DNA of 64,000 nucleotides, taken from assembly GCA_937127445.1 (NCBI GenBank), contig CAKZLY010000030.1, forward strand, positions 74,023-138,022, given 5' to 3'. Source of the stretch: an uncultured Ignavibacteria bacterium. Its GTDB lineage: Bacteria; Bacteroidota; Ignavibacteria; Kapaibacteriales; UBA2268. Position numbers and translations under genes: made by a program. The notes below the pieces were generated by a model. The model ran no database searches, was not told the origin of the DNA, and saw nothing but the letters and a program-made list of their open reading frames with translations. Position 1 is the stretch's first letter; every line of letters starts with the position of its first letter. Positions 1-64,000 of the stretch are shown in pieces.

Positions 1-185
1 ATTTGAACAATTTTAGTACTATCGAGTTTTGTAACAGCCACGAAAAGAAAAGTTGTGTTACCTCCTTCATTTTCGTCGTGTATTTCATCAATAATCTCAT
101 ATTTGATAGATTTTTGGAAAAGTATGAAAGCAGCAATGATAATTATCACCACTGGGACAAGAAAGTATAATAATTTTTTTGGCAT
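1..185 (-). CDS. Hypothetical membrane-anchored protein, N-terminal part only; the gene runs off the window start
   Basis: ATG at 185 on the minus strand opens a frame that reads to position 1 with no stop (MPKKLLYFLVPVVIIIIAAFILFQK...). It has a hydrophobic N-terminus and lies co-directionally upstream of the CdsA-like gene. Confidence 0.35.
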   Translation of the reverse strand, partial: MPKKLLYFLVPVVIIIIAAFILFQKSIKYEIIDEIHDENEGGNTTFLFVAVTKLDSTKIVQ

Positions 186-195
186 AAAGCACCAT

Positions 196-951
196 TTATA
201 GAATATGAAGAAAATCTTGTAAGTAAGGAGTTGCAAAAGTGCTGAAAGCAAGCATAATAATACCAATACTCATTGGAACTACAAAATTATCGTCCATTTT
301 AAGCTTTTTGGAGGAAACTTCGGCAAATCCACCCGCAATTGCACCAAGCGAACCTGCTATAAAATAAGACACAGGTGCATCAAATGAAAACCCAAGGACA
401 AAGACCGCAGCGATAGCTGTTGTAATGAAGGCGATAGTTCCTTCCCAGGATTTATTGAAAAGCTTATGGCGACCGAATTTTCTACCGATAAGCGCTGCTG
501 CAATATCTGATACAATTAAAATTGTAAAGGCAGTAACAGCAATAATTTTTGGAAAAATCAAGATTGTAATTACAGCAGAAATAAGCACCCACGAAGCACC
601 GTTGAGCAATATCTTATTCTTTTTTCGTTCGTGCTTTCTTAAAATGCCTCCAAAAAGTTGCTTATAAATTTTACGCAAAAACTCATTTTTTTTAGTGGAA
701 ATATCAATTGTAACCATCAGTACAGCAAGAACAAACAAAATTACGATCGCTGTTTTTCTCTCGACAAATATATATCCAATTGGTATAGAAAGCGAACACA
801 AATGAATTAACTTACGAACAACTTCCTGATGATAGGGTATTTGTTCCTTTTGTTTTTTCTTATTTTTCAATTCGACTCTATTCCCATTTTGGGAGTTTTC
901 AACGAGTAGCTGATTATCCAAATTATTTTCAAGTTGTTTCGTTGTATTCAT
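196..951 (-). CDS. Polytopic membrane protein of the CTP-transferase-1 superfamily (CdsA / dolichol kinase / CTP-dependent diacylglycerol kinase-like)
   Basis: 251 aa with several hydrophobic helices. The C-terminal motifs IGRKFGRHK...SWEGT resemble the cytidylyltransferase/dolichol-kinase signature. Confidence 0.5.
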   Translation of the reverse strand: MNTTKQLENNLDNQLLVENSQNGNRVELKNKKKQKEQIPYHQEVVRKLIHLCSLSIPIGYIFVERKTAIVILFVLAVLMVTIDISTKKNEFLRKIYKQLFGGILRKHERKKNKILLNGASWVLISAVITILIFPKIIAVTAFTILIVSDIAAALIGRKFGRHKLFNKSWEGTIAFITTAIAAVFVLGFSFDAPVSYFIAGSLGAIAGGFAEVSSKKLKMDDNFVVPMSIGIIMLAFSTFATPYLQDFLHIL

Positions 952-990
952 AATTGATATTTGCTTTTGTTAGATGTAAAATACAAAATT

Positions 991-1815
991 ATGAAAACTT
1001 TAACAAAAAATGCTAACGCAAAAATAAACATTGGGCTACAAGTATTAAACAAACGAAGCGATAATTTTCATAATATTAACTCGATTTTTGTTCCGATAAG
1101 TCTTAGCGACGTAATCACAATAAGCGAAAACAATCAATTTGAGCTTCGAAGTAATGTTAAATTTAATATTACGGATGATGAAAATCTTGTTATAAAAGCT
1201 GCGAAAAAATTTAATGAATCGCTTGGAATAAGTAAAGCATATAGAATAAAATTGCAAAAAGAGATACCAATGCAAGCGGGACTTGGTGGTGGAAGTGCAG
1301 ATGCAGCAGTTGTTTTGAAGATGCTCAACGAGATGAACGGCAACCCATTCAGTAATGAATACTTAGCAAAACTTGCTCTTGAACTCGGTTCAGATGTTCC
1401 TTTCTTCATTTACAATAAACCAGTAATAGCCCGAGGACGTGGTGAAATTCTTCAATTTATTAACTTTAGAAGAGATATTCATATATTAGTTGTTTTTCCG
1501 AATATTAATATTTCAACAAAAGAAGCATACGAAGCATTACATAGAACGAAAGAGCCATTGCAAGAAATTGACTTTTATTCTGCATTTCATACCGGCCAAT
1601 ATCATCTAATAAGAAATGATTTTGAGCAATATGCGATTGAAAAACATAAAGAAATTCGACAAATCAAGGATATTCTGTATGAAAATGGCTCATTTTTTGC
1701 TTTAATGAGTGGAAGTGGTTCTGCTGTATATGGGATGTTTAATAGTTTAGAAGAAATGGCAAAAACAGCAGAAAAATTAGATACCTATAAAACATATTTT
1801 TGCAAAACTATATAG
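991..1815 (+). CDS. ispE: 4-diphosphocytidyl-2-C-methyl-D-erythritol kinase (GHMP kinase)
   Basis: Contains NAKINIGLQVL..KR.DNFH and the GHMP motif PMQAGLGGGSADAAVVL. First ATG is at 991; the supplied ORF begins at an alternative TTG at 961. Confidence 0.8.
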   Translation: MKTLTKNANAKINIGLQVLNKRSDNFHNINSIFVPISLSDVITISENNQFELRSNVKFNITDDENLVIKAAKKFNESLGISKAYRIKLQKEIPMQAGLGGGSADAAVVLKMLNEMNGNPFSNEYLAKLALELGSDVPFFIYNKPVIARGRGEILQFINFRRDIHILVVFPNINISTKEAYEALHRTKEPLQEIDFYSAFHTGQYHLIRNDFEQYAIEKHKEIRQIKDILYENGSFFALMSGSGSAVYGMFNSLEEMAKTAEKLDTYKTYFCKTI

Positions 1816-1821
1816 AACAAT

Positions 1822-3288
1822 ATGAATATATTACTTGTATCGGCAGAAATTGAACCGTTTGCAAAAACAGGTGGATTAGCAGATGTATGTGCCACCTTAC
1901 CTAGAGAATGGCAGCGACTTGGGCAGAACCCAATTATTGTAATGCCAAAATATGGATTTATTAATGTTGAAAAATGGGGATTTCGTCCTACATTTCTGAC
2001 ACTAATTGTTCCGATGGGTTATTGGACAGAATTCGCACACATTTGGGAAGGAACACTACCTAATAGTGATGTCCCTGTATATTTAATTGAGCACAATCAG
2101 TATTTCGATAGACCCGGCATATATGGCAATGCAAATGAATATATAGATAATAATAGAAGATTTATTTTCCTTGCAAGGGCAGCATTTGAAGTTGCAAAAG
2201 CATTAGATTTCACACCTGACATTATTCATGCACATGATTTTCACACAGCTTTTGCGATGCCATTTTTGAAAGCAATATATAGAAATGATTATAGATTTTC
2301 GAAAACAGCTGGAGTATTCACAATTCATAATCTGGCTTATCAAGGACGATATGAACCGCTCTCAACAATGGAATTCTCAACGTTCGGGATGAAGGAGTTT
2401 TATCCAGGTTCGTGGTTTGAATATTATGGAAGTGTTAATTTTATGAAAGTCGGAATAATGTTTGCCGACAAGATAACAACAGTTAGCCCGACTTATGCAC
2501 GAGAAATACGTTATCCCTATTATGGTGAAGGGCTTCACGATGTTTTGAATTATAGAGGAGCAGATTTAATTGGTGTGTTGAATGGAGTTTATTATAATGA
2601 TTGGGACCCAAATATTGACAAATTTATTTATAAAAATTACAATATAGATAGTTTGCATCTAAAAAATGATGTCAAGAAAAGTTTTTTATATGAAAATGGG
2701 TTAAATGATTATGACAATCTTGATAAACCTCTGATAGGAATGGTTAGCCGATTGACAGAGCAAAAAGGGATTGACTTAGTTCGTTACAAGATCGAGCAGT
2801 ATTTAGCAGAGGGAGCTTTTAGGTTTGCTTTATTGGGTTCTGGAAATAAGAAAGACGAGGACTTTTTCGTATATCTCAAATGGAAATATCCGAAAGATGC
2901 ATTAATACAAATAGGATATAGCGATTTGCTTTCACATCGAATAATAGCTGCATCAGACTTTTTCTTAATGCCATCGCGGTTTGAGCCTTGCGGGCTAACA
3001 CAGATGTATTCAATGAAATATGGAACGATACCTATCGTTCGTCAAACGGGTGGGCTTGCGGATACTGTATTCGAGTATAATTACGCAACTGGCGAAGGCA
3101 ACGGATTTAATTTTTACCAGTATAATGCGGATGATATGGCTTGGGCAATTCGGCGAGCATTGTCTATATACAACAATCAACCACACTGGGATATTATTCG
3201 GCAGAATATGATGAAAATGGATTTCTCTTCGAGCAAAACTGCAATGGAATACTTAAAAGTGTTTACGTGGGCACTCGAAAAAGTATAA
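1822..3288 (+). CDS. glgA: Glycogen/starch synthase, ADP-glucose type (GT5)
   Basis: N-terminal signature SAEIEPFAKTGGLADV. 488 aa, with the C-terminal GT-B motif region typical of GlgA. Confidence 0.9.
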   Translation: MNILLVSAEIEPFAKTGGLADVCATLPREWQRLGQNPIIVMPKYGFINVEKWGFRPTFLTLIVPMGYWTEFAHIWEGTLPNSDVPVYLIEHNQYFDRPGIYGNANEYIDNNRRFIFLARAAFEVAKALDFTPDIIHAHDFHTAFAMPFLKAIYRNDYRFSKTAGVFTIHNLAYQGRYEPLSTMEFSTFGMKEFYPGSWFEYYGSVNFMKVGIMFADKITTVSPTYAREIRYPYYGEGLHDVLNYRGADLIGVLNGVYYNDWDPNIDKFIYKNYNIDSLHLKNDVKKSFLYENGLNDYDNLDKPLIGMVSRLTEQKGIDLVRYKIEQYLAEGAFRFALLGSGNKKDEDFFVYLKWKYPKDALIQIGYSDLLSHRIIAASDFFLMPSRFEPCGLTQMYSMKYGTIPIVRQTGGLADTVFEYNYATGEGNGFNFYQYNADDMAWAIRRALSIYNNQPHWDIIRQNMMKMDFSSSKTAMEYLKVFTWALEKV

Positions 3289-3321
3289 AAAAGGAGGCAA
3301 GTTGATTACCTCCTTTTTTAT
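3286..3321. terminator. Rho-independent terminator hairpin (AGGAGG..CCTCCT stem flanked by an A-run and a T-run), bidirectional between glgA and the convergent lipoprotein gene
   Basis: Inverted repeat aggagg(3292-3297)/cctcct(3309-3314), flanked by aaaaaa and tttttt. Confidence 0.5.
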
Positions 3322-3334
3322 GTATATCTAATGA

Positions 3335-3760
3335 TTATTTAGCTTCTTCGGCTTTCTCTAATATAAAGAAATTAACTCCGGAAACTTGTTTAGCCATACC
3401 GTAGAGAGCAATTTTTTTGCCTACAAGTGGAACGATTTTTTCGACGGCATAGGTATTGTCGTTTTTATCAACGACTACATAGTAAGTTTCGGCAGATTTG
3501 AAGAGGAGAAACGCACCATCTTTTAGCATTTTTGTAGCAGCCTGGACATCAGTCAGAGGAGCATTGTTGCCTTGAGCAGCCAAATCAAGACTAATGAGTT
3601 CCCCGACTAAAGGAGTTTGAGTAAAGTCGTTAGGGTCCTGAGCTTGCTTGAGAGCTTCTTCCATAGTAGGAGTTTTTTCTAATTCTTCGGGTTTAGGTTG
3701 TTCTTTGCAAGCAGTAAAAACGACCATTAAAGCAGCAAGAATCAACAATAATTTTTTCAT
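3335..3760 (-). CDS. Small lipoprotein of unknown function (paralog of the next gene)
   Basis: Lipobox MKKLLLILAALMVVFTAC. The C-terminal ~90 aa align with the 3775..4242 protein (GxxISLxxLAxG ... YxV ... G..N..I...F). Confidence 0.6.
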   Translation of the reverse strand: MKKLLLILAALMVVFTACKEQPKPEELEKTPTMEEALKQAQDPNDFTQTPLVGELISLDLAAQGNNAPLTDVQAATKMLKDGAFLLFKSAETYYVVVDKNDNTYAVEKIVPLVGKKIALYGMAKQVSGVNFFILEKAEEAK

Positions 3761-3774
3761 TTATTTACTCCTCC

Positions 3775-4242
3775 TTATTCCACAGGTTGCATTTGTTTAG
3801 CAAAAATTACAGCGAAGCCATTGATATAACGAATTTCACCGGCGATACCAAGATTTTGCACGCCAGCGAATTTAGCAAGGCTGCGACCGTCGAAAGCATT
3901 TTTAGTATTATATACTAAATAGATTTGGTCGGCTGCTTTAAGAGCAAGAGGCTGATTTTTTCTGACCATTTCATCAGCTTCGGCTTTTGTAACGACTGGG
4001 TCTGCACCCATAGCCAATTTTGTAAGGCTGATTACCTGTCCAGTAACATCAGCTTTAAACTGTTGAGTTTTTACAGCTTTTTGAGGTTGAGCAACGGGTT
4101 TAGTAGCTTCTTGAGTGAGAGTTTTTTTAGTTGCTTCGGCAGGCTCTTGTGGAAGAGTTTTTTTGACTGCTTCCTGAGCATTCACTACAACAAAAAGAAA
4201 AGCAAAAAGACTAAACAAACCAATAATTTTTTTCATAGTCAA
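3775..4242 (-). CDS. Small secreted protein of unknown function (paralog of 3335..3760)
   Basis: Signal peptide MKKIIGLFSLFAFLFVVVNAQE. Has a Lys/Thr/Pro-rich linker and a C-terminal domain related to its neighbour. Confidence 0.6.
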   Translation of the reverse strand: MTMKKIIGLFSLFAFLFVVVNAQEAVKKTLPQEPAEATKKTLTQEATKPVAQPQKAVKTQQFKADVTGQVISLTKLAMGADPVVTKAEADEMVRKNQPLALKAADQIYLVYNTKNAFDGRSLAKFAGVQNLGIAGEIRYINGFAVIFAKQMQPVE

Positions 4243-4254
4243 ACTCCATTAATA

Positions 4255-5160
4255 TTAGTTAGAAGTTTTTGCGTAAGGGACACCAGCAACTTTTTGATAA
4301 GAGATTTTCATCTTAACGTACTTATCATTACCCGAACCCTGCAAGAAACCGCCACTACCACGTTCTACAAGAACTTTAGCATAATTATAATTGGTTTGTC
4401 CTTGACGTTGAATGCGAACAACAAAGACAAGACCAGTTTGACCATTGTCGAGTTGCAAAAGATTTAATCTTCTTTCAGCAAAATTTAAAGTATTGAGAGC
4501 AGCTTTTTCTAAAATATTATCAAGTGTATTAGTTTCCCAATAAGTATCAGCAATTTCAACTTTGTCGGTTGGAGTTCCAGTACCAATATTAATTTGGCTA
4601 GCAGAACCGAAGAATAGAGCACCAGTAGTTCGATTATCTAAACCAAGATGCCACTTGGTTTTTTCAGTAGCTTTTAAATTTTCAGGTTTGTTGTTTTGGC
4701 CATAAATAGTCAATCCAGAACCATATTGGGATTCGTAGACATACATTCTTATGTCGTCAGTTTCAAAACGGGATGCAGGGGACCAGGTTACGGAAGTTGA
4801 ACCAGTACTAGTTTTGTTGTCAGAATTTACAGATTTTAAAGTGAAAGTATAAACAACACCTTCTTGCAAACCGGAGACTTTGTAATTATCAGTTTTGCCG
4901 ATTTTAATAGGAGTCATGGGATTACCACCAGTAACAGTGAGTTCATAACCGGCGAACCAGCTTGAGTCGTAGCTTGCTGATTTGTCCCATTTAAGCAGAA
5001 CTTCTGTAGCAGAAATAGATGTTGCCCGAAGATTAGTCGGAGCAGCAGGGATTGGCTTGTCGGCAGAGACAGGATCGTCTGTATCTTCTTCGCAAGCAGT
5101 AAAAATTAGAGCACTTAGCAAAAAAAAGGCAAACAAACTAAACAATTTTAATAATTTCAT
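4255..5160 (-). CDS. Lipoprotein with a fibronectin type-III-like domain, unknown function
   Basis: Lipobox ALIFTACEED. Segment PTNLRATSISATEVLLKWDKS is an FN3-like strand pattern. It is the first gene of a three-gene minus-strand operon with 14-15 nt spacers. Confidence 0.55.
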   Translation of the reverse strand: MKLLKLFSLFAFFLLSALIFTACEEDTDDPVSADKPIPAAPTNLRATSISATEVLLKWDKSASYDSSWFAGYELTVTGGNPMTPIKIGKTDNYKVSGLQEGVVYTFTLKSVNSDNKTSTGSTSVTWSPASRFETDDIRMYVYESQYGSGLTIYGQNNKPENLKATEKTKWHLGLDNRTTGALFFGSASQINIGTGTPTDKVEIADTYWETNTLDNILEKAALNTLNFAERRLNLLQLDNGQTGLVFVVRIQRQGQTNYNYAKVLVERGSGGFLQGSGNDKYVKMKISYQKVAGVPYAKTSN

Positions 5161-5265
5161 AAAAACCTCTGAATATTGTTGAAAAAATTAATTAAAGATT
5201 AATTACGTCATTTATTTGAATAATATAAACGATAGTACAATATTTTAAGTGTAATTATTATTATT

Positions 5266-6675
5266 ATGGATAACGACACTTTCTTTAAGATGTTACAACA
5301 AATTTCTGAATGGATAATCAGATATTACGAAAATATCGAAAGTTATCCGGTAAAATCGCAAGTAGTGCCACGCGAAATTTATAAAAAAGTATCCGAACTT
5401 GACAATAAATCGCCCACGAATATTGAAAAAATATTATCAGATTTTGAAAAAATCATACTACCTGGAATAACACACTGGCAAAGTCCAAATTTTTTTGCAT
5501 ATTTTCCTGCTAACACCTCTCCCCCATCTATACTTGCGGAAATGCTAACATCAGCAATTGCTGCACAATGTATGGTATGGGAAACTTCACCAGCAGCCGC
5601 TGAATTAGAGGAATTTACACTAAAATTGTTACGTGAATATATTGGACTTCCGGAAAGCTTCAATGGAGTGATTCAAGATACAGCTTCGACGGCAACATTG
5701 GTTGCATTAATTGTTGCAAGAGAAAAAAAATCTTCTTTTTCAATTAATGAAAATGGGTTCGATGGGAAAATTTACAGAGTTTATTGCTCGGAGGAAGCAC
5801 ATTCATCTATTGAAAAAGCAGCAAAAATAGCTGGATATGGTAGAAAAAATGTTGTTAAAATACCCACTGATCAAAATTTTGCGATGAGAGTTAACTTGCT
5901 TGAAAAATCTATTTTAGAAGACATTGAAAAAGGATTTATACCTTGTGCGGTAGTATCTGCCTTTGGAACAACAAGTTCGACAGCGATAGACCCAATAGAT
6001 GAAATTGCCGAAATAGCCTCAAAATATGGTCTATTTCATCATGTTGATGGAGCTTTGGCTGGTTCGGCATTGATTGTACCGGAAATGCGACAATTTGCTA
6101 AAGGCATAGAAAAAGCTAATTCGTTCGTATTTAACCCGCATAAATGGCTGCTCACAAACTTTGATTGTTCCGTGCATTTTGTGAAAGATAAGGAAATACT
6201 AATAAGAACTTTTTCGATAACACCTGAATATTTAAAAACGTCAGTTGATGATCAAGTAAATAATTACCGTGATTGGGGAATTCAGCTTGGGAGACGTTTT
6301 CGTGCCTTGAAATTGTGGTTCGTTATGAGATATTATGGATTGGAGGGATTGCAGAAATTTATTCGTGAGCATTTATCACTTGCGAAATACTTTGCAGAAA
6401 ACATTGTAGCTGAAGGTGATTTTGAATTGCTTGCACCAGTGTATTTCAATACAGTTTGTTTTAGATATATAAGAAGTGATGGGAAGAGAAACGTAGACGA
6501 AATTAACGAAGAATTGCTGAAGACATTGAATAAAAGTGGGAGAATATATATAACTCACACTAAACTAAATGGAAAATACATAATTCGATTTGTAGTTGGG
6601 CAGACAAATACAAAAAAGCGGCACATAGATGCCGCTCTGGAACTAATTAAACAAACTGCAAGAAATTTAGTTTAG
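5266..6675 (+). CDS. Group-II pyridoxal-phosphate-dependent decarboxylase, aromatic-L-amino-acid/tyrosine decarboxylase family
   Basis: PLP-lysine motif FNPHKWLLTNFDCS, and an N-terminal HWQSPNFFAYFP block typical of DDC/TDC enzymes. 469 aa. Confidence 0.8.
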   Translation: MDNDTFFKMLQQISEWIIRYYENIESYPVKSQVVPREIYKKVSELDNKSPTNIEKILSDFEKIILPGITHWQSPNFFAYFPANTSPPSILAEMLTSAIAAQCMVWETSPAAAELEEFTLKLLREYIGLPESFNGVIQDTASTATLVALIVAREKKSSFSINENGFDGKIYRVYCSEEAHSSIEKAAKIAGYGRKNVVKIPTDQNFAMRVNLLEKSILEDIEKGFIPCAVVSAFGTTSSTAIDPIDEIAEIASKYGLFHHVDGALAGSALIVPEMRQFAKGIEKANSFVFNPHKWLLTNFDCSVHFVKDKEILIRTFSITPEYLKTSVDDQVNNYRDWGIQLGRRFRALKLWFVMRYYGLEGLQKFIREHLSLAKYFAENIVAEGDFELLAPVYFNTVCFRYIRSDGKRNVDEINEELLKTLNKSGRIYITHTKLNGKYIIRFVVGQTNTKKRHIDAALELIKQTARNLV

Positions 6676-6888
6676 GCTGCAAGAGCCGCCACAACAACCA
6701 CCAAAATCACAAGATGAGGTCATTTCTGAAGAACCGCCTTGTGAAATTAATCCAGTAGTGGACATTACTTTTCTGTAGGCAGTGGAACCGCAGCTGGGGC
6801 ATACTATTGCACGTTCATCTTCGCGAACTTTGTGGAAAATTTCGTATTTTGCTCCACATTCTTCGCATTTGTAAGTGTAAATAGGCAT
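6667..6888 (-). CDS. FmdB-family zinc-ribbon protein (putative regulatory)
   Basis: MPIYTYKCEECG...VCPSCGS is a double CxxC motif, followed by a Gly/Ser/Cys-rich tail. 73 aa. Confidence 0.7.
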   Translation of the reverse strand: MPIYTYKCEECGAKYEIFHKVREDERAIVCPSCGSTAYRKVMSTTGLISQGGSSEMTSSCDFGGCCGGSCSLN

Positions 6889-7011
6889 TATACTACTTAA
6901 TTATTGTTTTACATTACTCTTCGTTCATATAGACGACAGATTAACTTTTATATTATGAATTATTATTTTCTTTTTAAATTGCATTTTTGTGTAATTATTC
7001 AAAGAAATAAA

Positions 7012-9309
7012 ATGAAAACAAAGCAAAACGAAAGGAATCAGACAAAAGAAATCAAATCAAGTTATTATTGGTATATAGCAATAGGGTTATTTGTAATAAC
7101 GACAGCGATTTTCTTTTGGGATCATTTGTTTGGAAATTCGTTTTTGTGGGAAGACTTTGCGGAATATGTTTATCCGGTTCAGACATTTGCAGCAAGAGAG
7201 TCTGCAAATTGGAGGATACCGCTTTGGAATCCATTTTCATTTGCAGGAATGCCCTTTTTGGCTGATATACAAGTAGGATTTTTTTATCCATTGAATAGGA
7301 TATTAACATTATTTGTTGGATCGGACGGCACTTTGCCCGTGAAAATGCTTGAATTATCGTTGATAATTCATTTTTTGATTGCACAGATTTCAATGTTTGC
7401 ATTGATGAAGTATTTCAAAGTAAGTTTTTGGGCAGCAATAGTATCAGCAATCTCATATTCATTTTCATTTTTGCTTGTTTGCCATGCAATACACCCGATG
7501 ATTGTGATCCACTTATCTTGGTTTCCATTAATATTTATGTACTATCATAAGGCAAATTCACTAAGTTCCATAAAATCGGGAGTGATTTCGGGACTATTAT
7601 TGGGAATGATAATGCTATCTGGTCACCCACAAATGACGTTATACATTTCATTGTTTTTGGGAGTATATTTTATTTGGAGCTTAATTATCGATATAACCCA
7701 AAAAACAATAAACGCAAAGAATATTTTAAAGTATGTTACTGCTTCATTATTGCCATTTTTAATAGCTACCGGACTATTTCAAATACAATATTTGCCATCA
7801 AGCGAGTTAGCAGATCTATCGCGAAGGCAGGAAATGACATTTGAAGCAGCTTCGGAAGGTTCGCTTGAACCACCACAAGTAATTTCGTCGGTTGTGCCAA
7901 AATTTTTCGGTTATACAGATGCAACAGGAGAGTCGAAGGTCGCATTTCAATTAAAAAAGAAGAATAATAAAGGTAATTATGAACCATTTCAATACTATTA
8001 TTACTGGGAAACAGCATATTATTTTGGAGTTGTCGCATTAATGCTTGGAATGCTTGGAATAATAGGATTGATGAAAACTAATAGGTTGGTAGCTTTTTTG
8101 GCTGTATTTTCTATATTTGCATTAATATTTGCAATGGGAAGCAATGGATTTTTATACTATTTCTTCTATAAACTTCCTTTCTTTGCAAAATTAAGAATTC
8201 CGGCAAGGATGGCATTTGCAATCGCTTTTGGCTTTTCGGTAATTGCAGGATTTGCAATTGATAAGCTCAGAGATTTCAGTCTAAAACAAATTTTGATGGC
8301 TACGGTATTTCCGTTGCTTGTGGCATTTCTAACAGCAATAGGTGCATTGCAGTCCTTTTTCAGTATAGATGAAAATTCCATTTCAATAATTCAAAACTAC
8401 GGAGCAACTGCATTATTCTTTGTAGTATCTACGTTAATTATTATTTATTTGGGAAGTAAAAATAAATTATCTATATCATTTGCAGCAGTATTACTGGCAT
8501 TACTCGCATTTATTGATTTATATATAGCTGGGGCTGATTTTAATCGCTCGAAAAACGATTACTCGAAGCAATATCAATTACCTGAACAGACGTTGGGCGC
8601 ATTCAGATCGAAATACCCTAATGAAATTTTTAGAGTTAATTCGAGAATATATAATCCGCCGTTTATGGCAATGAAACGTAACCAAGGTATGGTTTCTGGG
8701 ATTGAGCTTCTCGAAGGTTACAACCCATTAGTTCTCGAACGAAATGTTCCGCCACTAAGTCGTGATGAAATACACAAATTATTGAATGTCAAATACGAGA
8801 TAGCGATTGATTCGGTCAGAATGTCTCCATATTTTGCTGAGCGAAAAGATCGTTTGCCAAGAGCTTGGCTTGTTGGCTCGGCTATTGTAATGAAAGAAGA
8901 CAGTGTATCTGAATTTATGAAAGGTAAATCTGTTGATTACTCTCAGATTGCTGTAATTGAAAAACGACCAGAAATTAATTTACCAAGCGAAATTGACACA
9001 AATTTTACAGGAGCAGCAAAAATCACACACTATTCTCCCAATTTGATCAAAGTTGAAACAAGTGCAAATAAAGCGTCATTGCTTTGTTTAAGCGAAATAT
9101 ATTATCCATTGTGGATTGCCAAAGTTGACGAGAAAGAAGCCGAAATCATTCGTGCAAATTATTGTTTGCGAAGCATAGCTCTTCCATCAGGCACACACAC
9201 AGTGGAACTTGTAGCATATTCAAATAAATTTGTTAGTGGGATATGGATTTCACTGATAACGCTTGCTCTATCAATAGTTTTAATTATTATCTATAGAAAG
9301 AAAGAGTAA
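7012..9309 (+). CDS. YfhO-family polytopic membrane protein (putative glycosyl/lipid-linked glycan transferase)
   Basis: ~765 aa with many TM helices and a conserved YfhO-like N-terminal block FWDHLFGNSFLWEDFAEYVYPVQTF...WNP. First ATG with a sensible N-terminus (MKTKQ) is at 7012; the ORF track begins at an upstream alternative start at 6904. Confidence 0.7.
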   Translation: MKTKQNERNQTKEIKSSYYWYIAIGLFVITTAIFFWDHLFGNSFLWEDFAEYVYPVQTFAARESANWRIPLWNPFSFAGMPFLADIQVGFFYPLNRILTLFVGSDGTLPVKMLELSLIIHFLIAQISMFALMKYFKVSFWAAIVSAISYSFSFLLVCHAIHPMIVIHLSWFPLIFMYYHKANSLSSIKSGVISGLLLGMIMLSGHPQMTLYISLFLGVYFIWSLIIDITQKTINAKNILKYVTASLLPFLIATGLFQIQYLPSSELADLSRRQEMTFEAASEGSLEPPQVISSVVPKFFGYTDATGESKVAFQLKKKNNKGNYEPFQYYYYWETAYYFGVVALMLGMLGIIGLMKTNRLVAFLAVFSIFALIFAMGSNGFLYYFFYKLPFFAKLRIPARMAFAIAFGFSVIAGFAIDKLRDFSLKQILMATVFPLLVAFLTAIGALQSFFSIDENSISIIQNYGATALFFVVSTLIIIYLGSKNKLSISFAAVLLALLAFIDLYIAGADFNRSKNDYSKQYQLPEQTLGAFRSKYPNEIFRVNSRIYNPPFMAMKRNQGMVSGIELLEGYNPLVLERNVPPLSRDEIHKLLNVKYEIAIDSVRMSPYFAERKDRLPRAWLVGSAIVMKEDSVSEFMKGKSVDYSQIAVIEKRPEINLPSEIDTNFTGAAKITHYSPNLIKVETSANKASLLCLSEIYYPLWIAKVDEKEAEIIRANYCLRSIALPSGTHTVELVAYSNKFVSGIWISLITLALSIVLIIIYRKKE

Positions 9310-9396
9310 TCTCCCAAAATAAAGATTTGAAATATTTAATTTTTTTTCATTATTTTAATTTAGTGAATTTGTTTCACTAAATGTATATAATTGATA

Positions 9397-11520
9397 ATGG
9401 AAATATTTCAACACGCTTTTCCGGTAAAAAATCCGATAGCAGAGTTCGCCATACTTATGCTAATTGTGTTGATATTTCCAATTCTATTCAAGAAGCTAAA
9501 AATTCCGAGCATAATAGGGTTAATTATAGCAGGGACAATAATTGGACCGCATAGCTTAAATATACTGGACAGGGACGAAAGTATAATAATGCTGGGTTCA
9601 ATTGGGTTGCTTTACATTATGTTTTTAGCGGGGCTTGAACTTGATTTAAAGCAAGTCAAAACAAACAAAAGATATAGCATACTCTTTGGGATAGCAACGT
9701 TTGTTATTCCTCTATTGCTTGGCTATTTGCTATCTTATTTTGTGCTTGGATATAGTGAAATAGCGTCACTGATAATTGCTTTGATGTTCTCGACGCATAC
9801 ATTGGTTGCATATCCGATAGCATTGCGTCTTGGGCTTACCCAAACACGTAGCACAACAACAGTTGTTGGCGGGACAATAATTACCGACACGGCTGTGCTT
9901 ATGGTATTTGGCTTGATAATGAATTATTATAATGGTTCATTAACATTTTGGTTCTGGGTAAAATTCATTGTTTTATTGGCATTTGTATCACTTTTTATCT
10001 TATTTGTAATTCCCAAGATAGCACTTTGGTTTTTTAAGAACATAGAGGAAGAGAATTACTCGCAGTTTATATTTGTTATAGCGATGTTTTTAATGTCAAG
10101 TGTATTAATGGAAGCAGCGGGGATTGAAGCAATAGTTGGAGCGTTTTTGGCAGGCTTAGCATTTAGTAAGCTCATACCGCATAATTCAGCTTTGATGCAG
10201 AAAATACATCTGGTTGGCAGCGGCTTGTTCATACCATTATTTTTAATTAATGTAGGAATGATAGTTGATATAAAGGTATTGGCAACAGGTTATTTTGCAT
10301 TGTTTGTTGCCACAACATTAACTATGATGGCATTGTTAAGTAAGTATTTAGCAGCGCATTCAACTCGGCTATTATTCAAATTCAGTAAAAATGAGTCAGA
10401 TTTCATCTTTGGATTAAGTGCTTCGCATGCCGCGGCAACAATTGCTGTAATAATGATTGCATACAAAGCAGGAATTTTAGACGAGAATGTGTTGAATGGG
10501 ACAATATTATTGATATTAGTAACTTGCCTTTTTGCATCATTTGTTACTGAACGTGCTGGTAGAAAACTCGCTATAGAAGAACAAAAGAAGAGAGATGTGA
10601 TCAAAACTGAACTGATGAGAATATTAGTTCCTTGCTCTAATCCAAATAGTATTGATAAATTGCTTGATTTAGCAATAGCGTGCCGTGGCGAAAATGAGGA
10701 TGAGCAGCCAATTTTCCCATTATCTGTAATTATCGAGGACGATACAACGGAGAAAAGAATAGTACAAAGCACAAAAGCAATACAAACATTCGTCAAATTG
10801 GTTTATCCTGGCAAAAAATCTATAATGCCAACAACAAGGTTAGATACGAACGTATCAAATGGCATTATTCGAGCTATGAAAGAAATGATGATAAACTTAA
10901 CAATACTTGGATGGACGGGAAAATCGAAGGCGTCGGAATTTTTCTTTGGTAGGAAAACGGATAATGTAATTGAAGCGACAAATCAAACGATAATGGTTGC
11001 GAAATTGCATCAATTAATCAATTTAACAAATAAAATATATGTATTGGTAAGTGAAAATGCACAATATGAAATAGGTTTCAAAAAGTGGTTGGAGGTCCTA
11101 AATAACATTAGCAAATATGCGGCAGCACAGATAAATTTCATATCTTTGCCATCAACCAAGTCAAGTATTATAAAGCAATGCAAAGCAAGCGGAATTCTTA
11201 GCGATGCAATATTTGAAGTTGTAAATTCAATAGAAGAATTCACAAGTTATTCGAATAAATTTACAGAAAACGATATAGTTATATTTGTCAAGGCACGTTC
11301 AAAGAGCATATCCTTTTCTTTAGATTTTATTCGAATAATAGATGAAATTACAGAAGTAGTGCCCCAAAGCAATTATATTATGCTTTACCCTGAAACTAAT
11401 CCAATAGTTGAAATTGAAGAAATACCAAACATTGATGTATTAGATTCTTCATTTATTGAAGAAAACATTACATTAATACAAAAATTGAAAACAAAAATTT
11501 TTAGAAATAAATCAAATTAA
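9397..11520 (+). CDS. Monovalent cation:proton antiporter-2 (CPA2/Kef-type) family transporter with a ~330-aa cytoplasmic C-terminal domain
   Basis: N-terminal ~400 aa have 11-13 TM helices with Na+/H+ exchanger family blocks (IIGLIIAGTIIGPH, MFLAGLELD). The C-terminal soluble part has no obvious Rossmann GxGxxG. Confidence 0.75.
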   Translation: MEIFQHAFPVKNPIAEFAILMLIVLIFPILFKKLKIPSIIGLIIAGTIIGPHSLNILDRDESIIMLGSIGLLYIMFLAGLELDLKQVKTNKRYSILFGIATFVIPLLLGYLLSYFVLGYSEIASLIIALMFSTHTLVAYPIALRLGLTQTRSTTTVVGGTIITDTAVLMVFGLIMNYYNGSLTFWFWVKFIVLLAFVSLFILFVIPKIALWFFKNIEEENYSQFIFVIAMFLMSSVLMEAAGIEAIVGAFLAGLAFSKLIPHNSALMQKIHLVGSGLFIPLFLINVGMIVDIKVLATGYFALFVATTLTMMALLSKYLAAHSTRLLFKFSKNESDFIFGLSASHAAATIAVIMIAYKAGILDENVLNGTILLILVTCLFASFVTERAGRKLAIEEQKKRDVIKTELMRILVPCSNPNSIDKLLDLAIACRGENEDEQPIFPLSVIIEDDTTEKRIVQSTKAIQTFVKLVYPGKKSIMPTTRLDTNVSNGIIRAMKEMMINLTILGWTGKSKASEFFFGRKTDNVIEATNQTIMVAKLHQLINLTNKIYVLVSENAQYEIGFKKWLEVLNNISKYAAAQINFISLPSTKSSIIKQCKASGILSDAIFEVVNSIEEFTSYSNKFTENDIVIFVKARSKSISFSLDFIRIIDEITEVVPQSNYIMLYPETNPIVEIEEIPNIDVLDSSFIEENITLIQKLKTKIFRNKSN

Positions 11521-11529
11521 TATAAAAGT

Positions 11530-14500
11530 TTATCTCATATATTTGTCTTTGTTTAATATTCTAACAAGAAGTCCCCAACGTTTATCTACTTTAAATCCAT
11601 ATTTTGAGAAGAAAGCTTCGACATAGAAAGTAGTTTTAATAATATCAATTCCTTGACTATACATTCGATTGATAAAATCTTCCATCATAGCTCGACCAAG
11701 CCCACGCCCGCGATATTGCGTAGCCAGCACTATGCCATCGAGTGTGCAAGAATTATCTTCTTTAATTTGATAGATAATACCGCCGATAATTCTATCGTTG
11801 CTATCGAAAAGCACAAGGAATTGGTCTTGCTCAGAAATAACTTTAGTCAATTTTTCCTTATAGAACAAACGGTATAGAATACCAATTTCAGCAGGCTCGA
11901 TAGGCTGACGAAAGATATAGACATCACCATAATTATCCTTGAAGGAAGTTTTAACAATTAGTGATAAATCCCTCTTTTCTTCAAATTTTGCAATGTCGTA
12001 TTGTAAGGATTTAGTGTAGCCCGGGAATACCATTTTTGAGAAAATCTCTCTATCAATAGGGTCTTCGAGAGTGCTTTGTAATTCGGACAATTCGATAAGT
12101 TGAGTAGCGGGTACATTTTTCTCTTTGTTCATTTGAGCAAGGAGTTTGTCGAAAGCATTACGAACGTAAAAGCCTTTGTAGGCGAAATAAGTATGCCGAT
12201 AAAGTTGATAGCGAGCAATTTCGGGGTATCTATCGAGACGGTATAAGTGGTAGAGTTCAATAATAGATTGTTCTTTTGCTTCGGGAATAGCATTAGGATT
12301 GGAATTTTGCCATTCGTAATATTTATCGATAGCGTAGATAAGCGGTAGCGGCATATAATAATTGTCTTTTATGAAAGCAATATATTTATTAATCTCTTGC
12401 CTTAAAGATTTACCAAGGAAGAAAATATCGTTTTGACAAAGTTCATCATATAGATTATTAAGAACAGTTACGGCTTCATCTTCGCCCAGAGCTTCCATAA
12501 TTGCATTGAAAATCCAGTTAATATCTAAAAATTCTCTAATCCAAGAATAATGATGAATTGCTTTAAAATAGAAATTATCAAGCATAGGTTTGACTAAAGA
12601 GATATAGTTATCGAAATACTTCCAACCCGCAAGAGAAAGGATAGTAGCACCATCGCGAAAATCAATTTCGGGGACAACAACATTAGATGGATTGACATTT
12701 CCAGGAATAATTTTTTGTCCGCTATATCGCCAGGCACGAACAAATGCAGAAAGCCCTTCTGTATATAGACGTTTGAGAATATTAAGTTTAGGGAAGGGCT
12801 GACCGTACGTTTTAAGGGTAGAAATCTGACGCAATTTTTCCCAGACAGTTAAATCCCCTAAAAATTCCATACTGCGAGCTTGAAGTTCGGGGCGAGCACA
12901 ACCAAGCGACGGCAGGACGCTTGGACCATCAGGATAGCCCGAAACTGCAACAAGCCAGAGTATTGTTTCGAGATTTCGTTCGTCGGAGATATTGTCGTTA
13001 ATGATAGTCTGAATATCGTAATGCTTACCTTGTTTTGTATTTACGCTTACTCGATAAATCTGATTTTGAGTGATACTGCTGATTTTCGAGACCCAGATAC
13101 CGTCATCGCTAATTTCTGAAATATCAAAATCGTTTTCTTCAAATGCAAGAGTAATTGATTGTTTCAAAAATGTGGTATCCAAAAGAACATGTTTAATATT
13201 CTCTACTTCTTGTTCGGAAAGGCTATCTTCGAAAATAATCTTATTTTCCCAATCAATTGGGAATTTAGAGAATTTTTGTTCTTCCAGACTATTTTCGTAT
13301 TCGCAGGATAATATCCAGAAATATTTTGCTGCAATGGAAGACAGTTGTGGGTCGACTTTGTGAAGAACCCAGTTGGCTAATTCAAAGCGAACAGTTGCGT
13401 AATATTCAGGGTTGTATTTGACAAAGTCAACTAATAATTTAAAGATACTTTCGAATTGCTTATGAAGTGTTTCAGATTGTGGCCAGGAAAGATTTTCGCG
13501 ATAGAAAAGCAATCTTTTTCGAAGTGCATTTAGCCGTCGGCGTTCAAACTTGCTTGAAGCAATAATTTCAATAGATTTGTTGTTGAGAAAAGTAAGACCA
13601 GATTCGAGGAAAGCAGGAAATATTTTTTCTGTTTCGGCAATTTCGTCGTTCTGCAGTATTGTTCGATAGGCCAGACAGCGTATTTCTTCGTTCGGATGAT
13701 AAGCAAGAGCCTGAATACGAAAACGAACAATCTCTAATGACAATTCGTCGAAGCTATTAAATAATTTAGATAATTTTGTTAGTTCTTCTAAAGCTTTTAC
13801 ATCTTCGGAATAGAAAATTGTGCAAATCAACCTATTCATTTCAATAAGTTGATTATTTCTTATCCCCCGAATATTTGCAAAAAGGTCTTCGGAGTATGCA
13901 TTCCGATTATTGAAATCGCATAAAATTTTTGTGCTGATTGATTTATTACGGTGGTCAAAATTTGCTTTAACAGGAGCAAAGACAAACAAATTAGGATTGC
14001 CGACCCAGTATTTCGGTTGAAGAGCAAGAGAACCCAAGTCAATAGTATTGCCTTCGATTTCATAGATTAAGTCGCCAATTTGAATTTTATTGTCGGAAAT
14101 AGGCTCAATAAATAGATAAAGAGAAGTTTCCTTGTTGATTAATCCGTTGTTATAAACGACAATATCTTCCTCTAAAATAGAAAGGTCGCGGTAGAACCAT
14201 TTTGGGATAATGATTTTTAGATTATCGAAATGCAATTCATTTACGTCTTTTGAATAAAGTTTCTCAATTATGTCAGAAAAGTTTTTCTCAATAGATTTTC
14301 TATTGAAAGAGCCTTTTGGTGTAAGTTCACCAAAATCAATTGAAAAATCTCTTTGCAAAATTTCAAAATTGACAACTCTTTCGTAAGTAGCTAAATTACG
14401 GTTAGCTTCGGAGATAATTTTTTGGAAATAATTACGTGAGTCATTCTTAATGTTCTCATCTTTAAATAAAGCATCACCATAGTCTGGAACAATAAGAAGA

Positions 14501-16155
14501 GTATTATATGCTTTGCCATCACCAACAAGAAAAGTGCGTTTGATACCGGGGACACCATCGAACTTGTTTTCAACGTTTTTGGGAGAAATAGTTTGCCCTT
14601 TATTGTTTTTGTAAATGTCCTTCACTCTATCGACAATTGAATAATAGCCATTGCTATCAACTGAAAAAACATCTCCTGTTGGCAACCAATAGTCGTCGTC
14701 CAAATTGGTTGGAAATGGGATAACTGAACCAATTGGGTGAGTATCGAGATAGCGAGCAACATAATGCCCGCTAATAAGCATTTCATTATTTTCAGCGAAT
14801 TTAGTATAAATGCCTGGGAGTGGCTTTCCAACTGTACCTTTTACATATCGTCCGGGTGGTGTCATAGTAATACCGCCAGTTGCTTCAGTCATCCCAAATC
14901 CACTACATAACTCGATATCGTGTTTTTGAAAGAAAGTAAATATTTTGGGGTCTAAATATCCTGCAGCGGAAAGTCCCCAATGAAGATTTTTTCCCACAAT
15001 TGAAATGATTTTTTCTCTAATTTCTTTTCTGGAAGTTAAATTTTCGGTTTCTTCCGTAATTTTATCGTAGATTTGCATCCAGCGGATTGGGACACTAATA
15101 AATCCAGTAGGGTTCACTTTGGAAAACAAAGAAAGCAAATTATCTGCCGAAGTATTACCGACAAAGACGTAAGTGCCGCCCCAATAAATCATACCAGTCA
15201 TTTCTAAGTATCTACCGAAGGTATGAAATAGAGGCAAATAGCACAGTAAAACTTCGTTGTGCCCAACTGCGGGCAATGCTGCAGCACGACAGAATCTTTT
15301 ACTGACAATGTTATAATTAGAAAATGAAACTCCTTTGGGGCGTCCTGTACTGCCAGAAGTAAACATTACAGTAATAACTTGATCGATAGAGTAGCGCTTT
15401 CGTTTATTGAGAATGAGATCAATTTCTTTATTGCTAATAGTTTTGATATAACGAGGGAGGTAGATATGGTTAGTAAGTTCTTTAATACTTTCATTTATAT
15501 GCAAAACAATCGGTTTTATCAATAAATTTTTAGAAATTTCTTCAATTTGGCGAATTCTATCGAGAGTATCGGTAACAACAACATTGAAATTCATCATTTT
15601 GGAAATAGAGGTTAGTTCGTCGTTTGTAAAATGGACGTTCAGAGGAGAGACAGGAATGTCCCAAGCGAGAGCCGCAATATCGACCATAGCACTTTCGGGG
15701 GAATTTTCGCAGAAAATGGCTAATCGAGGTGAGCCCTGAACACTTTTGAAAATAGCAGTGGCAATTTCTTTTGATTGTTGCCAGACTTGTTCGTAGCTAA
15801 AACGTTTTGGGGTAAATTTCCCCATATCGATAAAAAGAGCTTTTTGAGAAAGTTCTTCTGCTCGATAATGCAATAGGTCATTGAAAGAGAAATCACTTGC
15901 TTGGATAATTTTACAAGCGCATTCAGCCCAGTTATATCGTTGTTCTTCGTTTTCGAGAAGAGATATATAATTATGTTTTCCAGTAAATAGTAGCCACTTA
16001 TGAAGGAATTGCTTATCGGCGAAGGAGATTTCATTACTTTTGACTAATAGTTCGCTTAATTCAAGCAATTTTACAGCATTTTCTGAATTCAGCTTAATGA
16101 TATTTTGCTCAAATTGATTTAAAAATGAATGAATTTCGTCCAAAACGTTTTTCAT
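11530..16155 (-). CDS. Giant three-part protein: AMP-forming acyl-CoA synthetase/ligase domain (aa ~100-640), a ~750-aa uncharacterised module, and a C-terminal GNAT N-acyltransferase (aa ~1395-1541)
   Basis: Adenylation core motifs VMFTSGSTGRPKGV (A3), GFGMTEATG (A5), LPTGD (A7), DRVKD..K..G (A8) and LTPKGSFNRKS (A10-like). The C-terminus carries the GNAT acetyl-CoA-binding motif QYRGRGLGRAMMEDF. It is a single uninterrupted 1541-codon frame. Confidence 0.8.
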   Translation of the reverse strand: MKNVLDEIHSFLNQFEQNIIKLNSENAVKLLELSELLVKSNEISFADKQFLHKWLLFTGKHNYISLLENEEQRYNWAECACKIIQASDFSFNDLLHYRAEELSQKALFIDMGKFTPKRFSYEQVWQQSKEIATAIFKSVQGSPRLAIFCENSPESAMVDIAALAWDIPVSPLNVHFTNDELTSISKMMNFNVVVTDTLDRIRQIEEISKNLLIKPIVLHINESIKELTNHIYLPRYIKTISNKEIDLILNKRKRYSIDQVITVMFTSGSTGRPKGVSFSNYNIVSKRFCRAAALPAVGHNEVLLCYLPLFHTFGRYLEMTGMIYWGGTYVFVGNTSADNLLSLFSKVNPTGFISVPIRWMQIYDKITEETENLTSRKEIREKIISIVGKNLHWGLSAAGYLDPKIFTFFQKHDIELCSGFGMTEATGGITMTPPGRYVKGTVGKPLPGIYTKFAENNEMLISGHYVARYLDTHPIGSVIPFPTNLDDDYWLPTGDVFSVDSNGYYSIVDRVKDIYKNNKGQTISPKNVENKFDGVPGIKRTFLVGDGKAYNTLLIVPDYGDALFKDENIKNDSRNYFQKIISEANRNLATYERVVNFEILQRDFSIDFGELTPKGSFNRKSIEKNFSDIIEKLYSKDVNELHFDNLKIIIPKWFYRDLSILEEDIVVYNNGLINKETSLYLFIEPISDNKIQIGDLIYEIEGNTIDLGSLALQPKYWVGNPNLFVFAPVKANFDHRNKSISTKILCDFNNRNAYSEDLFANIRGIRNNQLIEMNRLICTIFYSEDVKALEELTKLSKLFNSFDELSLEIVRFRIQALAYHPNEEIRCLAYRTILQNDEIAETEKIFPAFLESGLTFLNNKSIEIIASSKFERRRLNALRKRLLFYRENLSWPQSETLHKQFESIFKLLVDFVKYNPEYYATVRFELANWVLHKVDPQLSSIAAKYFWILSCEYENSLEEQKFSKFPIDWENKIIFEDSLSEQEVENIKHVLLDTTFLKQSITLAFEENDFDISEISDDGIWVSKISSITQNQIYRVSVNTKQGKHYDIQTIINDNISDERNLETILWLVAVSGYPDGPSVLPSLGCARPELQARSMEFLGDLTVWEKLRQISTLKTYGQPFPKLNILKRLYTEGLSAFVRAWRYSGQKIIPGNVNPSNVVVPEIDFRDGATILSLAGWKYFDNYISLVKPMLDNFYFKAIHHYSWIREFLDINWIFNAIMEALGEDEAVTVLNNLYDELCQNDIFFLGKSLRQEINKYIAFIKDNYYMPLPLIYAIDKYYEWQNSNPNAIPEAKEQSIIELYHLYRLDRYPEIARYQLYRHTYFAYKGFYVRNAFDKLLAQMNKEKNVPATQLIELSELQSTLEDPIDREIFSKMVFPGYTKSLQYDIAKFEEKRDLSLIVKTSFKDNYGDVYIFRQPIEPAEIGILYRLFYKEKLTKVISEQDQFLVLFDSNDRIIGGIIYQIKEDNSCTLDGIVLATQYRGRGLGRAMMEDFINRMYSQGIDIIKTTFYVEAFFSKYGFKVDKRWGLLVRILNKDKYMR

Positions 16156-16231
16156 AGGGACCTCGCAAAAAAGGATTTATATAATATTAAAATAGTTAGA
16201 ATTGAAGAAATAAAAAAGAATAAAGTTAATA

Positions 16232-16260
16232 GAAAAAGAGCAGCCAATAATTGGCTGCCC
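16232..16260 (-). terminator. Rho-independent terminator downstream of the BNR/T9SS gene
   Basis: Stem gcagccaa(16240-16247)/ttggctgc(16251-16258) with a 3-nt loop, and an A-run on the plus strand (a T-run for the minus transcript). Confidence 0.45.
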
Positions 16261-16286
16261 CGTAGGTATTATATCAGAAATCAATT

Positions 16287-19200
16287 TTATTGCTTGATAA
16301 TTCTTTCCATAACAGTTGATTTAGGAGTAGTAATTTTAATAAAATAAGTGCCAGCAGGTTGAGAGCTTATATCAATTGTTTGCAGGATACCATTGTTAGA
16401 TGAATTGGAGTTAATTCTCATAATTTCTTGACCAGCAAGATTTGAAATAGTAATTATCGCAGAAACATCATTATTCAAATTTGCTTTGAGAGTAAAAATA
16501 CCCCGAGAAGGATTAGGAGACAGAATAATTTGAGGTTCAGATGCCCATTCGTTTTCGACACTTGTAATCAGGTTATATTCGTCGCTCATTGTGTAGCAAT
16601 CGCCGCTTTCAGCAACTTCAACAGCATATTTACCAGGAACTAAAGGACGGTATTTACGTTCGGTTGCACCTTCAATGAGTTTACCGTTTAGATACCAGCG
16701 ATATTTATTAGCAGGCGAAGCAACTAAAAATTCGTATTCCTCAGTAATGGTAGGTTTAGGTGGAATTGGATGGAAAGAGACTTCGATAAATTCGGATACA
16801 ACTTTGCAACCATCACCAGTTTCAGCAGTGCAATAATAAGTACCAGCTTCGCTTACCGTAATTTTTCGTCCTTCAACACCATTATTCCATCTATAATTAC
16901 TAAATCCAATACGAGCTGTAAATGTAACACTATCACCAATACACAAAGCAGGTGATTTCGATTTATTTATAGTCAGTTCAGGAGTTGGGAAAACTGTCAC
17001 TGAAATAATATCTGATTTAGCATTACATTCACCACCATAAGAATGGACGAATGAGTAGTTCCCATCAGTTTTTACAACGATTGATTTAGTAGTTTCGCCA
17101 GTATTCCAAACAACGAAACCATCCTGCACATCTGCAACCAGAATTACGCTGTCACCCTGACAAAATGAAGTATTGCCAAGAACAGTGATATTTGGCTTCG
17201 GTAAGTTGCAATCCAAAAGCTGAGTTTTCCAGAGACCACGTCCCCAGGTGCCTGCATAAATTTCTTTAGTAGAATTATTAATTTTCAAATCATTAATAAT
17301 AACGTTTGGAAGATTGGCACCGAAGAGTTCCCAAACATTTGAGCCATAATCAGAATAGAAAACACCTACATCAGTGCCAACGTAAATTCGGTCGGGTGAA
17401 TTTGGTTGATAAGCGATGCAATTTGCAGGAACATTTGGCAAATTACCCGATAAATTAGTATGCTTGTTACCATCAAAAACCCAAACTTTATTACCGCGTT
17501 GGAAGCCGGATTTAGTATAATAAACTACATTTGGGTTGAGAGGGCTAACTTCCATATCGGAGATTGCTAAATCGGAAGTAAAGTATTGAGACCAGGAAAT
17601 ACCATTATCAGTTGTTCGCCAGACAGTAGTATAAGTAGCAGCATAAACATAATTTGAATTAGTCGGGGCTACTGCAATAGTTTGCAAAGTCGTATTTGTT
17701 CCAAAATTAGAAATTTTGACAAATGAACCAGCAGAACCATAAGCAAGGGAACGCCAAACATTGTAATAACCAACGTAGACTACATTAGGCTTCTGTGGGT
17801 CGAGAGCCAGTGGAGCAGTCCAAGCTCCAGATTCACCATTAGTTTGATATTGATTTATCATATTAGTAAATGATGCACCACCATCAGTGGAACGGCGAAA
17901 ATCACCATTATAAAGAGAACCATAAATACGACGTGGATCAGTTGGATCGATGGCACAATCCATTCCATCACCAGCGAGTACGTGTATCCAATTATTTTCT
18001 TTGAAAAGGCTTGAACCATTATCTTGAGAACCACCAATAAATAAACTGGGGTCGGCTTCACAAATACCAATACGGTAGAATTGGGTAATGGACATACCGT
18101 CGCTAATGAAATTCCATGAATTACCACCATTGGTAGTATAATCGATTCCACCATCGTGTCCAGCGTATAACCTACCATCAGGAGCAAAAATAAGATCATG
18201 AATATCAGCGTGAACTTGCGGGGCACCATCTCCATACCAATGAGCAACAATTTGCCAGGTTGCCCCCATACTTTGAGATTTCCAGATATTAACGCCACCG
18301 ACATAGATTATACTTGGATTTGTCGGAGAAATAGCAAGAGCTAAATCGTATTGTCCTTGTCCTTTATTCATATCTTTCCCATTGCTATTCCAGCCAAGAA
18401 GATTTAATCCATCGCCTTTTTGATAGAGGGTCGTCCAATTTTCGCCGGTATCTTCGGATGCAATAAGTGAGAGGAATTGCATTGTATTTCTTTCGGCACT
18501 CAGAGCATAAACCATATTCGGGTCGGCAGGAGTAACTTCAATAGCAGTGCGAATAGCATTTGGGATATTCCAGACTTTGCGCCAGGTTTCGCCCATATCG
18601 GTGGATTTATAAATATCAGTTCCCAAAGATGAATAAGTAAAAGTAGAAGCATAAAGTACGTTAGGATTGTCGGGTTTTTGCTCTAAATCAATGAAAAATC
18701 CACTTTGCTTGTTGAACCAGGTTCTGCCACCATCGGTAGTTTTTAAGATTCCGGAATTACTTGTTGCAATAACTACATTTTCATTAGTTGGAGAAACGAA
18801 CATCTTGCCAAAAAGTTTGCGTTCTTCGAGTGCGTAAGCGGCATTGGTAAATTCCCAGGTCTGTCCATCATTAGTAGATTTAATAATACCGACACCATAA
18901 TAGTTTTGAGCAGCAGAGGAACCATCCATATCACCGGTAGCAACATAGATGACGTTCGGATTACTGCGAGCAATTTGGATGTCAGAAACACCCAAAGACA
19001 TCACCTCGGTTTTTGGGTAATTAAACCAAGTCTTGCCTTTATCGGTTGAGCGCCAAACTCCACCAGTTGCAGAACCTGCCCAAATATCGTTTGGGCGAGA
19101 AGAATGGAATCTCACAACGTTAACTCTTCCCAAACCTTGGTCTCTAACGCTGGAATTCAAGCTACCAGGACGGGTAACTGGACCGATAAGCTGCCAGGTG

Positions 19201-19526
19201 CGGCTTTGGGTGGAATTAAGTTTCTTGAAACCTTCTTGATAACGTTGCCATTCTTTGAAAAGTTCAATTGCCTGGGGAAATTCACCTGTTGGGTAAACAC
19301 GAGGAGCCCAAAAATTCTCCCAGCGTTTGAATTGTTTCCATCCTTTGCGTTGGTCCTCGGGCATATTATTGTAGAAGTTGTTTTTAGCACTCTGAATTTT
19401 ATAAAAATTCTCTTGCTTAGTGGGATTTTCGTATAAGCTATTGTAGATTTGGGCAGAGGAAATGTATGGCGCTAAAAGAACAAAAAGCGCTGAAATAAAG
19501 ACGAGTTTTGAAATTGAATTTTTCAT
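16287..19526 (-). CDS. Secreted BNR/Asp-box repeat beta-propeller protein (GH74/sortilin-like) with Ig-like domains and a type-IX-secretion C-terminal sorting domain
   Basis: Signal peptide after MKNSISKLVFISALFVLLAPYISSA. At least nine S/TxDxGxTW Asp-box repeats (STDKGKTWF, STNDGQTWE, TTDGGRTWF, STDMGETWR, SEDTGENWT, ...). The C-terminal ~80 aa match the Por secretion-tail pattern (..NLAGQEI....GTYFIKITT..). Confidence 0.8.
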   Translation of the reverse strand: MKNSISKLVFISALFVLLAPYISSAQIYNSLYENPTKQENFYKIQSAKNNFYNNMPEDQRKGWKQFKRWENFWAPRVYPTGEFPQAIELFKEWQRYQEGFKKLNSTQSRTWQLIGPVTRPGSLNSSVRDQGLGRVNVVRFHSSRPNDIWAGSATGGVWRSTDKGKTWFNYPKTEVMSLGVSDIQIARSNPNVIYVATGDMDGSSAAQNYYGVGIIKSTNDGQTWEFTNAAYALEERKLFGKMFVSPTNENVVIATSNSGILKTTDGGRTWFNKQSGFFIDLEQKPDNPNVLYASTFTYSSLGTDIYKSTDMGETWRKVWNIPNAIRTAIEVTPADPNMVYALSAERNTMQFLSLIASEDTGENWTTLYQKGDGLNLLGWNSNGKDMNKGQGQYDLALAISPTNPSIIYVGGVNIWKSQSMGATWQIVAHWYGDGAPQVHADIHDLIFAPDGRLYAGHDGGIDYTTNGGNSWNFISDGMSITQFYRIGICEADPSLFIGGSQDNGSSLFKENNWIHVLAGDGMDCAIDPTDPRRIYGSLYNGDFRRSTDGGASFTNMINQYQTNGESGAWTAPLALDPQKPNVVYVGYYNVWRSLAYGSAGSFVKISNFGTNTTLQTIAVAPTNSNYVYAATYTTVWRTTDNGISWSQYFTSDLAISDMEVSPLNPNVVYYTKSGFQRGNKVWVFDGNKHTNLSGNLPNVPANCIAYQPNSPDRIYVGTDVGVFYSDYGSNVWELFGANLPNVIINDLKINNSTKEIYAGTWGRGLWKTQLLDCNLPKPNITVLGNTSFCQGDSVILVADVQDGFVVWNTGETTKSIVVKTDGNYSFVHSYGGECNAKSDIISVTVFPTPELTINKSKSPALCIGDSVTFTARIGFSNYRWNNGVEGRKITVSEAGTYYCTAETGDGCKVVSEFIEVSFHPIPPKPTITEEYEFLVASPANKYRWYLNGKLIEGATERKYRPLVPGKYAVEVAESGDCYTMSDEYNLITSVENEWASEPQIILSPNPSRGIFTLKANLNNDVSAIITISNLAGQEIMRINSNSSNNGILQTIDISSQPAGTYFIKITTPKSTVMERIIKQ

Positions 19527-19660
19527 TTTGGACCACTCTATATTATGAATAATTAATACCATAATTAGTTTACAAAATTAACAAAAAATTAGTAATTTAT
19601 GTCATTATAAATGAGACAATTAATATCATAAATTAGTTACAAATATAGAAATTATTATCT

Positions 19661-20389
19661 ATGAAAATTATCATTAAAATAATACTATGCTTATTAATTC
19701 CGTTTTCAGCCTATTCAAAAAGCGATACCGAATTTCCAACTTTAAAAGAACAAATTCAATATTATCAAAATCGTTATAAAGTTGAATGTGTAGAAGATAA
19801 AATTACAGACAACTACGGGAACGGCTTTGATAGTCTCTATGGGACAAGAAATATGAGGACAATCTTATATGGAATAGCCTACCGTGGAGGAGCAAATAAT
19901 TTCTATCATAAATTAAACAAAAGAGAAAATCAAAATCCATTGCTAAGCGATGGATTGGAAAATCTATGCAAGGAAGGATTTACTGATGTTGTATATCTTT
20001 ATTCAAAGAATTATTTATCAGCCCCCAGAGAAATGATTGTTGGAAATAATAAATTAGAATATTTACAGATTAGCGGGAATAATGCACAAGAAATCAATCG
20101 AATTATTGAAATGGTATATGAAGTAATTATTCGAAAGCGCAAGGGACCTATATATTTTCACTGCTGGAATGGGTGGCATCAGTCGGGCTATGTTGCAGCA
20201 GTAATATTAAAGCAATTTTGCGGATATTCAGACGAGAAGGCATTAAATTATTGGGTACGCAATACCGATGGAGCTTCGAGAGGATATGAGCAAATCAAAA
20301 AGCGGATAATTGAGTTCAAGCCACTTGCTGAATTTGAAATTTCTAAAGAATTGCAACAGGATATTTGTCCTTGTTTAAGGGTGCAATAA
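19661..20389 (+). CDS. Secreted protein with a protein-tyrosine/dual-specificity phosphatase-like fold, carrying a variant P-loop (HCWNGWHQSG, i.e. CX5Q instead of CX5R)
   Basis: Signal peptide MKIIIKIILCLLIPFSAYS. Segment IYFHCWNGWHQSGYV resembles the (V/I)HCxxGxxRSG loop, but a Gln replaces the catalytic Arg. Confidence 0.45.
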   Translation: MKIIIKIILCLLIPFSAYSKSDTEFPTLKEQIQYYQNRYKVECVEDKITDNYGNGFDSLYGTRNMRTILYGIAYRGGANNFYHKLNKRENQNPLLSDGLENLCKEGFTDVVYLYSKNYLSAPREMIVGNNKLEYLQISGNNAQEINRIIEMVYEVIIRKRKGPIYFHCWNGWHQSGYVAAVILKQFCGYSDEKALNYWVRNTDGASRGYEQIKKRIIEFKPLAEFEISKELQQDICPCLRVQ

Positions 20390-20458
20390 ATTAAATAAAG
20401 TTGTTTTTTTTAAAATTATTTGCTTAATTTAGTTAAAACAATTTTTTATGGAGTTTCT

Positions 20459-20971
20459 ATGAAAAAAGTTATCCTTTCTTTACTATTTGTTGTATTTTCG
20501 GTATCTTCGATTTTCGCACAGTACGAAAAAGCAATATCTGCTGATCCGATTGACTTGCTTGTAAGCAAGGTGTTCAATGTTACGTATGAACAAAAGCTAT
20601 CGTCAAACAATTCATTTACAGTATTTGGTTCATATTATAATTACAGCGATTATTGGAGCGCTTATGGTATTGGTGTTTCATACAGATGGTATTTAAGTGG
20701 CGTTATTCAAGACGATAGAACGCCTATTTCAGGTCTTTCAGTTGGACCAATGGCTCGAATTAGCTTCTGGGATTACACCGGTCCAAATCCATTGAACTTA
20801 GATTATGGGGGCTCTATGGTTGTAGTAGGTGGTGAAGTAGCATATAAATTTCCATTAGGCAACCAATTTTTCGTAGAGCCAATAGTTCGTCTTGGATTTA
20901 TTGTTAGCGATATTGATTATTTAGGATACGATCCTCTTGGATTAGGTGTAAATCTTGGGTATGCATGGTAG
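20459..20971 (+). CDS. Small outer-membrane beta-barrel protein (OmpA-N/OmpW-like eight-strand type), unknown function
   Basis: Signal peptide MKKVILSLLFVVFSVSSIFAQ. Alternating hydrophobic beta-strand pattern, with a C-terminal aromatic residue (..LGYAW). Confidence 0.5.
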   Translation: MKKVILSLLFVVFSVSSIFAQYEKAISADPIDLLVSKVFNVTYEQKLSSNNSFTVFGSYYNYSDYWSAYGIGVSYRWYLSGVIQDDRTPISGLSVGPMARISFWDYTGPNPLNLDYGGSMVVVGGEVAYKFPLGNQFFVEPIVRLGFIVSDIDYLGYDPLGLGVNLGYAW

Positions 20972-21035
20972 TACTCAAGAAATTGCTATTTTTATTCGGA
21001 AAGCGAAAAGAAAAATAGGCGAACAAGTCTTTTAG

Positions 21036-21075
21036 TAAAAAAAGAGGTTATCATAGGTAACCTCTTTTTTTTTTA
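21036..21075. terminator. Bidirectional rho-independent terminator between the small OMP gene (+) and icd (-)
   Basis: Stem gaggtta(21044-21050)/taacctc(21058-21064), loop tcatagg, flanked by a7 upstream and t10 downstream. Confidence 0.55.
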
Positions 21076-21129
21076 TTTACTAATCAAGATGTTAACAACT
21101 ATTTTAGAAAAAATATTTTAATTAAGAGT

Positions 21130-22395
21130 TCACATATTTTCTATAATAGCCGAACCGAATTCTGAGCATTTAAGAAGAGTGGCGCCTTCCATTAACCTGT
21201 GGAAATCATAAGTAACGCGTTTTTGAGCAATAGTTCGCTCAATTCCTTTGACAATAAGTGTTGCAGCTTCGTCCCAACCAAGATGTTCGAACATCATAAC
21301 ACCTGATAGTATAACGGAACCGGGATTGACTTTGTCTTGGTCGGCGTATCGAGGAGCAGTACCGTGAGTAGCTTCAAATACAGCGTGACCAGTTTCATAA
21401 TTAATATTAGCACCAGGAGCAATGCCAATTCCCCCAACGATAGCAGCAAGAGCATCGGAAATATAATCGCCATTTAGATTCATAGTCGCTATCACAGAAT
21501 ATTCAGCGGGACGAGTTAGAATTTGCTGCAGAAAAGCATCGGCAATAAAATCTTTTACCAAAAGTTTGCCTTTGGATAGTTCTTCAGATTGAATTCTATC
21601 GGCTTCTTCAGCACCTTTTTCGGCTTTGATATTATCATATTGTCGCCAGGTGAATACTTTTGAGCCGAATTCTTGTTCGGCAACGTCGTAGCCCCATTCT
21701 TTAAACATACCTTCGGTGAATTTCATAATATTACCTTTATGAACAAGAGTAACCGATGGACGATTATTTTTCAGTGCGTATTCGATAGCCGCACGAACAA
21801 GCCTTTTAGTGCCTTCAATTGAGATTGGTTTAATGCCAATGGATGAAGTTTCAGGAAAGCGAATTTTACGGACTCCCATTTCTTCTTGAAGGAATTTTAT
21901 AGCCTTTTTAACTTCGTCTGTGCCGGCAAGCCATTCAATACCAGCATAAATGTCTTCGGAATTTTCACGGAATATAACCATATCACAAAGATGAGGATTT
22001 TTCACAGGCGAAGGAACACCTTCGAACCATCGAACAGGTCTCAGGCAGACGTATAAATCCAATAATTGACGCAAAGCAACATTCAGCGAACGAATACCAC
22101 CACCAACAGGAGTAGTAAGAGGACCTTTGATTGCAATAATATGTTCTTTAATCACATCAAGAGTTTCCTGCGGAAGCCATTCGCCAGTGATGTTGAAAGC
22201 TTTTTCACCAGCATAGACTTCACGCCAAACGATTTTTCGCTTGCCTGAATATGCTTTTTCTACTGCAGCATCGAACACTCTTTGAGAGGCACGCCAAATG
22301 TCTCTGCCCGTACCATCGCCTTCGATAAATGGAATGATAGGATAATCAGGAACGTTTAATTTCCCGTTTTCAACAGTAATTTTTTCACCATTCAT
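21130..22395 (-). CDS. icd: NADP-dependent isocitrate dehydrogenase (homodimeric prokaryotic type)
   Basis: N-terminus [34 protein letters not shown], plus the characteristic blocks [13 protein letters not shown] and [10 protein letters not shown]. Confidence 0.9.
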
Positions 22396-22597
22396 AATGC
22401 ACCAAGAAAAAGTAAATAATAGTTAATAAGGGAAGTAAATTAAACTACGATTAAGAAATATTTATAGTGTGATTAATTTTAAATAAACAATTAAAAACAT
22501 TTCATCTATTATACAACACTAAACATATAATATTTTGAAAAATGGAAATAAAGTGATAATTTGAAGGACAGATACTTCAAAAGCTAAAAGGTTAACT

Positions 22598-24313
22598 ATG
22601 CAATCAGGTAATTTTGTACTTATACTACATACACATTTGCCGTGGGTGTTGCATCACGGGAACTGGCCTCACGGAGTGGATTGGCTTACCGAAGCAGTAG
22701 CAGAATGCTATATACCATTATTGAATGTATTTAATGATTTATTAAACGAAAATATTTATCCAAAAGTAACAATTGATATATCCCCTGTTTTGTGCGAGCA
22801 GTTAGAGCATCCCAATTTTGAGAAAATTTTTGAGGACTACTGTCTTGAAAAGATAAAAGCTGCTCACAAAGACGCCGAAGATTTTAAGAAGTGGGGTTGG
22901 GATGCTCACAGTATTTACCTTGCAAACTGGTGGGTTCAATGGTATGAAGCACGGCTTGATGATTATAAGAACAAATATAATGGGTCCGTAATTGGGGCAT
23001 TGAAAAAACTGCAAGACGAAGGTGCAATTGAGATAATGACTTGTGGTGCCACGCACGGATATTTGCCTTTGCTTGGATTCGACCGAAGTATAAATTTACA
23101 AATCGAGGCAGCAGTCAACAACTACAAAAAACATTTTGGGCGTGAACCAAGAGGAATATGGCTTCCTGAATGCGCCTATCGTCCATCTTATGAGTGGAAA
23201 TCATATGTGCCAGTAGCTCCATTTCATCATCCGCATCTACGCCCTGGTATAGAGCAATTTCTGAGCCGCCATAATATCAAATATTTTGTTGTGGATCAAA
23301 AATTGATCGAAAATTCATATCCAATTGGAAAATTCCAGGCAAATTCAGAACATTTTGTTCCTATACATTCACCTGCGTTTATCCCCGAACCGTGGAATTT
23401 TGATAAATCTCCGCTACGATTGTATGAAGTAAGCTCAAGCGAGAAAGTTGAGTATGGAACTGCTGTTTGCTTTTCTCGTCATCGCGATATAGCAATGCAG
23501 GTTTGGAGTGGTGAAGTTGGGTACCCAGGAGAGCCCGACTATCTTGATTTTCACAAACGCCATCTTGGTTCGATGCTTCGTTACTGGCGAGTTACTGATG
23601 TAAAAGCTGATATGCAATACAAAGCTCAGTATCATCCTGATTGGATTTGGAAAAAACTTGACTTGCAGGCAAATCATTTCATTCATAATATGGAAAATAC
23701 GACAAATTACTATTACAATAAAACAGGGAAATTTGGAACTTTATGCGTACCATTTGATACAGAACTTTTTGGGCATTGGTGGTTCGAGGGACCTGAATTT
23801 ATTCGCTATGTTTTACGTGGGCTAAATCATTCTCCCTGGCTGAAGCCTGCAACAGCCAGCGAACAGTTGTTCAAAATACAGCCCAAAGAAGTAATAGGTT
23901 TGCCCGAAGGCTCGTGGGGAGTAAATAATAATCATGATGTATGGAGCAATCCTGAAAATGTATGGACGTGGCAGAATATTTACGACGACGAACTTCGGCT
24001 AAAAAACATCTTTGATAAATACCCAATTGCGAACTATTCTCAGTTACAAAATCGAATTGCACTTCAAGCATTGAGGGAATTAATGTTGCTTCATTCGTCT
24101 GATTGGCAATTTTTAATTTACACAAAATCTGCAAAGGATTATGCTGAAAGCCGATTTTTCTTCCATAATTCTGATTTCAATAGATTATGTGATATTCTTG
24201 AACGTGCTTCGGAATATGGGGGAATATCGGCGGAAGAAACGAACTATCTTGAAGAAGTAGAAAAGCGTAACAGTATTTTTCCCGAGTTGAAACTTGAATG
24301 GTGGAATTGGTAA
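22598..24313 (+). CDS. Glycoside hydrolase family 57 protein, alpha-1,4-glucan branching enzyme-like
   Basis: GH57 N-terminal signature GNFVLILHTHLPWV..HG.WPHG. 571 aa, consistent with GH57 branching enzymes and glucanotransferases. Confidence 0.75.
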   Translation: MQSGNFVLILHTHLPWVLHHGNWPHGVDWLTEAVAECYIPLLNVFNDLLNENIYPKVTIDISPVLCEQLEHPNFEKIFEDYCLEKIKAAHKDAEDFKKWGWDAHSIYLANWWVQWYEARLDDYKNKYNGSVIGALKKLQDEGAIEIMTCGATHGYLPLLGFDRSINLQIEAAVNNYKKHFGREPRGIWLPECAYRPSYEWKSYVPVAPFHHPHLRPGIEQFLSRHNIKYFVVDQKLIENSYPIGKFQANSEHFVPIHSPAFIPEPWNFDKSPLRLYEVSSSEKVEYGTAVCFSRHRDIAMQVWSGEVGYPGEPDYLDFHKRHLGSMLRYWRVTDVKADMQYKAQYHPDWIWKKLDLQANHFIHNMENTTNYYYNKTGKFGTLCVPFDTELFGHWWFEGPEFIRYVLRGLNHSPWLKPATASEQLFKIQPKEVIGLPEGSWGVNNNHDVWSNPENVWTWQNIYDDELRLKNIFDKYPIANYSQLQNRIALQALRELMLLHSSDWQFLIYTKSAKDYAESRFFFHNSDFNRLCDILERASEYGGISAEETNYLEEVEKRNSIFPELKLEWWNW

Positions 24314-24342
24314 GATTAACCAAGGAATAGGATAAAGCATTA

Positions 24343-24381
24343 TAAAAAAGACCGAATATAAATTTGCTTCGGTCTTTTTTT
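24343..24381 (+). terminator. Rho-independent terminator after the GH57 gene
   Basis: Stem agaccgaa(24349-24356)/ttcggtct(24368-24375), followed by t6. Confidence 0.55.
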
Positions 24382-24384
24382 CTG

Positions 24385-24458
24385 TCGGTGTGACTGGATT
24401 CGAACCAGCGACCCCTACGTCCCGAACGTAGTGCGCTACCGGACTGCGCTACACACCG
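24385..24458 (-). tRNA. tRNA-Pro (anticodon CGG)
   Basis: 74-nt cloverleaf on the minus strand: acceptor CGGTGTG/CACACCG, anticodon stem CTACG/CGTAG with loop TTCGGGA, T-arm GCTGG-TTCGAAT-CCAGT. Confidence 0.8.
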
Positions 24459-24472
24459 GGGGAAAAAAAGAG

Positions 24473-24547
24473 TGGGCTCTACGGGATTCGAACCAGCGAC
24501 CTCTTCCGTGTCAAGGAAGCGCTCTAGACCAACTGAGCTAAGAGCCC
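24473..24547 (-). tRNA. tRNA-Val (anticodon GAC)
   Basis: 75-nt cloverleaf on the minus strand: acceptor GGGCTCT/AGAGCCC, D-stem GCTC/GAGC, anticodon stem CTTCC/GGAAG with loop TTGACAC. The T-stem GCTGG/CCCGT has one T-C mismatch. Confidence 0.7.
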
Positions 24548-24602
24548 AACTCATTTACAAAATTAATATTTTTTAAAAAAATCTGCAAGTTTTTTGTTAA
24601 TA

Positions 24603-27083
24603 TTAATGATAAACCTGCACACAGTTGGTTTTGCTTGCTGCAATATTAAGCACTCGATTACAATTGTCGAGCAAAGAATCTAAATCGTCCGCAGGTGAAA
24701 TTTGAGCAATACCAATGCTTAAAGTAACTGTGAAGCGACGACCATCAATTTCCAGCACTGAGATGGCAGCCTTATTTCTGATATTTTCGGCCCAGAATTT
24801 TGCTTTATCGACGCTTTGTCCTATTAATATAGCACCGATAATATTTGTATCGAGCCTGCCAATTACATCATATTCGTGTATTGATTTATTCAAGATTGAA
24901 ACAATATGATGAAAAATCTGCTCAAATTTACCGTTGTCATCTTCATTACTATAAGCAGCATATTTATCAATTGCTATCAAGCAAAAGCTAACAGTAGATT
25001 TGAAATCGCGAACGCGAGTAACTTCTTCCTGTAATCTACGGAAGAATGCGTAATTATTCATAAGCCCAGTGTGTGGGTCAATAATTGCACTTGTGTGGAA
25101 AAGCTGAGTTAGTTTAAATCTATCAATCGAGTGAGCGGCTTCGCGAGCGAGCAGTTCTAATAAATCAATATCGTAATTATCCATTTCGCTCAATGGACCA
25201 TCGAAAAAGATTGCTCCATATACTCCGGATTCGGACTTGATAGGAATAGAGACAAAAAATGAACTTTCAAAAGGATATTCTTTGACTGATACACGGGACA
25301 TTTTTGTTTGGACAGGTGTTTCGACAAAAGTCTGATATTTTAAGATAGATTGACCGAGTAAAGTTCTGTACAAGTCGACTGGTTCATTTCTGAAACTGAT
25401 AGGAAATTCATATTTAGTGAAATAATCATAAATATAATATCCTTCCCGTTTTTCGTCGTAGAGACAAATTCCAAAGGTATAATTCTCGTACAAACTTAAT
25501 ATTGCTTCGAAAAGGGCACGTGAAATTGTTTCTTCGGTTGCATCTGATTTTGAAGAAATTTCAGCAAATTTTTGAACAGCTCTTAATGTTTTATCTGAAC
25601 GAATTAGATCGTATTTTTCTGTGTAACTTTTGATTAACCCGCTAATTAACTTGGAGAACTGGCCTAAAAAGGTAATAGTTGCAGCATCGTAGGCATCATT
25701 TTCGTTAGTATCGCAAGTTAGAATTCCAATCACTTGATTTTCGTAAAAAACAGGAATACCTACAAATGAAGAAGTGCCCGAGGGTTCGCTGTAGTAAGGT
25801 ATCAGATCAAGTTCAGCAGATGGGTTGATTTCTGTTAGTATTTCGGGTTTTGCATTGAATGCAATTTGACTGATAATATCGTTGCCCATCGGGATTTTAG
25901 TTTCATCAATTATCTTTGAAGGAACATTTGTAACATAAGATTCGAGAATAAGGTGATTTTTTTCAAAATTAATAAAAGTAAAAGCAGTAGTTCGGGATTT
26001 AATAACAAGAGGAATTACATACAAAATCCGAGAAAGCAATGCATCAAACTCTTTTCTTGGTTCATCAATTTCAATGAGTTCATCGTCAAACAAGTTTTGA
26101 GGCAGTTCGATTTGTTTTTTCTTGAAGTCTGTTTTGGGTTGTTCTTCGGCGGTTTCGGCAATTGTTTTTTCGGTGGTGAGGTCAGGTTCATTTTCAACGG
26201 CTTTATTTTGTTGTGAAACAATTGGTTCCGAAATTTCCGAAGTAGTTGCAGATCGTTCTCTATGGGTTAAGGTTATTTCATCTAGTTGAACAAATTCTTG
26301 TGTTTCAATATTTTCAATTGTCTGAGATGCTTCCTGGTTACTAATTGATTTTTTACTTTCAGTATCATCTGAATGAAATTGCTCAACTTGCGGGACCTCT
26401 TCAACAACGATGTTTTCTTCTAATTGAAGATTGGCATCTTCTTCGACAAATTCAGATGATTTATCCTGAACAATAATTTCCGGTTCAGTAGTTTGAGGGG
26501 CAGCAGCAGAGGAAGTAATAGATATATCTTTGGTCTCTTTTACAGGTTCGTTTTGGGAGACATTATCATCAATTTTATCACTCAAACTTTCGGCTTTTGC
26601 TTCGAGTTGTTCGGGTTGCTCAATTTGGGAGACTTCAACATTTTCTTCATCTTTTGGACTAGGAATAAACTCATTTTTTGGTTGTTGTGGAATTTCAGAT
26701 TTTGAGGCGCTTCGAGTAGTTTTGCTGACAATACGGAAACCTTCATCGGCACCCATAGTATGTTCGGTAGAAATTTTATCAATATCAATGGAGGGGTTGA
26801 AGTTCTCAATTGTCTGGCGTTTAGCGGAAGCATCTTTTATTACGGTCATTTTAATATTCTGAGTTTCGGGAATATTGAATTTGTTTGATTCGACAATTTC
26901 GGAAAGTCTCTGGGAAATCATAATAATCAATGCTAAAGCACCGAGCACGGCAGAGCTAATGCCAATGAGCTTAATAGCAAGCCCTTCGAGAAATATAGCA
27001 ATGAGAATACCACAAATAATAATTAAAAGAGCTAATATATCACCTGGTTGTATAACATCTTGAATTCGTATTTTTTTAGCCAT
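24603..27083 (-). CDS. Membrane-anchored signalling protein: 2 TM helices, a ~300-aa acidic disordered linker, GAF-type sensor domain(s) and a C-terminal GGDEF-family domain with a degenerate active-site motif (GRLDT)
   Basis: N-terminal hydrophobic hairpin. aa ~90-330 are E/Q/S/T-rich low complexity. The C-terminal GGDEF fold blocks HTGLMNNYAFFRRLQEEV...IAIDKYAAY...VIGRLDTNIIGAIL place the GG(D/E)EF position as RLDTN, and no RxxD I-site is visible. Confidence 0.7.
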   Translation of the reverse strand: MAKKIRIQDVIQPGDILALLIIICGILIAIFLEGLAIKLIGISSAVLGALALIIMISQRLSEIVESNKFNIPETQNIKMTVIKDASAKRQTIENFNPSIDIDKISTEHTMGADEGFRIVSKTTRSASKSEIPQQPKNEFIPSPKDEENVEVSQIEQPEQLEAKAESLSDKIDDNVSQNEPVKETKDISITSSAAAPQTTEPEIIVQDKSSEFVEEDANLQLEENIVVEEVPQVEQFHSDDTESKKSISNQEASQTIENIETQEFVQLDEITLTHRERSATTSEISEPIVSQQNKAVENEPDLTTEKTIAETAEEQPKTDFKKKQIELPQNLFDDELIEIDEPRKEFDALLSRILYVIPLVIKSRTTAFTFINFEKNHLILESYVTNVPSKIIDETKIPMGNDIISQIAFNAKPEILTEINPSAELDLIPYYSEPSGTSSFVGIPVFYENQVIGILTCDTNENDAYDAATITFLGQFSKLISGLIKSYTEKYDLIRSDKTLRAVQKFAEISSKSDATEETISRALFEAILSLYENYTFGICLYDEKREGYYIYDYFTKYEFPISFRNEPVDLYRTLLGQSILKYQTFVETPVQTKMSRVSVKEYPFESSFFVSIPIKSESGVYGAIFFDGPLSEMDNYDIDLLELLAREAAHSIDRFKLTQLFHTSAIIDPHTGLMNNYAFFRRLQEEVTRVRDFKSTVSFCLIAIDKYAAYSNEDDNGKFEQIFHHIVSILNKSIHEYDVIGRLDTNIIGAILIGQSVDKAKFWAENIRNKAAISVLEIDGRRFTVTLSIGIAQISPADDLDSLLDNCNRVLNIAASKTNCVQVYH

Positions 27084-27163
27084 GAGTTTGAATGATTAAA
27101 TTAACAAAAAGTAATATTTAAAAATAAATAATTTCTATTTCTAATAAAAGCAAAATGTTATAT

Positions 27164-27976
27164 TTATTTTATTCCTTTTGATTTCGCTTCGTTCCAAAAA
27201 ACATCCATTTCTTCGAGAGTCATTTCATCAAGTTTTTTCCCATTCAATCGAGCTTGTTCTTCAACGTAACGAAAACGGTTAATAAATTTGGAATTAGTTT
27301 GCTGTAAAGCTGATTCGGGGACAATTTTTTCGAAGCGGGCTGCATTGACAAGAGCAAAAAGCAGGTCGCCGAATTCTTCTGTGGCTTTTTCTTGGTTGCC
27401 AGCAGAAAGTTCGTGTTTTAATTCAGCAAATTCTTCATCGACTTTTTTCCAGACGTCTTTTTTATTATCCCAATCGAACCCGACACGTGAAGCTTTTTGT
27501 TGAATGCGTTCAGCACGAAGCAGAGCAGGAAGCGAAAGCGGGACACCATCGAGCGTATTTTTTCTGCCTTCTGTTTTTTTTATTTTTTCCCAATTTTCAA
27601 GCACTTCCTCTTCCCCATTCACCTGAACATTTCCAAAAACGTGAGGATGGCGAAGTACCATTTTTTCAGAAATTCGATTAATCACATCGACAAGATTGAA
27701 TGCACCACGCTCTTCTGCCATAATTGCGTGCATAACAATATGAAGAAGCAGATCGCCGAGTTCCTTGGAAAATTCTTCATCGTTTTTCTTTTGGACAGCA
27801 TCGAGAGCCTCGTAGGCTTCTTCAATAATCAAATGAGAAATCGATTCATTGGTTTGCTCTCTGTCCCACGGACAATGTTTTCGCAAAAGATTAACAATTT
27901 CGACGAAAGCAACGAAGACGTCTGCTAAATTATTAGGATTTTTTGGTTTCGGTATTTCGATATTTGAATTATTCAT
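27164..27976 (-). CDS. mazG: Nucleoside triphosphate pyrophosphohydrolase MazG
   Basis: Tandem MazG/EEAYE motifs (LIIEEAYEALDA, EEFGDLLFALVNAARF) and the CPWDREQT block. Start chosen at the second ATG (MNNSN). Confidence 0.8.
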   Translation of the reverse strand: MNNSNIEIPKPKNPNNLADVFVAFVEIVNLLRKHCPWDREQTNESISHLIIEEAYEALDAVQKKNDEEFSKELGDLLLHIVMHAIMAEERGAFNLVDVINRISEKMVLRHPHVFGNVQVNGEEEVLENWEKIKKTEGRKNTLDGVPLSLPALLRAERIQQKASRVGFDWDNKKDVWKKVDEEFAELKHELSAGNQEKATEEFGDLLFALVNAARFEKIVPESALQQTNSKFINRFRYVEEQARLNGKKLDEMTLEEMDVFWNEAKSKGIK

Positions 27977-28005
27977 AGCATAATATTTTTGTGAGAAAAA
28001 CAAAT

Positions 28006-29283
28006 TCAATTATTATTTTTTAATCCTTTTGCGGCAATATCACGTCTATAATAGATATTTTGGAAATGAATATTATTGACAGCATTATAAGCATTTTTTT
28101 GTGATTCTTTTAATGTTGCACCAAAAGCAGTAACACCAAGGACACGCCCACCGTTGGTGTAAATTTTGCCGTTGATTTCCTTGGTCCCGGCGTGATAAAC
28201 AATAACATTATCAGAGATTTCGTCCAATCCTGTTATTTCGAAGCCAGTTTCATACTTATCTGGGTAACCTTCCGAAGCAAGCACGACACAAGTTGCATAA
28301 CCGCGGCTAATTTCTCTGATGGCAGAAATGTTCAATTCACCTTTGGCTGCCGAAAATAAAAGTTCAGCAAAATCGCCATCGAAAACACTTAATACGGCTT
28401 GGGTTTCGGGGTCACCGAAACGGCAGTTAAATTCAACGACTTTTGGGTTGCCTTCATCTATCATTAATCCGACGTATAGACATCCGATGTATGGATGACC
28501 TTCTGCGATCATTCCTTTTAATGTTGGTTCAATTATCAAGGACTTCACTTTCTCGAGAACTTCGAATGTAACGATTGGAGCAGGGCAGTAAGCTCCCATA
28601 CCGCCTGTATTTTTTCCTTTGTCGCCATCAAGTATGCGTTTGTGGTCCTGAGCAGGCGCAAGAGTTACAAAATTATTCCCATCGGTTATCGCAAAAATAG
28701 ATGCTTCCTCGCCTTGCATAAATTCTTCTACTACAATTTTCTCACCTGCCGAGCCGAAACTACCGCTGAACATTTCTTCGAGTGCCTTAAGAGCTTCTTC
28801 GAAAGAATTAGCTACAATCACACCTTTGCCGGCAGCAAGACCATCGGCTTTTATAACAATGGGAAGGTTACTTTCTCGAATATAGTCTAATGCTGCTTGT
28901 TTTTGTGATTTATCGAAAGCACGGAAACGAGCAGTTGGTATGGCGTATTTCTCCATAAATTGTTTGGCGAAAAGCTTGGAAGTTTCGAGCTGAGCTGCCG
29001 AACGGGAAGGAGCAAAAACGTTAATTCCATTTGAACGAAGAGCATCTGAAAGCCCATCGGCAATAGGTTGCTCGGGACCAATAACAACTAAATCTATTGA
29101 ATTTTCGAGACAGAAATTTGAAATTTCTTGATATTTTTTTGTATCTAATGCAACTATTTGAGCAGTTCTGGATATGCCGGGATTGCCAGGCAAAGCAAAA
29201 AGTTGAACATTTTTGGATCTTACAAGCGTAGATGCTATTGCGTGTTCACGCCCGCCACTACCAATTAATAATATTTTCATCAT
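28006..29283 (-). CDS. purD: Phosphoribosylamine--glycine ligase
   Basis: N-terminus MKILLIGSGGREHAIA and ATP-grasp blocks. Start trimmed to the MMKILL ATG at 29283; the ORF track extends to an upstream alternative start. Confidence 0.9.
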   Translation of the reverse strand: MMKILLIGSGGREHAIASTLVRSKNVQLFALPGNPGISRTAQIVALDTKKYQEISNFCLENSIDLVVIGPEQPIADGLSDALRSNGINVFAPSRSAAQLETSKLFAKQFMEKYAIPTARFRAFDKSQKQAALDYIRESNLPIVIKADGLAAGKGVIVANSFEEALKALEEMFSGSFGSAGEKIVVEEFMQGEEASIFAITDGNNFVTLAPAQDHKRILDGDKGKNTGGMGAYCPAPIVTFEVLEKVKSLIIEPTLKGMIAEGHPYIGCLYVGLMIDEGNPKVVEFNCRFGDPETQAVLSVFDGDFAELLFSAAKGELNISAIREISRGYATCVVLASEGYPDKYETGFEITGLDEISDNVIVYHAGTKEINGKIYTNGGRVLGVTAFGATLKESQKNAYNAVNNIHFQNIYYRRDIAAKGLKNNN

Positions 29284-29440
29284 AAAAATTAAAAAATACA
29301 CAAAATAAAAAAGTAAATTACTCAAAAATAGATAAAGGAACAAATTCAACTAAAAACCCTTTCCTTCAAAGATTAAGATTTGTATAAATGTCTTGTGAAT
29401 TTAAATTCGAATATTGTCTATTAAAATAAAAAAGGAGCTT

Positions 29441-29468
29441 TTTAATACTCCTTTTGAAATCAGAAATA
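29441..29468 (-). terminator. Terminator hairpin downstream of the FadL-like OMP gene
   Basis: aggag(29444-29448)...ctcct(29459-29463), with an A-run 5' on the plus strand (a U-run for the minus transcript). Confidence 0.4.
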
Positions 29469-29478
29469 AAAAAACTAA

Positions 29479-30897
29479 TTAATATCTGTAAGAAACTCCG
29501 AGCAAAATATTCAGAGGTTTTTGTTTCAAGATGTAATTTGATAGAGTAATTGGATTTTCATCATTTCCATAGGCAGTGCGTTGCTCGGAAAAGTCAGTCC
29601 AGCGGAGTACTCCATCAATGCGAACTCCTTTGGATAGATAGAGGCTACCACCGAGAGAAAAAGTAGATTTAGCTGCGTTTGGAATATCTAATTGGTAAGG
29701 AGAAGTAGTTTTTGCGTAGCTTGCTCTTGCTTCGAGAGGCAGTGCAGGGAATTTATATTCAGCACCGAACCCCCAGGTAGTTTGACCGACAAGGTGTCTT
29801 ATAATCATACGATTTAGAATATCAAACTGTTCGGCAACTTCTGCTGATACATCAGAAAACTTCATTTGAGTAACGTCCTGATATTCAACTCCTGTTGAAA
29901 AAGTAAGACCAAGCAGATGAAAAGAGACTCCCGCACTATACACAAAAGGTGTTCTAATATTATAGGAATTGTTACCCTGCTGGGTTGTATCGAATCTGTC
30001 GACAATACCTTGGGGGTTTTTGTCGAAAATCACATCGTGCGAAACCGAGAATTTTTCATCAACTTGATACCAGGTAGGTAGTTTTATGGAGAAAGAAATT
30101 CTCATAAAGTCTTCGATTTTACCTATTAGACCTAACTGAGCAGTAATTCCAGAAACATTTTGTTTTATTTTTTCTTTAACTATGAGTTTATCGAAATCGT
30201 CAATTTGCCATTTGTTGTAAATATTAAGTTCATCCCATTCAATGAATTCTCTTGAATACTCGAAGGAACCCCATTTACCGGTAATAGAGAAGCCAAGAGA
30301 GACGTTCTCGCCAACGTCAATCCCCAAACCCCCGGTTATGTTGTGGGTGCCACCCATTTCGTCAACGAAAGAGGTTTGGCGAAGAGAATCTTTGATATTG
30401 GTATTTCCGCTAATATCAGCAAGAAGCAAATCATAAGTCCAGCGTTTTTTTGCCTGGGACTGCTGAAGAATATAACTTGATTGAGTATTAAATATATCGT
30501 AGTCGTAACTTTTTTTGAAATCGTTATCTCTGAAATATCCAATAGCAACCGTAGTAATACCATTAGTGCCACTAATTGGAGAAGCTAATGCTAAATGGCT
30601 CAAATATTCATTATTAATATTAAAATTACTCTTTTTGCTTAAAATATTAACTTCATTACCAATATGGGAAAAGCCAAAACCAACGGAAAATTCATTTTTA
30701 GGGATAAGTGCTAATCCAGCAGGGTTAGCAACCAGCGCATTTATATCATCGGCAATTCCGATGTAAGAAACGTTTAGCCCTACTGCACGAGAAGTGATAA
30801 AATGCTGTGTGTTTGCGTAACGCAAAGCATCTTCAATAAACTGAGCTTTTGCAAAAGATACTGACAAGAAAATAAATATAAATATAGTTTTTTTCAT
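29479..30897 (-). CDS. FadL/TodX/OMPP1-family outer-membrane hydrophobic-compound channel
   Basis: Signal peptide MKKTIFIFIFLSVSFAKAQ. N-terminal hatch segment with the family NPAG motif (DDINALVANPAGLALIP). ~470 aa beta-barrel ending LGVSYRY. Start trimmed to 30897; the longer ORF would overlap the upstream lipoprotein gene. Confidence 0.65.
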   Translation of the reverse strand: MKKTIFIFIFLSVSFAKAQFIEDALRYANTQHFITSRAVGLNVSYIGIADDINALVANPAGLALIPKNEFSVGFGFSHIGNEVNILSKKSNFNINNEYLSHLALASPISGTNGITTVAIGYFRDNDFKKSYDYDIFNTQSSYILQQSQAKKRWTYDLLLADISGNTNIKDSLRQTSFVDEMGGTHNITGGLGIDVGENVSLGFSITGKWGSFEYSREFIEWDELNIYNKWQIDDFDKLIVKEKIKQNVSGITAQLGLIGKIEDFMRISFSIKLPTWYQVDEKFSVSHDVIFDKNPQGIVDRFDTTQQGNNSYNIRTPFVYSAGVSFHLLGLTFSTGVEYQDVTQMKFSDVSAEVAEQFDILNRMIIRHLVGQTTWGFGAEYKFPALPLEARASYAKTTSPYQLDIPNAAKSTFSLGGSLYLSKGVRIDGVLRWTDFSEQRTAYGNDENPITLSNYILKQKPLNILLGVSYRY

Positions 30898-30910
30898 AGT
30901 AACACCTAAT

Positions 30911-31945
30911 TTATCTTGTTCGTCTGTTAGCAGGTTCTTGTTGATTTTTTTGTTGTGCTGGTTTCGAATCATTGTTAGAACTGCGTGATGGAGCATCGCT
31001 CTGGCGAGGCGAATCGTTACTTGCGGGAGCAATTCTATCGCGCGATGGAGTATTATTGGTTCTATCAGGAGTTGGTTCAGATATAGTTCTGCGAGTAGGT
31101 GGTGCGGGCTGCTCGCCTTTTTGAGAACTTTCATATTTAGTGTCGGAGGAGGGACTATCGCTTTGTTTTATTTCTCTATCGGAAATATTATCCTTTGTTC
31201 GCTCATTTCGTGGAGTATTGAAAGCATCAGAGTTCGGACGCGACGATGAACGGACATTTTTATCGCTGGGTTCATTCTGAAAAATTGTCTTTGAACCTGT
31301 TTGAGTAGAAGGGACTACATCTGTTCCACTGCGACGATTTACGGGCTGATTGCTTTCGTTAGTTGCACCGATATTTGAGTAGCTTCCTCGGCTTGGACCG
31401 AAATCTCTATATGTGTCTTTTCGTGGTTTCTGCGTTATATGTTTATATTCAGGATACCAACCAGGATGATAGCAATAAGGGTAGTAATATGGATATGGTG
31501 TATAGACAGGATAAGGGTAATAAATTACGGCATAGTTATATGGGCGATATCTTGAAAAATAAGACCAGTCGTAGTAATAATCATAACCATAGGAAAAATA
31601 AATATTGCCGTAAAGAGGAGCATAAATTAAGGAATATCGAGGAGGTGCCCACCAGGGATAATATCCGTTATATGTGAGCGGATGGTAAAAATAGTAGTTA
31701 TTCTCTACTACAGTTGTTTTTTCGTTTATAGGATTCTGGTTAACGTAATATGAATAATCATTGGTTTTAGTTGACTTATCAACACTACTGTTATTCCCAT
31801 TGCTAACGGTAGTAGGATTATCTACTATTGTAGGTTTGTTGTTGTAACCATAATAATTATCTGTTTTGTTCATAGTTGAACAAGAAGAAAGAAGTATAGT
31901 TATAATAAACAACGAACCAAGCGATATGTAAAGTTTCGTTTTCAT
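30911..31945 (-). CDS. Lipoprotein with an extreme Tyr/Pro-rich repeat core and a Ser/Arg/Pro/Asp-rich disordered C-terminal half
   Basis: Lipobox LLSSCSTM. aa ~60-170 are dominated by Y, P and W (YPYPVYTPYPYYYPYCYHPGWYPEY). The C-terminal 170 aa are low-complexity polar. It sits directly upstream of, and co-oriented with, the FadL-like OMP (13-nt spacer). Confidence 0.55.
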   Translation of the reverse strand: MKTKLYISLGSLFIITILLSSCSTMNKTDNYYGYNNKPTIVDNPTTVSNGNNSSVDKSTKTNDYSYYVNQNPINEKTTVVENNYYFYHPLTYNGYYPWWAPPRYSLIYAPLYGNIYFSYGYDYYYDWSYFSRYRPYNYAVIYYPYPVYTPYPYYYPYCYHPGWYPEYKHITQKPRKDTYRDFGPSRGSYSNIGATNESNQPVNRRSGTDVVPSTQTGSKTIFQNEPSDKNVRSSSRPNSDAFNTPRNERTKDNISDREIKQSDSPSSDTKYESSQKGEQPAPPTRRTISEPTPDRTNNTPSRDRIAPASNDSPRQSDAPSRSSNNDSKPAQQKNQQEPANRRTR

Positions 31946-32088
31946 TTTCTTGTTCCTTAGTTATAACTCTTTATTATATCTACGATATAGTACCAATTTT
32001 GTTTCATTAAGTTTTAATAATTTAAAATATATATAGTTTTCTTAAATTGAATTGTTAAATTTGCATAAACAAAAAATAATTTTGTCAA

Positions 32089-34305
32089 ATGAAACAGAAC
32101 AATCAGGAAACTTTGTTTCAAAGAATTTCTTCACGCGATAACGTCAAGGACGAACTATCGAAAGCTCGTTTTTCGTTAAAACTTAAAATATTGATTATTT
32201 TATTGACTGTAGCATTATGCAGTATATGTTTCATCTATCAGATAGACCCTTCGTTTGATGTACAAAATAGGTATAATTTAGTTCCCGGCTACTTCTGGCG
32301 TGGGAGCACACTTGTTGCTGACTACCCTTTCCCAATATATAAATCATCAACAGTATATCAAAGTGAGGTTCGTCAGGCTCGTGAAAATACTAATTTTGTA
32401 TTTATTCTTGACAAAAGTGCTGAGGCAATTTCAATAAAAAAAATCAATTCTATTTTGGATAGTTTAAAACTTCTGAATACGGACAGAGTTGATGAAAAAA
32501 ATCTTGAACAATTAGTTTCCCTGAAAATCATTCAATCGCTTAAAAATTTGTCGAAGAACGAACGAAATGTTAAAATATCAAAAATGAAAGAACTAATTAA
32601 TCAATTTTTAAAAGAGGTATATAATAGCGGAATTGTTAATATTAATGCAGACAAAATTAAATTAGATGCAATAAGTGTAAGGGTTTCTCCCAATCGAGAA
32701 ACAATTTATCCGAAAAGTTCTTTGCTCGATAAGGGGTCGTTCCTAACTAAATTGAGGCAATTTGCAGAATTACGCTTTGAAAATGACGAAAATTTAGTTA
32801 TTGGAATAGTTTATCGAAACGTTCACCCCAACTTATTATATTCTGAGGAATTAACAGAACGTCAACGCCAGATCAATGAAAAGTCCGTCCCTAAAACTAT
32901 TGGAATAGTTCGTAAAAATGAGATAATAATTAACAAGGGTGAACGCCTAACAGAAGACAATATCCAAAAAATCAAATCCTACAACATTTCGAAAGTGATG
33001 AGGGACGAAAACGTTACAACTACGTATAATATTATTGGGAGCATTGGACACGCCGCGATTATTTATACAATTTTGCTTCTTTATTTATTTTTCATAAGAA
33101 AGAAAATCTTTACTGATAATTTGCATTTGCTGATATTGAGTGTTTTGCTGGTAGTGGTGTCTGCTACTGCGTGGATTACGGTGAATATATATAGCGAAGG
33201 TCCGATAGAGTATCTAATATTTCTGCCAACTTTGTCTATGGTGATAGCGATTTTGTTTGACTCGCGAACAGCGTTTTATGCAACGGTAACGATGGCTTTG
33301 ATGATTTCCGGAATTCGAGGGAACGACTACTCTACTGGAACTGCAATGCTTTTTGCAGGGATACTTGCTGCTTATACAGTGCGAGATATTCAGAGCAGAA
33401 CTCAGATTTTCCGTTCAATATTTTATATATTTATTGGTTTAGGTTTGGTTATTATCTTTTTCGGGTTCGAACGCTCTGATGAATGGAACAACATATTCTC
33501 AAAATTACTTTTTGCGGGGATTAATGCTGTTGTTGCACCAATCTTAACATTTGGTGGCATATACATTGTAGAAAGCTTAACTGATTTAGTAACTGACCTG
33601 AAAATCAAGGAATTTGATGATTTAAATCACCCGTTGTTATTGAAAATGAATGATGTAGCACCAGGGACATATCAGCATACAGTAGGCGTTGCATTCTTTG
33701 CCGAGAGGTGCGCTCAAGCAATCGGTGCGAATCAGCTACTTACGAAAGTTGGAGCATATTTTCACGATATTGGTAAGATATCTAAATCAGAGTACTTCAC
33801 AGAAAATCAAATTGAAATTGGGAACAAGCTAGATTTTTTGCCACCCAAAAGAAGTGCAATTGCAATTAAAGAACACGTTACCGATGGTATTGAATTGGCA
33901 AAACAATACAAAATTCCTAAAAAAATCATTGATTTTATACCGATGCACCACGGAACAACCATTATAAAACACTTTTATGCAAAAGCATTGGAAGAAGCTG
34001 CCGAAAATAGCTCTAAAGTTAATGCCGATGATTTTCGCTATCCAGGACCAAAGCCAAATTCAAGGGAAACAGCAATACTTATGATTTGTGATGCTGCCGA
34101 AGCTATTTCAAGAGTTAAAGATTATGATAAAGATGATATTATGAAAAAAATAAATCAATCAATTGATGAAAAAATATTGGATGGACAATTTGATAATTCA
34201 AATTTGACTTTCGAGGATGTCAAAATTATCAAAGATACTATCAATAAAATTATAGTTGCTAAGTCTCATCATAGAGTTGTATATAAAGAAATACCCCAAA
34301 AATAA
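32089..34305 (+). CDS. 7TM-receptor with intracellular HD hydrolase domain (PgpH/YqfF-type HDIG membrane phosphohydrolase, c-di-AMP phosphodiesterase-like)
   Basis: N-terminal TM, an extracellular ~280-aa domain, a 7-TM block, and then the HD domain motifs QHTVGVAFFAE...YFHDIGK...MHHGT. Confidence 0.75.
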   Translation: MKQNNQETLFQRISSRDNVKDELSKARFSLKLKILIILLTVALCSICFIYQIDPSFDVQNRYNLVPGYFWRGSTLVADYPFPIYKSSTVYQSEVRQARENTNFVFILDKSAEAISIKKINSILDSLKLLNTDRVDEKNLEQLVSLKIIQSLKNLSKNERNVKISKMKELINQFLKEVYNSGIVNINADKIKLDAISVRVSPNRETIYPKSSLLDKGSFLTKLRQFAELRFENDENLVIGIVYRNVHPNLLYSEELTERQRQINEKSVPKTIGIVRKNEIIINKGERLTEDNIQKIKSYNISKVMRDENVTTTYNIIGSIGHAAIIYTILLLYLFFIRKKIFTDNLHLLILSVLLVVVSATAWITVNIYSEGPIEYLIFLPTLSMVIAILFDSRTAFYATVTMALMISGIRGNDYSTGTAMLFAGILAAYTVRDIQSRTQIFRSIFYIFIGLGLVIIFFGFERSDEWNNIFSKLLFAGINAVVAPILTFGGIYIVESLTDLVTDLKIKEFDDLNHPLLLKMNDVAPGTYQHTVGVAFFAERCAQAIGANQLLTKVGAYFHDIGKISKSEYFTENQIEIGNKLDFLPPKRSAIAIKEHVTDGIELAKQYKIPKKIIDFIPMHHGTTIIKHFYAKALEEAAENSSKVNADDFRYPGPKPNSRETAILMICDAAEAISRVKDYDKDDIMKKINQSIDEKILDGQFDNSNLTFEDVKIIKDTINKIIVAKSHHRVVYKEIPQK

Positions 34306-34338
34306 TTTTGTTTAATTATTAATAATAAGGAGCTTATT

Positions 34339-34512
34339 ATGGAAAAAGAAGAAATGCTCACCGCTAAAAAAGTTGCTGAAAAACTCGGCGTTACCGAAGC
34401 AAAAGTGAAAAAAGTAATTAAGGAACAAAATATTGAGCCGGATGCTAAGCGTGGTGCTTGCAATTATTATGCGCCGACAACAGTTGAAAAAATCAAATCT
34501 TTAATTGATTAA
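34339..34512 (+). CDS. Small (57 aa) lysine-rich helix-turn-helix-like protein, not in the ORF track
   Basis: ATG at 34339 lies 6 nt downstream of AAGGAG. The frame reads MEKEEMLTAKKVAEKLGVTEAKVKKVIKEQNIEPDAKRGACNYYAPTTVEKIKSLID with TAA at 34510. It is 14 nt upstream of the NifU-like gene. Confidence 0.4.
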   Translation: MEKEEMLTAKKVAEKLGVTEAKVKKVIKEQNIEPDAKRGACNYYAPTTVEKIKSLID

Positions 34513-34525
34513 CATAAGGTGATTT

Positions 34526-34765
34526 ATGACTGATTTGGAATTGTTTGATGCAGTGGATAGCATCATCAATAAAGATATTCGCCCATTTATTGAAGCAGAT
34601 GGAGGCAAAATAAACTTAAAAAAGGTGGAAGACGGAGTGGTTTTCGTTGAATTAGCGGGTGCTTGTGCAGGTTGTCCAGGTGCTGTTATGACACTGAAAG
34701 GTGGAGTTGAGCGAATTTTGCAGATGAAAATATCAGAAGTAAAAGAAGTTCGCTTAGCTATGTAA
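34526..34765 (+). CDS. NifU-like (Nfu) Fe-S cluster assembly/carrier domain protein
   Basis: 79 aa with the CxxC motif in VELAGACAGCPGAVMTLKGGVE, typical of the NifU C-terminal domain. Confidence 0.75.
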   Translation: MTDLELFDAVDSIINKDIRPFIEADGGKINLKKVEDGVVFVELAGACAGCPGAVMTLKGGVERILQMKISEVKEVRLAM

Positions 34766-34825
34766 TTTTAATAAGCGTTAAATACAGTTTCTTATGAATT
34801 TTGGGCGGTAGGGCTGTTTTATAAT

Positions 34826-34862
34826 CTTCGGAAGGTTTCGAGCCTTCCGAAGGTTTAATTTT
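34826..34862. terminator. Bidirectional rho-independent terminator between the nifU-like gene (+) and the methylmalonyl-CoA epimerase gene (-)
   Basis: Perfect 10-bp stem cttcggaagg(34826-34835)/ccttccgaag(34843-34852) with a 7-nt loop, then tttaattttt. Confidence 0.6.
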
Positions 34863-34993
34863 TAAAATTCCATTTACTCATAACCATCATTATAAAGTAC
34901 TATTTCAAAAGCAAGACTGTTCAAGACTAACTTCTTGTCGTCTTTAATAAAAAAGCTACCCCAAAGGTAGCCTTTTTATCATGAAAAGAACGA

Positions 34994-35395
34994 TTATTTA
35001 TGTTGGCAAATTTCAGTCAGAACCCCATTAGTAGATTTGGGATGCAAGAAAGCGATAAGCATATCGTGAGCACCGGGGCGTGGTTCTTCGTTGATAAGTT
35101 GGATTCCAGTTTCTTTCAATCGAGCAAGGTCTGAACCGATATTATCAGTGTTGAAAGCGATATGATGTATTCCTTCGCCTTTTTTTTCAATAAATTTGGC
35201 AATAGGAGAATCCTCTCTTGTTGGTTGGGTAAGTTCGATTAACACATCGCCAACTTTGAATGAGGCAATTGAAACGCCTTGTTCTTCGACAACTTCACGA
35301 TGAACATCACCAAATTGAAAGATTTTTTTGAAAAGCTCTATACTTGCTTCCAAATCTTTAACTGCAATACCGATATGATTAATTGACGTAAGCAT
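34994..35395 (-). CDS. Methylmalonyl-CoA epimerase / glyoxalase (VOC) family protein
   Basis: Starts MLTSINHIGIAVKDLEASIELF, with the VOC metal-ligand pattern (H..E...H..E). ~134 aa after trimming to the ATG at 35395. Confidence 0.65.
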   Translation of the reverse strand: MLTSINHIGIAVKDLEASIELFKKIFQFGDVHREVVEEQGVSIASFKVGDVLIELTQPTREDSPIAKFIEKKGEGIHHIAFNTDNIGSDLARLKETGIQLINEEPRPGAHDMLIAFLHPKSTNGVLTEICQHK

Positions 35396-35470
35396 TATAT
35401 TTCCCATAAAAAAATGAACAAACACATTCAAAATTAAAGAAATTCGGGTAATAAACCAAATTCGAGAAAA

Positions 35471-36079
35471 TTATTTAGATAAAATTTTATCAAAATGATG
35501 ATAATCTTTAAACGATTTGAATTCTCCACCCCATCGCCAATCTAATTCTTTGAATTTTTGGACGATAGGACAATCAGAGGTAAAGGTGCCAGTTTTCTTT
35601 GGGTTATATTTAGCCCCTTTGGGAGAAATTCGTCCGTCGCTATAAATAACAGGATTATTGAAAGGATTAATATCGACTGCAAGCCCATAAGAATGAAGCG
35701 AAAGGCGATTTGTCCCAGCAATTGTTCGATAATTGAAAGAAGAAGAATTATTATTCGCCATTGAAGCAGAATCTGACCAATTATATTTCACAATTGGGAT
35801 ACATTTATCGACGAGGAAGCGTTCGTTTCGAATAAGTTCGAAAACATCTTCAATATCTTTTTGAACAGAATTATTTACTACGAGTTGTCCGCGATGAAGT
35901 TTTCCATCGAAAGAATAATAGACAACGTTAAGCAAAACAAGGCTATCGGTAATTTCTTTGGAAGCAGTTGTCCCTTCAATTGCATCTTCAAATGAAAGGT
36001 TGCTATCAATAATTAAATTTGTTAGAGACAATTGAAGCGACACAATGAACAGAAATATTATTTTTGAAACACAATTCAT
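35471..36079 (-). CDS. Secreted peptidase M15 family (VanY/D-Ala-D-Ala carboxypeptidase-like) zinc hydrolase
   Basis: Signal peptide, and the M15 zinc-site motif LSLHSYGLAVDINP (SxHxxGxAxD) plus a downstream H. Confidence 0.6.
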   Translation of the reverse strand: MNCVSKIIFLFIVSLQLSLTNLIIDSNLSFEDAIEGTTASKEITDSLVLLNVVYYSFDGKLHRGQLVVNNSVQKDIEDVFELIRNERFLVDKCIPIVKYNWSDSASMANNNSSSFNYRTIAGTNRLSLHSYGLAVDINPFNNPVIYSDGRISPKGAKYNPKKTGTFTSDCPIVQKFKELDWRWGGEFKSFKDYHHFDKILSK

Positions 36080-36138
36080 ACTAAATATTCGTCTTTTATA
36101 TGTTTATGATGAGTTAAATTAATTAATGATATTGATTT

Positions 36139-38181
36139 ATGAAAGGGAAATTTATATTAAACGCACAATATAAGCCGGCAGGCGACCAACCAAAAGCAAT
36201 TCGAGAGATTGTCGAGGGACTTAACCGTGGCGATAAGCATCAAACATTATTAGGAGTAACAGGTAGCGGGAAAACATTTACGATAAGTAACGTGATTGAA
36301 CAGGTGCAGCGTCCAACTTTGGTTATTTCGCCAAACAAAACACTGGCAGCGCAGCTTTATAGTGAATTTAAAGCTTTTTTCCCGGAAAATGCGGTCGAGT
36401 ATTTTATTTCATATTATGATTACTATCAGCCCGAAGCATATATTCCACGAACTGATACTTATATTGAGAAAGATTTTTCGATAAATGATGAAATTGACAG
36501 ATTGAGACTTAAAGCGACAAGTGCATTAATAGAAGAGCGTCGCGATGTGATTATTGTTGCGAGTGTGAGTTGCATATATAGTATTGGTAAAAAAGAAGAT
36601 TTTATGGAACTAATCCTGCCGTTAAATATAGGAATGAATATTTCGCGGAAGCAACTTATTTATAAACTGGCAGACTTGCATTATACGCGAAACGATGTTG
36701 ATTTTCAACGTGGAAGTTTTCGTGTCCGTGGCGATTATATTGATGTTATCCCTGCATATGAGAACAAAATTGGCGTTAGAATTGAACTATTTGGTGATGG
36801 AATTGAAAGCATAAGTTACATTGATGCTTTTTCAGGGAAAACATTATCCAAACTCGATTATATGGTAATTTATCCGTCGAAATTGTTTGTAACATCAGAA
36901 AACAAGTTAATACAAGCAATGAGTAGAATAAAAGACGAGCTTCACGAACGGCTTAAAGAATTACGCGAAGAAGGAAAACTTGTCGAAGCACAGAGATTGG
37001 AGCAACGAACTTTGTTCGATTTAGAAATGATGCGAGAAGTTGGTTATTGCTCGGGGATAGAGAACTATTCAATGCATTTATCGGGACGCGATTTTGGGGA
37101 ACGACCTCATTGCATTTTTGATTATTTCCCAGAAGATTATTTGTTGGTTATAGATGAAAGCCATATCACAATACCACAAATTCGAGGTATGTATAATGGC
37201 GACAGGGCAAGAAAGACAACTCTTGTCGAGCATGGATTTCGTCTGCCATCTGCACTTGAAAATAGACCTCTGAAATTCGATGAATTTGAAAGTTTAATTA
37301 ATCAGGTGATTTTTGTAAGTGCCACTCCAGGAGATTACGAACTGGATAAATGCGGAGGGGTTGTTGTCGAACAAGTAATTCGTCCGACAGGCCTACTTGA
37401 CCCAGAAATAGATGTTCGTCCGACAAAAAATCAAATAGATGACTTGACAGGAGAAATAAGGAAACGTGTTGCGAATGGTAACAGGGTGCTTGTAACAACG
37501 CTAACGAAAAGAATGGCAGAGGATTTGGCTGAATTTTTGCATAATATTGATATAAAAGTAGATTATATACATTCTGATATAGATGCTTTGAATCGAGTTG
37601 ATATAATTCGTCGTCTTCGATTGGGAGAAACGGATGTATTAATAGGGGTAAATTTGTTACGTGAGGGGTTGGATTTGCCGGAAGTATCGCTTGTTGCAGT
37701 GTTGGACGCAGACAAAGAAGGTTTTTTGCGAAGCGAGCGTTCACTTTTGCAAGTTGCTGGACGAACAGCACGGAACGTCGACGGATTGGTAATACTATAT
37801 GCTGATAAGATTACAAATTCAATGCAAAAGGTAATTGATGAAACAAATCGCCGTCGAAAATTGCAGGAAGAATATAATAGAAAGCATAATATTATTCCGA
37901 AGACTGTATATAAGAGCAAAGATGAGATACTGTCCTCAACTTCTGTTGCTGATATATCGCAATCACGCAACAAGCAGAAGCAGGAAGCAATGTTGAAATC
38001 GCAGCTGAAAGCAATTGACCCGATATTAGAAATGCTCAATCATAGCAACAAGCAAAAGATTATAGCGCAGCTTACAGAACAAATGAAAATAGCAGCAAGC
38101 GAGTTGAATTTCGAGCTTGCTGCCCGCCTCCGCGACGAAATAGAACTATTGAAGGAAGAAGAGGTAAAAAAAGGACAATAA
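36139..38181 (+). CDS. uvrB: Excinuclease ABC subunit B
   Basis: Walker A GVTGSGKT, the beta-hairpin region, helicase motifs DESH and VSATP, and the C-terminal UVR domain (ELNFELAARLRDEIELL). Confidence 0.95.
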   Translation: MKGKFILNAQYKPAGDQPKAIREIVEGLNRGDKHQTLLGVTGSGKTFTISNVIEQVQRPTLVISPNKTLAAQLYSEFKAFFPENAVEYFISYYDYYQPEAYIPRTDTYIEKDFSINDEIDRLRLKATSALIEERRDVIIVASVSCIYSIGKKEDFMELILPLNIGMNISRKQLIYKLADLHYTRNDVDFQRGSFRVRGDYIDVIPAYENKIGVRIELFGDGIESISYIDAFSGKTLSKLDYMVIYPSKLFVTSENKLIQAMSRIKDELHERLKELREEGKLVEAQRLEQRTLFDLEMMREVGYCSGIENYSMHLSGRDFGERPHCIFDYFPEDYLLVIDESHITIPQIRGMYNGDRARKTTLVEHGFRLPSALENRPLKFDEFESLINQVIFVSATPGDYELDKCGGVVVEQVIRPTGLLDPEIDVRPTKNQIDDLTGEIRKRVANGNRVLVTTLTKRMAEDLAEFLHNIDIKVDYIHSDIDALNRVDIIRRLRLGETDVLIGVNLLREGLDLPEVSLVAVLDADKEGFLRSERSLLQVAGRTARNVDGLVILYADKITNSMQKVIDETNRRRKLQEEYNRKHNIIPKTVYKSKDEILSSTSVADISQSRNKQKQEAMLKSQLKAIDPILEMLNHSNKQKIIAQLTEQMKIAASELNFELAARLRDEIELLKEEEVKKGQ

Positions 38182-38397
38182 ATATAATAACTATTTTTGC
38201 CGCTTTATTAATAATAATTCAAATTATTCATTTCTATTAAGAAATAAATATGAAATACTCAAAACGTGATTATGTAAAAATGAAATAAACTTCAAAAGCA
38301 AATTAGTTTTTTATTTTTATTAATTTCCATACTCCAATTTTTTTTCTCATTTTTTAATCTTAATTTTGCTCTTTTATATAATATTATATATTCTATA

Positions 38398-41208
38398 ATG
38401 AAAGAAAGCAAAACCAAAGATAGTGTAAAATACATTGAAATTAAACATGCACGCACTCATAATTTAAATAATATATCTGTCGCAATACCAAGAAACCAAC
38501 TTACAGTAATAACTGGGGTAAGCGGTTCGGGCAAATCCTCGCTTGCTTTCGACACACTTTATGCAGAAGGGCAAAGACGATTTGTTGAATCGCTTTCAGC
38601 ATACGCACGTCAGTTTTTAGAAAGAATAAGCAAACCAGATGTAGATAGTATCTCGGGACTTCCACCTGCAATTGCAATAGGACAGAACCCACCGGCACGC
38701 AATCCACGTTCGACTGTCGGGACAACAACCGAAATTTATGATTATATTCGTTTACTTTATGCACGAATTGGTGTTTCAATTTGTCACGGATGTGGCAAAG
38801 CGATTAGCAAAGATACGCCTCAGTCAATAGTTGAAAGCATCTTTGAAATGGAAGGAGGTTCGCGAATTTACATTCTGTTCGCACCAAGTTCTTTGTTAAA
38901 AGTTGAGGAAGAATTAGAAAAAGCCAAAAAATTGGGGTTTAATCGTGTTATAAACATTAATACTTCCGAATTAATTGATATTCACGAGCAATTGCCCGAA
39001 TGGCAGCGTTTTGAAAATAATCTATACTTTGTTGTAGATAGGCTTGTACTTCGAAAAGATGAAGAGACGCGTTCGCGACTTGTTGATTCGGTAGAAACTG
39101 CGTTTAATACAGGACAAGGACGTTGTGCAGTATATAATGATACAACAAAAAAAATTCGAAAATTCAGTAATATTTATGAATGTGCTGATTGTGGCTATGT
39201 TTATGAAGAGCCGGAGCCAAGACTATTTTCGTTCAACAATCCGAAGGGGGCGTGTCCGCATTGTCAGGGCTTTGGTCGAACAATGGGAATAGATGAAGAC
39301 TTAGTTATTCCAAATAAAAGTTTGTCAATTAGCAAAGACGCTATTTATCCATTGAAATCACCATCATTTATAAAATTTCGACAGGAGCTATTCGACGCGT
39401 GTCGGAGAAATAACATTGATTTAAGCAAGCCTTATAACGAATTGACTGAGCAGGAACTAAAAGTAATATGGGACGGCGACACAATTTATGAGGGAGTAAA
39501 TGGCTTTTTCAAAATGCTTGAAGAGAACAATTATAAAGTACAGTACAGAATAATATTGAGCAAATATCGAGGATTTACCCGATGCAAGCATTGTGGTGGT
39601 TCACGGTTGCGTACTTCGGCGCGTCAGGTGTTCGTCGGTGGCAAAAATATCCCCGAAATCATTCAGATTCCTCTCGAAAAATTGCTTGATTTCTTCAAAA
39701 AATTGGAGCTTACTTCTTACCAGAAGCAAATTTCGGAACAAATACTTCAAGAAATTGTGAAAAGATTGCAGCTTTTAGTAGATATTGGGCTCGGCTATTT
39801 GACTTTATCGAGACTATCGCATACACTTTCCGGAGGCGAAAGCCAGCGCATTAATTTAGCAACAGCACTTGGTTCGGCACTTGTTGGAACACTATATGTG
39901 CTTGATGAACCAAGTCAAGGATTACATCCTCGCGATACAGATAGATTAGTGAATATACTATTTAAATTAAGAAATATAGGGAACACTATCGTTGTAGTAG
40001 AACACGACCCGGATATTATTCGACAAGCTGATTACATCATTGATATTGGACCTCGAGCGGGAAGTTTTGGTGGAGAAATTGTTTTCAGTGGAACTTACGA
40101 TAAAATGTGGAAAAGCGGTAATTCTCTTACAGCATTATATTTATCGGGGAAAATGAAAATTCCGCTACCACAGCAAAGGCGTAAAATTACCAACGGAGGA
40201 ATTACATTTTTCACTGTTAGGCACAATAATCTTGATATTGAGAAAATTACTTTTCCGCTAAATGCTCTGGTTGTTGTAACGGGAGTAAGCGGTTCGGGGA
40301 AATCGTCGCTTGTTTATAATGTTCTATATGCAGGACTAAAAAAACAAAGCGGTTCGCCATCAAGCGAGGTAGGGCAATTTTCCAAAATTACAGGAAGCGA
40401 AAAAATTAAATTCGTAGAGATGGTAGATCAATCAAATATAGGCATTTCAACACGTTCAACACCTGCAACTTACACAAAAGTTTTCGACACAATAAGGGAA
40501 GTATTTGCTCAGACGCAAGCTGCTCGGCAGTTGGGACTGCGCCCGGGATACTTCTCGTTCAATGTTCCGGGGGGACGTTGTGATGTATGCGAAGGAGAAG
40601 GTTATGTAACGGTAGATATGCAATTTCTTCCGGATGTTCGCCTTGTATGTGAAGCTTGTGGAGGTACTCGCTACAAAAAAGAAGCACGCAATATTTATTA
40701 CAATGGGAAAAATATTGTTGATGTTCTGGATATGACAGTAGATGAAGCTGCTATATTTTTCTACGATCATCCTAAAATTATTAATAAATTGGGGATATTA
40801 CAAAAAGTTGGTCTTGGTTACTTGAAATTAGGTCAATCAAGTTCAATGCTATCGGGCGGTGAAAGTCAGAGAATTAAACTCGCCACTCATCTTGATTCAT
40901 CGGTAGAAGGTCACACATTGTTTATTTTCGATGAGCCGACAACGGGTTTGCATTTAGATGATATATCAAAATTACTTACAGCAATGCAGGAATTAGTTGA
41001 TAAAGGGCACTCAGTTGTAGTGATTGAACACAATCTTTATATTATTTCAGCAGCGGATTGGATTATTGATTTAGGTCCGGAAGCAGGAGAATTAGGTGGA
41101 AAAATAGTAGCCGAGGGGCCTCCCGAACGTATTGCAAAAGCAAAAAATTCTCATACGGGCGAATATCTTCGTAAATTTTTTGAAAATGAATATGGGGTGT
41201 CCCTTTAA
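38398..41208 (+). CDS. uvrA: Excinuclease ABC subunit A
   Basis: Two ABC modules (GVSGSGKSSLAFDTLYAEGQRRF and GVSGSGKSSLV), zinc fingers (CxxC...CxxC) and LSGGESQR signatures. Confidence 0.95.
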   Translation: MKESKTKDSVKYIEIKHARTHNLNNISVAIPRNQLTVITGVSGSGKSSLAFDTLYAEGQRRFVESLSAYARQFLERISKPDVDSISGLPPAIAIGQNPPARNPRSTVGTTTEIYDYIRLLYARIGVSICHGCGKAISKDTPQSIVESIFEMEGGSRIYILFAPSSLLKVEEELEKAKKLGFNRVININTSELIDIHEQLPEWQRFENNLYFVVDRLVLRKDEETRSRLVDSVETAFNTGQGRCAVYNDTTKKIRKFSNIYECADCGYVYEEPEPRLFSFNNPKGACPHCQGFGRTMGIDEDLVIPNKSLSISKDAIYPLKSPSFIKFRQELFDACRRNNIDLSKPYNELTEQELKVIWDGDTIYEGVNGFFKMLEENNYKVQYRIILSKYRGFTRCKHCGGSRLRTSARQVFVGGKNIPEIIQIPLEKLLDFFKKLELTSYQKQISEQILQEIVKRLQLLVDIGLGYLTLSRLSHTLSGGESQRINLATALGSALVGTLYVLDEPSQGLHPRDTDRLVNILFKLRNIGNTIVVVEHDPDIIRQADYIIDIGPRAGSFGGEIVFSGTYDKMWKSGNSLTALYLSGKMKIPLPQQRRKITNGGITFFTVRHNNLDIEKITFPLNALVVVTGVSGSGKSSLVYNVLYAGLKKQSGSPSSEVGQFSKITGSEKIKFVEMVDQSNIGISTRSTPATYTKVFDTIREVFAQTQAARQLGLRPGYFSFNVPGGRCDVCEGEGYVTVDMQFLPDVRLVCEACGGTRYKKEARNIYYNGKNIVDVLDMTVDEAAIFFYDHPKIINKLGILQKVGLGYLKLGQSSSMLSGGESQRIKLATHLDSSVEGHTLFIFDEPTTGLHLDDISKLLTAMQELVDKGHSVVVIEHNLYIISAADWIIDLGPEAGELGGKIVAEGPPERIAKAKNSHTGEYLRKFFENEYGVSL

Positions 41209-41642
41209 AATTGCTTGATCTCGAAATCATCGAACTCGAAACCGGGTGAGTTTGTGCAGCCGACAAGAGTAAATGAATTCTCTGCAATAGGTCGAGCAAC
41301 CATCCAAGTTATTCGAGGAATTAGCAATTGTGGCACTTCATTATTTAAAAGATTATTACCCAAAATTATTTCTTTTACATCATTTTCATCTTGATAGTAG
41401 CGAATAAGCAAAGGTGAACCTAAATAAAAATGCCATATTTCATCGCTTTTAAGTCTATGAACGAGATGATTTTCATTGCTTTGAAGTAGAAAGTAGATTG
41501 CAGTAGAAAAAACTCTGTCGCCATTGTATCTTTCTGGGAGTGCGAATTTTGATATTATTTCGTCTGAGCGATAGGTTTCACGGAAATAACCCCCTTCTGG
41601 ATGAGGGACTAAATTGAGCCTTTTAATAACATCATCAGCTGT
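41205..41642 (-). CDS. Cupin-fold protein of the DUF985/cupin_5 type
   Basis: MTADDVIKRLNLVPHPEGGYFRETYRS is the characteristic DUF985 start. Its stop overlaps the uvrA stop by 4 nt (convergent). Confidence 0.5.
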   Translation of the reverse strand, partial: TADDVIKRLNLVPHPEGGYFRETYRSDEIISKFALPERYNGDRVFSTAIYFLLQSNENHLVHRLKSDEIWHFYLGSPLLIRYYQDENDVKEIILGNNLLNNEVPQLLIPRITWMVARPIAENSFTLVGCTNSPGFEFDDFEIKQF

Positions 41643-41825
41643 CATTATTACACCTGCAAAAACATTCAACAAACTCAAAAGAAAGAACATTAACTTTATT
41701 TTTTATAAAAATAGTATAAATATTTTTTATACCAACATATAAATTCTTTTCAGTTGGTAAAATTTGAAAATATTACCTATATATCAATTCAATCGATGAA
41801 TTAGCAAAAACATATTCTAAAAGCA

Positions 41826-41847
41826 AAAGAGCGAGAAAATTCTCGCT
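41826..41847 (-). terminator. Terminator hairpin downstream of the HMA-domain gene
   Basis: Perfect inverted repeat agagcgagaa-aat-ttctcgctct, with a 5' A-run on the plus strand. Confidence 0.45.
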
Positions 41848-41878
41848 CTGATGAATGCTTTATGGATTTTTTTTCAGA

Positions 41879-42250
41879 TTAGTCGTTGCATTTTTTATCT
41901 TTTGAACCAGTGCAATTTTTGCTGCAACCTGATTTAGTAGATTTCACATCGGTTTTAGTGGATTTAATTTCTGCTGCATTTGCAACTGTGTAGCCTAATT
42001 TAGCAATTGAGTTTTTGATATTGTCTTCGTTAGTTTTATCAGCATCATAAGAAACGCTTACTGTTTTAGATGCTAAATCGGTATTGTATTTTACAATGCC
42101 TTTTTCGCTTTTCAAAGTTTTTTCGATTTTGCTTTTGCAACCTTCGCAAGTCATATTTACTGAAAATTTCGCCTCTTTGATATTTTCAGCAAAAAGATTG
42201 AGCGAAAGAAGAAAAGTAGCAACAAAGAATCCCAAAAATAGTTTTTTCAT
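41879..42250 (-). CDS. Secreted heavy-metal-associated (HMA) domain protein with a Cys-rich C-terminal tail
   Basis: Signal peptide, then the HMA metal-binding motif MTCEGCKSKIEKTL. The tail is GCSKNCTGSKDKKCND. Confidence 0.65.
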   Translation of the reverse strand: MKKLFLGFFVATFLLSLNLFAENIKEAKFSVNMTCEGCKSKIEKTLKSEKGIVKYNTDLASKTVSVSYDADKTNEDNIKNSIAKLGYTVANAAEIKSTKTDVKSTKSGCSKNCTGSKDKKCND

Positions 42251-42437
42251 AATAGAACCTTTAAATAAAGTTAAACAGAATTATTATCTATAACAAAATT
42301 ACATTTATTTATTGTATTAACCAAAAAATTAATTAACTCTAAATAAATATTTAGTCTCGAATAAATCAACGATTAATTTGAAACTTTATTGTTCTAAATA
42401 CGTTTTAGAAAATATCAAAAATTTAAAAAAGGAGTAT

Positions 42438-44738
42438 ATGAAAAATTATCTATTTATTTTTTTATTGATAACAATGGTGGGAAATTTATTTTCTCAAACT
42501 TCTTTAGGGACAATTTCTGGCACAGTTTCGGAAGAGAAGACAAAAGAAAATGTAATTTCTTCGACAGTTGTATTATATAAGGATTCAATATCCAGCAAAC
42601 CATTTCGTGGGACATATACTAACAAATTTGGTTATTATAGTTTCACTCAGATTCCCAATGGAGAATACATAATAGTAGCCAGAGGTGTTGGATATCAGCA
42701 ATATTCGAAGAGAATTACGCTAAAAGAGGGAGAAAATATACGTCTGAACATAAAAATGAAAACATCTGATGTTGTAACGGAAGAAGTATTAGTAACAGCG
42801 GAGCGATCTTCGGAGGAAGCAATTTCAAGAATATCGGCGGTAAATATATCACCTAATTTCATTTTCAAATTACCCTCGCTTGGAGGCGAAACAGATGTAT
42901 TCAGGGCATTGCAAACTTTGCCGGGAGTAAAGCAATCGAGCGAACTATCGAGTGGACTATATGTGAGAGGTGGTTCGCCCGATCAAAATCTTTATCTACT
43001 TGATGGAGTAATTGTATATAATCCCAATCACTTAGGCGGATTTTTGAGTGTATTCAATGGCGACGCCCTTCGCGACATTAAGTTAATAAAAGGAGCTTTT
43101 CCTGCTGAATACGGCGGAAGATTATCGAGCGTTCTTGATATGACGATGAAAGAAGGCAGAAAAGACCGTTTTGCAGCTGATGGCGGTATTAGTTTAATTA
43201 GTTCTCGTCTTACTCTGGAAGGCCCCATAGGTGAAAATACGTCATTTATGTTGTCGGGAAGAAGAATGTATTTAGATATTCTAACTGCTATGTTTGTCTC
43301 CAAGGATGAAGTTCCAAATTATTATTTTTATGATTTGAATGCAAAAGTTAATCATAAAATTTCGGATAATTCTCATATTTTTCTGAGTGGTTTCTTGTGT
43401 CGGGACGTCTTGGAATCACCCGATGAAGAAGAAATGAAGTTTGATATTAACTGGGGAAATAAAACGTCGAATTTTCGATGGCTGTATATTGTATCGCCGA
43501 TATTATTTACAAATTTTTCGCTTATTTATACAGATTATACATTCAGAACAGACATTTACGATAAAAAGAACGTTTCAAATAATTTTATAATTAAATCTCA
43601 AATTCGAGATTGGACTTTTCGAGCAGAAGCACAATATTTCCCATCGAAAAACCATAAGATAAAGACAGGGCTTGAAGCAATTAATCACCGCTTTTTAGCT
43701 AAAACAGCTTATAATTTTGAAAACAATCTGGAAATTCCATTCAACAGCAAAGACGCAACGAGTATGGAACTATCTTATTATCTACAAGATGAATGGGAAA
43801 TATCTGATAGATTTACTGCAAATATTGGTTCGCGACTATATTATTTTGAAGAAGCAAACTATTTTCGCTACGAACCACGATTATCTGCAACTTATAAAAT
43901 TGCAGATAATACAAGTTTTAAAACTTCGGTTGCTATGGCTCATCAGTTTCTACACTTGATTATTAGAAATGATATTTCAATAATGACAGACCTTTGGTTC
44001 CCATCAACGAAAAATATTATTCCGAGCCGTTCAACGCAAGGAGTTATTGGATTAGAGCAATTATTTGACGACGGGAAGTATTTGCTTTCGTTAGAAGCGT
44101 ACTATAAAAAAATGAATAACCTGTATGAATATAAGGATTCGGCAACATTTTCTTTTGGGATTCCACTTGAAAATCAATTCACAAGAGGTAACGGAGAGGC
44201 TTATGGAGTGGAAGTATTTTTCAATAAACGTTTGGGGAATCTAACTGGATGGATAGGCTATACACTATCCTGGACAAAACGTAAATTTAATGAACTCAAC
44301 GAAGGGAAGCCATTTTATCCGAGGTACGACCGTCGCCACGATGTTAACATAGTTTTAGTATATGAAATCAGTCCATCTTGGGAAATAGGTGCAACTTGGT
44401 ATTATGGAACAGGTCAGGCTTATACAATGCCGACTGGTTCTTTCCGTTTTGAAGAGATAGGTTTATCGCCATACGAAGATATAAAATATCAGTATACAGA
44501 ACGAAATGGAGCACGATTACCTGCTTTCCATAAATTGGATCTAAATATTATTCATCATTTTGAATGGCTTACGATACCCTGGTCAATATCACTTAACATA
44601 TACAATGCTTACAACAGACGTAACCCATTCGCTTGGTATATTTCAACTGATTATGATGGGATGACTGAAACAAAGAAATTGAAGCAGTTAACACTATTCC
44701 CACTGATCCCAACCATTGGATTAAATTTCAAAATATAG
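42438..44738 (+). CDS. TonB-dependent outer-membrane receptor with an N-terminal carboxypeptidase-regulatory-like domain
   Basis: Signal peptide, CarbopepD_reg-like segment (GTISGTVSEEKTKENVISSTVVLY...NGEYIIVARGVGYQ), then TonB plug motifs (DGVIVYNPNHLGGF). The ATG at 42438 follows GGAG. Confidence 0.75.
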   Translation: MKNYLFIFLLITMVGNLFSQTSLGTISGTVSEEKTKENVISSTVVLYKDSISSKPFRGTYTNKFGYYSFTQIPNGEYIIVARGVGYQQYSKRITLKEGENIRLNIKMKTSDVVTEEVLVTAERSSEEAISRISAVNISPNFIFKLPSLGGETDVFRALQTLPGVKQSSELSSGLYVRGGSPDQNLYLLDGVIVYNPNHLGGFLSVFNGDALRDIKLIKGAFPAEYGGRLSSVLDMTMKEGRKDRFAADGGISLISSRLTLEGPIGENTSFMLSGRRMYLDILTAMFVSKDEVPNYYFYDLNAKVNHKISDNSHIFLSGFLCRDVLESPDEEEMKFDINWGNKTSNFRWLYIVSPILFTNFSLIYTDYTFRTDIYDKKNVSNNFIIKSQIRDWTFRAEAQYFPSKNHKIKTGLEAINHRFLAKTAYNFENNLEIPFNSKDATSMELSYYLQDEWEISDRFTANIGSRLYYFEEANYFRYEPRLSATYKIADNTSFKTSVAMAHQFLHLIIRNDISIMTDLWFPSTKNIIPSRSTQGVIGLEQLFDDGKYLLSLEAYYKKMNNLYEYKDSATFSFGIPLENQFTRGNGEAYGVEVFFNKRLGNLTGWIGYTLSWTKRKFNELNEGKPFYPRYDRRHDVNIVLVYEISPSWEIGATWYYGTGQAYTMPTGSFRFEEIGLSPYEDIKYQYTERNGARLPAFHKLDLNIIHHFEWLTIPWSISLNIYNAYNRRNPFAWYISTDYDGMTETKKLKQLTLFPLIPTIGLNFKI

Positions 44739-44746
44739 GTGATAAA

Positions 44747-45553
44747 ATGAAAAAAATATACATTGTTCTATCATTATTATTAGGCTTTGGATTATCTTCG
44801 TGCGAAGAAGAAGTAACGAGCGTTACTTTACCATATCGCGAGCAGTTGGTAATTCGGGCAGTTCTTCAAGCAGGGGAAAAAATAGAAGACATTCGAGTCG
44901 AAAGAACAATTCCACCGTTAGAAAATTATACTGTTGAGAAAGCATTAGTCAAAGATGCTGTTTTGATTATTGAAGATGGTGAGCAATTCGACACATTAAC
45001 ATACAAAAACGGTTTCTATAATTCGAAATTAACAGCACAGCCAGGAAAACTATATAAATTATACGCATATTGGAAGCAACATAAAGCATACGGAGAGACA
45101 ATAGTTCCGGAGCCCGTTAGTTTTGACAATGTTTTTGTTGAGTTTCAAAAATTATTCGAAGGATATTATAAGGCATCAGTATACACATATATAGCACCTA
45201 ACGAAAACTATGTATATACGGCTGGAATATCATTCGATAATATAATTTATGGCAATTACGATGAAATATATACTTATTCGCGACGCACATCAGATAATAA
45301 ATTAAAAATATATTTTGCATATGTTGGTGGGAATGATACACTTGTATTAAAAAAGCGATTAAACAATTATAAATTTGTAATTTTGAATTATGACAAGCAA
45401 TATTATGATTATTTTATAACTCGAAATAATGGCAATAGCGACGATGATATTTTTGGTAATGTTGGCTCAAACGTTCGCTGGAATATTAAAGGAGACGGAA
45501 TTGGTATGTTCATCGGAAGCAATATAGTTGCAAAAAAAGCTAAAATAAATTAA
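44747..45553 (+). CDS. Lipoprotein, DUF4249-like partner of the TonB-dependent receptor
   Basis: Lipobox LLGFGLSSCEEE, 8 nt downstream of the receptor gene. This pairing is typical of Bacteroidota-type receptor loci. Confidence 0.45.
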   Translation: MKKIYIVLSLLLGFGLSSCEEEVTSVTLPYREQLVIRAVLQAGEKIEDIRVERTIPPLENYTVEKALVKDAVLIIEDGEQFDTLTYKNGFYNSKLTAQPGKLYKLYAYWKQHKAYGETIVPEPVSFDNVFVEFQKLFEGYYKASVYTYIAPNENYVYTAGISFDNIIYGNYDEIYTYSRRTSDNKLKIYFAYVGGNDTLVLKKRLNNYKFVILNYDKQYYDYFITRNNGNSDDDIFGNVGSNVRWNIKGDGIGMFIGSNIVAKKAKIN

Positions 45554-45564
45554 GGAGGCAAAAG

Positions 45565-46887
45565 GTGAAAAAAACGCTGGTTTGTTTGGCTTTATCAATT
45601 ATTTTTTTTGTCAATTCAGTTTATTCGGAAGAATCAGAGCAGATTGCTTTGAAATTTTTGAATTTGTTGAAACAAGAAAAATTTTTAGAAGCTGAAAAAA
45701 TGGTAGCAGAAGGTGCATTGAAATATCTTTCTGCTGATAAGACAAAGGAATTTTGGCTTCAGCTCGATAGTCGCTATGGAAAAGTAGTTAAATTCGGCAC
45801 ACCTGAAAAGCAAAAATCTTTGAAGAACAATATTTATCTGATTAAATTTTATTTTGCAAACGACTCACTAAACTGTCGTATAGTTGTAGATGAGACGCAA
45901 AAGATTTCGGCTATGTTGTTCGTTCCGTTTGCTCGTAATTATTCTTTTGCTTTGCCAAATTATGCTGATACAACAAAGTTTTACGAGATAGAAACAACAT
46001 TTGGTGTTCCTGGCTGGGAACTACCTGCCAAAATCACAATTCCGCATAGACCAGGGCAATATCCAGCTGTAGTGTTAGTTCATGGTTCAGGACCGAACGA
46101 TATGGACGAAACCATTGGAGGGCACAAAGTTTTTCGGGATATAGCGTATGGACTTTCGAGCAATGGAATAGTTGTATTTCGCTATGAGAAGCGCACTCGT
46201 GAATATCCAAGTAAAATTGCACAGGATTACAACAATTTAACAGTTTGGGAAGAAACAATGGAGGACGCAATCAAGGCAGTTGCGTATTTACAAGAGCAAG
46301 ATTATGTAGATCCTTACAAGATCTATGTATTAGGTCATAGCCTTGGAGGACACATCGCTCCACGCATAGCACAATCATATAGTGGAATTTCGGGAATAAT
46401 AATCATGAATGGCAATGCGCGTAAACTTCATCAAATAGTGCTTGATCAATATGAATACATCTTTAATTTAGATGGGAAAATTAATGAATACGAAGCCAGC
46501 GAACTAAAAAAAGTTCGCCATCAGATAGATTTACTTGAAAAAGGAGAATTCACAGATTCAACTTCCCGCGATTCACTGCTTCTTATGTTGCCACCAAAAT
46601 ACTGGGAGGACTTGACGAAATATAACCCCGTAGAAATCACTAAAAATCTGGAAATACCTATACTAATTTTAGCAGCAGAGAACGACTATCAAATTCTACC
46701 GTTGGAGTATGAGATATGGAAGAAAAATCTTGGAAATAGGAATAATGTTTCGTTCAAAATGTTTCCAAAGCTTAATCATCTGATGGTATATTCGCCCAAA
46801 AAATCAAAACCTGCGGACTACGAACAAGAGGGCAATGTAAGCGAAGAAGTAATAAAAACTATTATTGAGTGGATAAAAAGAAAGTAA
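45565..46887 (+). CDS. Secreted alpha/beta-hydrolase-fold serine hydrolase with an N-terminal ~120-aa accessory domain
   Basis: GTG start after AAGGAGG. Signal peptide, nucleophile elbow GHSLGGH, and the downstream acid/His region (..DYQI...NHLMV). Confidence 0.65.
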   Translation: MKKTLVCLALSIIFFVNSVYSEESEQIALKFLNLLKQEKFLEAEKMVAEGALKYLSADKTKEFWLQLDSRYGKVVKFGTPEKQKSLKNNIYLIKFYFANDSLNCRIVVDETQKISAMLFVPFARNYSFALPNYADTTKFYEIETTFGVPGWELPAKITIPHRPGQYPAVVLVHGSGPNDMDETIGGHKVFRDIAYGLSSNGIVVFRYEKRTREYPSKIAQDYNNLTVWEETMEDAIKAVAYLQEQDYVDPYKIYVLGHSLGGHIAPRIAQSYSGISGIIIMNGNARKLHQIVLDQYEYIFNLDGKINEYEASELKKVRHQIDLLEKGEFTDSTSRDSLLLMLPPKYWEDLTKYNPVEITKNLEIPILILAAENDYQILPLEYEIWKKNLGNRNNVSFKMFPKLNHLMVYSPKKSKPADYEQEGNVSEEVIKTIIEWIKRK

Positions 46888-46902
46888 AAAAATTGATAAA
46901 AT

Positions 46903-46934
46903 CAAAAAAGAGGCTGAAAATCAGCCTCTTTTAT
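46903..46934. terminator. Bidirectional rho-independent terminator between the hydrolase gene (+) and gcvPB (-)
   Basis: Stem agaggctga(46909-46917)/tcagcctct(46921-46929) with loop aaa, flanked by an A-run and a T-run. Confidence 0.55.
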
Positions 46935-46956
46935 TATATCAATTTCAACGAAAGAA

Positions 46957-48396
46957 TTACCATCTAACGTTAATCTTACGAGCAGCAAGAGCGTCATCCA
47001 ACCTTCTTACTGGTGTTGTAGTTGGAGCGGAAAGAACAAGTTCTTTATTTGTTTTTGCTTCGTTGGAAATTTTGATTAAAGCTTCGGCAAAAAGTTCGAG
47101 ATTTTCTTTTGATTCGGTTTCAGTAGGTTCAACCAGCATAGCTTCGTGAACAATAAGCGGGAAGTAAATAGTAGGAGCGTGGAAACCATAATCAAGAAGA
47201 CGTTTTGCAATGTCTTTGGCGGAGACATCGTATTCTTTCTGATAATCAGCCGAGCAAACAAATTCGTGCATGCAAAACTCTTTGTAAGGCATCAAATATT
47301 CGTGTTCGATTAATTTCATTAAATAGTTTGCATTGATAATAGCATTTTCGCTAACACGGCGTAGATTTTCCTTACCAAGCATACGCATATATGTGTAAGC
47401 ACGCACGACAACACCATAGTTGCCAAAAAAGGCGTGCATACTACCGATTGTTTTTTCTGTATCGCGAACGATAATGAATCTTTCTCCTTCTTTTCTTACT
47501 TGAGGAACTGGTAGAAATGGGATAAGTTTTTCACTTACGCAAATTGGGCCGGAGCCGGGTCCGCCACCACCGTGAGGAGTGGAGAAAGTTTTATGCAAGT
47601 TAATATGAACACAATCGAAGCCCATATCGCCGGGGCGGACAATACCGAGAAGTGCGTTTAAGTTAGCACCATCCATATACATAAGTCCGCCACAACCGTG
47701 GATAATTTTCTCAATTTCACGAATGTTTGTTTCGAATACACCAACTGTATTAGGATTTGTAATCATAAATCCTGCAACAGTATCATTAGCTTTGTTACGA
47801 AGGTCGTCAATATCTATGCGACCATCAGGAAGACTATTGACAGTAACAACCTGAAAGCCAGCGATAGCAGCAGAAGCAGGATTAGTTCCGTGAGCGGAAT
47901 CTGGAATAAGAACAACATTTCGCTTATCATTACCACGATCTTTATGATAAGCACGGAAAAGCAAAATTCCAGTAAGTTCGCCTTGGGAACCAGCTGAAGG
48001 CTGCAATGTAACGCCTTGAAGTCCGGTAACTTCCTTTAAAAATTCTCCACATTCATAAAGTACGCGAAGAGCGCCCTGAACGTGTTCATCTTGTGAGCAA
48101 GGATGAATTTCAGCAAAACCGGGCATCGATGCAACTTTTTCATTGACCTTAGGATTGTATTTCATTGTACAAGAACCGAGTGGATAAACTCCATCCTCGA
48201 TGGAATAATTAAGTTTGGAGAGTTTCACAAAATGGCGGGAGACCTCATTTTCGCTAATTTCAGGCAAATTAGGTTCGCTTTTACGTAAAAATTTATCAGG
48301 TATAAGATTAGATAATTCAGCAACAGGGACATCGAGCTGTGGCAGAGTATAGCCGCGTCTGCCGGGGCGAGATTTTTCAATTATCAACTTTTCCAT
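46957..48396 (-). CDS. gcvPB: Glycine dehydrogenase (decarboxylating) subunit 2 (glycine cleavage P-protein, C-terminal subunit)
   Basis: MEKLIIEKSRPGRRGY, the PLP-lysine region NLHKTFSTPHGGGGPG, and ~479 aa. Confidence 0.9.
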   Translation of the reverse strand: MEKLIIEKSRPGRRGYTLPQLDVPVAELSNLIPDKFLRKSEPNLPEISENEVSRHFVKLSKLNYSIEDGVYPLGSCTMKYNPKVNEKVASMPGFAEIHPCSQDEHVQGALRVLYECGEFLKEVTGLQGVTLQPSAGSQGELTGILLFRAYHKDRGNDKRNVVLIPDSAHGTNPASAAIAGFQVVTVNSLPDGRIDIDDLRNKANDTVAGFMITNPNTVGVFETNIREIEKIIHGCGGLMYMDGANLNALLGIVRPGDMGFDCVHINLHKTFSTPHGGGGPGSGPICVSEKLIPFLPVPQVRKEGERFIIVRDTEKTIGSMHAFFGNYGVVVRAYTYMRMLGKENLRRVSENAIINANYLMKLIEHEYLMPYKEFCMHEFVCSADYQKEYDVSAKDIAKRLLDYGFHAPTIYFPLIVHEAMLVEPTETESKENLELFAEALIKISNEAKTNKELVLSAPTTTPVRRLDDALAARKINVRW

Positions 48397-49219
48397 CGTG
48401 CTTTTCTTTTATATTAGTGAATAAATTAAGTTCGATAGCATTGTGAGCAGCCTCTTGTTCAGCAGTTTTTTTATTTTTCCCACTACCTGTCCCAAGAAGA
48501 ACATTCTCAAGATAAACACCAACTTCAAAATGCTTGCAATGGTCGGGACCGCTTTCGGAGAGCACTTTATAAACAGGAGATGAGAATCCTAAACTTTGAA
48601 CTTTTTCGAGCAAAAGGCTTTTATAATTAGTATCAACAATAAGATTAGATTGAACGATAATAGGGACCAAAACTTCAACAACAAAGCATCGAGCATTTTG
48701 GAAACCAGAATCTAAGTAAATAGCGGCAATAATTGCTTCGATAGTATCGGCAACAATTGAATCGCTACCATCTTTGAGCGCTTTCTCGGCACTGAAACTG
48801 AGCATAATGTATTTATCAATACCGAGAGAGAACCCACAATGAGAGAGCGAATGGCTATTGACCAAACGAGAACGAAGTTTAGTAAGTTCGCCTTCGCTAA
48901 ATTCTGGATTTGATTTGAACAAAAAATCAGAAACAATAAGATTAAGCAGAGAATCGCCTAAAAATTCTAATCTTTCGTTTGAGCGAAAACCACCTTCCAA
49001 ACCAATCACAGTAAGGTAGGAACGGTGAATAAGCGCTTGTTCAAAAATACCTACAGAATTAATTTTAGTTTGAAGAATATTTTCGAGTTCTATTTTTTTT
49101 TCAGATGATAAAAAGCCAACCACCGGGAAAAAATCCGGGTGATTGGCATTCGTATCAAGTGTTCTAAGATTAAGAATCTTAGAAAAAGTAGAGAACAATT
49201 TAGTAAATAAGTCTTTCAT
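48377..49219 (-). CDS. rnc: Ribonuclease III
   Basis: Catalytic signature ERLEFLGDSLL, and a C-terminal dsRBD (GSGKNKKTAEQEAA). Start trimmed to the ATG at 49219. The 3' end overlaps the gcvPB start by 20 nt. Confidence 0.85.
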   Translation of the reverse strand: MKDLFTKLFSTFSKILNLRTLDTNANHPDFFPVVGFLSSEKKIELENILQTKINSVGIFEQALIHRSYLTVIGLEGGFRSNERLEFLGDSLLNLIVSDFLFKSNPEFSEGELTKLRSRLVNSHSLSHCGFSLGIDKYIMLSFSAEKALKDGSDSIVADTIEAIIAAIYLDSGFQNARCFVVEVLVPIIVQSNLIVDTNYKSLLLEKVQSLGFSSPVYKVLSESGPDHCKHFEVGVYLENVLLGTGSGKNKKTAEQEAAHNAIELNLFTNIKEKHDGKVDN

Positions 49220-49230
49220 TTGTCCAAAGA

Positions 49231-50490
49231 CTACATTTCGAATGCTTTGAAACAAATTGTAGCGTTATGCCCACCAAATCCGAAAGTATTGCTCAGAGCA
49301 GCTTTGATCTGGCGTTTTTCAGACTTATTTGGAACATAATACAAGTTGCATTCGGGATCAGGGGTTTGATAATTAATAGTCGGAGGCAAAAATCCTTCAT
49401 AAATAGCCAGAGCAGTCGCAATAGCCTCGATAGCACCAGCAGCGCCGAGAAGATGTCCGGTCATAGATTTAGTAGAGCTTACTGGGATTTTGTAAGCACG
49501 TTCACCGAAAACAGTTTTAATAGCAGCTGTTTCAGTTTTATCGTTGAAAGGAGTAGATGTTCCGTGCGCATTGATATAATCAATGTCATCAGGGACAAGA
49601 CCAGCATCTTCGATTGCAAGTTTCATAGAGCGAACAGCACCTTCGCCGCCGGCGACTGGCTGAGTGATGTGATAAGCATCGTCAGTAAGACCAAAACCCG
49701 CCACTTCGGCATAAATACGAGCACCACGGTTCATAGCGTGCTCTAATGTTTCGAGGACAAGCACTCCTGCACCTTCACCGATAACAAAGCCATCACGGTC
49801 GCGGTCGAACGGACGGCTAGCAGTTTCTGGCGAATCGTTGCGAGTCGATAAAGCTTTAAGAGCATTAAACCCACCAACTCCCATTGGACAAACCACTGCT
49901 TCACTTCCGCCGGTAATCATCACATCAGCATCACCACGTTGCAATAGCATTAAAGCATCAGCAATAGAGTGCGAAGATGTAGCACAGGCGGATACAGTGC
50001 CATAATTTGGGCCTTTAAGTCCCCAACGAATGGCAATATGTCCAGCAGCAATATCAGAAATAAGCATTGGCACAAAGAAAGGAGAAATTCTATCAGGATT
50101 TCCACCACGCTTATAAAGCTCTTCTTGCTGGTAATGGTATGTCCACATTCCACCAATACCAGAGCCCAGAACAACGCCGGCACGCTCACGATCAATTTTT
50201 TCAACGTCTAAATTGGCGTCTTCGATAGCCATAGCGGCGGCAGCAATAGCGAAATGGGTGAACATATCCATTCGCTGAACTTCTTTTCGATTAATAAACT
50301 GAAGCGGGTCAAAGTTTTTTACTTCGCAAGCAAATTTAGTATCGAAATCAGATGCATCAAAACGTGTAATTGGAGCAGCACCGCTACGTCCCTCGAGCAA
50401 ACCTTGCTTGTATTCAGCAAGGTTATTGCCAATAGGAGTAACAGCACCCATTCCAGTAATAACAACACGTGGGAAATTATATTTCGGCAT
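49231..50490 (-). CDS. fabF: 3-oxoacyl-[acyl-carrier-protein] synthase II
   Basis: [22 protein letters not shown], active-site Cys in [13 protein letters not shown], and the His-His blocks. Confidence 0.95.
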
Positions 50491-50527
50491 AACTCTCCGC
50501 CGTATGTTTTAATTTAACAATACAAAA

Positions 50528-50761
50528 TTATTTTTTTGAAGAAAGGAAATTGAGAACATCACCCACAGTTTGGATTTTCTCAGCTTCGCTATCTTCGATT
50601 TGAACGTTGAATTCTTTTTCGAATTCCATAATGAGTTCGACAGTATCTAATGAATCAGCACCCAAATCTTTTGTAAATGAAGCTTCGTCAGTAATTTGAG
50701 CTTCTTCGACACCAAGTTTTTTTACAATAATTTCTTTTACTTTTGCTCTTAATTCGTCCAT
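50528..50761 (-). CDS. acpP: Acyl carrier protein
   Basis: 77 aa with the phosphopantetheine attachment motif [11 protein letters not shown]. Confidence 0.9.
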
Positions 50762-50814
50762 TTTGAACTCCTAAAAAAAAGTTAAACAAAATAAAAAATA
50801 TAGAAAAAGGAAAA

Positions 50815-51561
50815 TTAGTCCATCAACAAACCGCCATTTACGTGAAGTATCTGACCAGTAATATAGTTTGCGTCATCGCTTGCGAGGAAGGCAACAGCAG
50901 AAGCAATATCTTCTGGTTCTGCAACACGTTTTAGCGGAATATTAACTAAGAAAGCATTTTTTTGTTCATCTGTTAATTTATCGGTCATTGGAGTGCGAAC
51001 ATAACCCGGAGCAACAAGATTAACAAGTATATTGCGAGATGCAAGTTCGCGAGCAATAGATTTAGTGAAGCCAATCATACCGGCTTTGGAAGCAGAATAA
51101 TTTGCTTGTCCAGCGTTACCCATTGTTCCGACAACCGAACCTATATTAATAATTTTTCCGTAGCGTTGACTCATCATAGGACGCGAAACAACTTTTGTGC
51201 AAATGAAAGCACCTTTTAAGTTGGTATTCAAAACAGCGTCCCATTCTTCTTCGCTCATACGCATAAGAAGATTATCGCGAGTGATACCAGCATTATTGAC
51301 AAGTATATCAATTCGCGACGATTTAGCAAGGATATCATCAACGATTTTTTGAACAGAATCGAAAGAAGTAACATCGGCTTGCATAGGAACAATTCTATCG
51401 CGAATTGTTGCATCTTCGATAAATACTTCATTTTCATCAGGGGTGCGGTAGTCAAGTGCATAAACAAAAGCACCTTCGCGAGCAAATCTTTCGGCAATAG
51501 CCTTCCCTATTCCCCGACAGCCGCCTGTTACAACAACAATTTTATTTTCAAATCTGTGCAT
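50815..51561 (-). CDS. fabG: 3-oxoacyl-[acyl-carrier-protein] reductase (SDR)
   Basis: TGGCRGIGKAI cofactor motif, NNAG, and the YSASKAG catalytic tetrad region. Confidence 0.9.
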   Translation of the reverse strand: MHRFENKIVVVTGGCRGIGKAIAERFAREGAFVYALDYRTPDENEVFIEDATIRDRIVPMQADVTSFDSVQKIVDDILAKSSRIDILVNNAGITRDNLLMRMSEEEWDAVLNTNLKGAFICTKVVSRPMMSQRYGKIINIGSVVGTMGNAGQANYSASKAGMIGFTKSIARELASRNILVNLVAPGYVRTPMTDKLTDEQKNAFLVNIPLKRVAEPEDIASAVAFLASDDANYITGQILHVNGGLLMD

Positions 51562-51600
51562 AAATTACCATAAATTAAAAAGTTAAATATACTAAAAATT

Positions 51601-52518
51601 TTACTTTTGCAAATCATCAAATTTATCGAAACCGGAAATCTCAACATTTTCTAAAGTTCTTTTGACAAGCCCTTGAAGTACCTGACCGGGACCGAGTTCG
51701 ACGAAGCGAGTAATACCATCGTTAAACATCTGACGAAGAGACTGAGTCCAAAGGACAGGAGCAGTAAGCTGAGCTATCAAGGCGTTTTTGATTTGATCAG
51801 CGTTTGTCAGTGGCTTGGCATACACATTAGAATAAACAGGAGCTTTTGCATTTTTGAACTCAATTGTATTGATAGCTTTTTCGAGTTCAAGTTGAGCAGG
51901 TTTCATAAGAGGAGAATGGAAAGCACCACTTACGACTAATTCTTTTACTAATTTAGCACCTGCTTCTTTGAAAGCATTTACATTGTTACGCAAGAAATCA
52001 CGTGAACCGGATACAACAACTTGACCGGGAGAATTAAAGTTTGCAGCAACGACCACAGCAGATTCGTCATTTTGATTTAGTTTATTACATACTTCAATAA
52101 CTTTATCATCATCAAGATTGAGAACGGCAAACATAGTGCCGGGTAATTCTTCGCCGGCTGAATACATAAGCTGACCGCGAAGCGATACCAGACGAAGGGC
52201 GTCTTCGAATTCGATTACACCAGCTATATATAAAGCCGCATATTCACCTACTGAATGGCCTGCGACGGCATCAAATTCAAGTTTATCTTTCAGCAATTCA
52301 TATAGAACGACTGAATGCAGAAAAATGGCGGGCTGCGTGAAGCGTGTTTGCTTCAAAACATCCATCGGACCATTGAAGCAAATTTCAGAAAGAGAAAAAT
52401 CAAGAATTTCATCAGCTTTTTGAATAATCTTTTTAGCTATGTTCGAATTATCAAATAAGTCTTTCATCATCCCAACATATTGAGATCCTTGGCCAGAGCA
52501 AAGTAATGCAGTTTTCAT
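51601..52518 (-). CDS. fabD: Malonyl-CoA:ACP transacylase
   Basis: MKTALLCSGQGSQYVGM and the active-site GHSVGEYAAL. The ATG at 52518 is preceded by GGAGGTG. Confidence 0.9.
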   Translation of the reverse strand: MKTALLCSGQGSQYVGMMKDLFDNSNIAKKIIQKADEILDFSLSEICFNGPMDVLKQTRFTQPAIFLHSVVLYELLKDKLEFDAVAGHSVGEYAALYIAGVIEFEDALRLVSLRGQLMYSAGEELPGTMFAVLNLDDDKVIEVCNKLNQNDESAVVVAANFNSPGQVVVSGSRDFLRNNVNAFKEAGAKLVKELVVSGAFHSPLMKPAQLELEKAINTIEFKNAKAPVYSNVYAKPLTNADQIKNALIAQLTAPVLWTQSLRQMFNDGITRFVELGPGQVLQGLVKRTLENVEISGFDKFDDLQK

Positions 52519-52528
52519 ATCACCTCCA

Positions 52529-53518
52529 TTAATCATTCATATTCCATTTTAAGTAAACTGCACCCCAAGTAAATCCAGCCCCAAAGCTTGCCAAAATAAC
52601 GTTATGCCCTTTTTTCAACAAGCCTTTTTCGAGCCATTCGGATAAACAAATTGGAATTGTTGCAGCAGTAGTATTGCCATATTTATCAATATTAATCATA
52701 ACCTGTTCACGAGATATTCCCATACGTTCAGCAGTAGCAGTAATAATACGATGATTAGCTTGGTGAGGAACAAGCCAGTTAACATCTTCACTTTTCATAT
52801 TGTTACGTTTCATAATTTCAACAGTAACTTCTGCCATACCAACGACAGCGTATTTGAAAACATTTTTGCCATCTTGATAAATGTAATGCTCACCGTTAGC
52901 AACTGTTTCGGCAGAAGCAGGTTTGAAACTACCACCAGCAACCATATGTAGGAATTGGCCACCAGAACCATCAAGGCGCAGGATATGGTCGAGCATACCC
53001 ATCGAGCTATCATTAGATTTTTCAATCAGGCAAACACCAGCACCGTCGCCGAAAAGTATAGCTTGATTGCGGTCTTGGAAGTTAACAATAGAGCTCATTT
53101 TATCCGCACCACAAAGAAGAACATTGCGGCATACGCCACTTTCGACCAAACCGGCAGCAGTAGTAAGAGCGAAGACAAATCCAGAACAAGCAGCGGAAAG
53201 GTCAAAACCCCAGGCATTTTTCAGTCCCAACTTGTTTTGGACCACAGCAGCAGTAGATGGGAAGAAATGGTCTGGTGTGACAGTAGCCACAATAATACAG
53301 TCTATCTCATCTTTGGAAATGCCACGTTTTGCAATACATTGTTCGGCAGCAGGAACGATAAGGTCGCTTGTAGCACCGGATTTAGCGAAGCGTCTTTGAT
53401 GGATGCCGGTACGTTCGAGTATCCATTCGTTGCTTGTATCGAGATAGCTCTCAAAATAAGAGTTATCATAAACATCTGGCGGCAGGTAATGAGCTATGGA
53501 AGTAATAGTTGCAGTCAT
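52529..53518 (-). CDS. fabH: 3-oxoacyl-[acyl-carrier-protein] synthase III
   Basis: Active-site Cys in DLSAACSGFVFAL and the HQANHRII His/Asn region. Confidence 0.9.
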   Translation of the reverse strand: MTATITSIAHYLPPDVYDNSYFESYLDTSNEWILERTGIHQRRFAKSGATSDLIVPAAEQCIAKRGISKDEIDCIIVATVTPDHFFPSTAAVVQNKLGLKNAWGFDLSAACSGFVFALTTAAGLVESGVCRNVLLCGADKMSSIVNFQDRNQAILFGDGAGVCLIEKSNDSSMGMLDHILRLDGSGGQFLHMVAGGSFKPASAETVANGEHYIYQDGKNVFKYAVVGMAEVTVEIMKRNNMKSEDVNWLVPHQANHRIITATAERMGISREQVMINIDKYGNTTAATIPICLSEWLEKGLLKKGHNVILASFGAGFTWGAVYLKWNMND

Positions 53519-53544
53519 ATAAAAATCTCAAATTAGTCAAAATA

Positions 53545-54573
53545 TTATGTCAATTGCAAAGCATTTTCAATTTTACTATTAATATTATTCAACGAAAATT
53601 CAATTGAACGAATAATCATATTCTTTATTGCTTTGGGCGAGGACTTGCCGTGACCGATAATGACAACTCCATTAACACCCAATAGAGGCACTCCACCATA
53701 TTCCTGATAGTCAAATTCAGAAAGAATATTTTTTAAGGTTGGCACCATCATACCAACTTTCAATTTATTGAGAAAGCTCCTTGAAGAATAATTTTTGATC
53801 TTTGACTTCAGAATATTGATAAAACTTTCGGCTAATTTCAGCACAATGTTGCCAGTAAAGCCATCGCAAACAACAACGTCGGCAGCCCCCGTAAGGATAT
53901 CACGTCCTTCTATGTTCCCGATAAAGTTAAGAGAGCTGTTAGAAAGCATCTGATAAGTTTCGCGAATAGCGTCAGTACCTTTAGTTTCCTCTTCGCCAAT
54001 GTTGAGCAGCGCAACAGAGGGGCGCTCTATACCGAGCGAATGTTGAAGGAAAGTGCTACCCATAACAGCAAATTCGAAAAGAAAGCGTGGACGAAGGTCG
54101 ATTGTTGCTCCGACATCTAAAACAAAAGTAGGTCGGCCGGAAACAGTTGGCATCATTGCACCGATAGTAGGGCGGGAAACGCCTTTAACCCGTCCCAAAA
54201 GCATAGTGGAGATGGACAACATAGCACCGGTATTGCCCGCGGAAACGAATGCATCAGCTTTACCTTCCGAGTGCAGTTTGGCAGCAACAAACAACGAAGA
54301 ACCCTGTTTATTTCTCAGAGCTAAAACAGGGTCGTCGTGCATAGTAATTACATCATCGGTATGGATAATGGAATAAGCACTTTCAGGCAATTGCGTTTGG
54401 GCGATAGCCTCATTGATTTTATTCTGGTTACCTACGAAAACAATTTCAAGGTCGATTGAATTAGCAACTTCTTTGTAAGCCAAAAATGCACCTTGAACTT
54501 CATTCACAGGTGCAAAATCACCACCCATAGAGTCGAGTGCTATTCGAATTTTGTTTTTACTGTTTCCAGTCAT
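53545..54573 (-). CDS. plsX: Phosphate acyltransferase PlsX
   Basis: IALDSMGGDFAP N-terminal signature. Sits at the conserved position between rpmF and fabH. Confidence 0.9.
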   Translation of the reverse strand: MTGNSKNKIRIALDSMGGDFAPVNEVQGAFLAYKEVANSIDLEIVFVGNQNKINEAIAQTQLPESAYSIIHTDDVITMHDDPVLALRNKQGSSLFVAAKLHSEGKADAFVSAGNTGAMLSISTMLLGRVKGVSRPTIGAMMPTVSGRPTFVLDVGATIDLRPRFLFEFAVMGSTFLQHSLGIERPSVALLNIGEEETKGTDAIRETYQMLSNSSLNFIGNIEGRDILTGAADVVVCDGFTGNIVLKLAESFINILKSKIKNYSSRSFLNKLKVGMMVPTLKNILSEFDYQEYGGVPLLGVNGVVIIGHGKSSPKAIKNMIIRSIEFSLNNINSKIENALQLT

Positions 54574-54599
54574 ATTAAAAGATACAGCACCACAAGCAA

Positions 54600-54767
54600 T
54601 TAAACAATTTTACGGCCGTTGTAGTAACCACATTCAGGGCAAGCTGCATGAGAGAGCTTCATAGCGCCGCAATTTGGGCAAGCAACAGTTTGTGCTGCAA
54701 CTGCTTTGTAGTGAGTTCTTCTTTTATCTCTTCTTGTTTTCGAAAATTTACGGTTTGGATTTGGCAT
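54600..54767 (-). CDS. rpmF: 50S ribosomal protein L32 (55 aa, below the ORF-track length cut-off)
   Basis: Minus-strand frame MPNPNRKFSKTRRDKRRTHYKAVAAQTVACPNCGAMKLSHAACPECGYYNGRKIV has the L32 N-terminal basic block and a CxxC..CxxC zinc ribbon, at the conserved yceD-rpmF-plsX position. Confidence 0.85.
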   Translation of the reverse strand: MPNPNRKFSKTRRDKRRTHYKAVAAQTVACPNCGAMKLSHAACPECGYYNGRKIV

Positions 54768-54792
54768 AATAAAATTCCTTAAAGAATATACT

Positions 54793-54827
54793 AATTTAAT
54801 TTAATTTAATTTAATTTAATTTAATTT
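54793..54827. repeat. Perfect pentanucleotide microsatellite (AATTT)7
   Basis: 35 nt of uninterrupted aattt units, read directly from the sequence. It spans the yceD-like stop codon (54811-54813) and the yceD-rpmF spacer. Confidence 0.9.
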
Positions 54828-55338
54828 TTTTCAAGGCACTCCAACGTTCATCGATTTGCACCTCTTCATCAGGAGCCGTTTCATTTATTTCTGCAGAGAA
54901 TTCTGGATGCAAATCAGCAAAAGTCTTATCCCGATATTGAGGAGCAATTCGTTTCATCGGGATTGAAACTGTCAATTGCTCACGAACATCGTCGGAAATA
55001 TCGAAGAACTCGTCGTCTTCGTGAACAGCACGTTCAATGTCTGGGTCGTCGTAATTTTCTCTGTTCAGCAAAAACAGTTCAGTGTCGGCAATAAAAGAAA
55101 CATTTATTTCCGACGATATAATATCGGTATATTCTTCGAGCGACAAATCGCAAATGAGTTTAATTTGGCATTCAGCAAAGCCAGTAATAGTGAAGCGTTT
55201 GCCGATTTTTCGAAGCTTACCGACAAAGGACACATTTCCAAAGAACTCAGGCAGCATTCCAGCGACTTCGCTTACAGGAACAATCTCGTTAACTTCGTGT
55301 ATGCCATCTTTTATTCCATGTATCCTAATTTTTATCAT
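54811..55338 (-). CDS. YceD/DUF177-family protein (large-subunit rRNA/ribosome-associated, the conserved partner upstream of rpmF)
   Basis: 175 aa, acidic, with a C-terminal Cys/His-poor YceD-like block. Conserved synteny immediately 5' of rpmF-plsX. Confidence 0.65.
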   Translation of the reverse strand: MIKIRIHGIKDGIHEVNEIVPVSEVAGMLPEFFGNVSFVGKLRKIGKRFTITGFAECQIKLICDLSLEEYTDIISSEINVSFIADTELFLLNRENYDDPDIERAVHEDDEFFDISDDVREQLTVSIPMKRIAPQYRDKTFADLHPEFSAEINETAPDEEVQIDERWSALKKIKLN

Positions 55339-55399
55339 TTCCTACTGCCCGTACAAAAATAACTTACAAAAATAAAGATAAAATTATAATTTTCCAAAA

Positions 55400-56083
55400 T
55401 TAAAAAGGATACAAGAAAACAGGGGCAATTGGAAGTCTATGATTTATAAAGAGTAACAATTCGCCTTCGAGCACTTCAAGAGTTAAATGTTCTCCGACAG
55501 CAACATTTCTGGCGCCTTCACGTTTGCCGAGTTCGAGAATTTCGCCGTGGAGTTCCCATTCTAAATTATGTGTTCGGAGTTGCACCATAGGTTGAGGAAT
55601 AAGCGAGATAATTTCGCCAACATTAACGAAGAGTTCAACTGATTCGTAAATTGGGATTCCGTAGCGATTATTATCAAATATGCACAAATTAAGGCGTTTG
55701 CAATATTTTTTGAGCACACTCCAATTGTTTAAAGTGTGTTCGAGCTCACCACCGTGAAAACCAAAAATCAGCAAATCATTATAATTATTATGAATACAAT
55801 ATTGTAGAATTTTTTCGAAATCGTTTGTTTCTTGGTCTGGAATTATCAAGAGTTTTTCCTGTGGTATTTGCTGTTGATTACTCATGAAGAAAGAATCCAT
55901 ATCGCCTATTACTTTTGTAGGGTCTAAACCAAGAGCCAAAATATTATTTGCAGCCCCATCAGCAACAAGCAACGGAAGAGAAGCAACCATATCAAAAACA
56001 AATTTATCAGGTAGGTTAGCATTCAGGCACACAACAGCAGAAAAGCGGTTCCCAGCAGGAAAATTAATCGTTTTCATTTTCAT
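55400..56083 (-). CDS. Thiamine pyrophosphokinase
   Basis: Catalytic-domain motif LLVADGAANNILALGLDP (ADGGAN-like), GDMDS, and the C-terminal thiamine-binding domain. Start placed at an internal ATG (MKMK), which leaves a 17-nt gap after the upstream gene. Confidence 0.6.
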   Translation of the reverse strand: MKMKTINFPAGNRFSAVVCLNANLPDKFVFDMVASLPLLVADGAANNILALGLDPTKVIGDMDSFFMSNQQQIPQEKLLIIPDQETNDFEKILQYCIHNNYNDLLIFGFHGGELEHTLNNWSVLKKYCKRLNLCIFDNNRYGIPIYESVELFVNVGEIISLIPQPMVQLRTHNLEWELHGEILELGKREGARNVAVGEHLTLEVLEGELLLFINHRLPIAPVFLYPF

Positions 56084-59000
56084 TTCCGTTTTCATTGTTG
56101 TAAATTTCGTGTTTATTTTTTCGGCATAAATTTGTGTAACCACAATATTCACAGATTTTATTGTTTTTTATATTTTTTTCGCCAAATAGCCCCTGCGATA
56201 TTTTCTTGACAATTTGTTCTACCTGCTCAATAGTAGAATCAATTATTTGGGATATACGGTCTTCATCATTTTGATGACTATCTTTTTCAAGGAAATTGTA
56301 ATCTGGAGCAATAATTGGGAAATAAGTTGTTTTTCTTAATATTGGAAATTGGTCGTTGATTTCAGTTTTCTTATTATTTTTATCGGGTTTAAAGCAGAAA
56401 TAGGCACCGCCAATGGGTTCAATTGAAGCAACACCAGAAATTGAGGGCAAAATTTGTTCAGCAGCCTTGATATAAACAGGGATTTGAAAATTTTCGCCCA
56501 AATCATTTTCGCTTTTCTTAATTGTATCGGGAGAAGATTTTTTATAATCAACGATTAAGAAACAACTTTTGTTTTCGTGCAGGTCAATTCTGTCAATTTT
56601 CCCACGTATTTTAATGCCATTTATTGAGACGGGAGCTGCGTTTTGTTTTGGATAACCGAAAGCGAGTTCAAAGAATGCAGGATATAGATTATTTGAATGT
56701 TCGTGATATTGCAATTCGCGATCGAGCCATAAATTGAGTAAGCCTCTATTGCAAGTATTTGAGTTAGATTTAGATGATTTGTTGAAATCACCAATTAGCA
56801 ATTTAGTAAGGATATGATATTCATAGTCGAAGTATTTGAAAAATTCGAGTTCTTGCCTTGCAAAATTAACAAGTAAGTTCCAGTATATATCTTTTTGATT
56901 TTTGTCTAATTTGACTAACCCACTTGAATTTGGAGTTTCGTTTTTTATGGAAGTCATAAATTTATAAACAATCCTATGAAGGAGGTTGCCAATTTCAATA
57001 TTTGGGATTTCTTCAGTTTCCAAAACTCGTTCGCGGATTCCCAGCACATACCGTAAAAAGTATTGATATGGACACTTTTGGTATGTTTCAAATTCGGAAA
57101 CGGAATAGGTTTTGTTTTTATATTCACCTAAAAAGTTAAATAAATTTTGCTGCAAATTATTCCCGAATACCGAAGTTTCATCATCTACTGAGTAAACATA
57201 TTTGTTAATTCTTTCATTTTCTTTTTGCAAAGAATCTACATTAATTAAATCAATCACGTCAGATTGCGATAATTCGTTTGCTGCAAATTTGCGGATAAGT
57301 TCGCCAATATTGGAAATATAATTGATGAAAGGAATATCGTTTATCTGCCGGCTAATTATTTCGTCTTTGGAGTTGGTTGCGAGTGCCTTTCTGATAGTAG
57401 ATAATTTATAGAATTTGTTTACCTGGCTAAGAGAGGTAACATTGAACAAAGCGGAAATAAAAGTCGACATTATTTGTTCTTCTTTATCAAGAAATTCTGG
57501 GAAAGTGATAAAGATTTTGAAATTTCCTTGGTCAAATAGTTCAAGATTGTTTGTCAATGTTTTATAAAACAAGATTCGTTCTGATTCGAGGTGACGAAGT
57601 TCGCTTTTAGGAAGAATTTTTCCCAATGTGTTCTCGGAACGATAAGCAAGGGGGAAATTACCATCAATTGCACCACAAAGAATAACAACTTTGAAAGGAA
57701 TACCAATGATTTGCTCAATAGAAGTAATTTTAACACCGCGGTCCGCACTTTCTTTGATATTATATTTTGTATTTAGGGCTGCAATTTTAATTTTATCGAC
57801 AAATTCACTTAATTTTATTTTTTGCTGTGGATAGAGAATTGACTGAATTTTTGAATATTCATCTACAAGTTTAATGAAGGAATTAACGGCAGCAACATCT
57901 TTTTCGATTTCATCACGAAGGAAGAGATAGTTTAGAGTAGAGATTTTCGATTTATTTTGATTAAGTTCTGATAATTTATTTATAATTTGTTCCTGAATAT
58001 TTAATTTATTAATTATTTGCTTTTTGATAACAGACAATATTTCATCAGAAAGGTATTCTCGGTTTTCGAAAGAGACAAGTTCGACAAGTTTGCGAAAATC
58101 ATTCAAAGCTTTTTCGTATTTTTCTTTTTTCAGTTTTAGAAAATATAAATCTGTATTATCACTCTCATTGGCTGAAAGAGAATTATCGAAATATTTGATG
58201 TTGAAGGAAAGAATTTCGCGCCAGAATTCTGCACCGTTGGATTTTGTACCACCCAGAAACGGGATTTCCGTTATTACTTCGAGTAAATTTTCAACATCGA
58301 TAAATGAATTTGCCCAGGTTTTAAAATAGAAGCTTTGTAATACTTTTTTCAGGTCAGACTTTCGATAATTATTGATAACTAAATCGAATATATTAAGAAA
58401 AGTAATCACAAGTTGTGAAGCAGATAAATCAAATCTATCAGTAATAAAACTTTCAATATTGTTTGCTGCAAATATTTCACGGAAAAGGGAGGAATAAAGT
58501 TCGGGCATACGAGAAACAATAGCAATATCTGTTGGGTTATAGCCTTGCTCGATAAGATAGCGAACTATTTTTGCAATTGTATTGACTTCATCGACTTGAT
58601 TTTCGCAAGCAATAACTTTAATAGTATCATTAAGTTGATTATAGAAAATTTCGCGATATTCTTCATTGTTGAATAGACGCCGACGAAGATATTGCGAAGG
58701 CGGAAGATTAATTTCATCCTCAATATTCATCTTTTCATTAACATCGACATACGAAATTGAAGAATAAGAGTTTGCTTGAATATCTGCGATTGTTTCGGTT
58801 AAATTGCCGAAGAGAGGGCCATTGATAGGCGAGAAATCAACATTAATAGCAACGGGAATGCTGCTTTGGCTTAATAATTTAAGAAAGGTAGCTTGCGGTT
58901 GCTTAAATTCAATAAATTTATCGAATAGGATTACAGTTTCAGGGTCGAATAATTGGTCAAGTGGGAAATCTGTACTGGTATTTTGCAGGCAATACTTATT

Positions 59001-59627
59001 CAAATCAATTAAGTATTGAGGAGCATCTAAAAACTTATCGGAAAGCAGTTCCTGATATTTTTGGTAGATTACAGCGAAATCGTGAAGTTTTTTGGGGTCG
59101 CTTACGCCACCGATATTGTAATCTATGTAATCTTGTGGAGAATAATTTTCGACATCTCTGAAAAGGTCGTCGGGGAAAATTCCGTCTTCTTTAAGACCAT
59201 TGATTATTTGAGCAATTTTAGTAACCAGCCCGAAACTTACTTTTTTATTTTTGGGATTATGCCGAAAAAATTTAAGTTTGCTATTGTTTATGGCTTCTTC
59301 GATAAGTGCATAAATAAAGGGTTCAGAAATCTGAGTTTTTTTGTTTTGAAAAATTTTTTTGTGGCAGTTCATCACCAAAGATTCGAAAGTATGAAGCGAA
59401 GGTGGTTCGCAAGGCTGTTTGTGGCGTTCGAAGTATTTTCTGATGAAATGATTTTTATAATAAAGCACCATTCTTCGTGTAGGAAGAACAAGTAACATAG
59501 ATTTGGGCTTTTTCTTTTCAATAAAGAAATTCATAATTGAATGGACATCGAAGCAAGCAAAATCAATTTCGTTTGATGAATTTGAAAATTTCGAGAAATA
59601 CGCATTATTATATAAAAGTGTAGGCAT
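56064..59627 (-). CDS. AddB/RexB-like PD-(D/E)XK nuclease family protein (inactivated-helicase N-region plus C-terminal RecB-type nuclease with Fe-S cysteines)
   Basis: C-terminal nuclease motifs FETYQKCPYQYFLRYVLGI, GKIDRIDLHENKSCFLIVDYKKS and QIPVYIKAAEQ, with a terminal CEYCGYTNLC cluster. No Walker A is visible in the N-region. ATG at 59627; the ORF track starts at TTG 59684. Confidence 0.65.
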   Translation of the reverse strand: MPTLLYNNAYFSKFSNSSNEIDFACFDVHSIMNFFIEKKKPKSMLLVLPTRRMVLYYKNHFIRKYFERHKQPCEPPSLHTFESLVMNCHKKIFQNKKTQISEPFIYALIEEAINNSKLKFFRHNPKNKKVSFGLVTKIAQIINGLKEDGIFPDDLFRDVENYSPQDYIDYNIGGVSDPKKLHDFAVIYQKYQELLSDKFLDAPQYLIDLNKYCLQNTSTDFPLDQLFDPETVILFDKFIEFKQPQATFLKLLSQSSIPVAINVDFSPINGPLFGNLTETIADIQANSYSSISYVDVNEKMNIEDEINLPPSQYLRRRLFNNEEYREIFYNQLNDTIKVIACENQVDEVNTIAKIVRYLIEQGYNPTDIAIVSRMPELYSSLFREIFAANNIESFITDRFDLSASQLVITFLNIFDLVINNYRKSDLKKVLQSFYFKTWANSFIDVENLLEVITEIPFLGGTKSNGAEFWREILSFNIKYFDNSLSANESDNTDLYFLKLKKEKYEKALNDFRKLVELVSFENREYLSDEILSVIKKQIINKLNIQEQIINKLSELNQNKSKISTLNYLFLRDEIEKDVAAVNSFIKLVDEYSKIQSILYPQQKIKLSEFVDKIKIAALNTKYNIKESADRGVKITSIEQIIGIPFKVVILCGAIDGNFPLAYRSENTLGKILPKSELRHLESERILFYKTLTNNLELFDQGNFKIFITFPEFLDKEEQIMSTFISALFNVTSLSQVNKFYKLSTIRKALATNSKDEIISRQINDIPFINYISNIGELIRKFAANELSQSDVIDLINVDSLQKENERINKYVYSVDDETSVFGNNLQQNLFNFLGEYKNKTYSVSEFETYQKCPYQYFLRYVLGIRERVLETEEIPNIEIGNLLHRIVYKFMTSIKNETPNSSGLVKLDKNQKDIYWNLLVNFARQELEFFKYFDYEYHILTKLLIGDFNKSSKSNSNTCNRGLLNLWLDRELQYHEHSNNLYPAFFELAFGYPKQNAAPVSINGIKIRGKIDRIDLHENKSCFLIVDYKKSSPDTIKKSENDLGENFQIPVYIKAAEQILPSISGVASIEPIGGAYFCFKPDKNNKKTEINDQFPILRKTTYFPIIAPDYNFLEKDSHQNDEDRISQIIDSTIEQVEQIVKKISQGLFGEKNIKNNKICEYCGYTNLCRKNKHEIYNNENGNENEND

Positions 59628-59762
59628 ACTATTTAAAAGTAAAAATCTAAAAAATGAATTAACAAAAATAAAACTTTTAATCAAATAAAATGATATTTTT
59701 GCAATATAAATTTGAGCTAATTGTCAATTACTTATTTAAATCATCAAAAAGAAAGGAGTTAG

Positions 59763-61661
59763 ATGAGAAAATGGCGCGTCGAGGACTCAGCTGAGCTCTA
59801 TAACATCAACGGCTGGGGTATTGATTATTTTTCGATTAACGACAAGGGGCATGTAGTGGTCCGCCCAAAGAAAAACGGTGCCGAAATAGATTTGAAAGAA
59901 TTAATTGATGAACTGCAATTGCGAGATGTTTCGACGCCGGTATTATTGCGATTTCCAGATATTCTGGATAATCGCATCGAGACAATTGCAAATTGTTTCA
60001 AGTTGGCAACCGAAGAATATCAATTTAAAGGGAATTCGTTTATAATTTATCCGATAAAAGTCAATCAGATGAGACCGGTTGTCGAAGAAATTGTGTCTTA
60101 TGGAAAAAAATTCAATATTGGATTGGAAGCTGGTTCGAAACCTGAGTTGCACGCCGTTTTAGCGATAAATACCGAAGATGATGACTCGTTAATAATATGT
60201 AATGGATACAAAGACGAAGATTTTATAGAGCTTGCTTTGCTTGCACAAAAAATGGGCAAAAAAGTTTATATAGTAGTTGAGAAATTGAATGAATTGCGAC
60301 TGATCATTAATATATCAAAACGATTAAAGATAAAGCCAAATATAGGGATAAGAATAAAACTATCAAGTAGTGGTAGTGGTAAATGGGAAGATTCAGGTGG
60401 GGACCGCAGCAAGTTTGGACTAACTTCATCTGAGTTGCTTGAAGCGATTGAACTTTTGGAAAAACATAAGCTGAAAGATCAAGTAAAGCTCATACATTTT
60501 CATTTAGGCAGCCAAATAACAAAAATTCGCAAGATTAAAACGGCCCTAAAAGAAGCAGCACAATTTTACGTTGAAATGTTGAAATTAGGTTGTTCGGTTG
60601 AATTTGTTGATATTGGTGGTGGGCTTGGTGTAGATTATGACGGGACACGCTCTTCAACTTCTGGTTCGTCGGTTAATTATACCATACAGGAATATGTAAA
60701 TGATGCTGTCTCTACTTTGGTTGATGTATGCGAAAAGAATGAGCTATCGCACCCAAATATAATAATTGAATCAGGGCGTTCACTGACGGCACACCATTCT
60801 ATACTTGTTTTCGATGTTCTTGAAAGTACGTCTATGCCAACCTGGGATCCTGAAACAATGGAAGTATCTGAGGATGACCACGAATTAGTGCAAGAGCTTC
60901 ATAATATTTACGAGAACATAAATCAGGCAAAGATGCTCGAAGGATGGCACGATGCGCAGCAAATTCGTGAAGAATCACTTGATTTATTCAGTTTAGGGTT
61001 GCTTGATTTACGCACGCGAGCCTTAATTGAGCGTCTGTTCTGGTCGATTGCAAAAGAATGCCACAGGATTAGTACTGAAATCAAGCATCCACCTGAGGAA
61101 ATACGAATGCTTGCAAAGATGCTTGCAGATAAATACTTCTGTAATTTTTCATTATTTCAGTCTTTGCCAGATTCCTGGGCAATTGATCAAGTGTTCCCGA
61201 TTATGCCAATCCATAGACTTGGTGAGAAACCTGATAGAATTGCAACACTTCAAGATATTACTTGCGATTCAGATGGGAAAATTGACAGGTTTATCTCTAC
61301 GACCAACTATTCATACTACATGCATTTACACGATTTTAATCCAAATGAACCTTACTACATTGGTGTTTTTCTTGTTGGAGCATATCAAGAAATATTGGGT
61401 GATTTGCATAATTTGTTTGGTGATACAAATGCAGTGCATATTATACTTGACGATGATGGCTATCAAATCAAGCAAGTAATTGACGGTGAAACAGTTGCAG
61501 AAGTGCTTGACTACGTTGGCTACAATGCTAAAAAGTTAGTTCGCACAGTTGAAACATGGGTAACAGGGGCAGTGAAATCGGGTAAAATCACAACTGAAGA
61601 AGGCAAAGAGTTCCTTTCGAACTATCGTTCGGGATTATATGGGTATACATATTTAGAATAA
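59763..61661 (+). CDS. speA: Biosynthetic arginine decarboxylase
   Basis: MRKWRVEDSAELYNINGWG start, PLP-lysine region IYPIKVNQ, and ~632 aa, typical of SpeA. Confidence 0.9.
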   Translation: MRKWRVEDSAELYNINGWGIDYFSINDKGHVVVRPKKNGAEIDLKELIDELQLRDVSTPVLLRFPDILDNRIETIANCFKLATEEYQFKGNSFIIYPIKVNQMRPVVEEIVSYGKKFNIGLEAGSKPELHAVLAINTEDDDSLIICNGYKDEDFIELALLAQKMGKKVYIVVEKLNELRLIINISKRLKIKPNIGIRIKLSSSGSGKWEDSGGDRSKFGLTSSELLEAIELLEKHKLKDQVKLIHFHLGSQITKIRKIKTALKEAAQFYVEMLKLGCSVEFVDIGGGLGVDYDGTRSSTSGSSVNYTIQEYVNDAVSTLVDVCEKNELSHPNIIIESGRSLTAHHSILVFDVLESTSMPTWDPETMEVSEDDHELVQELHNIYENINQAKMLEGWHDAQQIREESLDLFSLGLLDLRTRALIERLFWSIAKECHRISTEIKHPPEEIRMLAKMLADKYFCNFSLFQSLPDSWAIDQVFPIMPIHRLGEKPDRIATLQDITCDSDGKIDRFISTTNYSYYMHLHDFNPNEPYYIGVFLVGAYQEILGDLHNLFGDTNAVHIILDDDGYQIKQVIDGETVAEVLDYVGYNAKKLVRTVETWVTGAVKSGKITTEEGKEFLSNYRSGLYGYTYLE

Positions 61662-61774
61662 TAAGGTTGCAATAAGTATTACTATTGAAACAATATAATT
61701 GAGCAAAGCGAAAGCAATAGATTTGCAGGTGTTTGTTTTGAGAATAATTTTTTCGTAATTTTGGGTTTAGGTTT

Positions 61775-61848
61775 GGTCCCGTAGCTCAGCAGGATAGAGC
61801 ACAAGTTTCCTAAACTTGGTGTCGCTGGTTCGAATCCAGCCGGGATCG
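61775..61848 (+). tRNA. tRNA-Arg (anticodon CCT)
   Basis: 74-nt cloverleaf: acceptor GGTCCCG/CGGGATC, D-stem GCTC/GAGC, anticodon stem CAAGT/ACTTG with loop TTCCTAA, T-arm GCTGG-TTCGAAT-CCAGC. Confidence 0.8.
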
Positions 61849-61849
61849 C

Positions 61850-62587
61850 TCAGATTAATTCTTCGATAATTTTTGGTATTTCATTCCACGAATAAACAAC
61901 TGCATCGGCAAGTGTTGGATTAGCGCTTTCGTTTGCATAGTAGCCTGTTTTATCGCCCGAAAAACGTATAGCACGCATACCGAGCTGCTTCGCACCAATA
62001 ATATCAGTTGCTTCAATATCTCCAATGTGCAAAGCTTCGGAAGAGTTGGAACCAAGTTCGACAAGCACTTTTTGATAAGCTTCGGGGTGTGGTTTCGAGA
62101 ATCCTGTTTCGTCGCTAAAGCTGAAACTATCAAAGAAATGAAGAATATTATTTTGTTCGAGCAATTTGCGAAGAACTTTGCCGGGGCTAAATCCAGTATC
62201 AGAGATTATTCCAAGTTTGTATTTGCTGGCAAGTATTGGCAAAATATCCATAACACCATCGATTAGTTTCGGCGGGTGAATAAGTACCGAATTTGCAAAA
62301 TATTCAGCTATTCTCTCTATTGCTTGTGGGTTAGTTGGTAATTCTAAATATTTCCAGAAAAAAGCAACGCTATCCTGGACAGAAGGTGTTCGCATTTCTT
62401 GACGCCAGATTTTATTAAAATATTCCCACGAAGCTCTGAGGGCTTTATCAAATTCTTCGGGAGAAAAATTGCGACCGTAGTTATTTATTTCATTCAGCAG
62501 AGTTTTTTGACGCAGAGCGTTTCTTTCGTTGCCACCAGACGAATCAAACAAAGTATTCCAAAAATCAATTGTGATAACTTTAATCAT
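61850..62587 (-). CDS. HAD-superfamily (subfamily IA) hydrolase
   Basis: Motif I IDFWNTLFD near the N-terminus and motif III/IV (HIGDIEATDIIGAKQLGM). The ATG at 62587 overlaps the accA stop by 4 nt. Confidence 0.65.
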   Translation of the reverse strand: MIKVITIDFWNTLFDSSGGNERNALRQKTLLNEINNYGRNFSPEEFDKALRASWEYFNKIWRQEMRTPSVQDSVAFFWKYLELPTNPQAIERIAEYFANSVLIHPPKLIDGVMDILPILASKYKLGIISDTGFSPGKVLRKLLEQNNILHFFDSFSFSDETGFSKPHPEAYQKVLVELGSNSSEALHIGDIEATDIIGAKQLGMRAIRFSGDKTGYYANESANPTLADAVVYSWNEIPKIIEELI

Positions 62588-63534
62588 TCGCGCCAAACTC
62601 CTTTCGCGTAGTATTTCTCACGTCTTTTTTTGAGAAGTCTTTCAATTTTTTCACGACGAATATCTTTTAATTCAGCAATAAGTTTTTTCTTAAGAATTTC
62701 GAACATCATTTTATTGTTTCGGTGGGCGCCACCAATTGGTTCTGGGACAATATCGTCAATTAAAGACAGGTCAAGAAGGTCTCGTGCAATGGGTTTCATT
62801 GCTTCAGCGGCTTGTTCTTTAAAATCGAGACTACCCCATAAAGTTTCGGCTGCTTTTTCAGGAGAAACAATTGAAAACCAAGAGTTTTCGAGCATTAGCA
62901 ACCTATCAGCAATAGCTAAGGACAAAGCTGCAATAGAAGCCCCCTCCCCTATCACAACACTTAATGTTGGAGTTCGAAGAGCAGTCATTTCAGCGAGTTG
63001 GTTTGAGATAGCATTAGCGAGTCCTGGGCTTTCGATCTCTGGATAGGGAACGTTATACGGGGCATCAACAAGAGTAATCACGGGTTTAGCAAGTCTTTCG
63101 GCAATTTTAATCAGTCGTGTTGCTTTTCTAAATCCTTCAGCTGATGGGATAGGAGCAGGTTTGTATAAGTTAGTTTTTTTGTCTTTTGTTTTTCTATTGC
63201 CGAGCACAACGACGGGTATTCCTCCAATTTTCGCGATACCGCCAATAATCGAAGTATCGTCCCCAGCCACTCTATCGCCAGATAATTCAATAAAATCAGT
63301 GAAAATATTCTTAATATAATCAACTGAGTTGGGACGCAAAGGGTGTCGAGCAATTTGTATACGTTGCCAGCGAGTAAGATTGGAGTAAATTTCCTTGCGT
63401 AGATTATCGGTTCGACGTTCAAGTTCGGCAATTTCTTTGCTCAAATCGATTGCCTTACCGAGTTCACGCATTTCTGCGATTTTTTCTTCAAGTTGCACTA
63501 TCGGCTGTTCGAAATCAAGGATTGGCTTTGTCAC
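62584..63534 (-). CDS. accA: Acetyl-CoA carboxylase carboxyltransferase subunit alpha
   Basis: GTG start. LDFEQPIVQLEEKIAEMR and the RHPLRP..VDYI blocks are typical of AccA. Confidence 0.9.
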   Translation of the reverse strand: MTKPILDFEQPIVQLEEKIAEMRELGKAIDLSKEIAELERRTDNLRKEIYSNLTRWQRIQIARHPLRPNSVDYIKNIFTDFIELSGDRVAGDDTSIIGGIAKIGGIPVVVLGNRKTKDKKTNLYKPAPIPSAEGFRKATRLIKIAERLAKPVITLVDAPYNVPYPEIESPGLANAISNQLAEMTALRTPTLSVVIGEGASIAALSLAIADRLLMLENSWFSIVSPEKAAETLWGSLDFKEQAAEAMKPIARDLLDLSLIDDIVPEPIGGAHRNNKMMFEILKKKLIAELKDIRREKIERLLKKRREKYYAKGVWRE

Positions 63535-63983
63535 TTGTTTTTCCCAAATAAATATTTGATAAAAATATCAAAATCCATTGATAATGTGTAATGACGTAAA
63601 TAATATTCGTTAAGTTTTTTTATTGCCTCAACTGATAAATTTTGAGTTTGTTCGCTAGCATTTGGTCCGATAATTCCAATTTTACCAATTGCAGGAGTAA
63701 AATCATCTGAAATTTTATGCAAACCGATAAATGAGATCTCACCTTTAAACACTCGAATTAGCATTTTCAAAAAGCGAGATGGCTCTTTTCTGAACGCTAA
63801 GATAAACGGCACCCCAAAAGACAAGAGGAAAAGAGAAATCGCAAGGTCTTCAATTCGTTTGAGAGTTTTGTTGCGAAAACGAGATAAGTTGTATGTTGGG
63901 ACGGTTGGTTCGATGTCGGCGATATCCTGAATAACAGATGCAGCAAGTAATTCATCGAACTCTTTAACCTGGTGAAAACGCAC
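63531..63983 (-). CDS. Short bacterial-sugar-transferase-like protein (WbaP/WcaJ C-domain homolog missing ~60 central residues); possibly a degenerate or minimal form
   Basis: LKRIEDLAISLFLLSFGVPFILA matches the TM start of the sugar-transferase domain. VFKGEISFIG matches VLKGDMSLVG, but the GPRP motif reads GLHK and the central GPVFF..RVG..F..KFRTM block is absent. Confidence 0.35.
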   Translation of the reverse strand: MRFHQVKEFDELLAASVIQDIADIEPTVPTYNLSRFRNKTLKRIEDLAISLFLLSFGVPFILAFRKEPSRFLKMLIRVFKGEISFIGLHKISDDFTPAIGKIGIIGPNASEQTQNLSVEAIKKLNEYYLRHYTLSMDFDIFIKYLFGKNK

Positions 63984-64000
63984 ATTTTGAGAAGAGAATT

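What the first reader, a model, noticed from the sequence alone, without database searches (positions are those of the whole stretch)
29479..31945. Operon of an extremely Tyr/Pro-rich lipoprotein and a FadL-family outer-membrane channel
The upstream gene (30911-31945) encodes a lipoprotein whose aa ~60-170 are dominated by Tyr, Pro and Trp in irregular repeats (YPYPVYTPYPYYYPYCYHPGWYPEY, YGYDYYYDWSYFSRYRPYNY). A ~170-aa Ser/Arg/Pro/Asp-rich disordered tail follows. Thirteen nucleotides downstream, the second gene encodes a FadL/TodX-type beta-barrel with the NPAG hatch motif. FadL channels import hydrophobic molecules by lateral diffusion. I do not know a characterised partner for them that is a Tyr-rich lipoprotein. 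Tyr-rich low-complexity proteins are typically adhesive, cross-linkable (dityrosine) or aromatic-ligand binding. The pair could be a surface capture and uptake device for aromatic or hydrophobic substrates. Alternatively the lipoprotein could be a structural outer-membrane component whose export depends on the barrel.
Basis: partly seen in the sequence, partly recalled or inferred. Interest (0 to 1): 0.65.

Follow-up and report, generated by a model that had tools for sequence, protein, structure and literature searches.

The report
Tyrosine-rich lipoprotein paired with BamG-like barrel
This is a real two-gene unit, conserved across several related phyla, that pairs a FadL-fold outer-membrane barrel closest to the newly described BAM subunit BamG with an unannotated, probably disordered, tyrosine-rich lipoprotein; it most likely helps build the outer membrane and does not import aromatic compounds.

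Summary
A 344-aa lipoprotein (30911-31945, minus strand) has 36% Tyr over aa 83-168, followed by a Ser/Arg/Pro-rich tail. Thirteen nucleotides downstream lies a 472-aa FadL-fold barrel (29479-30897) with an NPAG hatch motif. Both are real genes under purifying selection.

The pair is strongly syntenic. The lipoprotein sits directly upstream of the barrel in 47 of 54 informative species genomes (Kapabacteria, Ignavibacteria). Five of five look-ups that started from distant lipoprotein relatives, including Ignavibacteriaceae and KSB1, again found a FadL-family barrel downstream. Flanking genes differ and are never catabolic.

NCBIfam BamG is the best curated model for every barrel tested, though all score far below its cutoff. 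The barrel has the conserved ~11-residue N-terminal extension that distinguishes BamG from transport FadLs. A 2025 Nature paper lists adjacent BamG and BamH genes in Ignavibacterium and other FCB phyla.

The lipoprotein is not a BamH. It has no DUF4270 domain, no acidic surface-export signal and no predicted fold.

Best reading, at about 0.5: a BAM-associated BamG-like barrel whose lipoprotein partner is a disordered, aromatic-rich protein in the place of BamH. That makes it a new variant of a known kind. The aromatic-uptake idea is not supported.

The parts
30911..31945 (-). Gene for the 344-aa Tyr-rich lipoprotein (stop codon included)
   Evidence: ORF; composition; purifying selection; conserved upstream of the barrel in 47 of 54 informative loci
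31880..31945 (-). Type II signal peptide and lipobox LSS|C (aa 1-22; Cys22 is the predicted lipid-anchored residue)
   Evidence: Sequence; Cys22 is invariant in 37 relatives; 149 of 156 family members have a lipobox
31832..31861 (-). Conserved N-proximal motif DNYYGYNNKP (aa 29-38; family consensus [DE][YF][YF]G[YF]NNxP), proposed site for docking on the barrel
   Evidence: Alignments A3 and A4; the docking role is an inference by analogy with the BamH N-terminal tail
31442..31699 (-). Tyr/Pro/Trp-rich core, aa 83-168 (36% Tyr), with family motifs GYYPWW and YYPYPVY
   Evidence: dN/dS 0.12 against L006; AF2 pLDDT about 30 with no secondary structure
31385..31408 (-). Most conserved motif of the family, RDFGPSRG (aa 180-187; R180 and G183 invariant, R186 in at least 90%)
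   Evidence: Alignment of 37 relatives
30914..31384 (-). Ser/Arg/Pro/Asn/Thr-rich tail with net positive charge, ending in the conserved basic C-terminus ...NRRTR
   Evidence: 153 of 156 family members have a basic C-terminus, and the C-terminal half is net positive in all 149 members with a lipobox; dN/dS 0.19
30898..30910 (-). 13-nt intergenic spacer (ATTAGGTGTTACT) containing an AGGTG Shine-Dalgarno-like element; no terminator between the two genes
29479..30897 (-). Gene for the 472-aa FadL-fold, BamG-like outer-membrane barrel
30817..30843 (-). Mature N-terminus QFIEDALRY (aa 19-27), part of an extension of about 11 residues relative to E. coli FadL; Q19, D23, A24 and R26 are invariant
   Evidence: Alignment A1; register against FadL; comparison with the FjBamG sequence
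30715..30726 (-). NPAG hatch motif (aa 58-61)
   Evidence: N58, A60 and G61 invariant, P59 in at least 90%
29430..29455 (-). Terminator-like hairpin followed by a T-run, 24 nt after the barrel stop codon; probable end of the operon

Best explanation
The two genes are an operon for an outer-membrane module of the BamG/BamH type. The barrel is the Kapabacteria counterpart of BamG, the FadL-fold subunit that binds the back of BamA in the Bacteroidota beta-barrel assembly machinery. Its transport path is expected to be occupied by its own conserved, extended N-terminus, so it would act as a scaffold and not as a channel.

The upstream lipoprotein is its dedicated partner. It would be held by its lipidated Cys and the conserved [DE]YFGYNNxP segment next to the barrel. 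Its Tyr/Trp/Pro-rich core and basic Ser/Arg tail would form a flexible, non-globular element in place of the folded BamH canopy.

Shown: gene reality, the operon arrangement, wide synteny, the FadL fold, BamG as the best curated model, the N-terminal extension, and the lack of BamH homology or predicted fold in the lipoprotein.

Inferred: association with BamA, direct contact between lipoprotein and barrel, the side of the membrane the lipoprotein faces, and any chaperone-like role of the aromatic region.
For: (1) Operon. The gap is 13 nt, there is no terminator between the genes, and a terminator-like hairpin follows the barrel.

(2) Synteny. The lipoprotein lies directly upstream of the barrel in 47 of 54 informative genome loci. 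It persists where both flanks differ (L004). Five of five look-ups started from distant lipoprotein relatives found a Toluene_X barrel downstream: P0126, P0128, P0175 (Ignavibacteriaceae), P0140 (KSB1) and P0217.

(3) Barrel identity. NCBIfam BamG (NF053685) is the top model for the window barrel (E 4.7e-11) and for 10 other family members (E 1e-10 to 2e-24), ahead of PorV/PorQ; no other transporter-type model scored better (FilD, an OmpP1/FadL model, hit two members only weakly, E about 0.003-0.006). The top Foldseek hit of the AF2 model is B. thetaiotaomicron BamG, 9hiv_F, E 3.9e-19.

(4) N-terminal extension. It is about 11 residues longer than in E. coli FadL and nearly invariant. Silale et al. 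name this feature as the one that distinguishes BamG from transport FadLs (PMC12578637).

(5) Published adjacency. Liu et al. list BamG and BamH as adjacent genes in Ignavibacterium album (IALB_1455/1454), Salinibacter, Fibrobacter, Gemmatimonas and Caldithrix, and for the BamG2/H2 paralogues.

(6) Gene context. It is housekeeping and variable, and never a degradation cluster.

(7) Organism type. The genome has T9SS cargo and a SusC-like receptor. These traits correlate with BamG/H-type BAM (PMC12611786).

(8) Precedent for a Tyr-rich element. Bacteroidota BamA carries a flexible extracellular loop EL3 of unknown function, enriched in Tyr, Gly and Asn, inside the BAM dome (PMC12578637). A disordered Tyr-rich element at BAM therefore already exists.
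Against: - The BamG model scores 42 bits against a cutoff of 250. A profile of the barrel family does not find the BamG chains in the PDB by sequence, and finds E. coli FadL only weakly. hhalign against FjBamG is marginal, E 0.04.
- Fold comparison does not separate BamG from FadL.
- The barrel lacks the C-terminal tail that contacts BamD in FjBamG.
- The lipoprotein shows no similarity to FjBamH/DUF4270.
- The lipoprotein lacks the acidic export signal found in BamH-K: 0 or 1 acidic residue at +2 to +6 in all 149 members with a lipobox. It may therefore face the periplasm.
- Seven loci lack the upstream lipoprotein.
- I could not check whether these genomes also encode a canonical BamG/BamH pair, nor whether IALB_1454 belongs to this lipoprotein family.
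- BamG2/H2 paralogues in Bacteroidota are dispensable and not seen in BAM pull-downs, so being BamG-like does not prove BAM membership.
Confidence: 0.5

Rival explanations
1. The pair is a self-contained display device. The FadL-like barrel exports or anchors its own disordered lipoprotein, for example by releasing it through the lateral opening. The Tyr-rich, basic protein then acts as a surface or envelope structural element, such as an adhesin, a matrix or LPS binder, or an envelope tether. BamA is not involved.
For: - The two-gene linkage is strict across phyla.
- The lipoprotein lacks the usual acidic surface-export signal, although a canonical CEEE-type lipoprotein is encoded in the same window. 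If it reaches the surface it would need its own route.
- A disordered chain is easier to thread than a folded one.
- The conserved basic tail and C-terminal RxR suggest binding to an anionic partner.
- BamG2/H2-type pairs exist outside the core BAM.
Against: - No FadL-family protein is known to export a lipoprotein.
- The barrel's nearly invariant extended N-terminus matches the BamG feature that plugs the lateral opening.
- Seven lineages keep the barrel without an adjacent lipoprotein, which is odd for a dedicated exporter.
Confidence: 0.2
2. The barrel is a working FadL/TodX-type channel for hydrophobic or aromatic molecules, and the Tyr-rich lipoprotein captures ligand at the surface. This would resemble Vibrio VolA-FadL.
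For: - FadL fold, NPAG hatch motif and a weak Toluene_X hit.
- The N-terminal hatch region is the part most similar to E. coli FadL.
- There is a precedent for a surface lipoprotein co-expressed with FadL (PMC3656444).
- Aromatic residues can stack on aromatic or sugar ligands (general knowledge).
Against: - No fatty-acid, aromatic or hydrocarbon catabolic genes lie nearby in any lineage.
- BamG is the best curated model for every barrel tested (a transporter-family model, FilD, appears only as a weak lower-ranked hit in two members).
- The extended, conserved N-terminus is the feature that blocks the transport path in BamG.
- The lipoprotein has no enzyme or binding domain and no acidic surface-export signal.
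Confidence: 0.1
3. The barrel is a PorV/PorQ-like component of the type IX secretion system, and the lipoprotein is a T9SS accessory or anchored cargo.
For: - Weak PorV_fam, PorV2 and PorQ hits in the N-terminal hatch region (E 0.002 for the window barrel, down to 5e-13 in relatives).
- The organism has T9SS cargo.
Against: - Scores are far below the cutoffs and always weaker than BamG, and for most members tested the best-matching stretch is only the roughly 40-70-residue hatch segment (two relatives also align over longer parts of the barrel).
- No PorV structure appears among the 50 Foldseek matches listed.
- The lipoprotein has no T9SS C-terminal domain.
- No por genes lie next to the pair.
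Confidence: 0.05

Closest known systems
BamG-BamH module of the Bacteroidota BAM complex (F. johnsoniae Fjoh_1412/Fjoh_0823, PDB 9N2D; B. thetaiotaomicron BT_4367/BT_4306, PDB 9HIV; paralogous operons BamG2/H2)
   Same: - A FadL-fold barrel with a conserved N-terminal extension of 10-12 residues.
- BamG is the best curated HMM and the best structural hit.
- A lipoprotein gene lies immediately next to the barrel gene, as in bamH2-bamG2 and in the non-Bacteroidota FCB phyla listed by Liu et al.
- The organism has a T9SS and a SusC-like receptor.
   Different: - The barrel scores 42 bits against the 250-bit cutoff and lacks the C-terminal tail that contacts BamD.
- The lipoprotein has no DUF4270 domain, no acidic export signal and no predicted fold. 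It is 36% Tyr in its core and has a basic, disordered tail of about 170 residues.
- Association with BamA is untested.
FadL/TodX/TbuX hydrophobic-substrate channels (PF03349)
   Same: The 14-strand barrel fold with an N-terminal hatch, the NPA(G) motif, and comparable Foldseek scores (E 1e-16 to 1e-18).
   Different: The N-terminus is about 11 residues longer and nearly invariant. The Pfam score is just under the gathering threshold. There is no catabolic gene context. A lipoprotein partner is conserved across phyla.
VolA-FadL of Vibrio cholerae (surface lysophospholipase lipoprotein co-transcribed with a FadL homologue; PMC3656444)
   Same: A lipoprotein and a FadL-family barrel in one operon. 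This is the closest precedent for a capture-and-uptake reading.
   Different: VolA is a folded enzyme, and the system is tied to lipid use. Here the lipoprotein has no catalytic or other recognisable domain and is predicted to be non-globular.
Tyr/Gly/Asn-rich extracellular loop EL3 of Bacteroidota BamA (38 residues with 13 Tyr in B. thetaiotaomicron; PMC12578637)
   Same: A flexible, Tyr-rich, unresolved segment of unknown function at the BAM folding site in the same superphylum.
   Different: EL3 is a loop of BamA itself, not a separate lipoprotein. Whether Kapabacteria BamA has such a loop was not checked.

Membership tests
FadL/OMPP1/TodX superfamily (PF03349) | Beta-barrel with an N-terminal hatch domain (FadL fold) | tested here: met
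   The AF2 model has pLDDT 88. Its 26 best Foldseek PDB hits are all BamG, FadL, TodX, TbuX or CymD, with E 4e-19 to 2e-11 and TM 0.5-0.6.
FadL/OMPP1/TodX superfamily (PF03349) | NPA hatch motif | tested here: met
   NPAG at aa 58-61. N58, A60 and G61 are invariant and P59 is present in at least 90% of 26 homologues.
FadL/OMPP1/TodX superfamily (PF03349) | Pfam gathering score | tested here: inconclusive
   28.8 bits against a cutoff of 29.7, E 5.8e-7, matching the hatch region only. Many close homologues carry a precomputed PF03349 hit.
FadL/OMPP1/TodX superfamily (PF03349) | Role as a substrate channel, reflected in linkage to uptake or catabolic genes | tested here: not met
   Neighbours are housekeeping genes and vary between lineages. 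No degradation genes occur in any of the loci examined.
BamG (NCBIfam NF053685) | HMM score above the equivalog cutoff (250 bits) | tested here: not met
   42.4 bits, E 4.7e-11. It is the best model but far below cutoff. Relatives score 41-86 bits. FjBamG itself scores 461 bits.
BamG (NCBIfam NF053685) | N-terminal extension of about 10-12 residues relative to transport FadLs, highly conserved | tested here: met
   39 residues precede NPA, against 32 in E. coli FadL and 42 in FjBamG. In the HMM register, profile position 40 aligns with FadL residue 10. QFIEDALRY is nearly invariant.
BamG (NCBIfam NF053685) | C-terminal tail beyond the last strand, which contacts BamD | tested here: not met
   The protein ends at the terminal strand...GVSYRY. 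FjBamG continues with NDKWFVKSKFN.
BamG (NCBIfam NF053685) | Partner lipoprotein encoded next to the barrel gene (as in bamG2/H2 and in the FCB phyla of Liu et al., Supplementary Table 1) | tested here: met
   A 13-nt gap in the window, and 47 of 54 informative loci.
BamG (NCBIfam NF053685) | Stable binding to the back of the BamA barrel; essentiality | not testable with these tools
   This needs pull-down, cryo-EM or depletion experiments, or a multimer prediction.
BamH (Pfam DUF4270 / NCBIfam NF053686) | DUF4270 domain | tested here: not met
   None of 37 family members hits DUF4270 at E <= 0.1, and the window lipoprotein plus five other upstream lipoproteins (LP1 and LP2 types) scanned against NCBIfam match no model, BamH_fj included. 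hhalign of the family against FjBamH gives probability 0.06%. FjBamH itself scores DUF4270 E 8e-68 and NF053686 627 bits.
BamH (Pfam DUF4270 / NCBIfam NF053686) | Lipoprotein with an N-terminal lipidated Cys | tested here: met
   LSS|C lipobox. Cys22 is invariant, and 149 of 156 family members have a lipobox.
BamH (Pfam DUF4270 / NCBIfam NF053686) | Acidic lipoprotein export signal (at least 2 D/E within six residues after the Cys) | tested here: not met
   The sequence after the Cys is CSTMNKT. Of the 149 members with a lipobox, 124 have 0 and 25 have 1 acidic residue at +2 to +6, and none has 2. FjBamH starts CDKDFN.
BamH (Pfam DUF4270 / NCBIfam NF053686) | Folded, elongated two-domain structure forming the canopy | tested here: inconclusive
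   AF2 gives mean pLDDT 38.9 and no secondary structure beyond the signal peptide. The alignment had only 10 sequences, so folding on binding cannot be excluded.
PorV/PorQ (NCBIfam NF033709) | HMM score above cutoff (90 bits) | tested here: not met
   17.7 bits, E 0.002, covering aa 36-78 only.

The most novel reading that the evidence does not exclude
The Tyr-rich lipoprotein is a non-homologous stand-in for BamH. It would be an intrinsically disordered, aromatic-rich BAM subunit, conserved from Kapabacteria and Ignavibacteria to KSB1, tethered beside a BamG-like barrel. It would act as a flexible holdase or 'aromatic brush' for nascent outer-membrane proteins, doing as a separate protein what the unexplained Tyr-rich EL3 loop of BamA may do in Bacteroidota. 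That would make it the first disordered subunit of an outer-membrane protein insertion machine, and it would offer a way to study what Tyr-rich elements do at BAM.
Probability: 0.3. Interest if true: 0.75.

Novelty: new variant of a known kind. Interest (0 to 1): 0.55.

Why it matters
BamG and BamH were described only in 2025, and only in Bacteroidota proper. Their status elsewhere in the FCB superphylum rests on a table of locus tags. This locus suggests that in Kapabacteria, Ignavibacteria and KSB1 the barrel is kept while the lipoprotein at its side is a different kind of protein: unannotated, compositionally extreme and probably disordered.

If the module is part of BAM, the extracellular canopy would not be a universal solution. 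Tyr-rich flexible elements would then recur at the folding site, as they do in BamA EL3.

If the module is not part of BAM, it is a widespread lipoprotein-barrel device of unknown function in the outer membrane. The profile search found 447 protein clusters, though that profile mixes two subfamilies and is affected by composition.

On the practical side, the lipoprotein family is labelled 'hypothetical protein' (once 'YgcG') in every named database record seen here. In three MAG loci a run of Ns breaks the gene.

Tried and rejected
- **Frame or composition artefact.** Rejected. The ORF is in frame in all relatives, dN/dS is 0.12-0.29 by region, and there is no tandem DNA repeat.
- **BamH homology.** I recovered the FjBamG and FjBamH sequences from the SEQRES records of the paper's supplementary PDB file. 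The lipoprotein showed no similarity to FjBamH by Pfam, by NCBIfam (window lipoprotein and five other upstream lipoproteins scanned) or by hhalign. phmmer with FjBamH and FjBamG against all ORFs of 67 fetched loci plus the window returned nothing.
- **PDB sequence searches.** The barrel (single sequence, the L051 relative and the family profile) gave only weak FadL hits. The lipoprotein profile gave chance-level hits.
- **Word-indexed homologue search with the lipoprotein.** It found only 7-10 proteins. The exhaustive profile search was needed.
- **One homologous lipoprotein family?** Homology between the Kapabacteria type (YFGY motif) and the CYTQ type is not firmly established. A Kapabacteria-only HMM scores CYTQ-type proteins weakly and with a large compositional bias term. 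The count of 447 clusters comes from a profile that included both types.
- **Locating I. album IALB_1454/1455** to test directly whether the published 'BamH' is a Tyr-rich lipoprotein.
- **Complex prediction of lipoprotein plus barrel.** Not attempted. Fused or locus-derived sequences are not accepted by the structure tool.
- **Sigma-70 promoter scan.** No more sites than in shuffled sequence, so uninformative.
Full report
**1. What is in the sequence**

Two co-oriented minus-strand genes occupy 29479-31945.

The upstream gene (30911-31945) encodes 344 aa. It starts with a type II signal peptide and an LSS|C lipobox.
- aa 23-82 are Asn/Thr/Ser-rich.
- aa 83-168 are 36% Tyr, 15% Pro and 4.7% Trp.
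- aa 171-344 are rich in Ser, Arg, Pro, Asn, Thr and Asp, and the protein ends in NRRTR.

The Tyr density is far outside the window's range. There are 31 Tyr in 86 residues. The next-highest stretch in any frame has 17, and the background is 4.3%. No DNA tandem repeat underlies the region.

The stop codon is followed by 13 nt containing AGGTG, then by the ATG of a 472-aa protein. That protein has a type I signal peptide (AKA|Q) and an NPAG motif. A terminator-like hairpin follows its stop codon, and none lies between the genes. The mechanical 551-aa ORF that overlaps the lipoprotein gene is an artefact of an upstream in-frame ATG.

**2. Both genes are real and they travel together**

The barrel has 118 word-indexed homologues at 34-92% identity in Kapabacteria and Ignavibacteria MAGs.

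A genome scan returned 59 species-level loci. I looked for a same-strand ORF ending just upstream of the barrel in each.
- 47 of 54 informative loci have a lipoprotein with a Tyr/Trp-rich core, a Ser/Gly/Arg tail and a basic C-terminus. Three of these are interrupted by runs of N in the low-complexity region.
- Seven loci lack it. Four are high-GC Kapabacteria with alanine dehydrogenase upstream, and three are gut MAGs.
- The pair persists where both flanks differ (L004).

Against close relatives the lipoprotein gene shows purifying selection in all regions. dN/dS is 0.12 in the Tyr core and 0.19 in the tail. For the barrel it is 0.04.

**3. The lipoprotein family**

Thirty-seven upstream lipoproteins share six features:
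- the Cys;
- an N-proximal [DE][YF][YF]G[YF]NNxP motif;
- WxNP[LM];
- Y[VI]PV[IV]VPWW;
- an RxFGxxRG motif, with R180 and G183 invariant;
- a C-terminal RxR.

An exhaustive profile search of 1.84 billion representatives gave 447 clusters at E <= 1e-3 and 121 at E <= 1e-10, nearly all 250-460 aa. Of the 156 family sequences then held (the 150 listed hits plus earlier homologues), 149 have a lipobox and 153 have a basic C-terminus. All 149 members with a lipobox have a net positive C-terminal half.

There are two N-terminal types: C[ST]..YFGYNN (45 members) and CYTQ[LIV] (92 members). Sequence homology between the two types is weak once composition is corrected for. They may be one family or two convergent ones.

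Named members are all 'hypothetical protein', from Ignavibacteriaceae and candidate division KSB1, or carry a spurious 'YgcG' label.

Starting from five such proteins, the gene downstream was a Toluene_X barrel in every case. In the two Ignavibacteriaceae-type loci a second, smaller lipoprotein lies in between.

No member hits any Pfam family convincingly. No NCBIfam model matched the lipoproteins I scanned there: the window protein and five other upstream lipoproteins. AF2 gives pLDDT 39 and no secondary structure, though the alignment had only 10 sequences.

**4. The barrel**

AF2 gives a confident model, pLDDT 88. The top Foldseek PDB hit is B. thetaiotaomicron BamG (9hiv_F, E 3.9e-19). It is followed closely by a P. 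aeruginosa FadL homologue, F. johnsoniae BamG (9n2d_B), E. coli FadL, TodX and P. gingivalis BamG. The fold is therefore FadL, but fold alone does not separate BamG from the transporters.

Among curated HMMs, BamG (NF053685) is the best model for the window barrel (E 4.7e-11) and for ten other members from Kapabacteria, Ignavibacteriaceae, KSB1 and unplaced MAGs (E 1e-10 to 2e-24). In some it covers up to 344 of the 397 model positions. All scores are far below the 250-bit cutoff. PorV/PorQ models mostly match the hatch segment (two relatives align over more of the barrel), and always more weakly than BamG.

The mature N-terminus QFIEDALRY is nearly invariant. It makes the segment before NPA 39 residues long, against 32 in E. 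coli FadL and 42 in FjBamG. In register this is an extension of about 11 residues. Both 2025 papers describe exactly such a conserved extension as the mark of BamG. It threads through the lateral opening and touches BamA and the BamH N-terminus.

The BamD-contacting C-tail of FjBamG is absent here.

**5. Link to published work**

Liu et al. (Nature 2025, PMC12611786) and Silale et al. (Nat Microbiol 2025, PMC12578637) showed that Bacteroidota BAM contains the FadL-like BamG and the surface lipoprotein BamH.

Supplementary Table 1 of Liu et al. lists BamG and BamH as neighbouring locus tags in I. album (IALB_1455/1454), S. ruber, F. succinogenes, G. aurantiaca, C. abyssi and C. pinensis, and for the BamG2/H2 paralogues. 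The paper does not say how these homologues were identified.

The window pair has the same gene arrangement, and Ignavibacteriaceae MAGs carry the Tyr-rich lipoprotein next to the barrel. It is therefore likely, but unverified, that the I. album entry refers to this module.

I rebuilt the FjBamG and FjBamH sequences from the SEQRES records of the paper's supplementary model. FjBamH is a DUF4270/NF053686 protein that begins CDKDFN. The Tyr-rich family shows no similarity to it. It also lacks the acidic export signal that BamH-K carry. The same window encodes a normal CEEE-type lipoprotein next to a SusC-like receptor.

Silale et al. also report a flexible, unresolved EL3 loop of BamA, enriched in Tyr, Gly and Asn, inside the dome. 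Its function is unknown.

**6. Interpretation**

The most economical reading is a BamG-type barrel with a dedicated lipoprotein partner of a new kind. This is a variant of the BamG/BamH module in which a folded canopy protein is replaced by a lipid-anchored, aromatic-rich, basic and probably disordered chain.

The steps from 'BamG-like' to 'bound to BamA', and from 'adjacent gene' to 'physical partner', are inferences. So is the side of the membrane the lipoprotein faces.

Rivals:
- A BAM-independent device that displays or anchors the lipoprotein (0.2).
- A true hydrophobic-substrate channel with a capture lipoprotein, as in Vibrio VolA-FadL (0.1). The gene context and the N-terminal extension count against it.
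- A T9SS PorV/PorQ-like role (0.05).

**7. Verdict**

The finding is a new variant of a recently discovered kind of system. Its interest is moderate to good, because the partner protein is unusual, unannotated and widespread.

Noticed in passing
L064:6056-6580, L068:1700-2185, L053:5025-5813, L063:5197-5895: In Ignavibacteriaceae-type loci a second, smaller lipoprotein (160-260 aa, starting CYT[VI]) lies between the Tyr-rich lipoprotein and the barrel, or directly upstream of the barrel. It has a short Tyr-rich patch, a PWW motif and a basic Ser-rich tail. Two copies (L053, L063) carry a CxxCH motif (CFSCH, CSSCH), which is the haem c attachment signature. If I. album has the same layout, the published 'BamH' IALB_1454 could be this small protein.
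   Followed up: partly
L036, L039, L043, L059 (barrel at about 5920-7380 in the first, second and fourth; at 1303-2772 in L043); L040, L048, L049: Seven lineages keep the barrel, with its AQF[IV]EDALR N-terminus, but have no Tyr-rich lipoprotein within about 3.5 kb upstream or 5 kb downstream. In the four high-GC Kapabacteria, alanine dehydrogenase is the upstream gene. I could not tell whether the lipoprotein is encoded elsewhere or has been lost.
   Followed up: partly
L016, L021, L028 (upstream of the barrel): Runs of 100-110 N fall inside the low-complexity part of the lipoprotein gene and split the ORF. Genes of this family are likely to be broken or missed in MAG annotation.
   Followed up: partly
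window 42378-44738 (+) and 44747-45553 (+): A SusC-like TonB-dependent receptor (CarboxypepD_reg + Plug + barrel) is followed by a 268-aa lipoprotein that starts C-E-E-E, a canonical acidic surface-export signal. It is the second most Tyr-rich ORF of the window at 9.7%. This shows that the organism uses the usual signal, which the Tyr-rich lipoprotein lacks.
   Followed up: partly
window 16287-19562 (-): A 1091-aa protein with Sortilin/Vps10-type repeats and a Por_Secre_tail, i.e. cargo of the type IX secretion system. The genome therefore has a T9SS.
   Followed up: no
window 24603-27083 (-): An 826-aa GAF-GGDEF protein. It has an N-terminal membrane segment and an acidic, Glu/Ser/Gln-rich low-complexity linker of about 250 aa. 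It is conserved next to mazG and purD in the closest relatives (L001, L002).
   Followed up: no
window 11530-16155 (-): A 1541-aa fusion protein with an AMP-binding (acyl-CoA synthetase-like) N-terminal part and a C-terminal GNAT acetyltransferase domain. About 800 residues between them are unassigned.
   Followed up: no
window 29479-31134 (-): The longest mechanical ORF for the barrel (551 aa) starts 237 nt upstream of the real start and overlaps the lipoprotein gene by 224 nt. Automatic callers that use the longest ORF would misannotate the pair.
   Followed up: yes
window 30841-30843 (barrel Gln19) and FjBamG residue 1: The predicted mature N-terminus of the barrel is an invariant Gln, as in FjBamG (QQGTAS...). 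From my own knowledge, N-terminal Gln after signal-peptide cleavage is often cyclised to pyroglutamate in Bacteroidota envelope proteins. I did not test this here.
   Followed up: no
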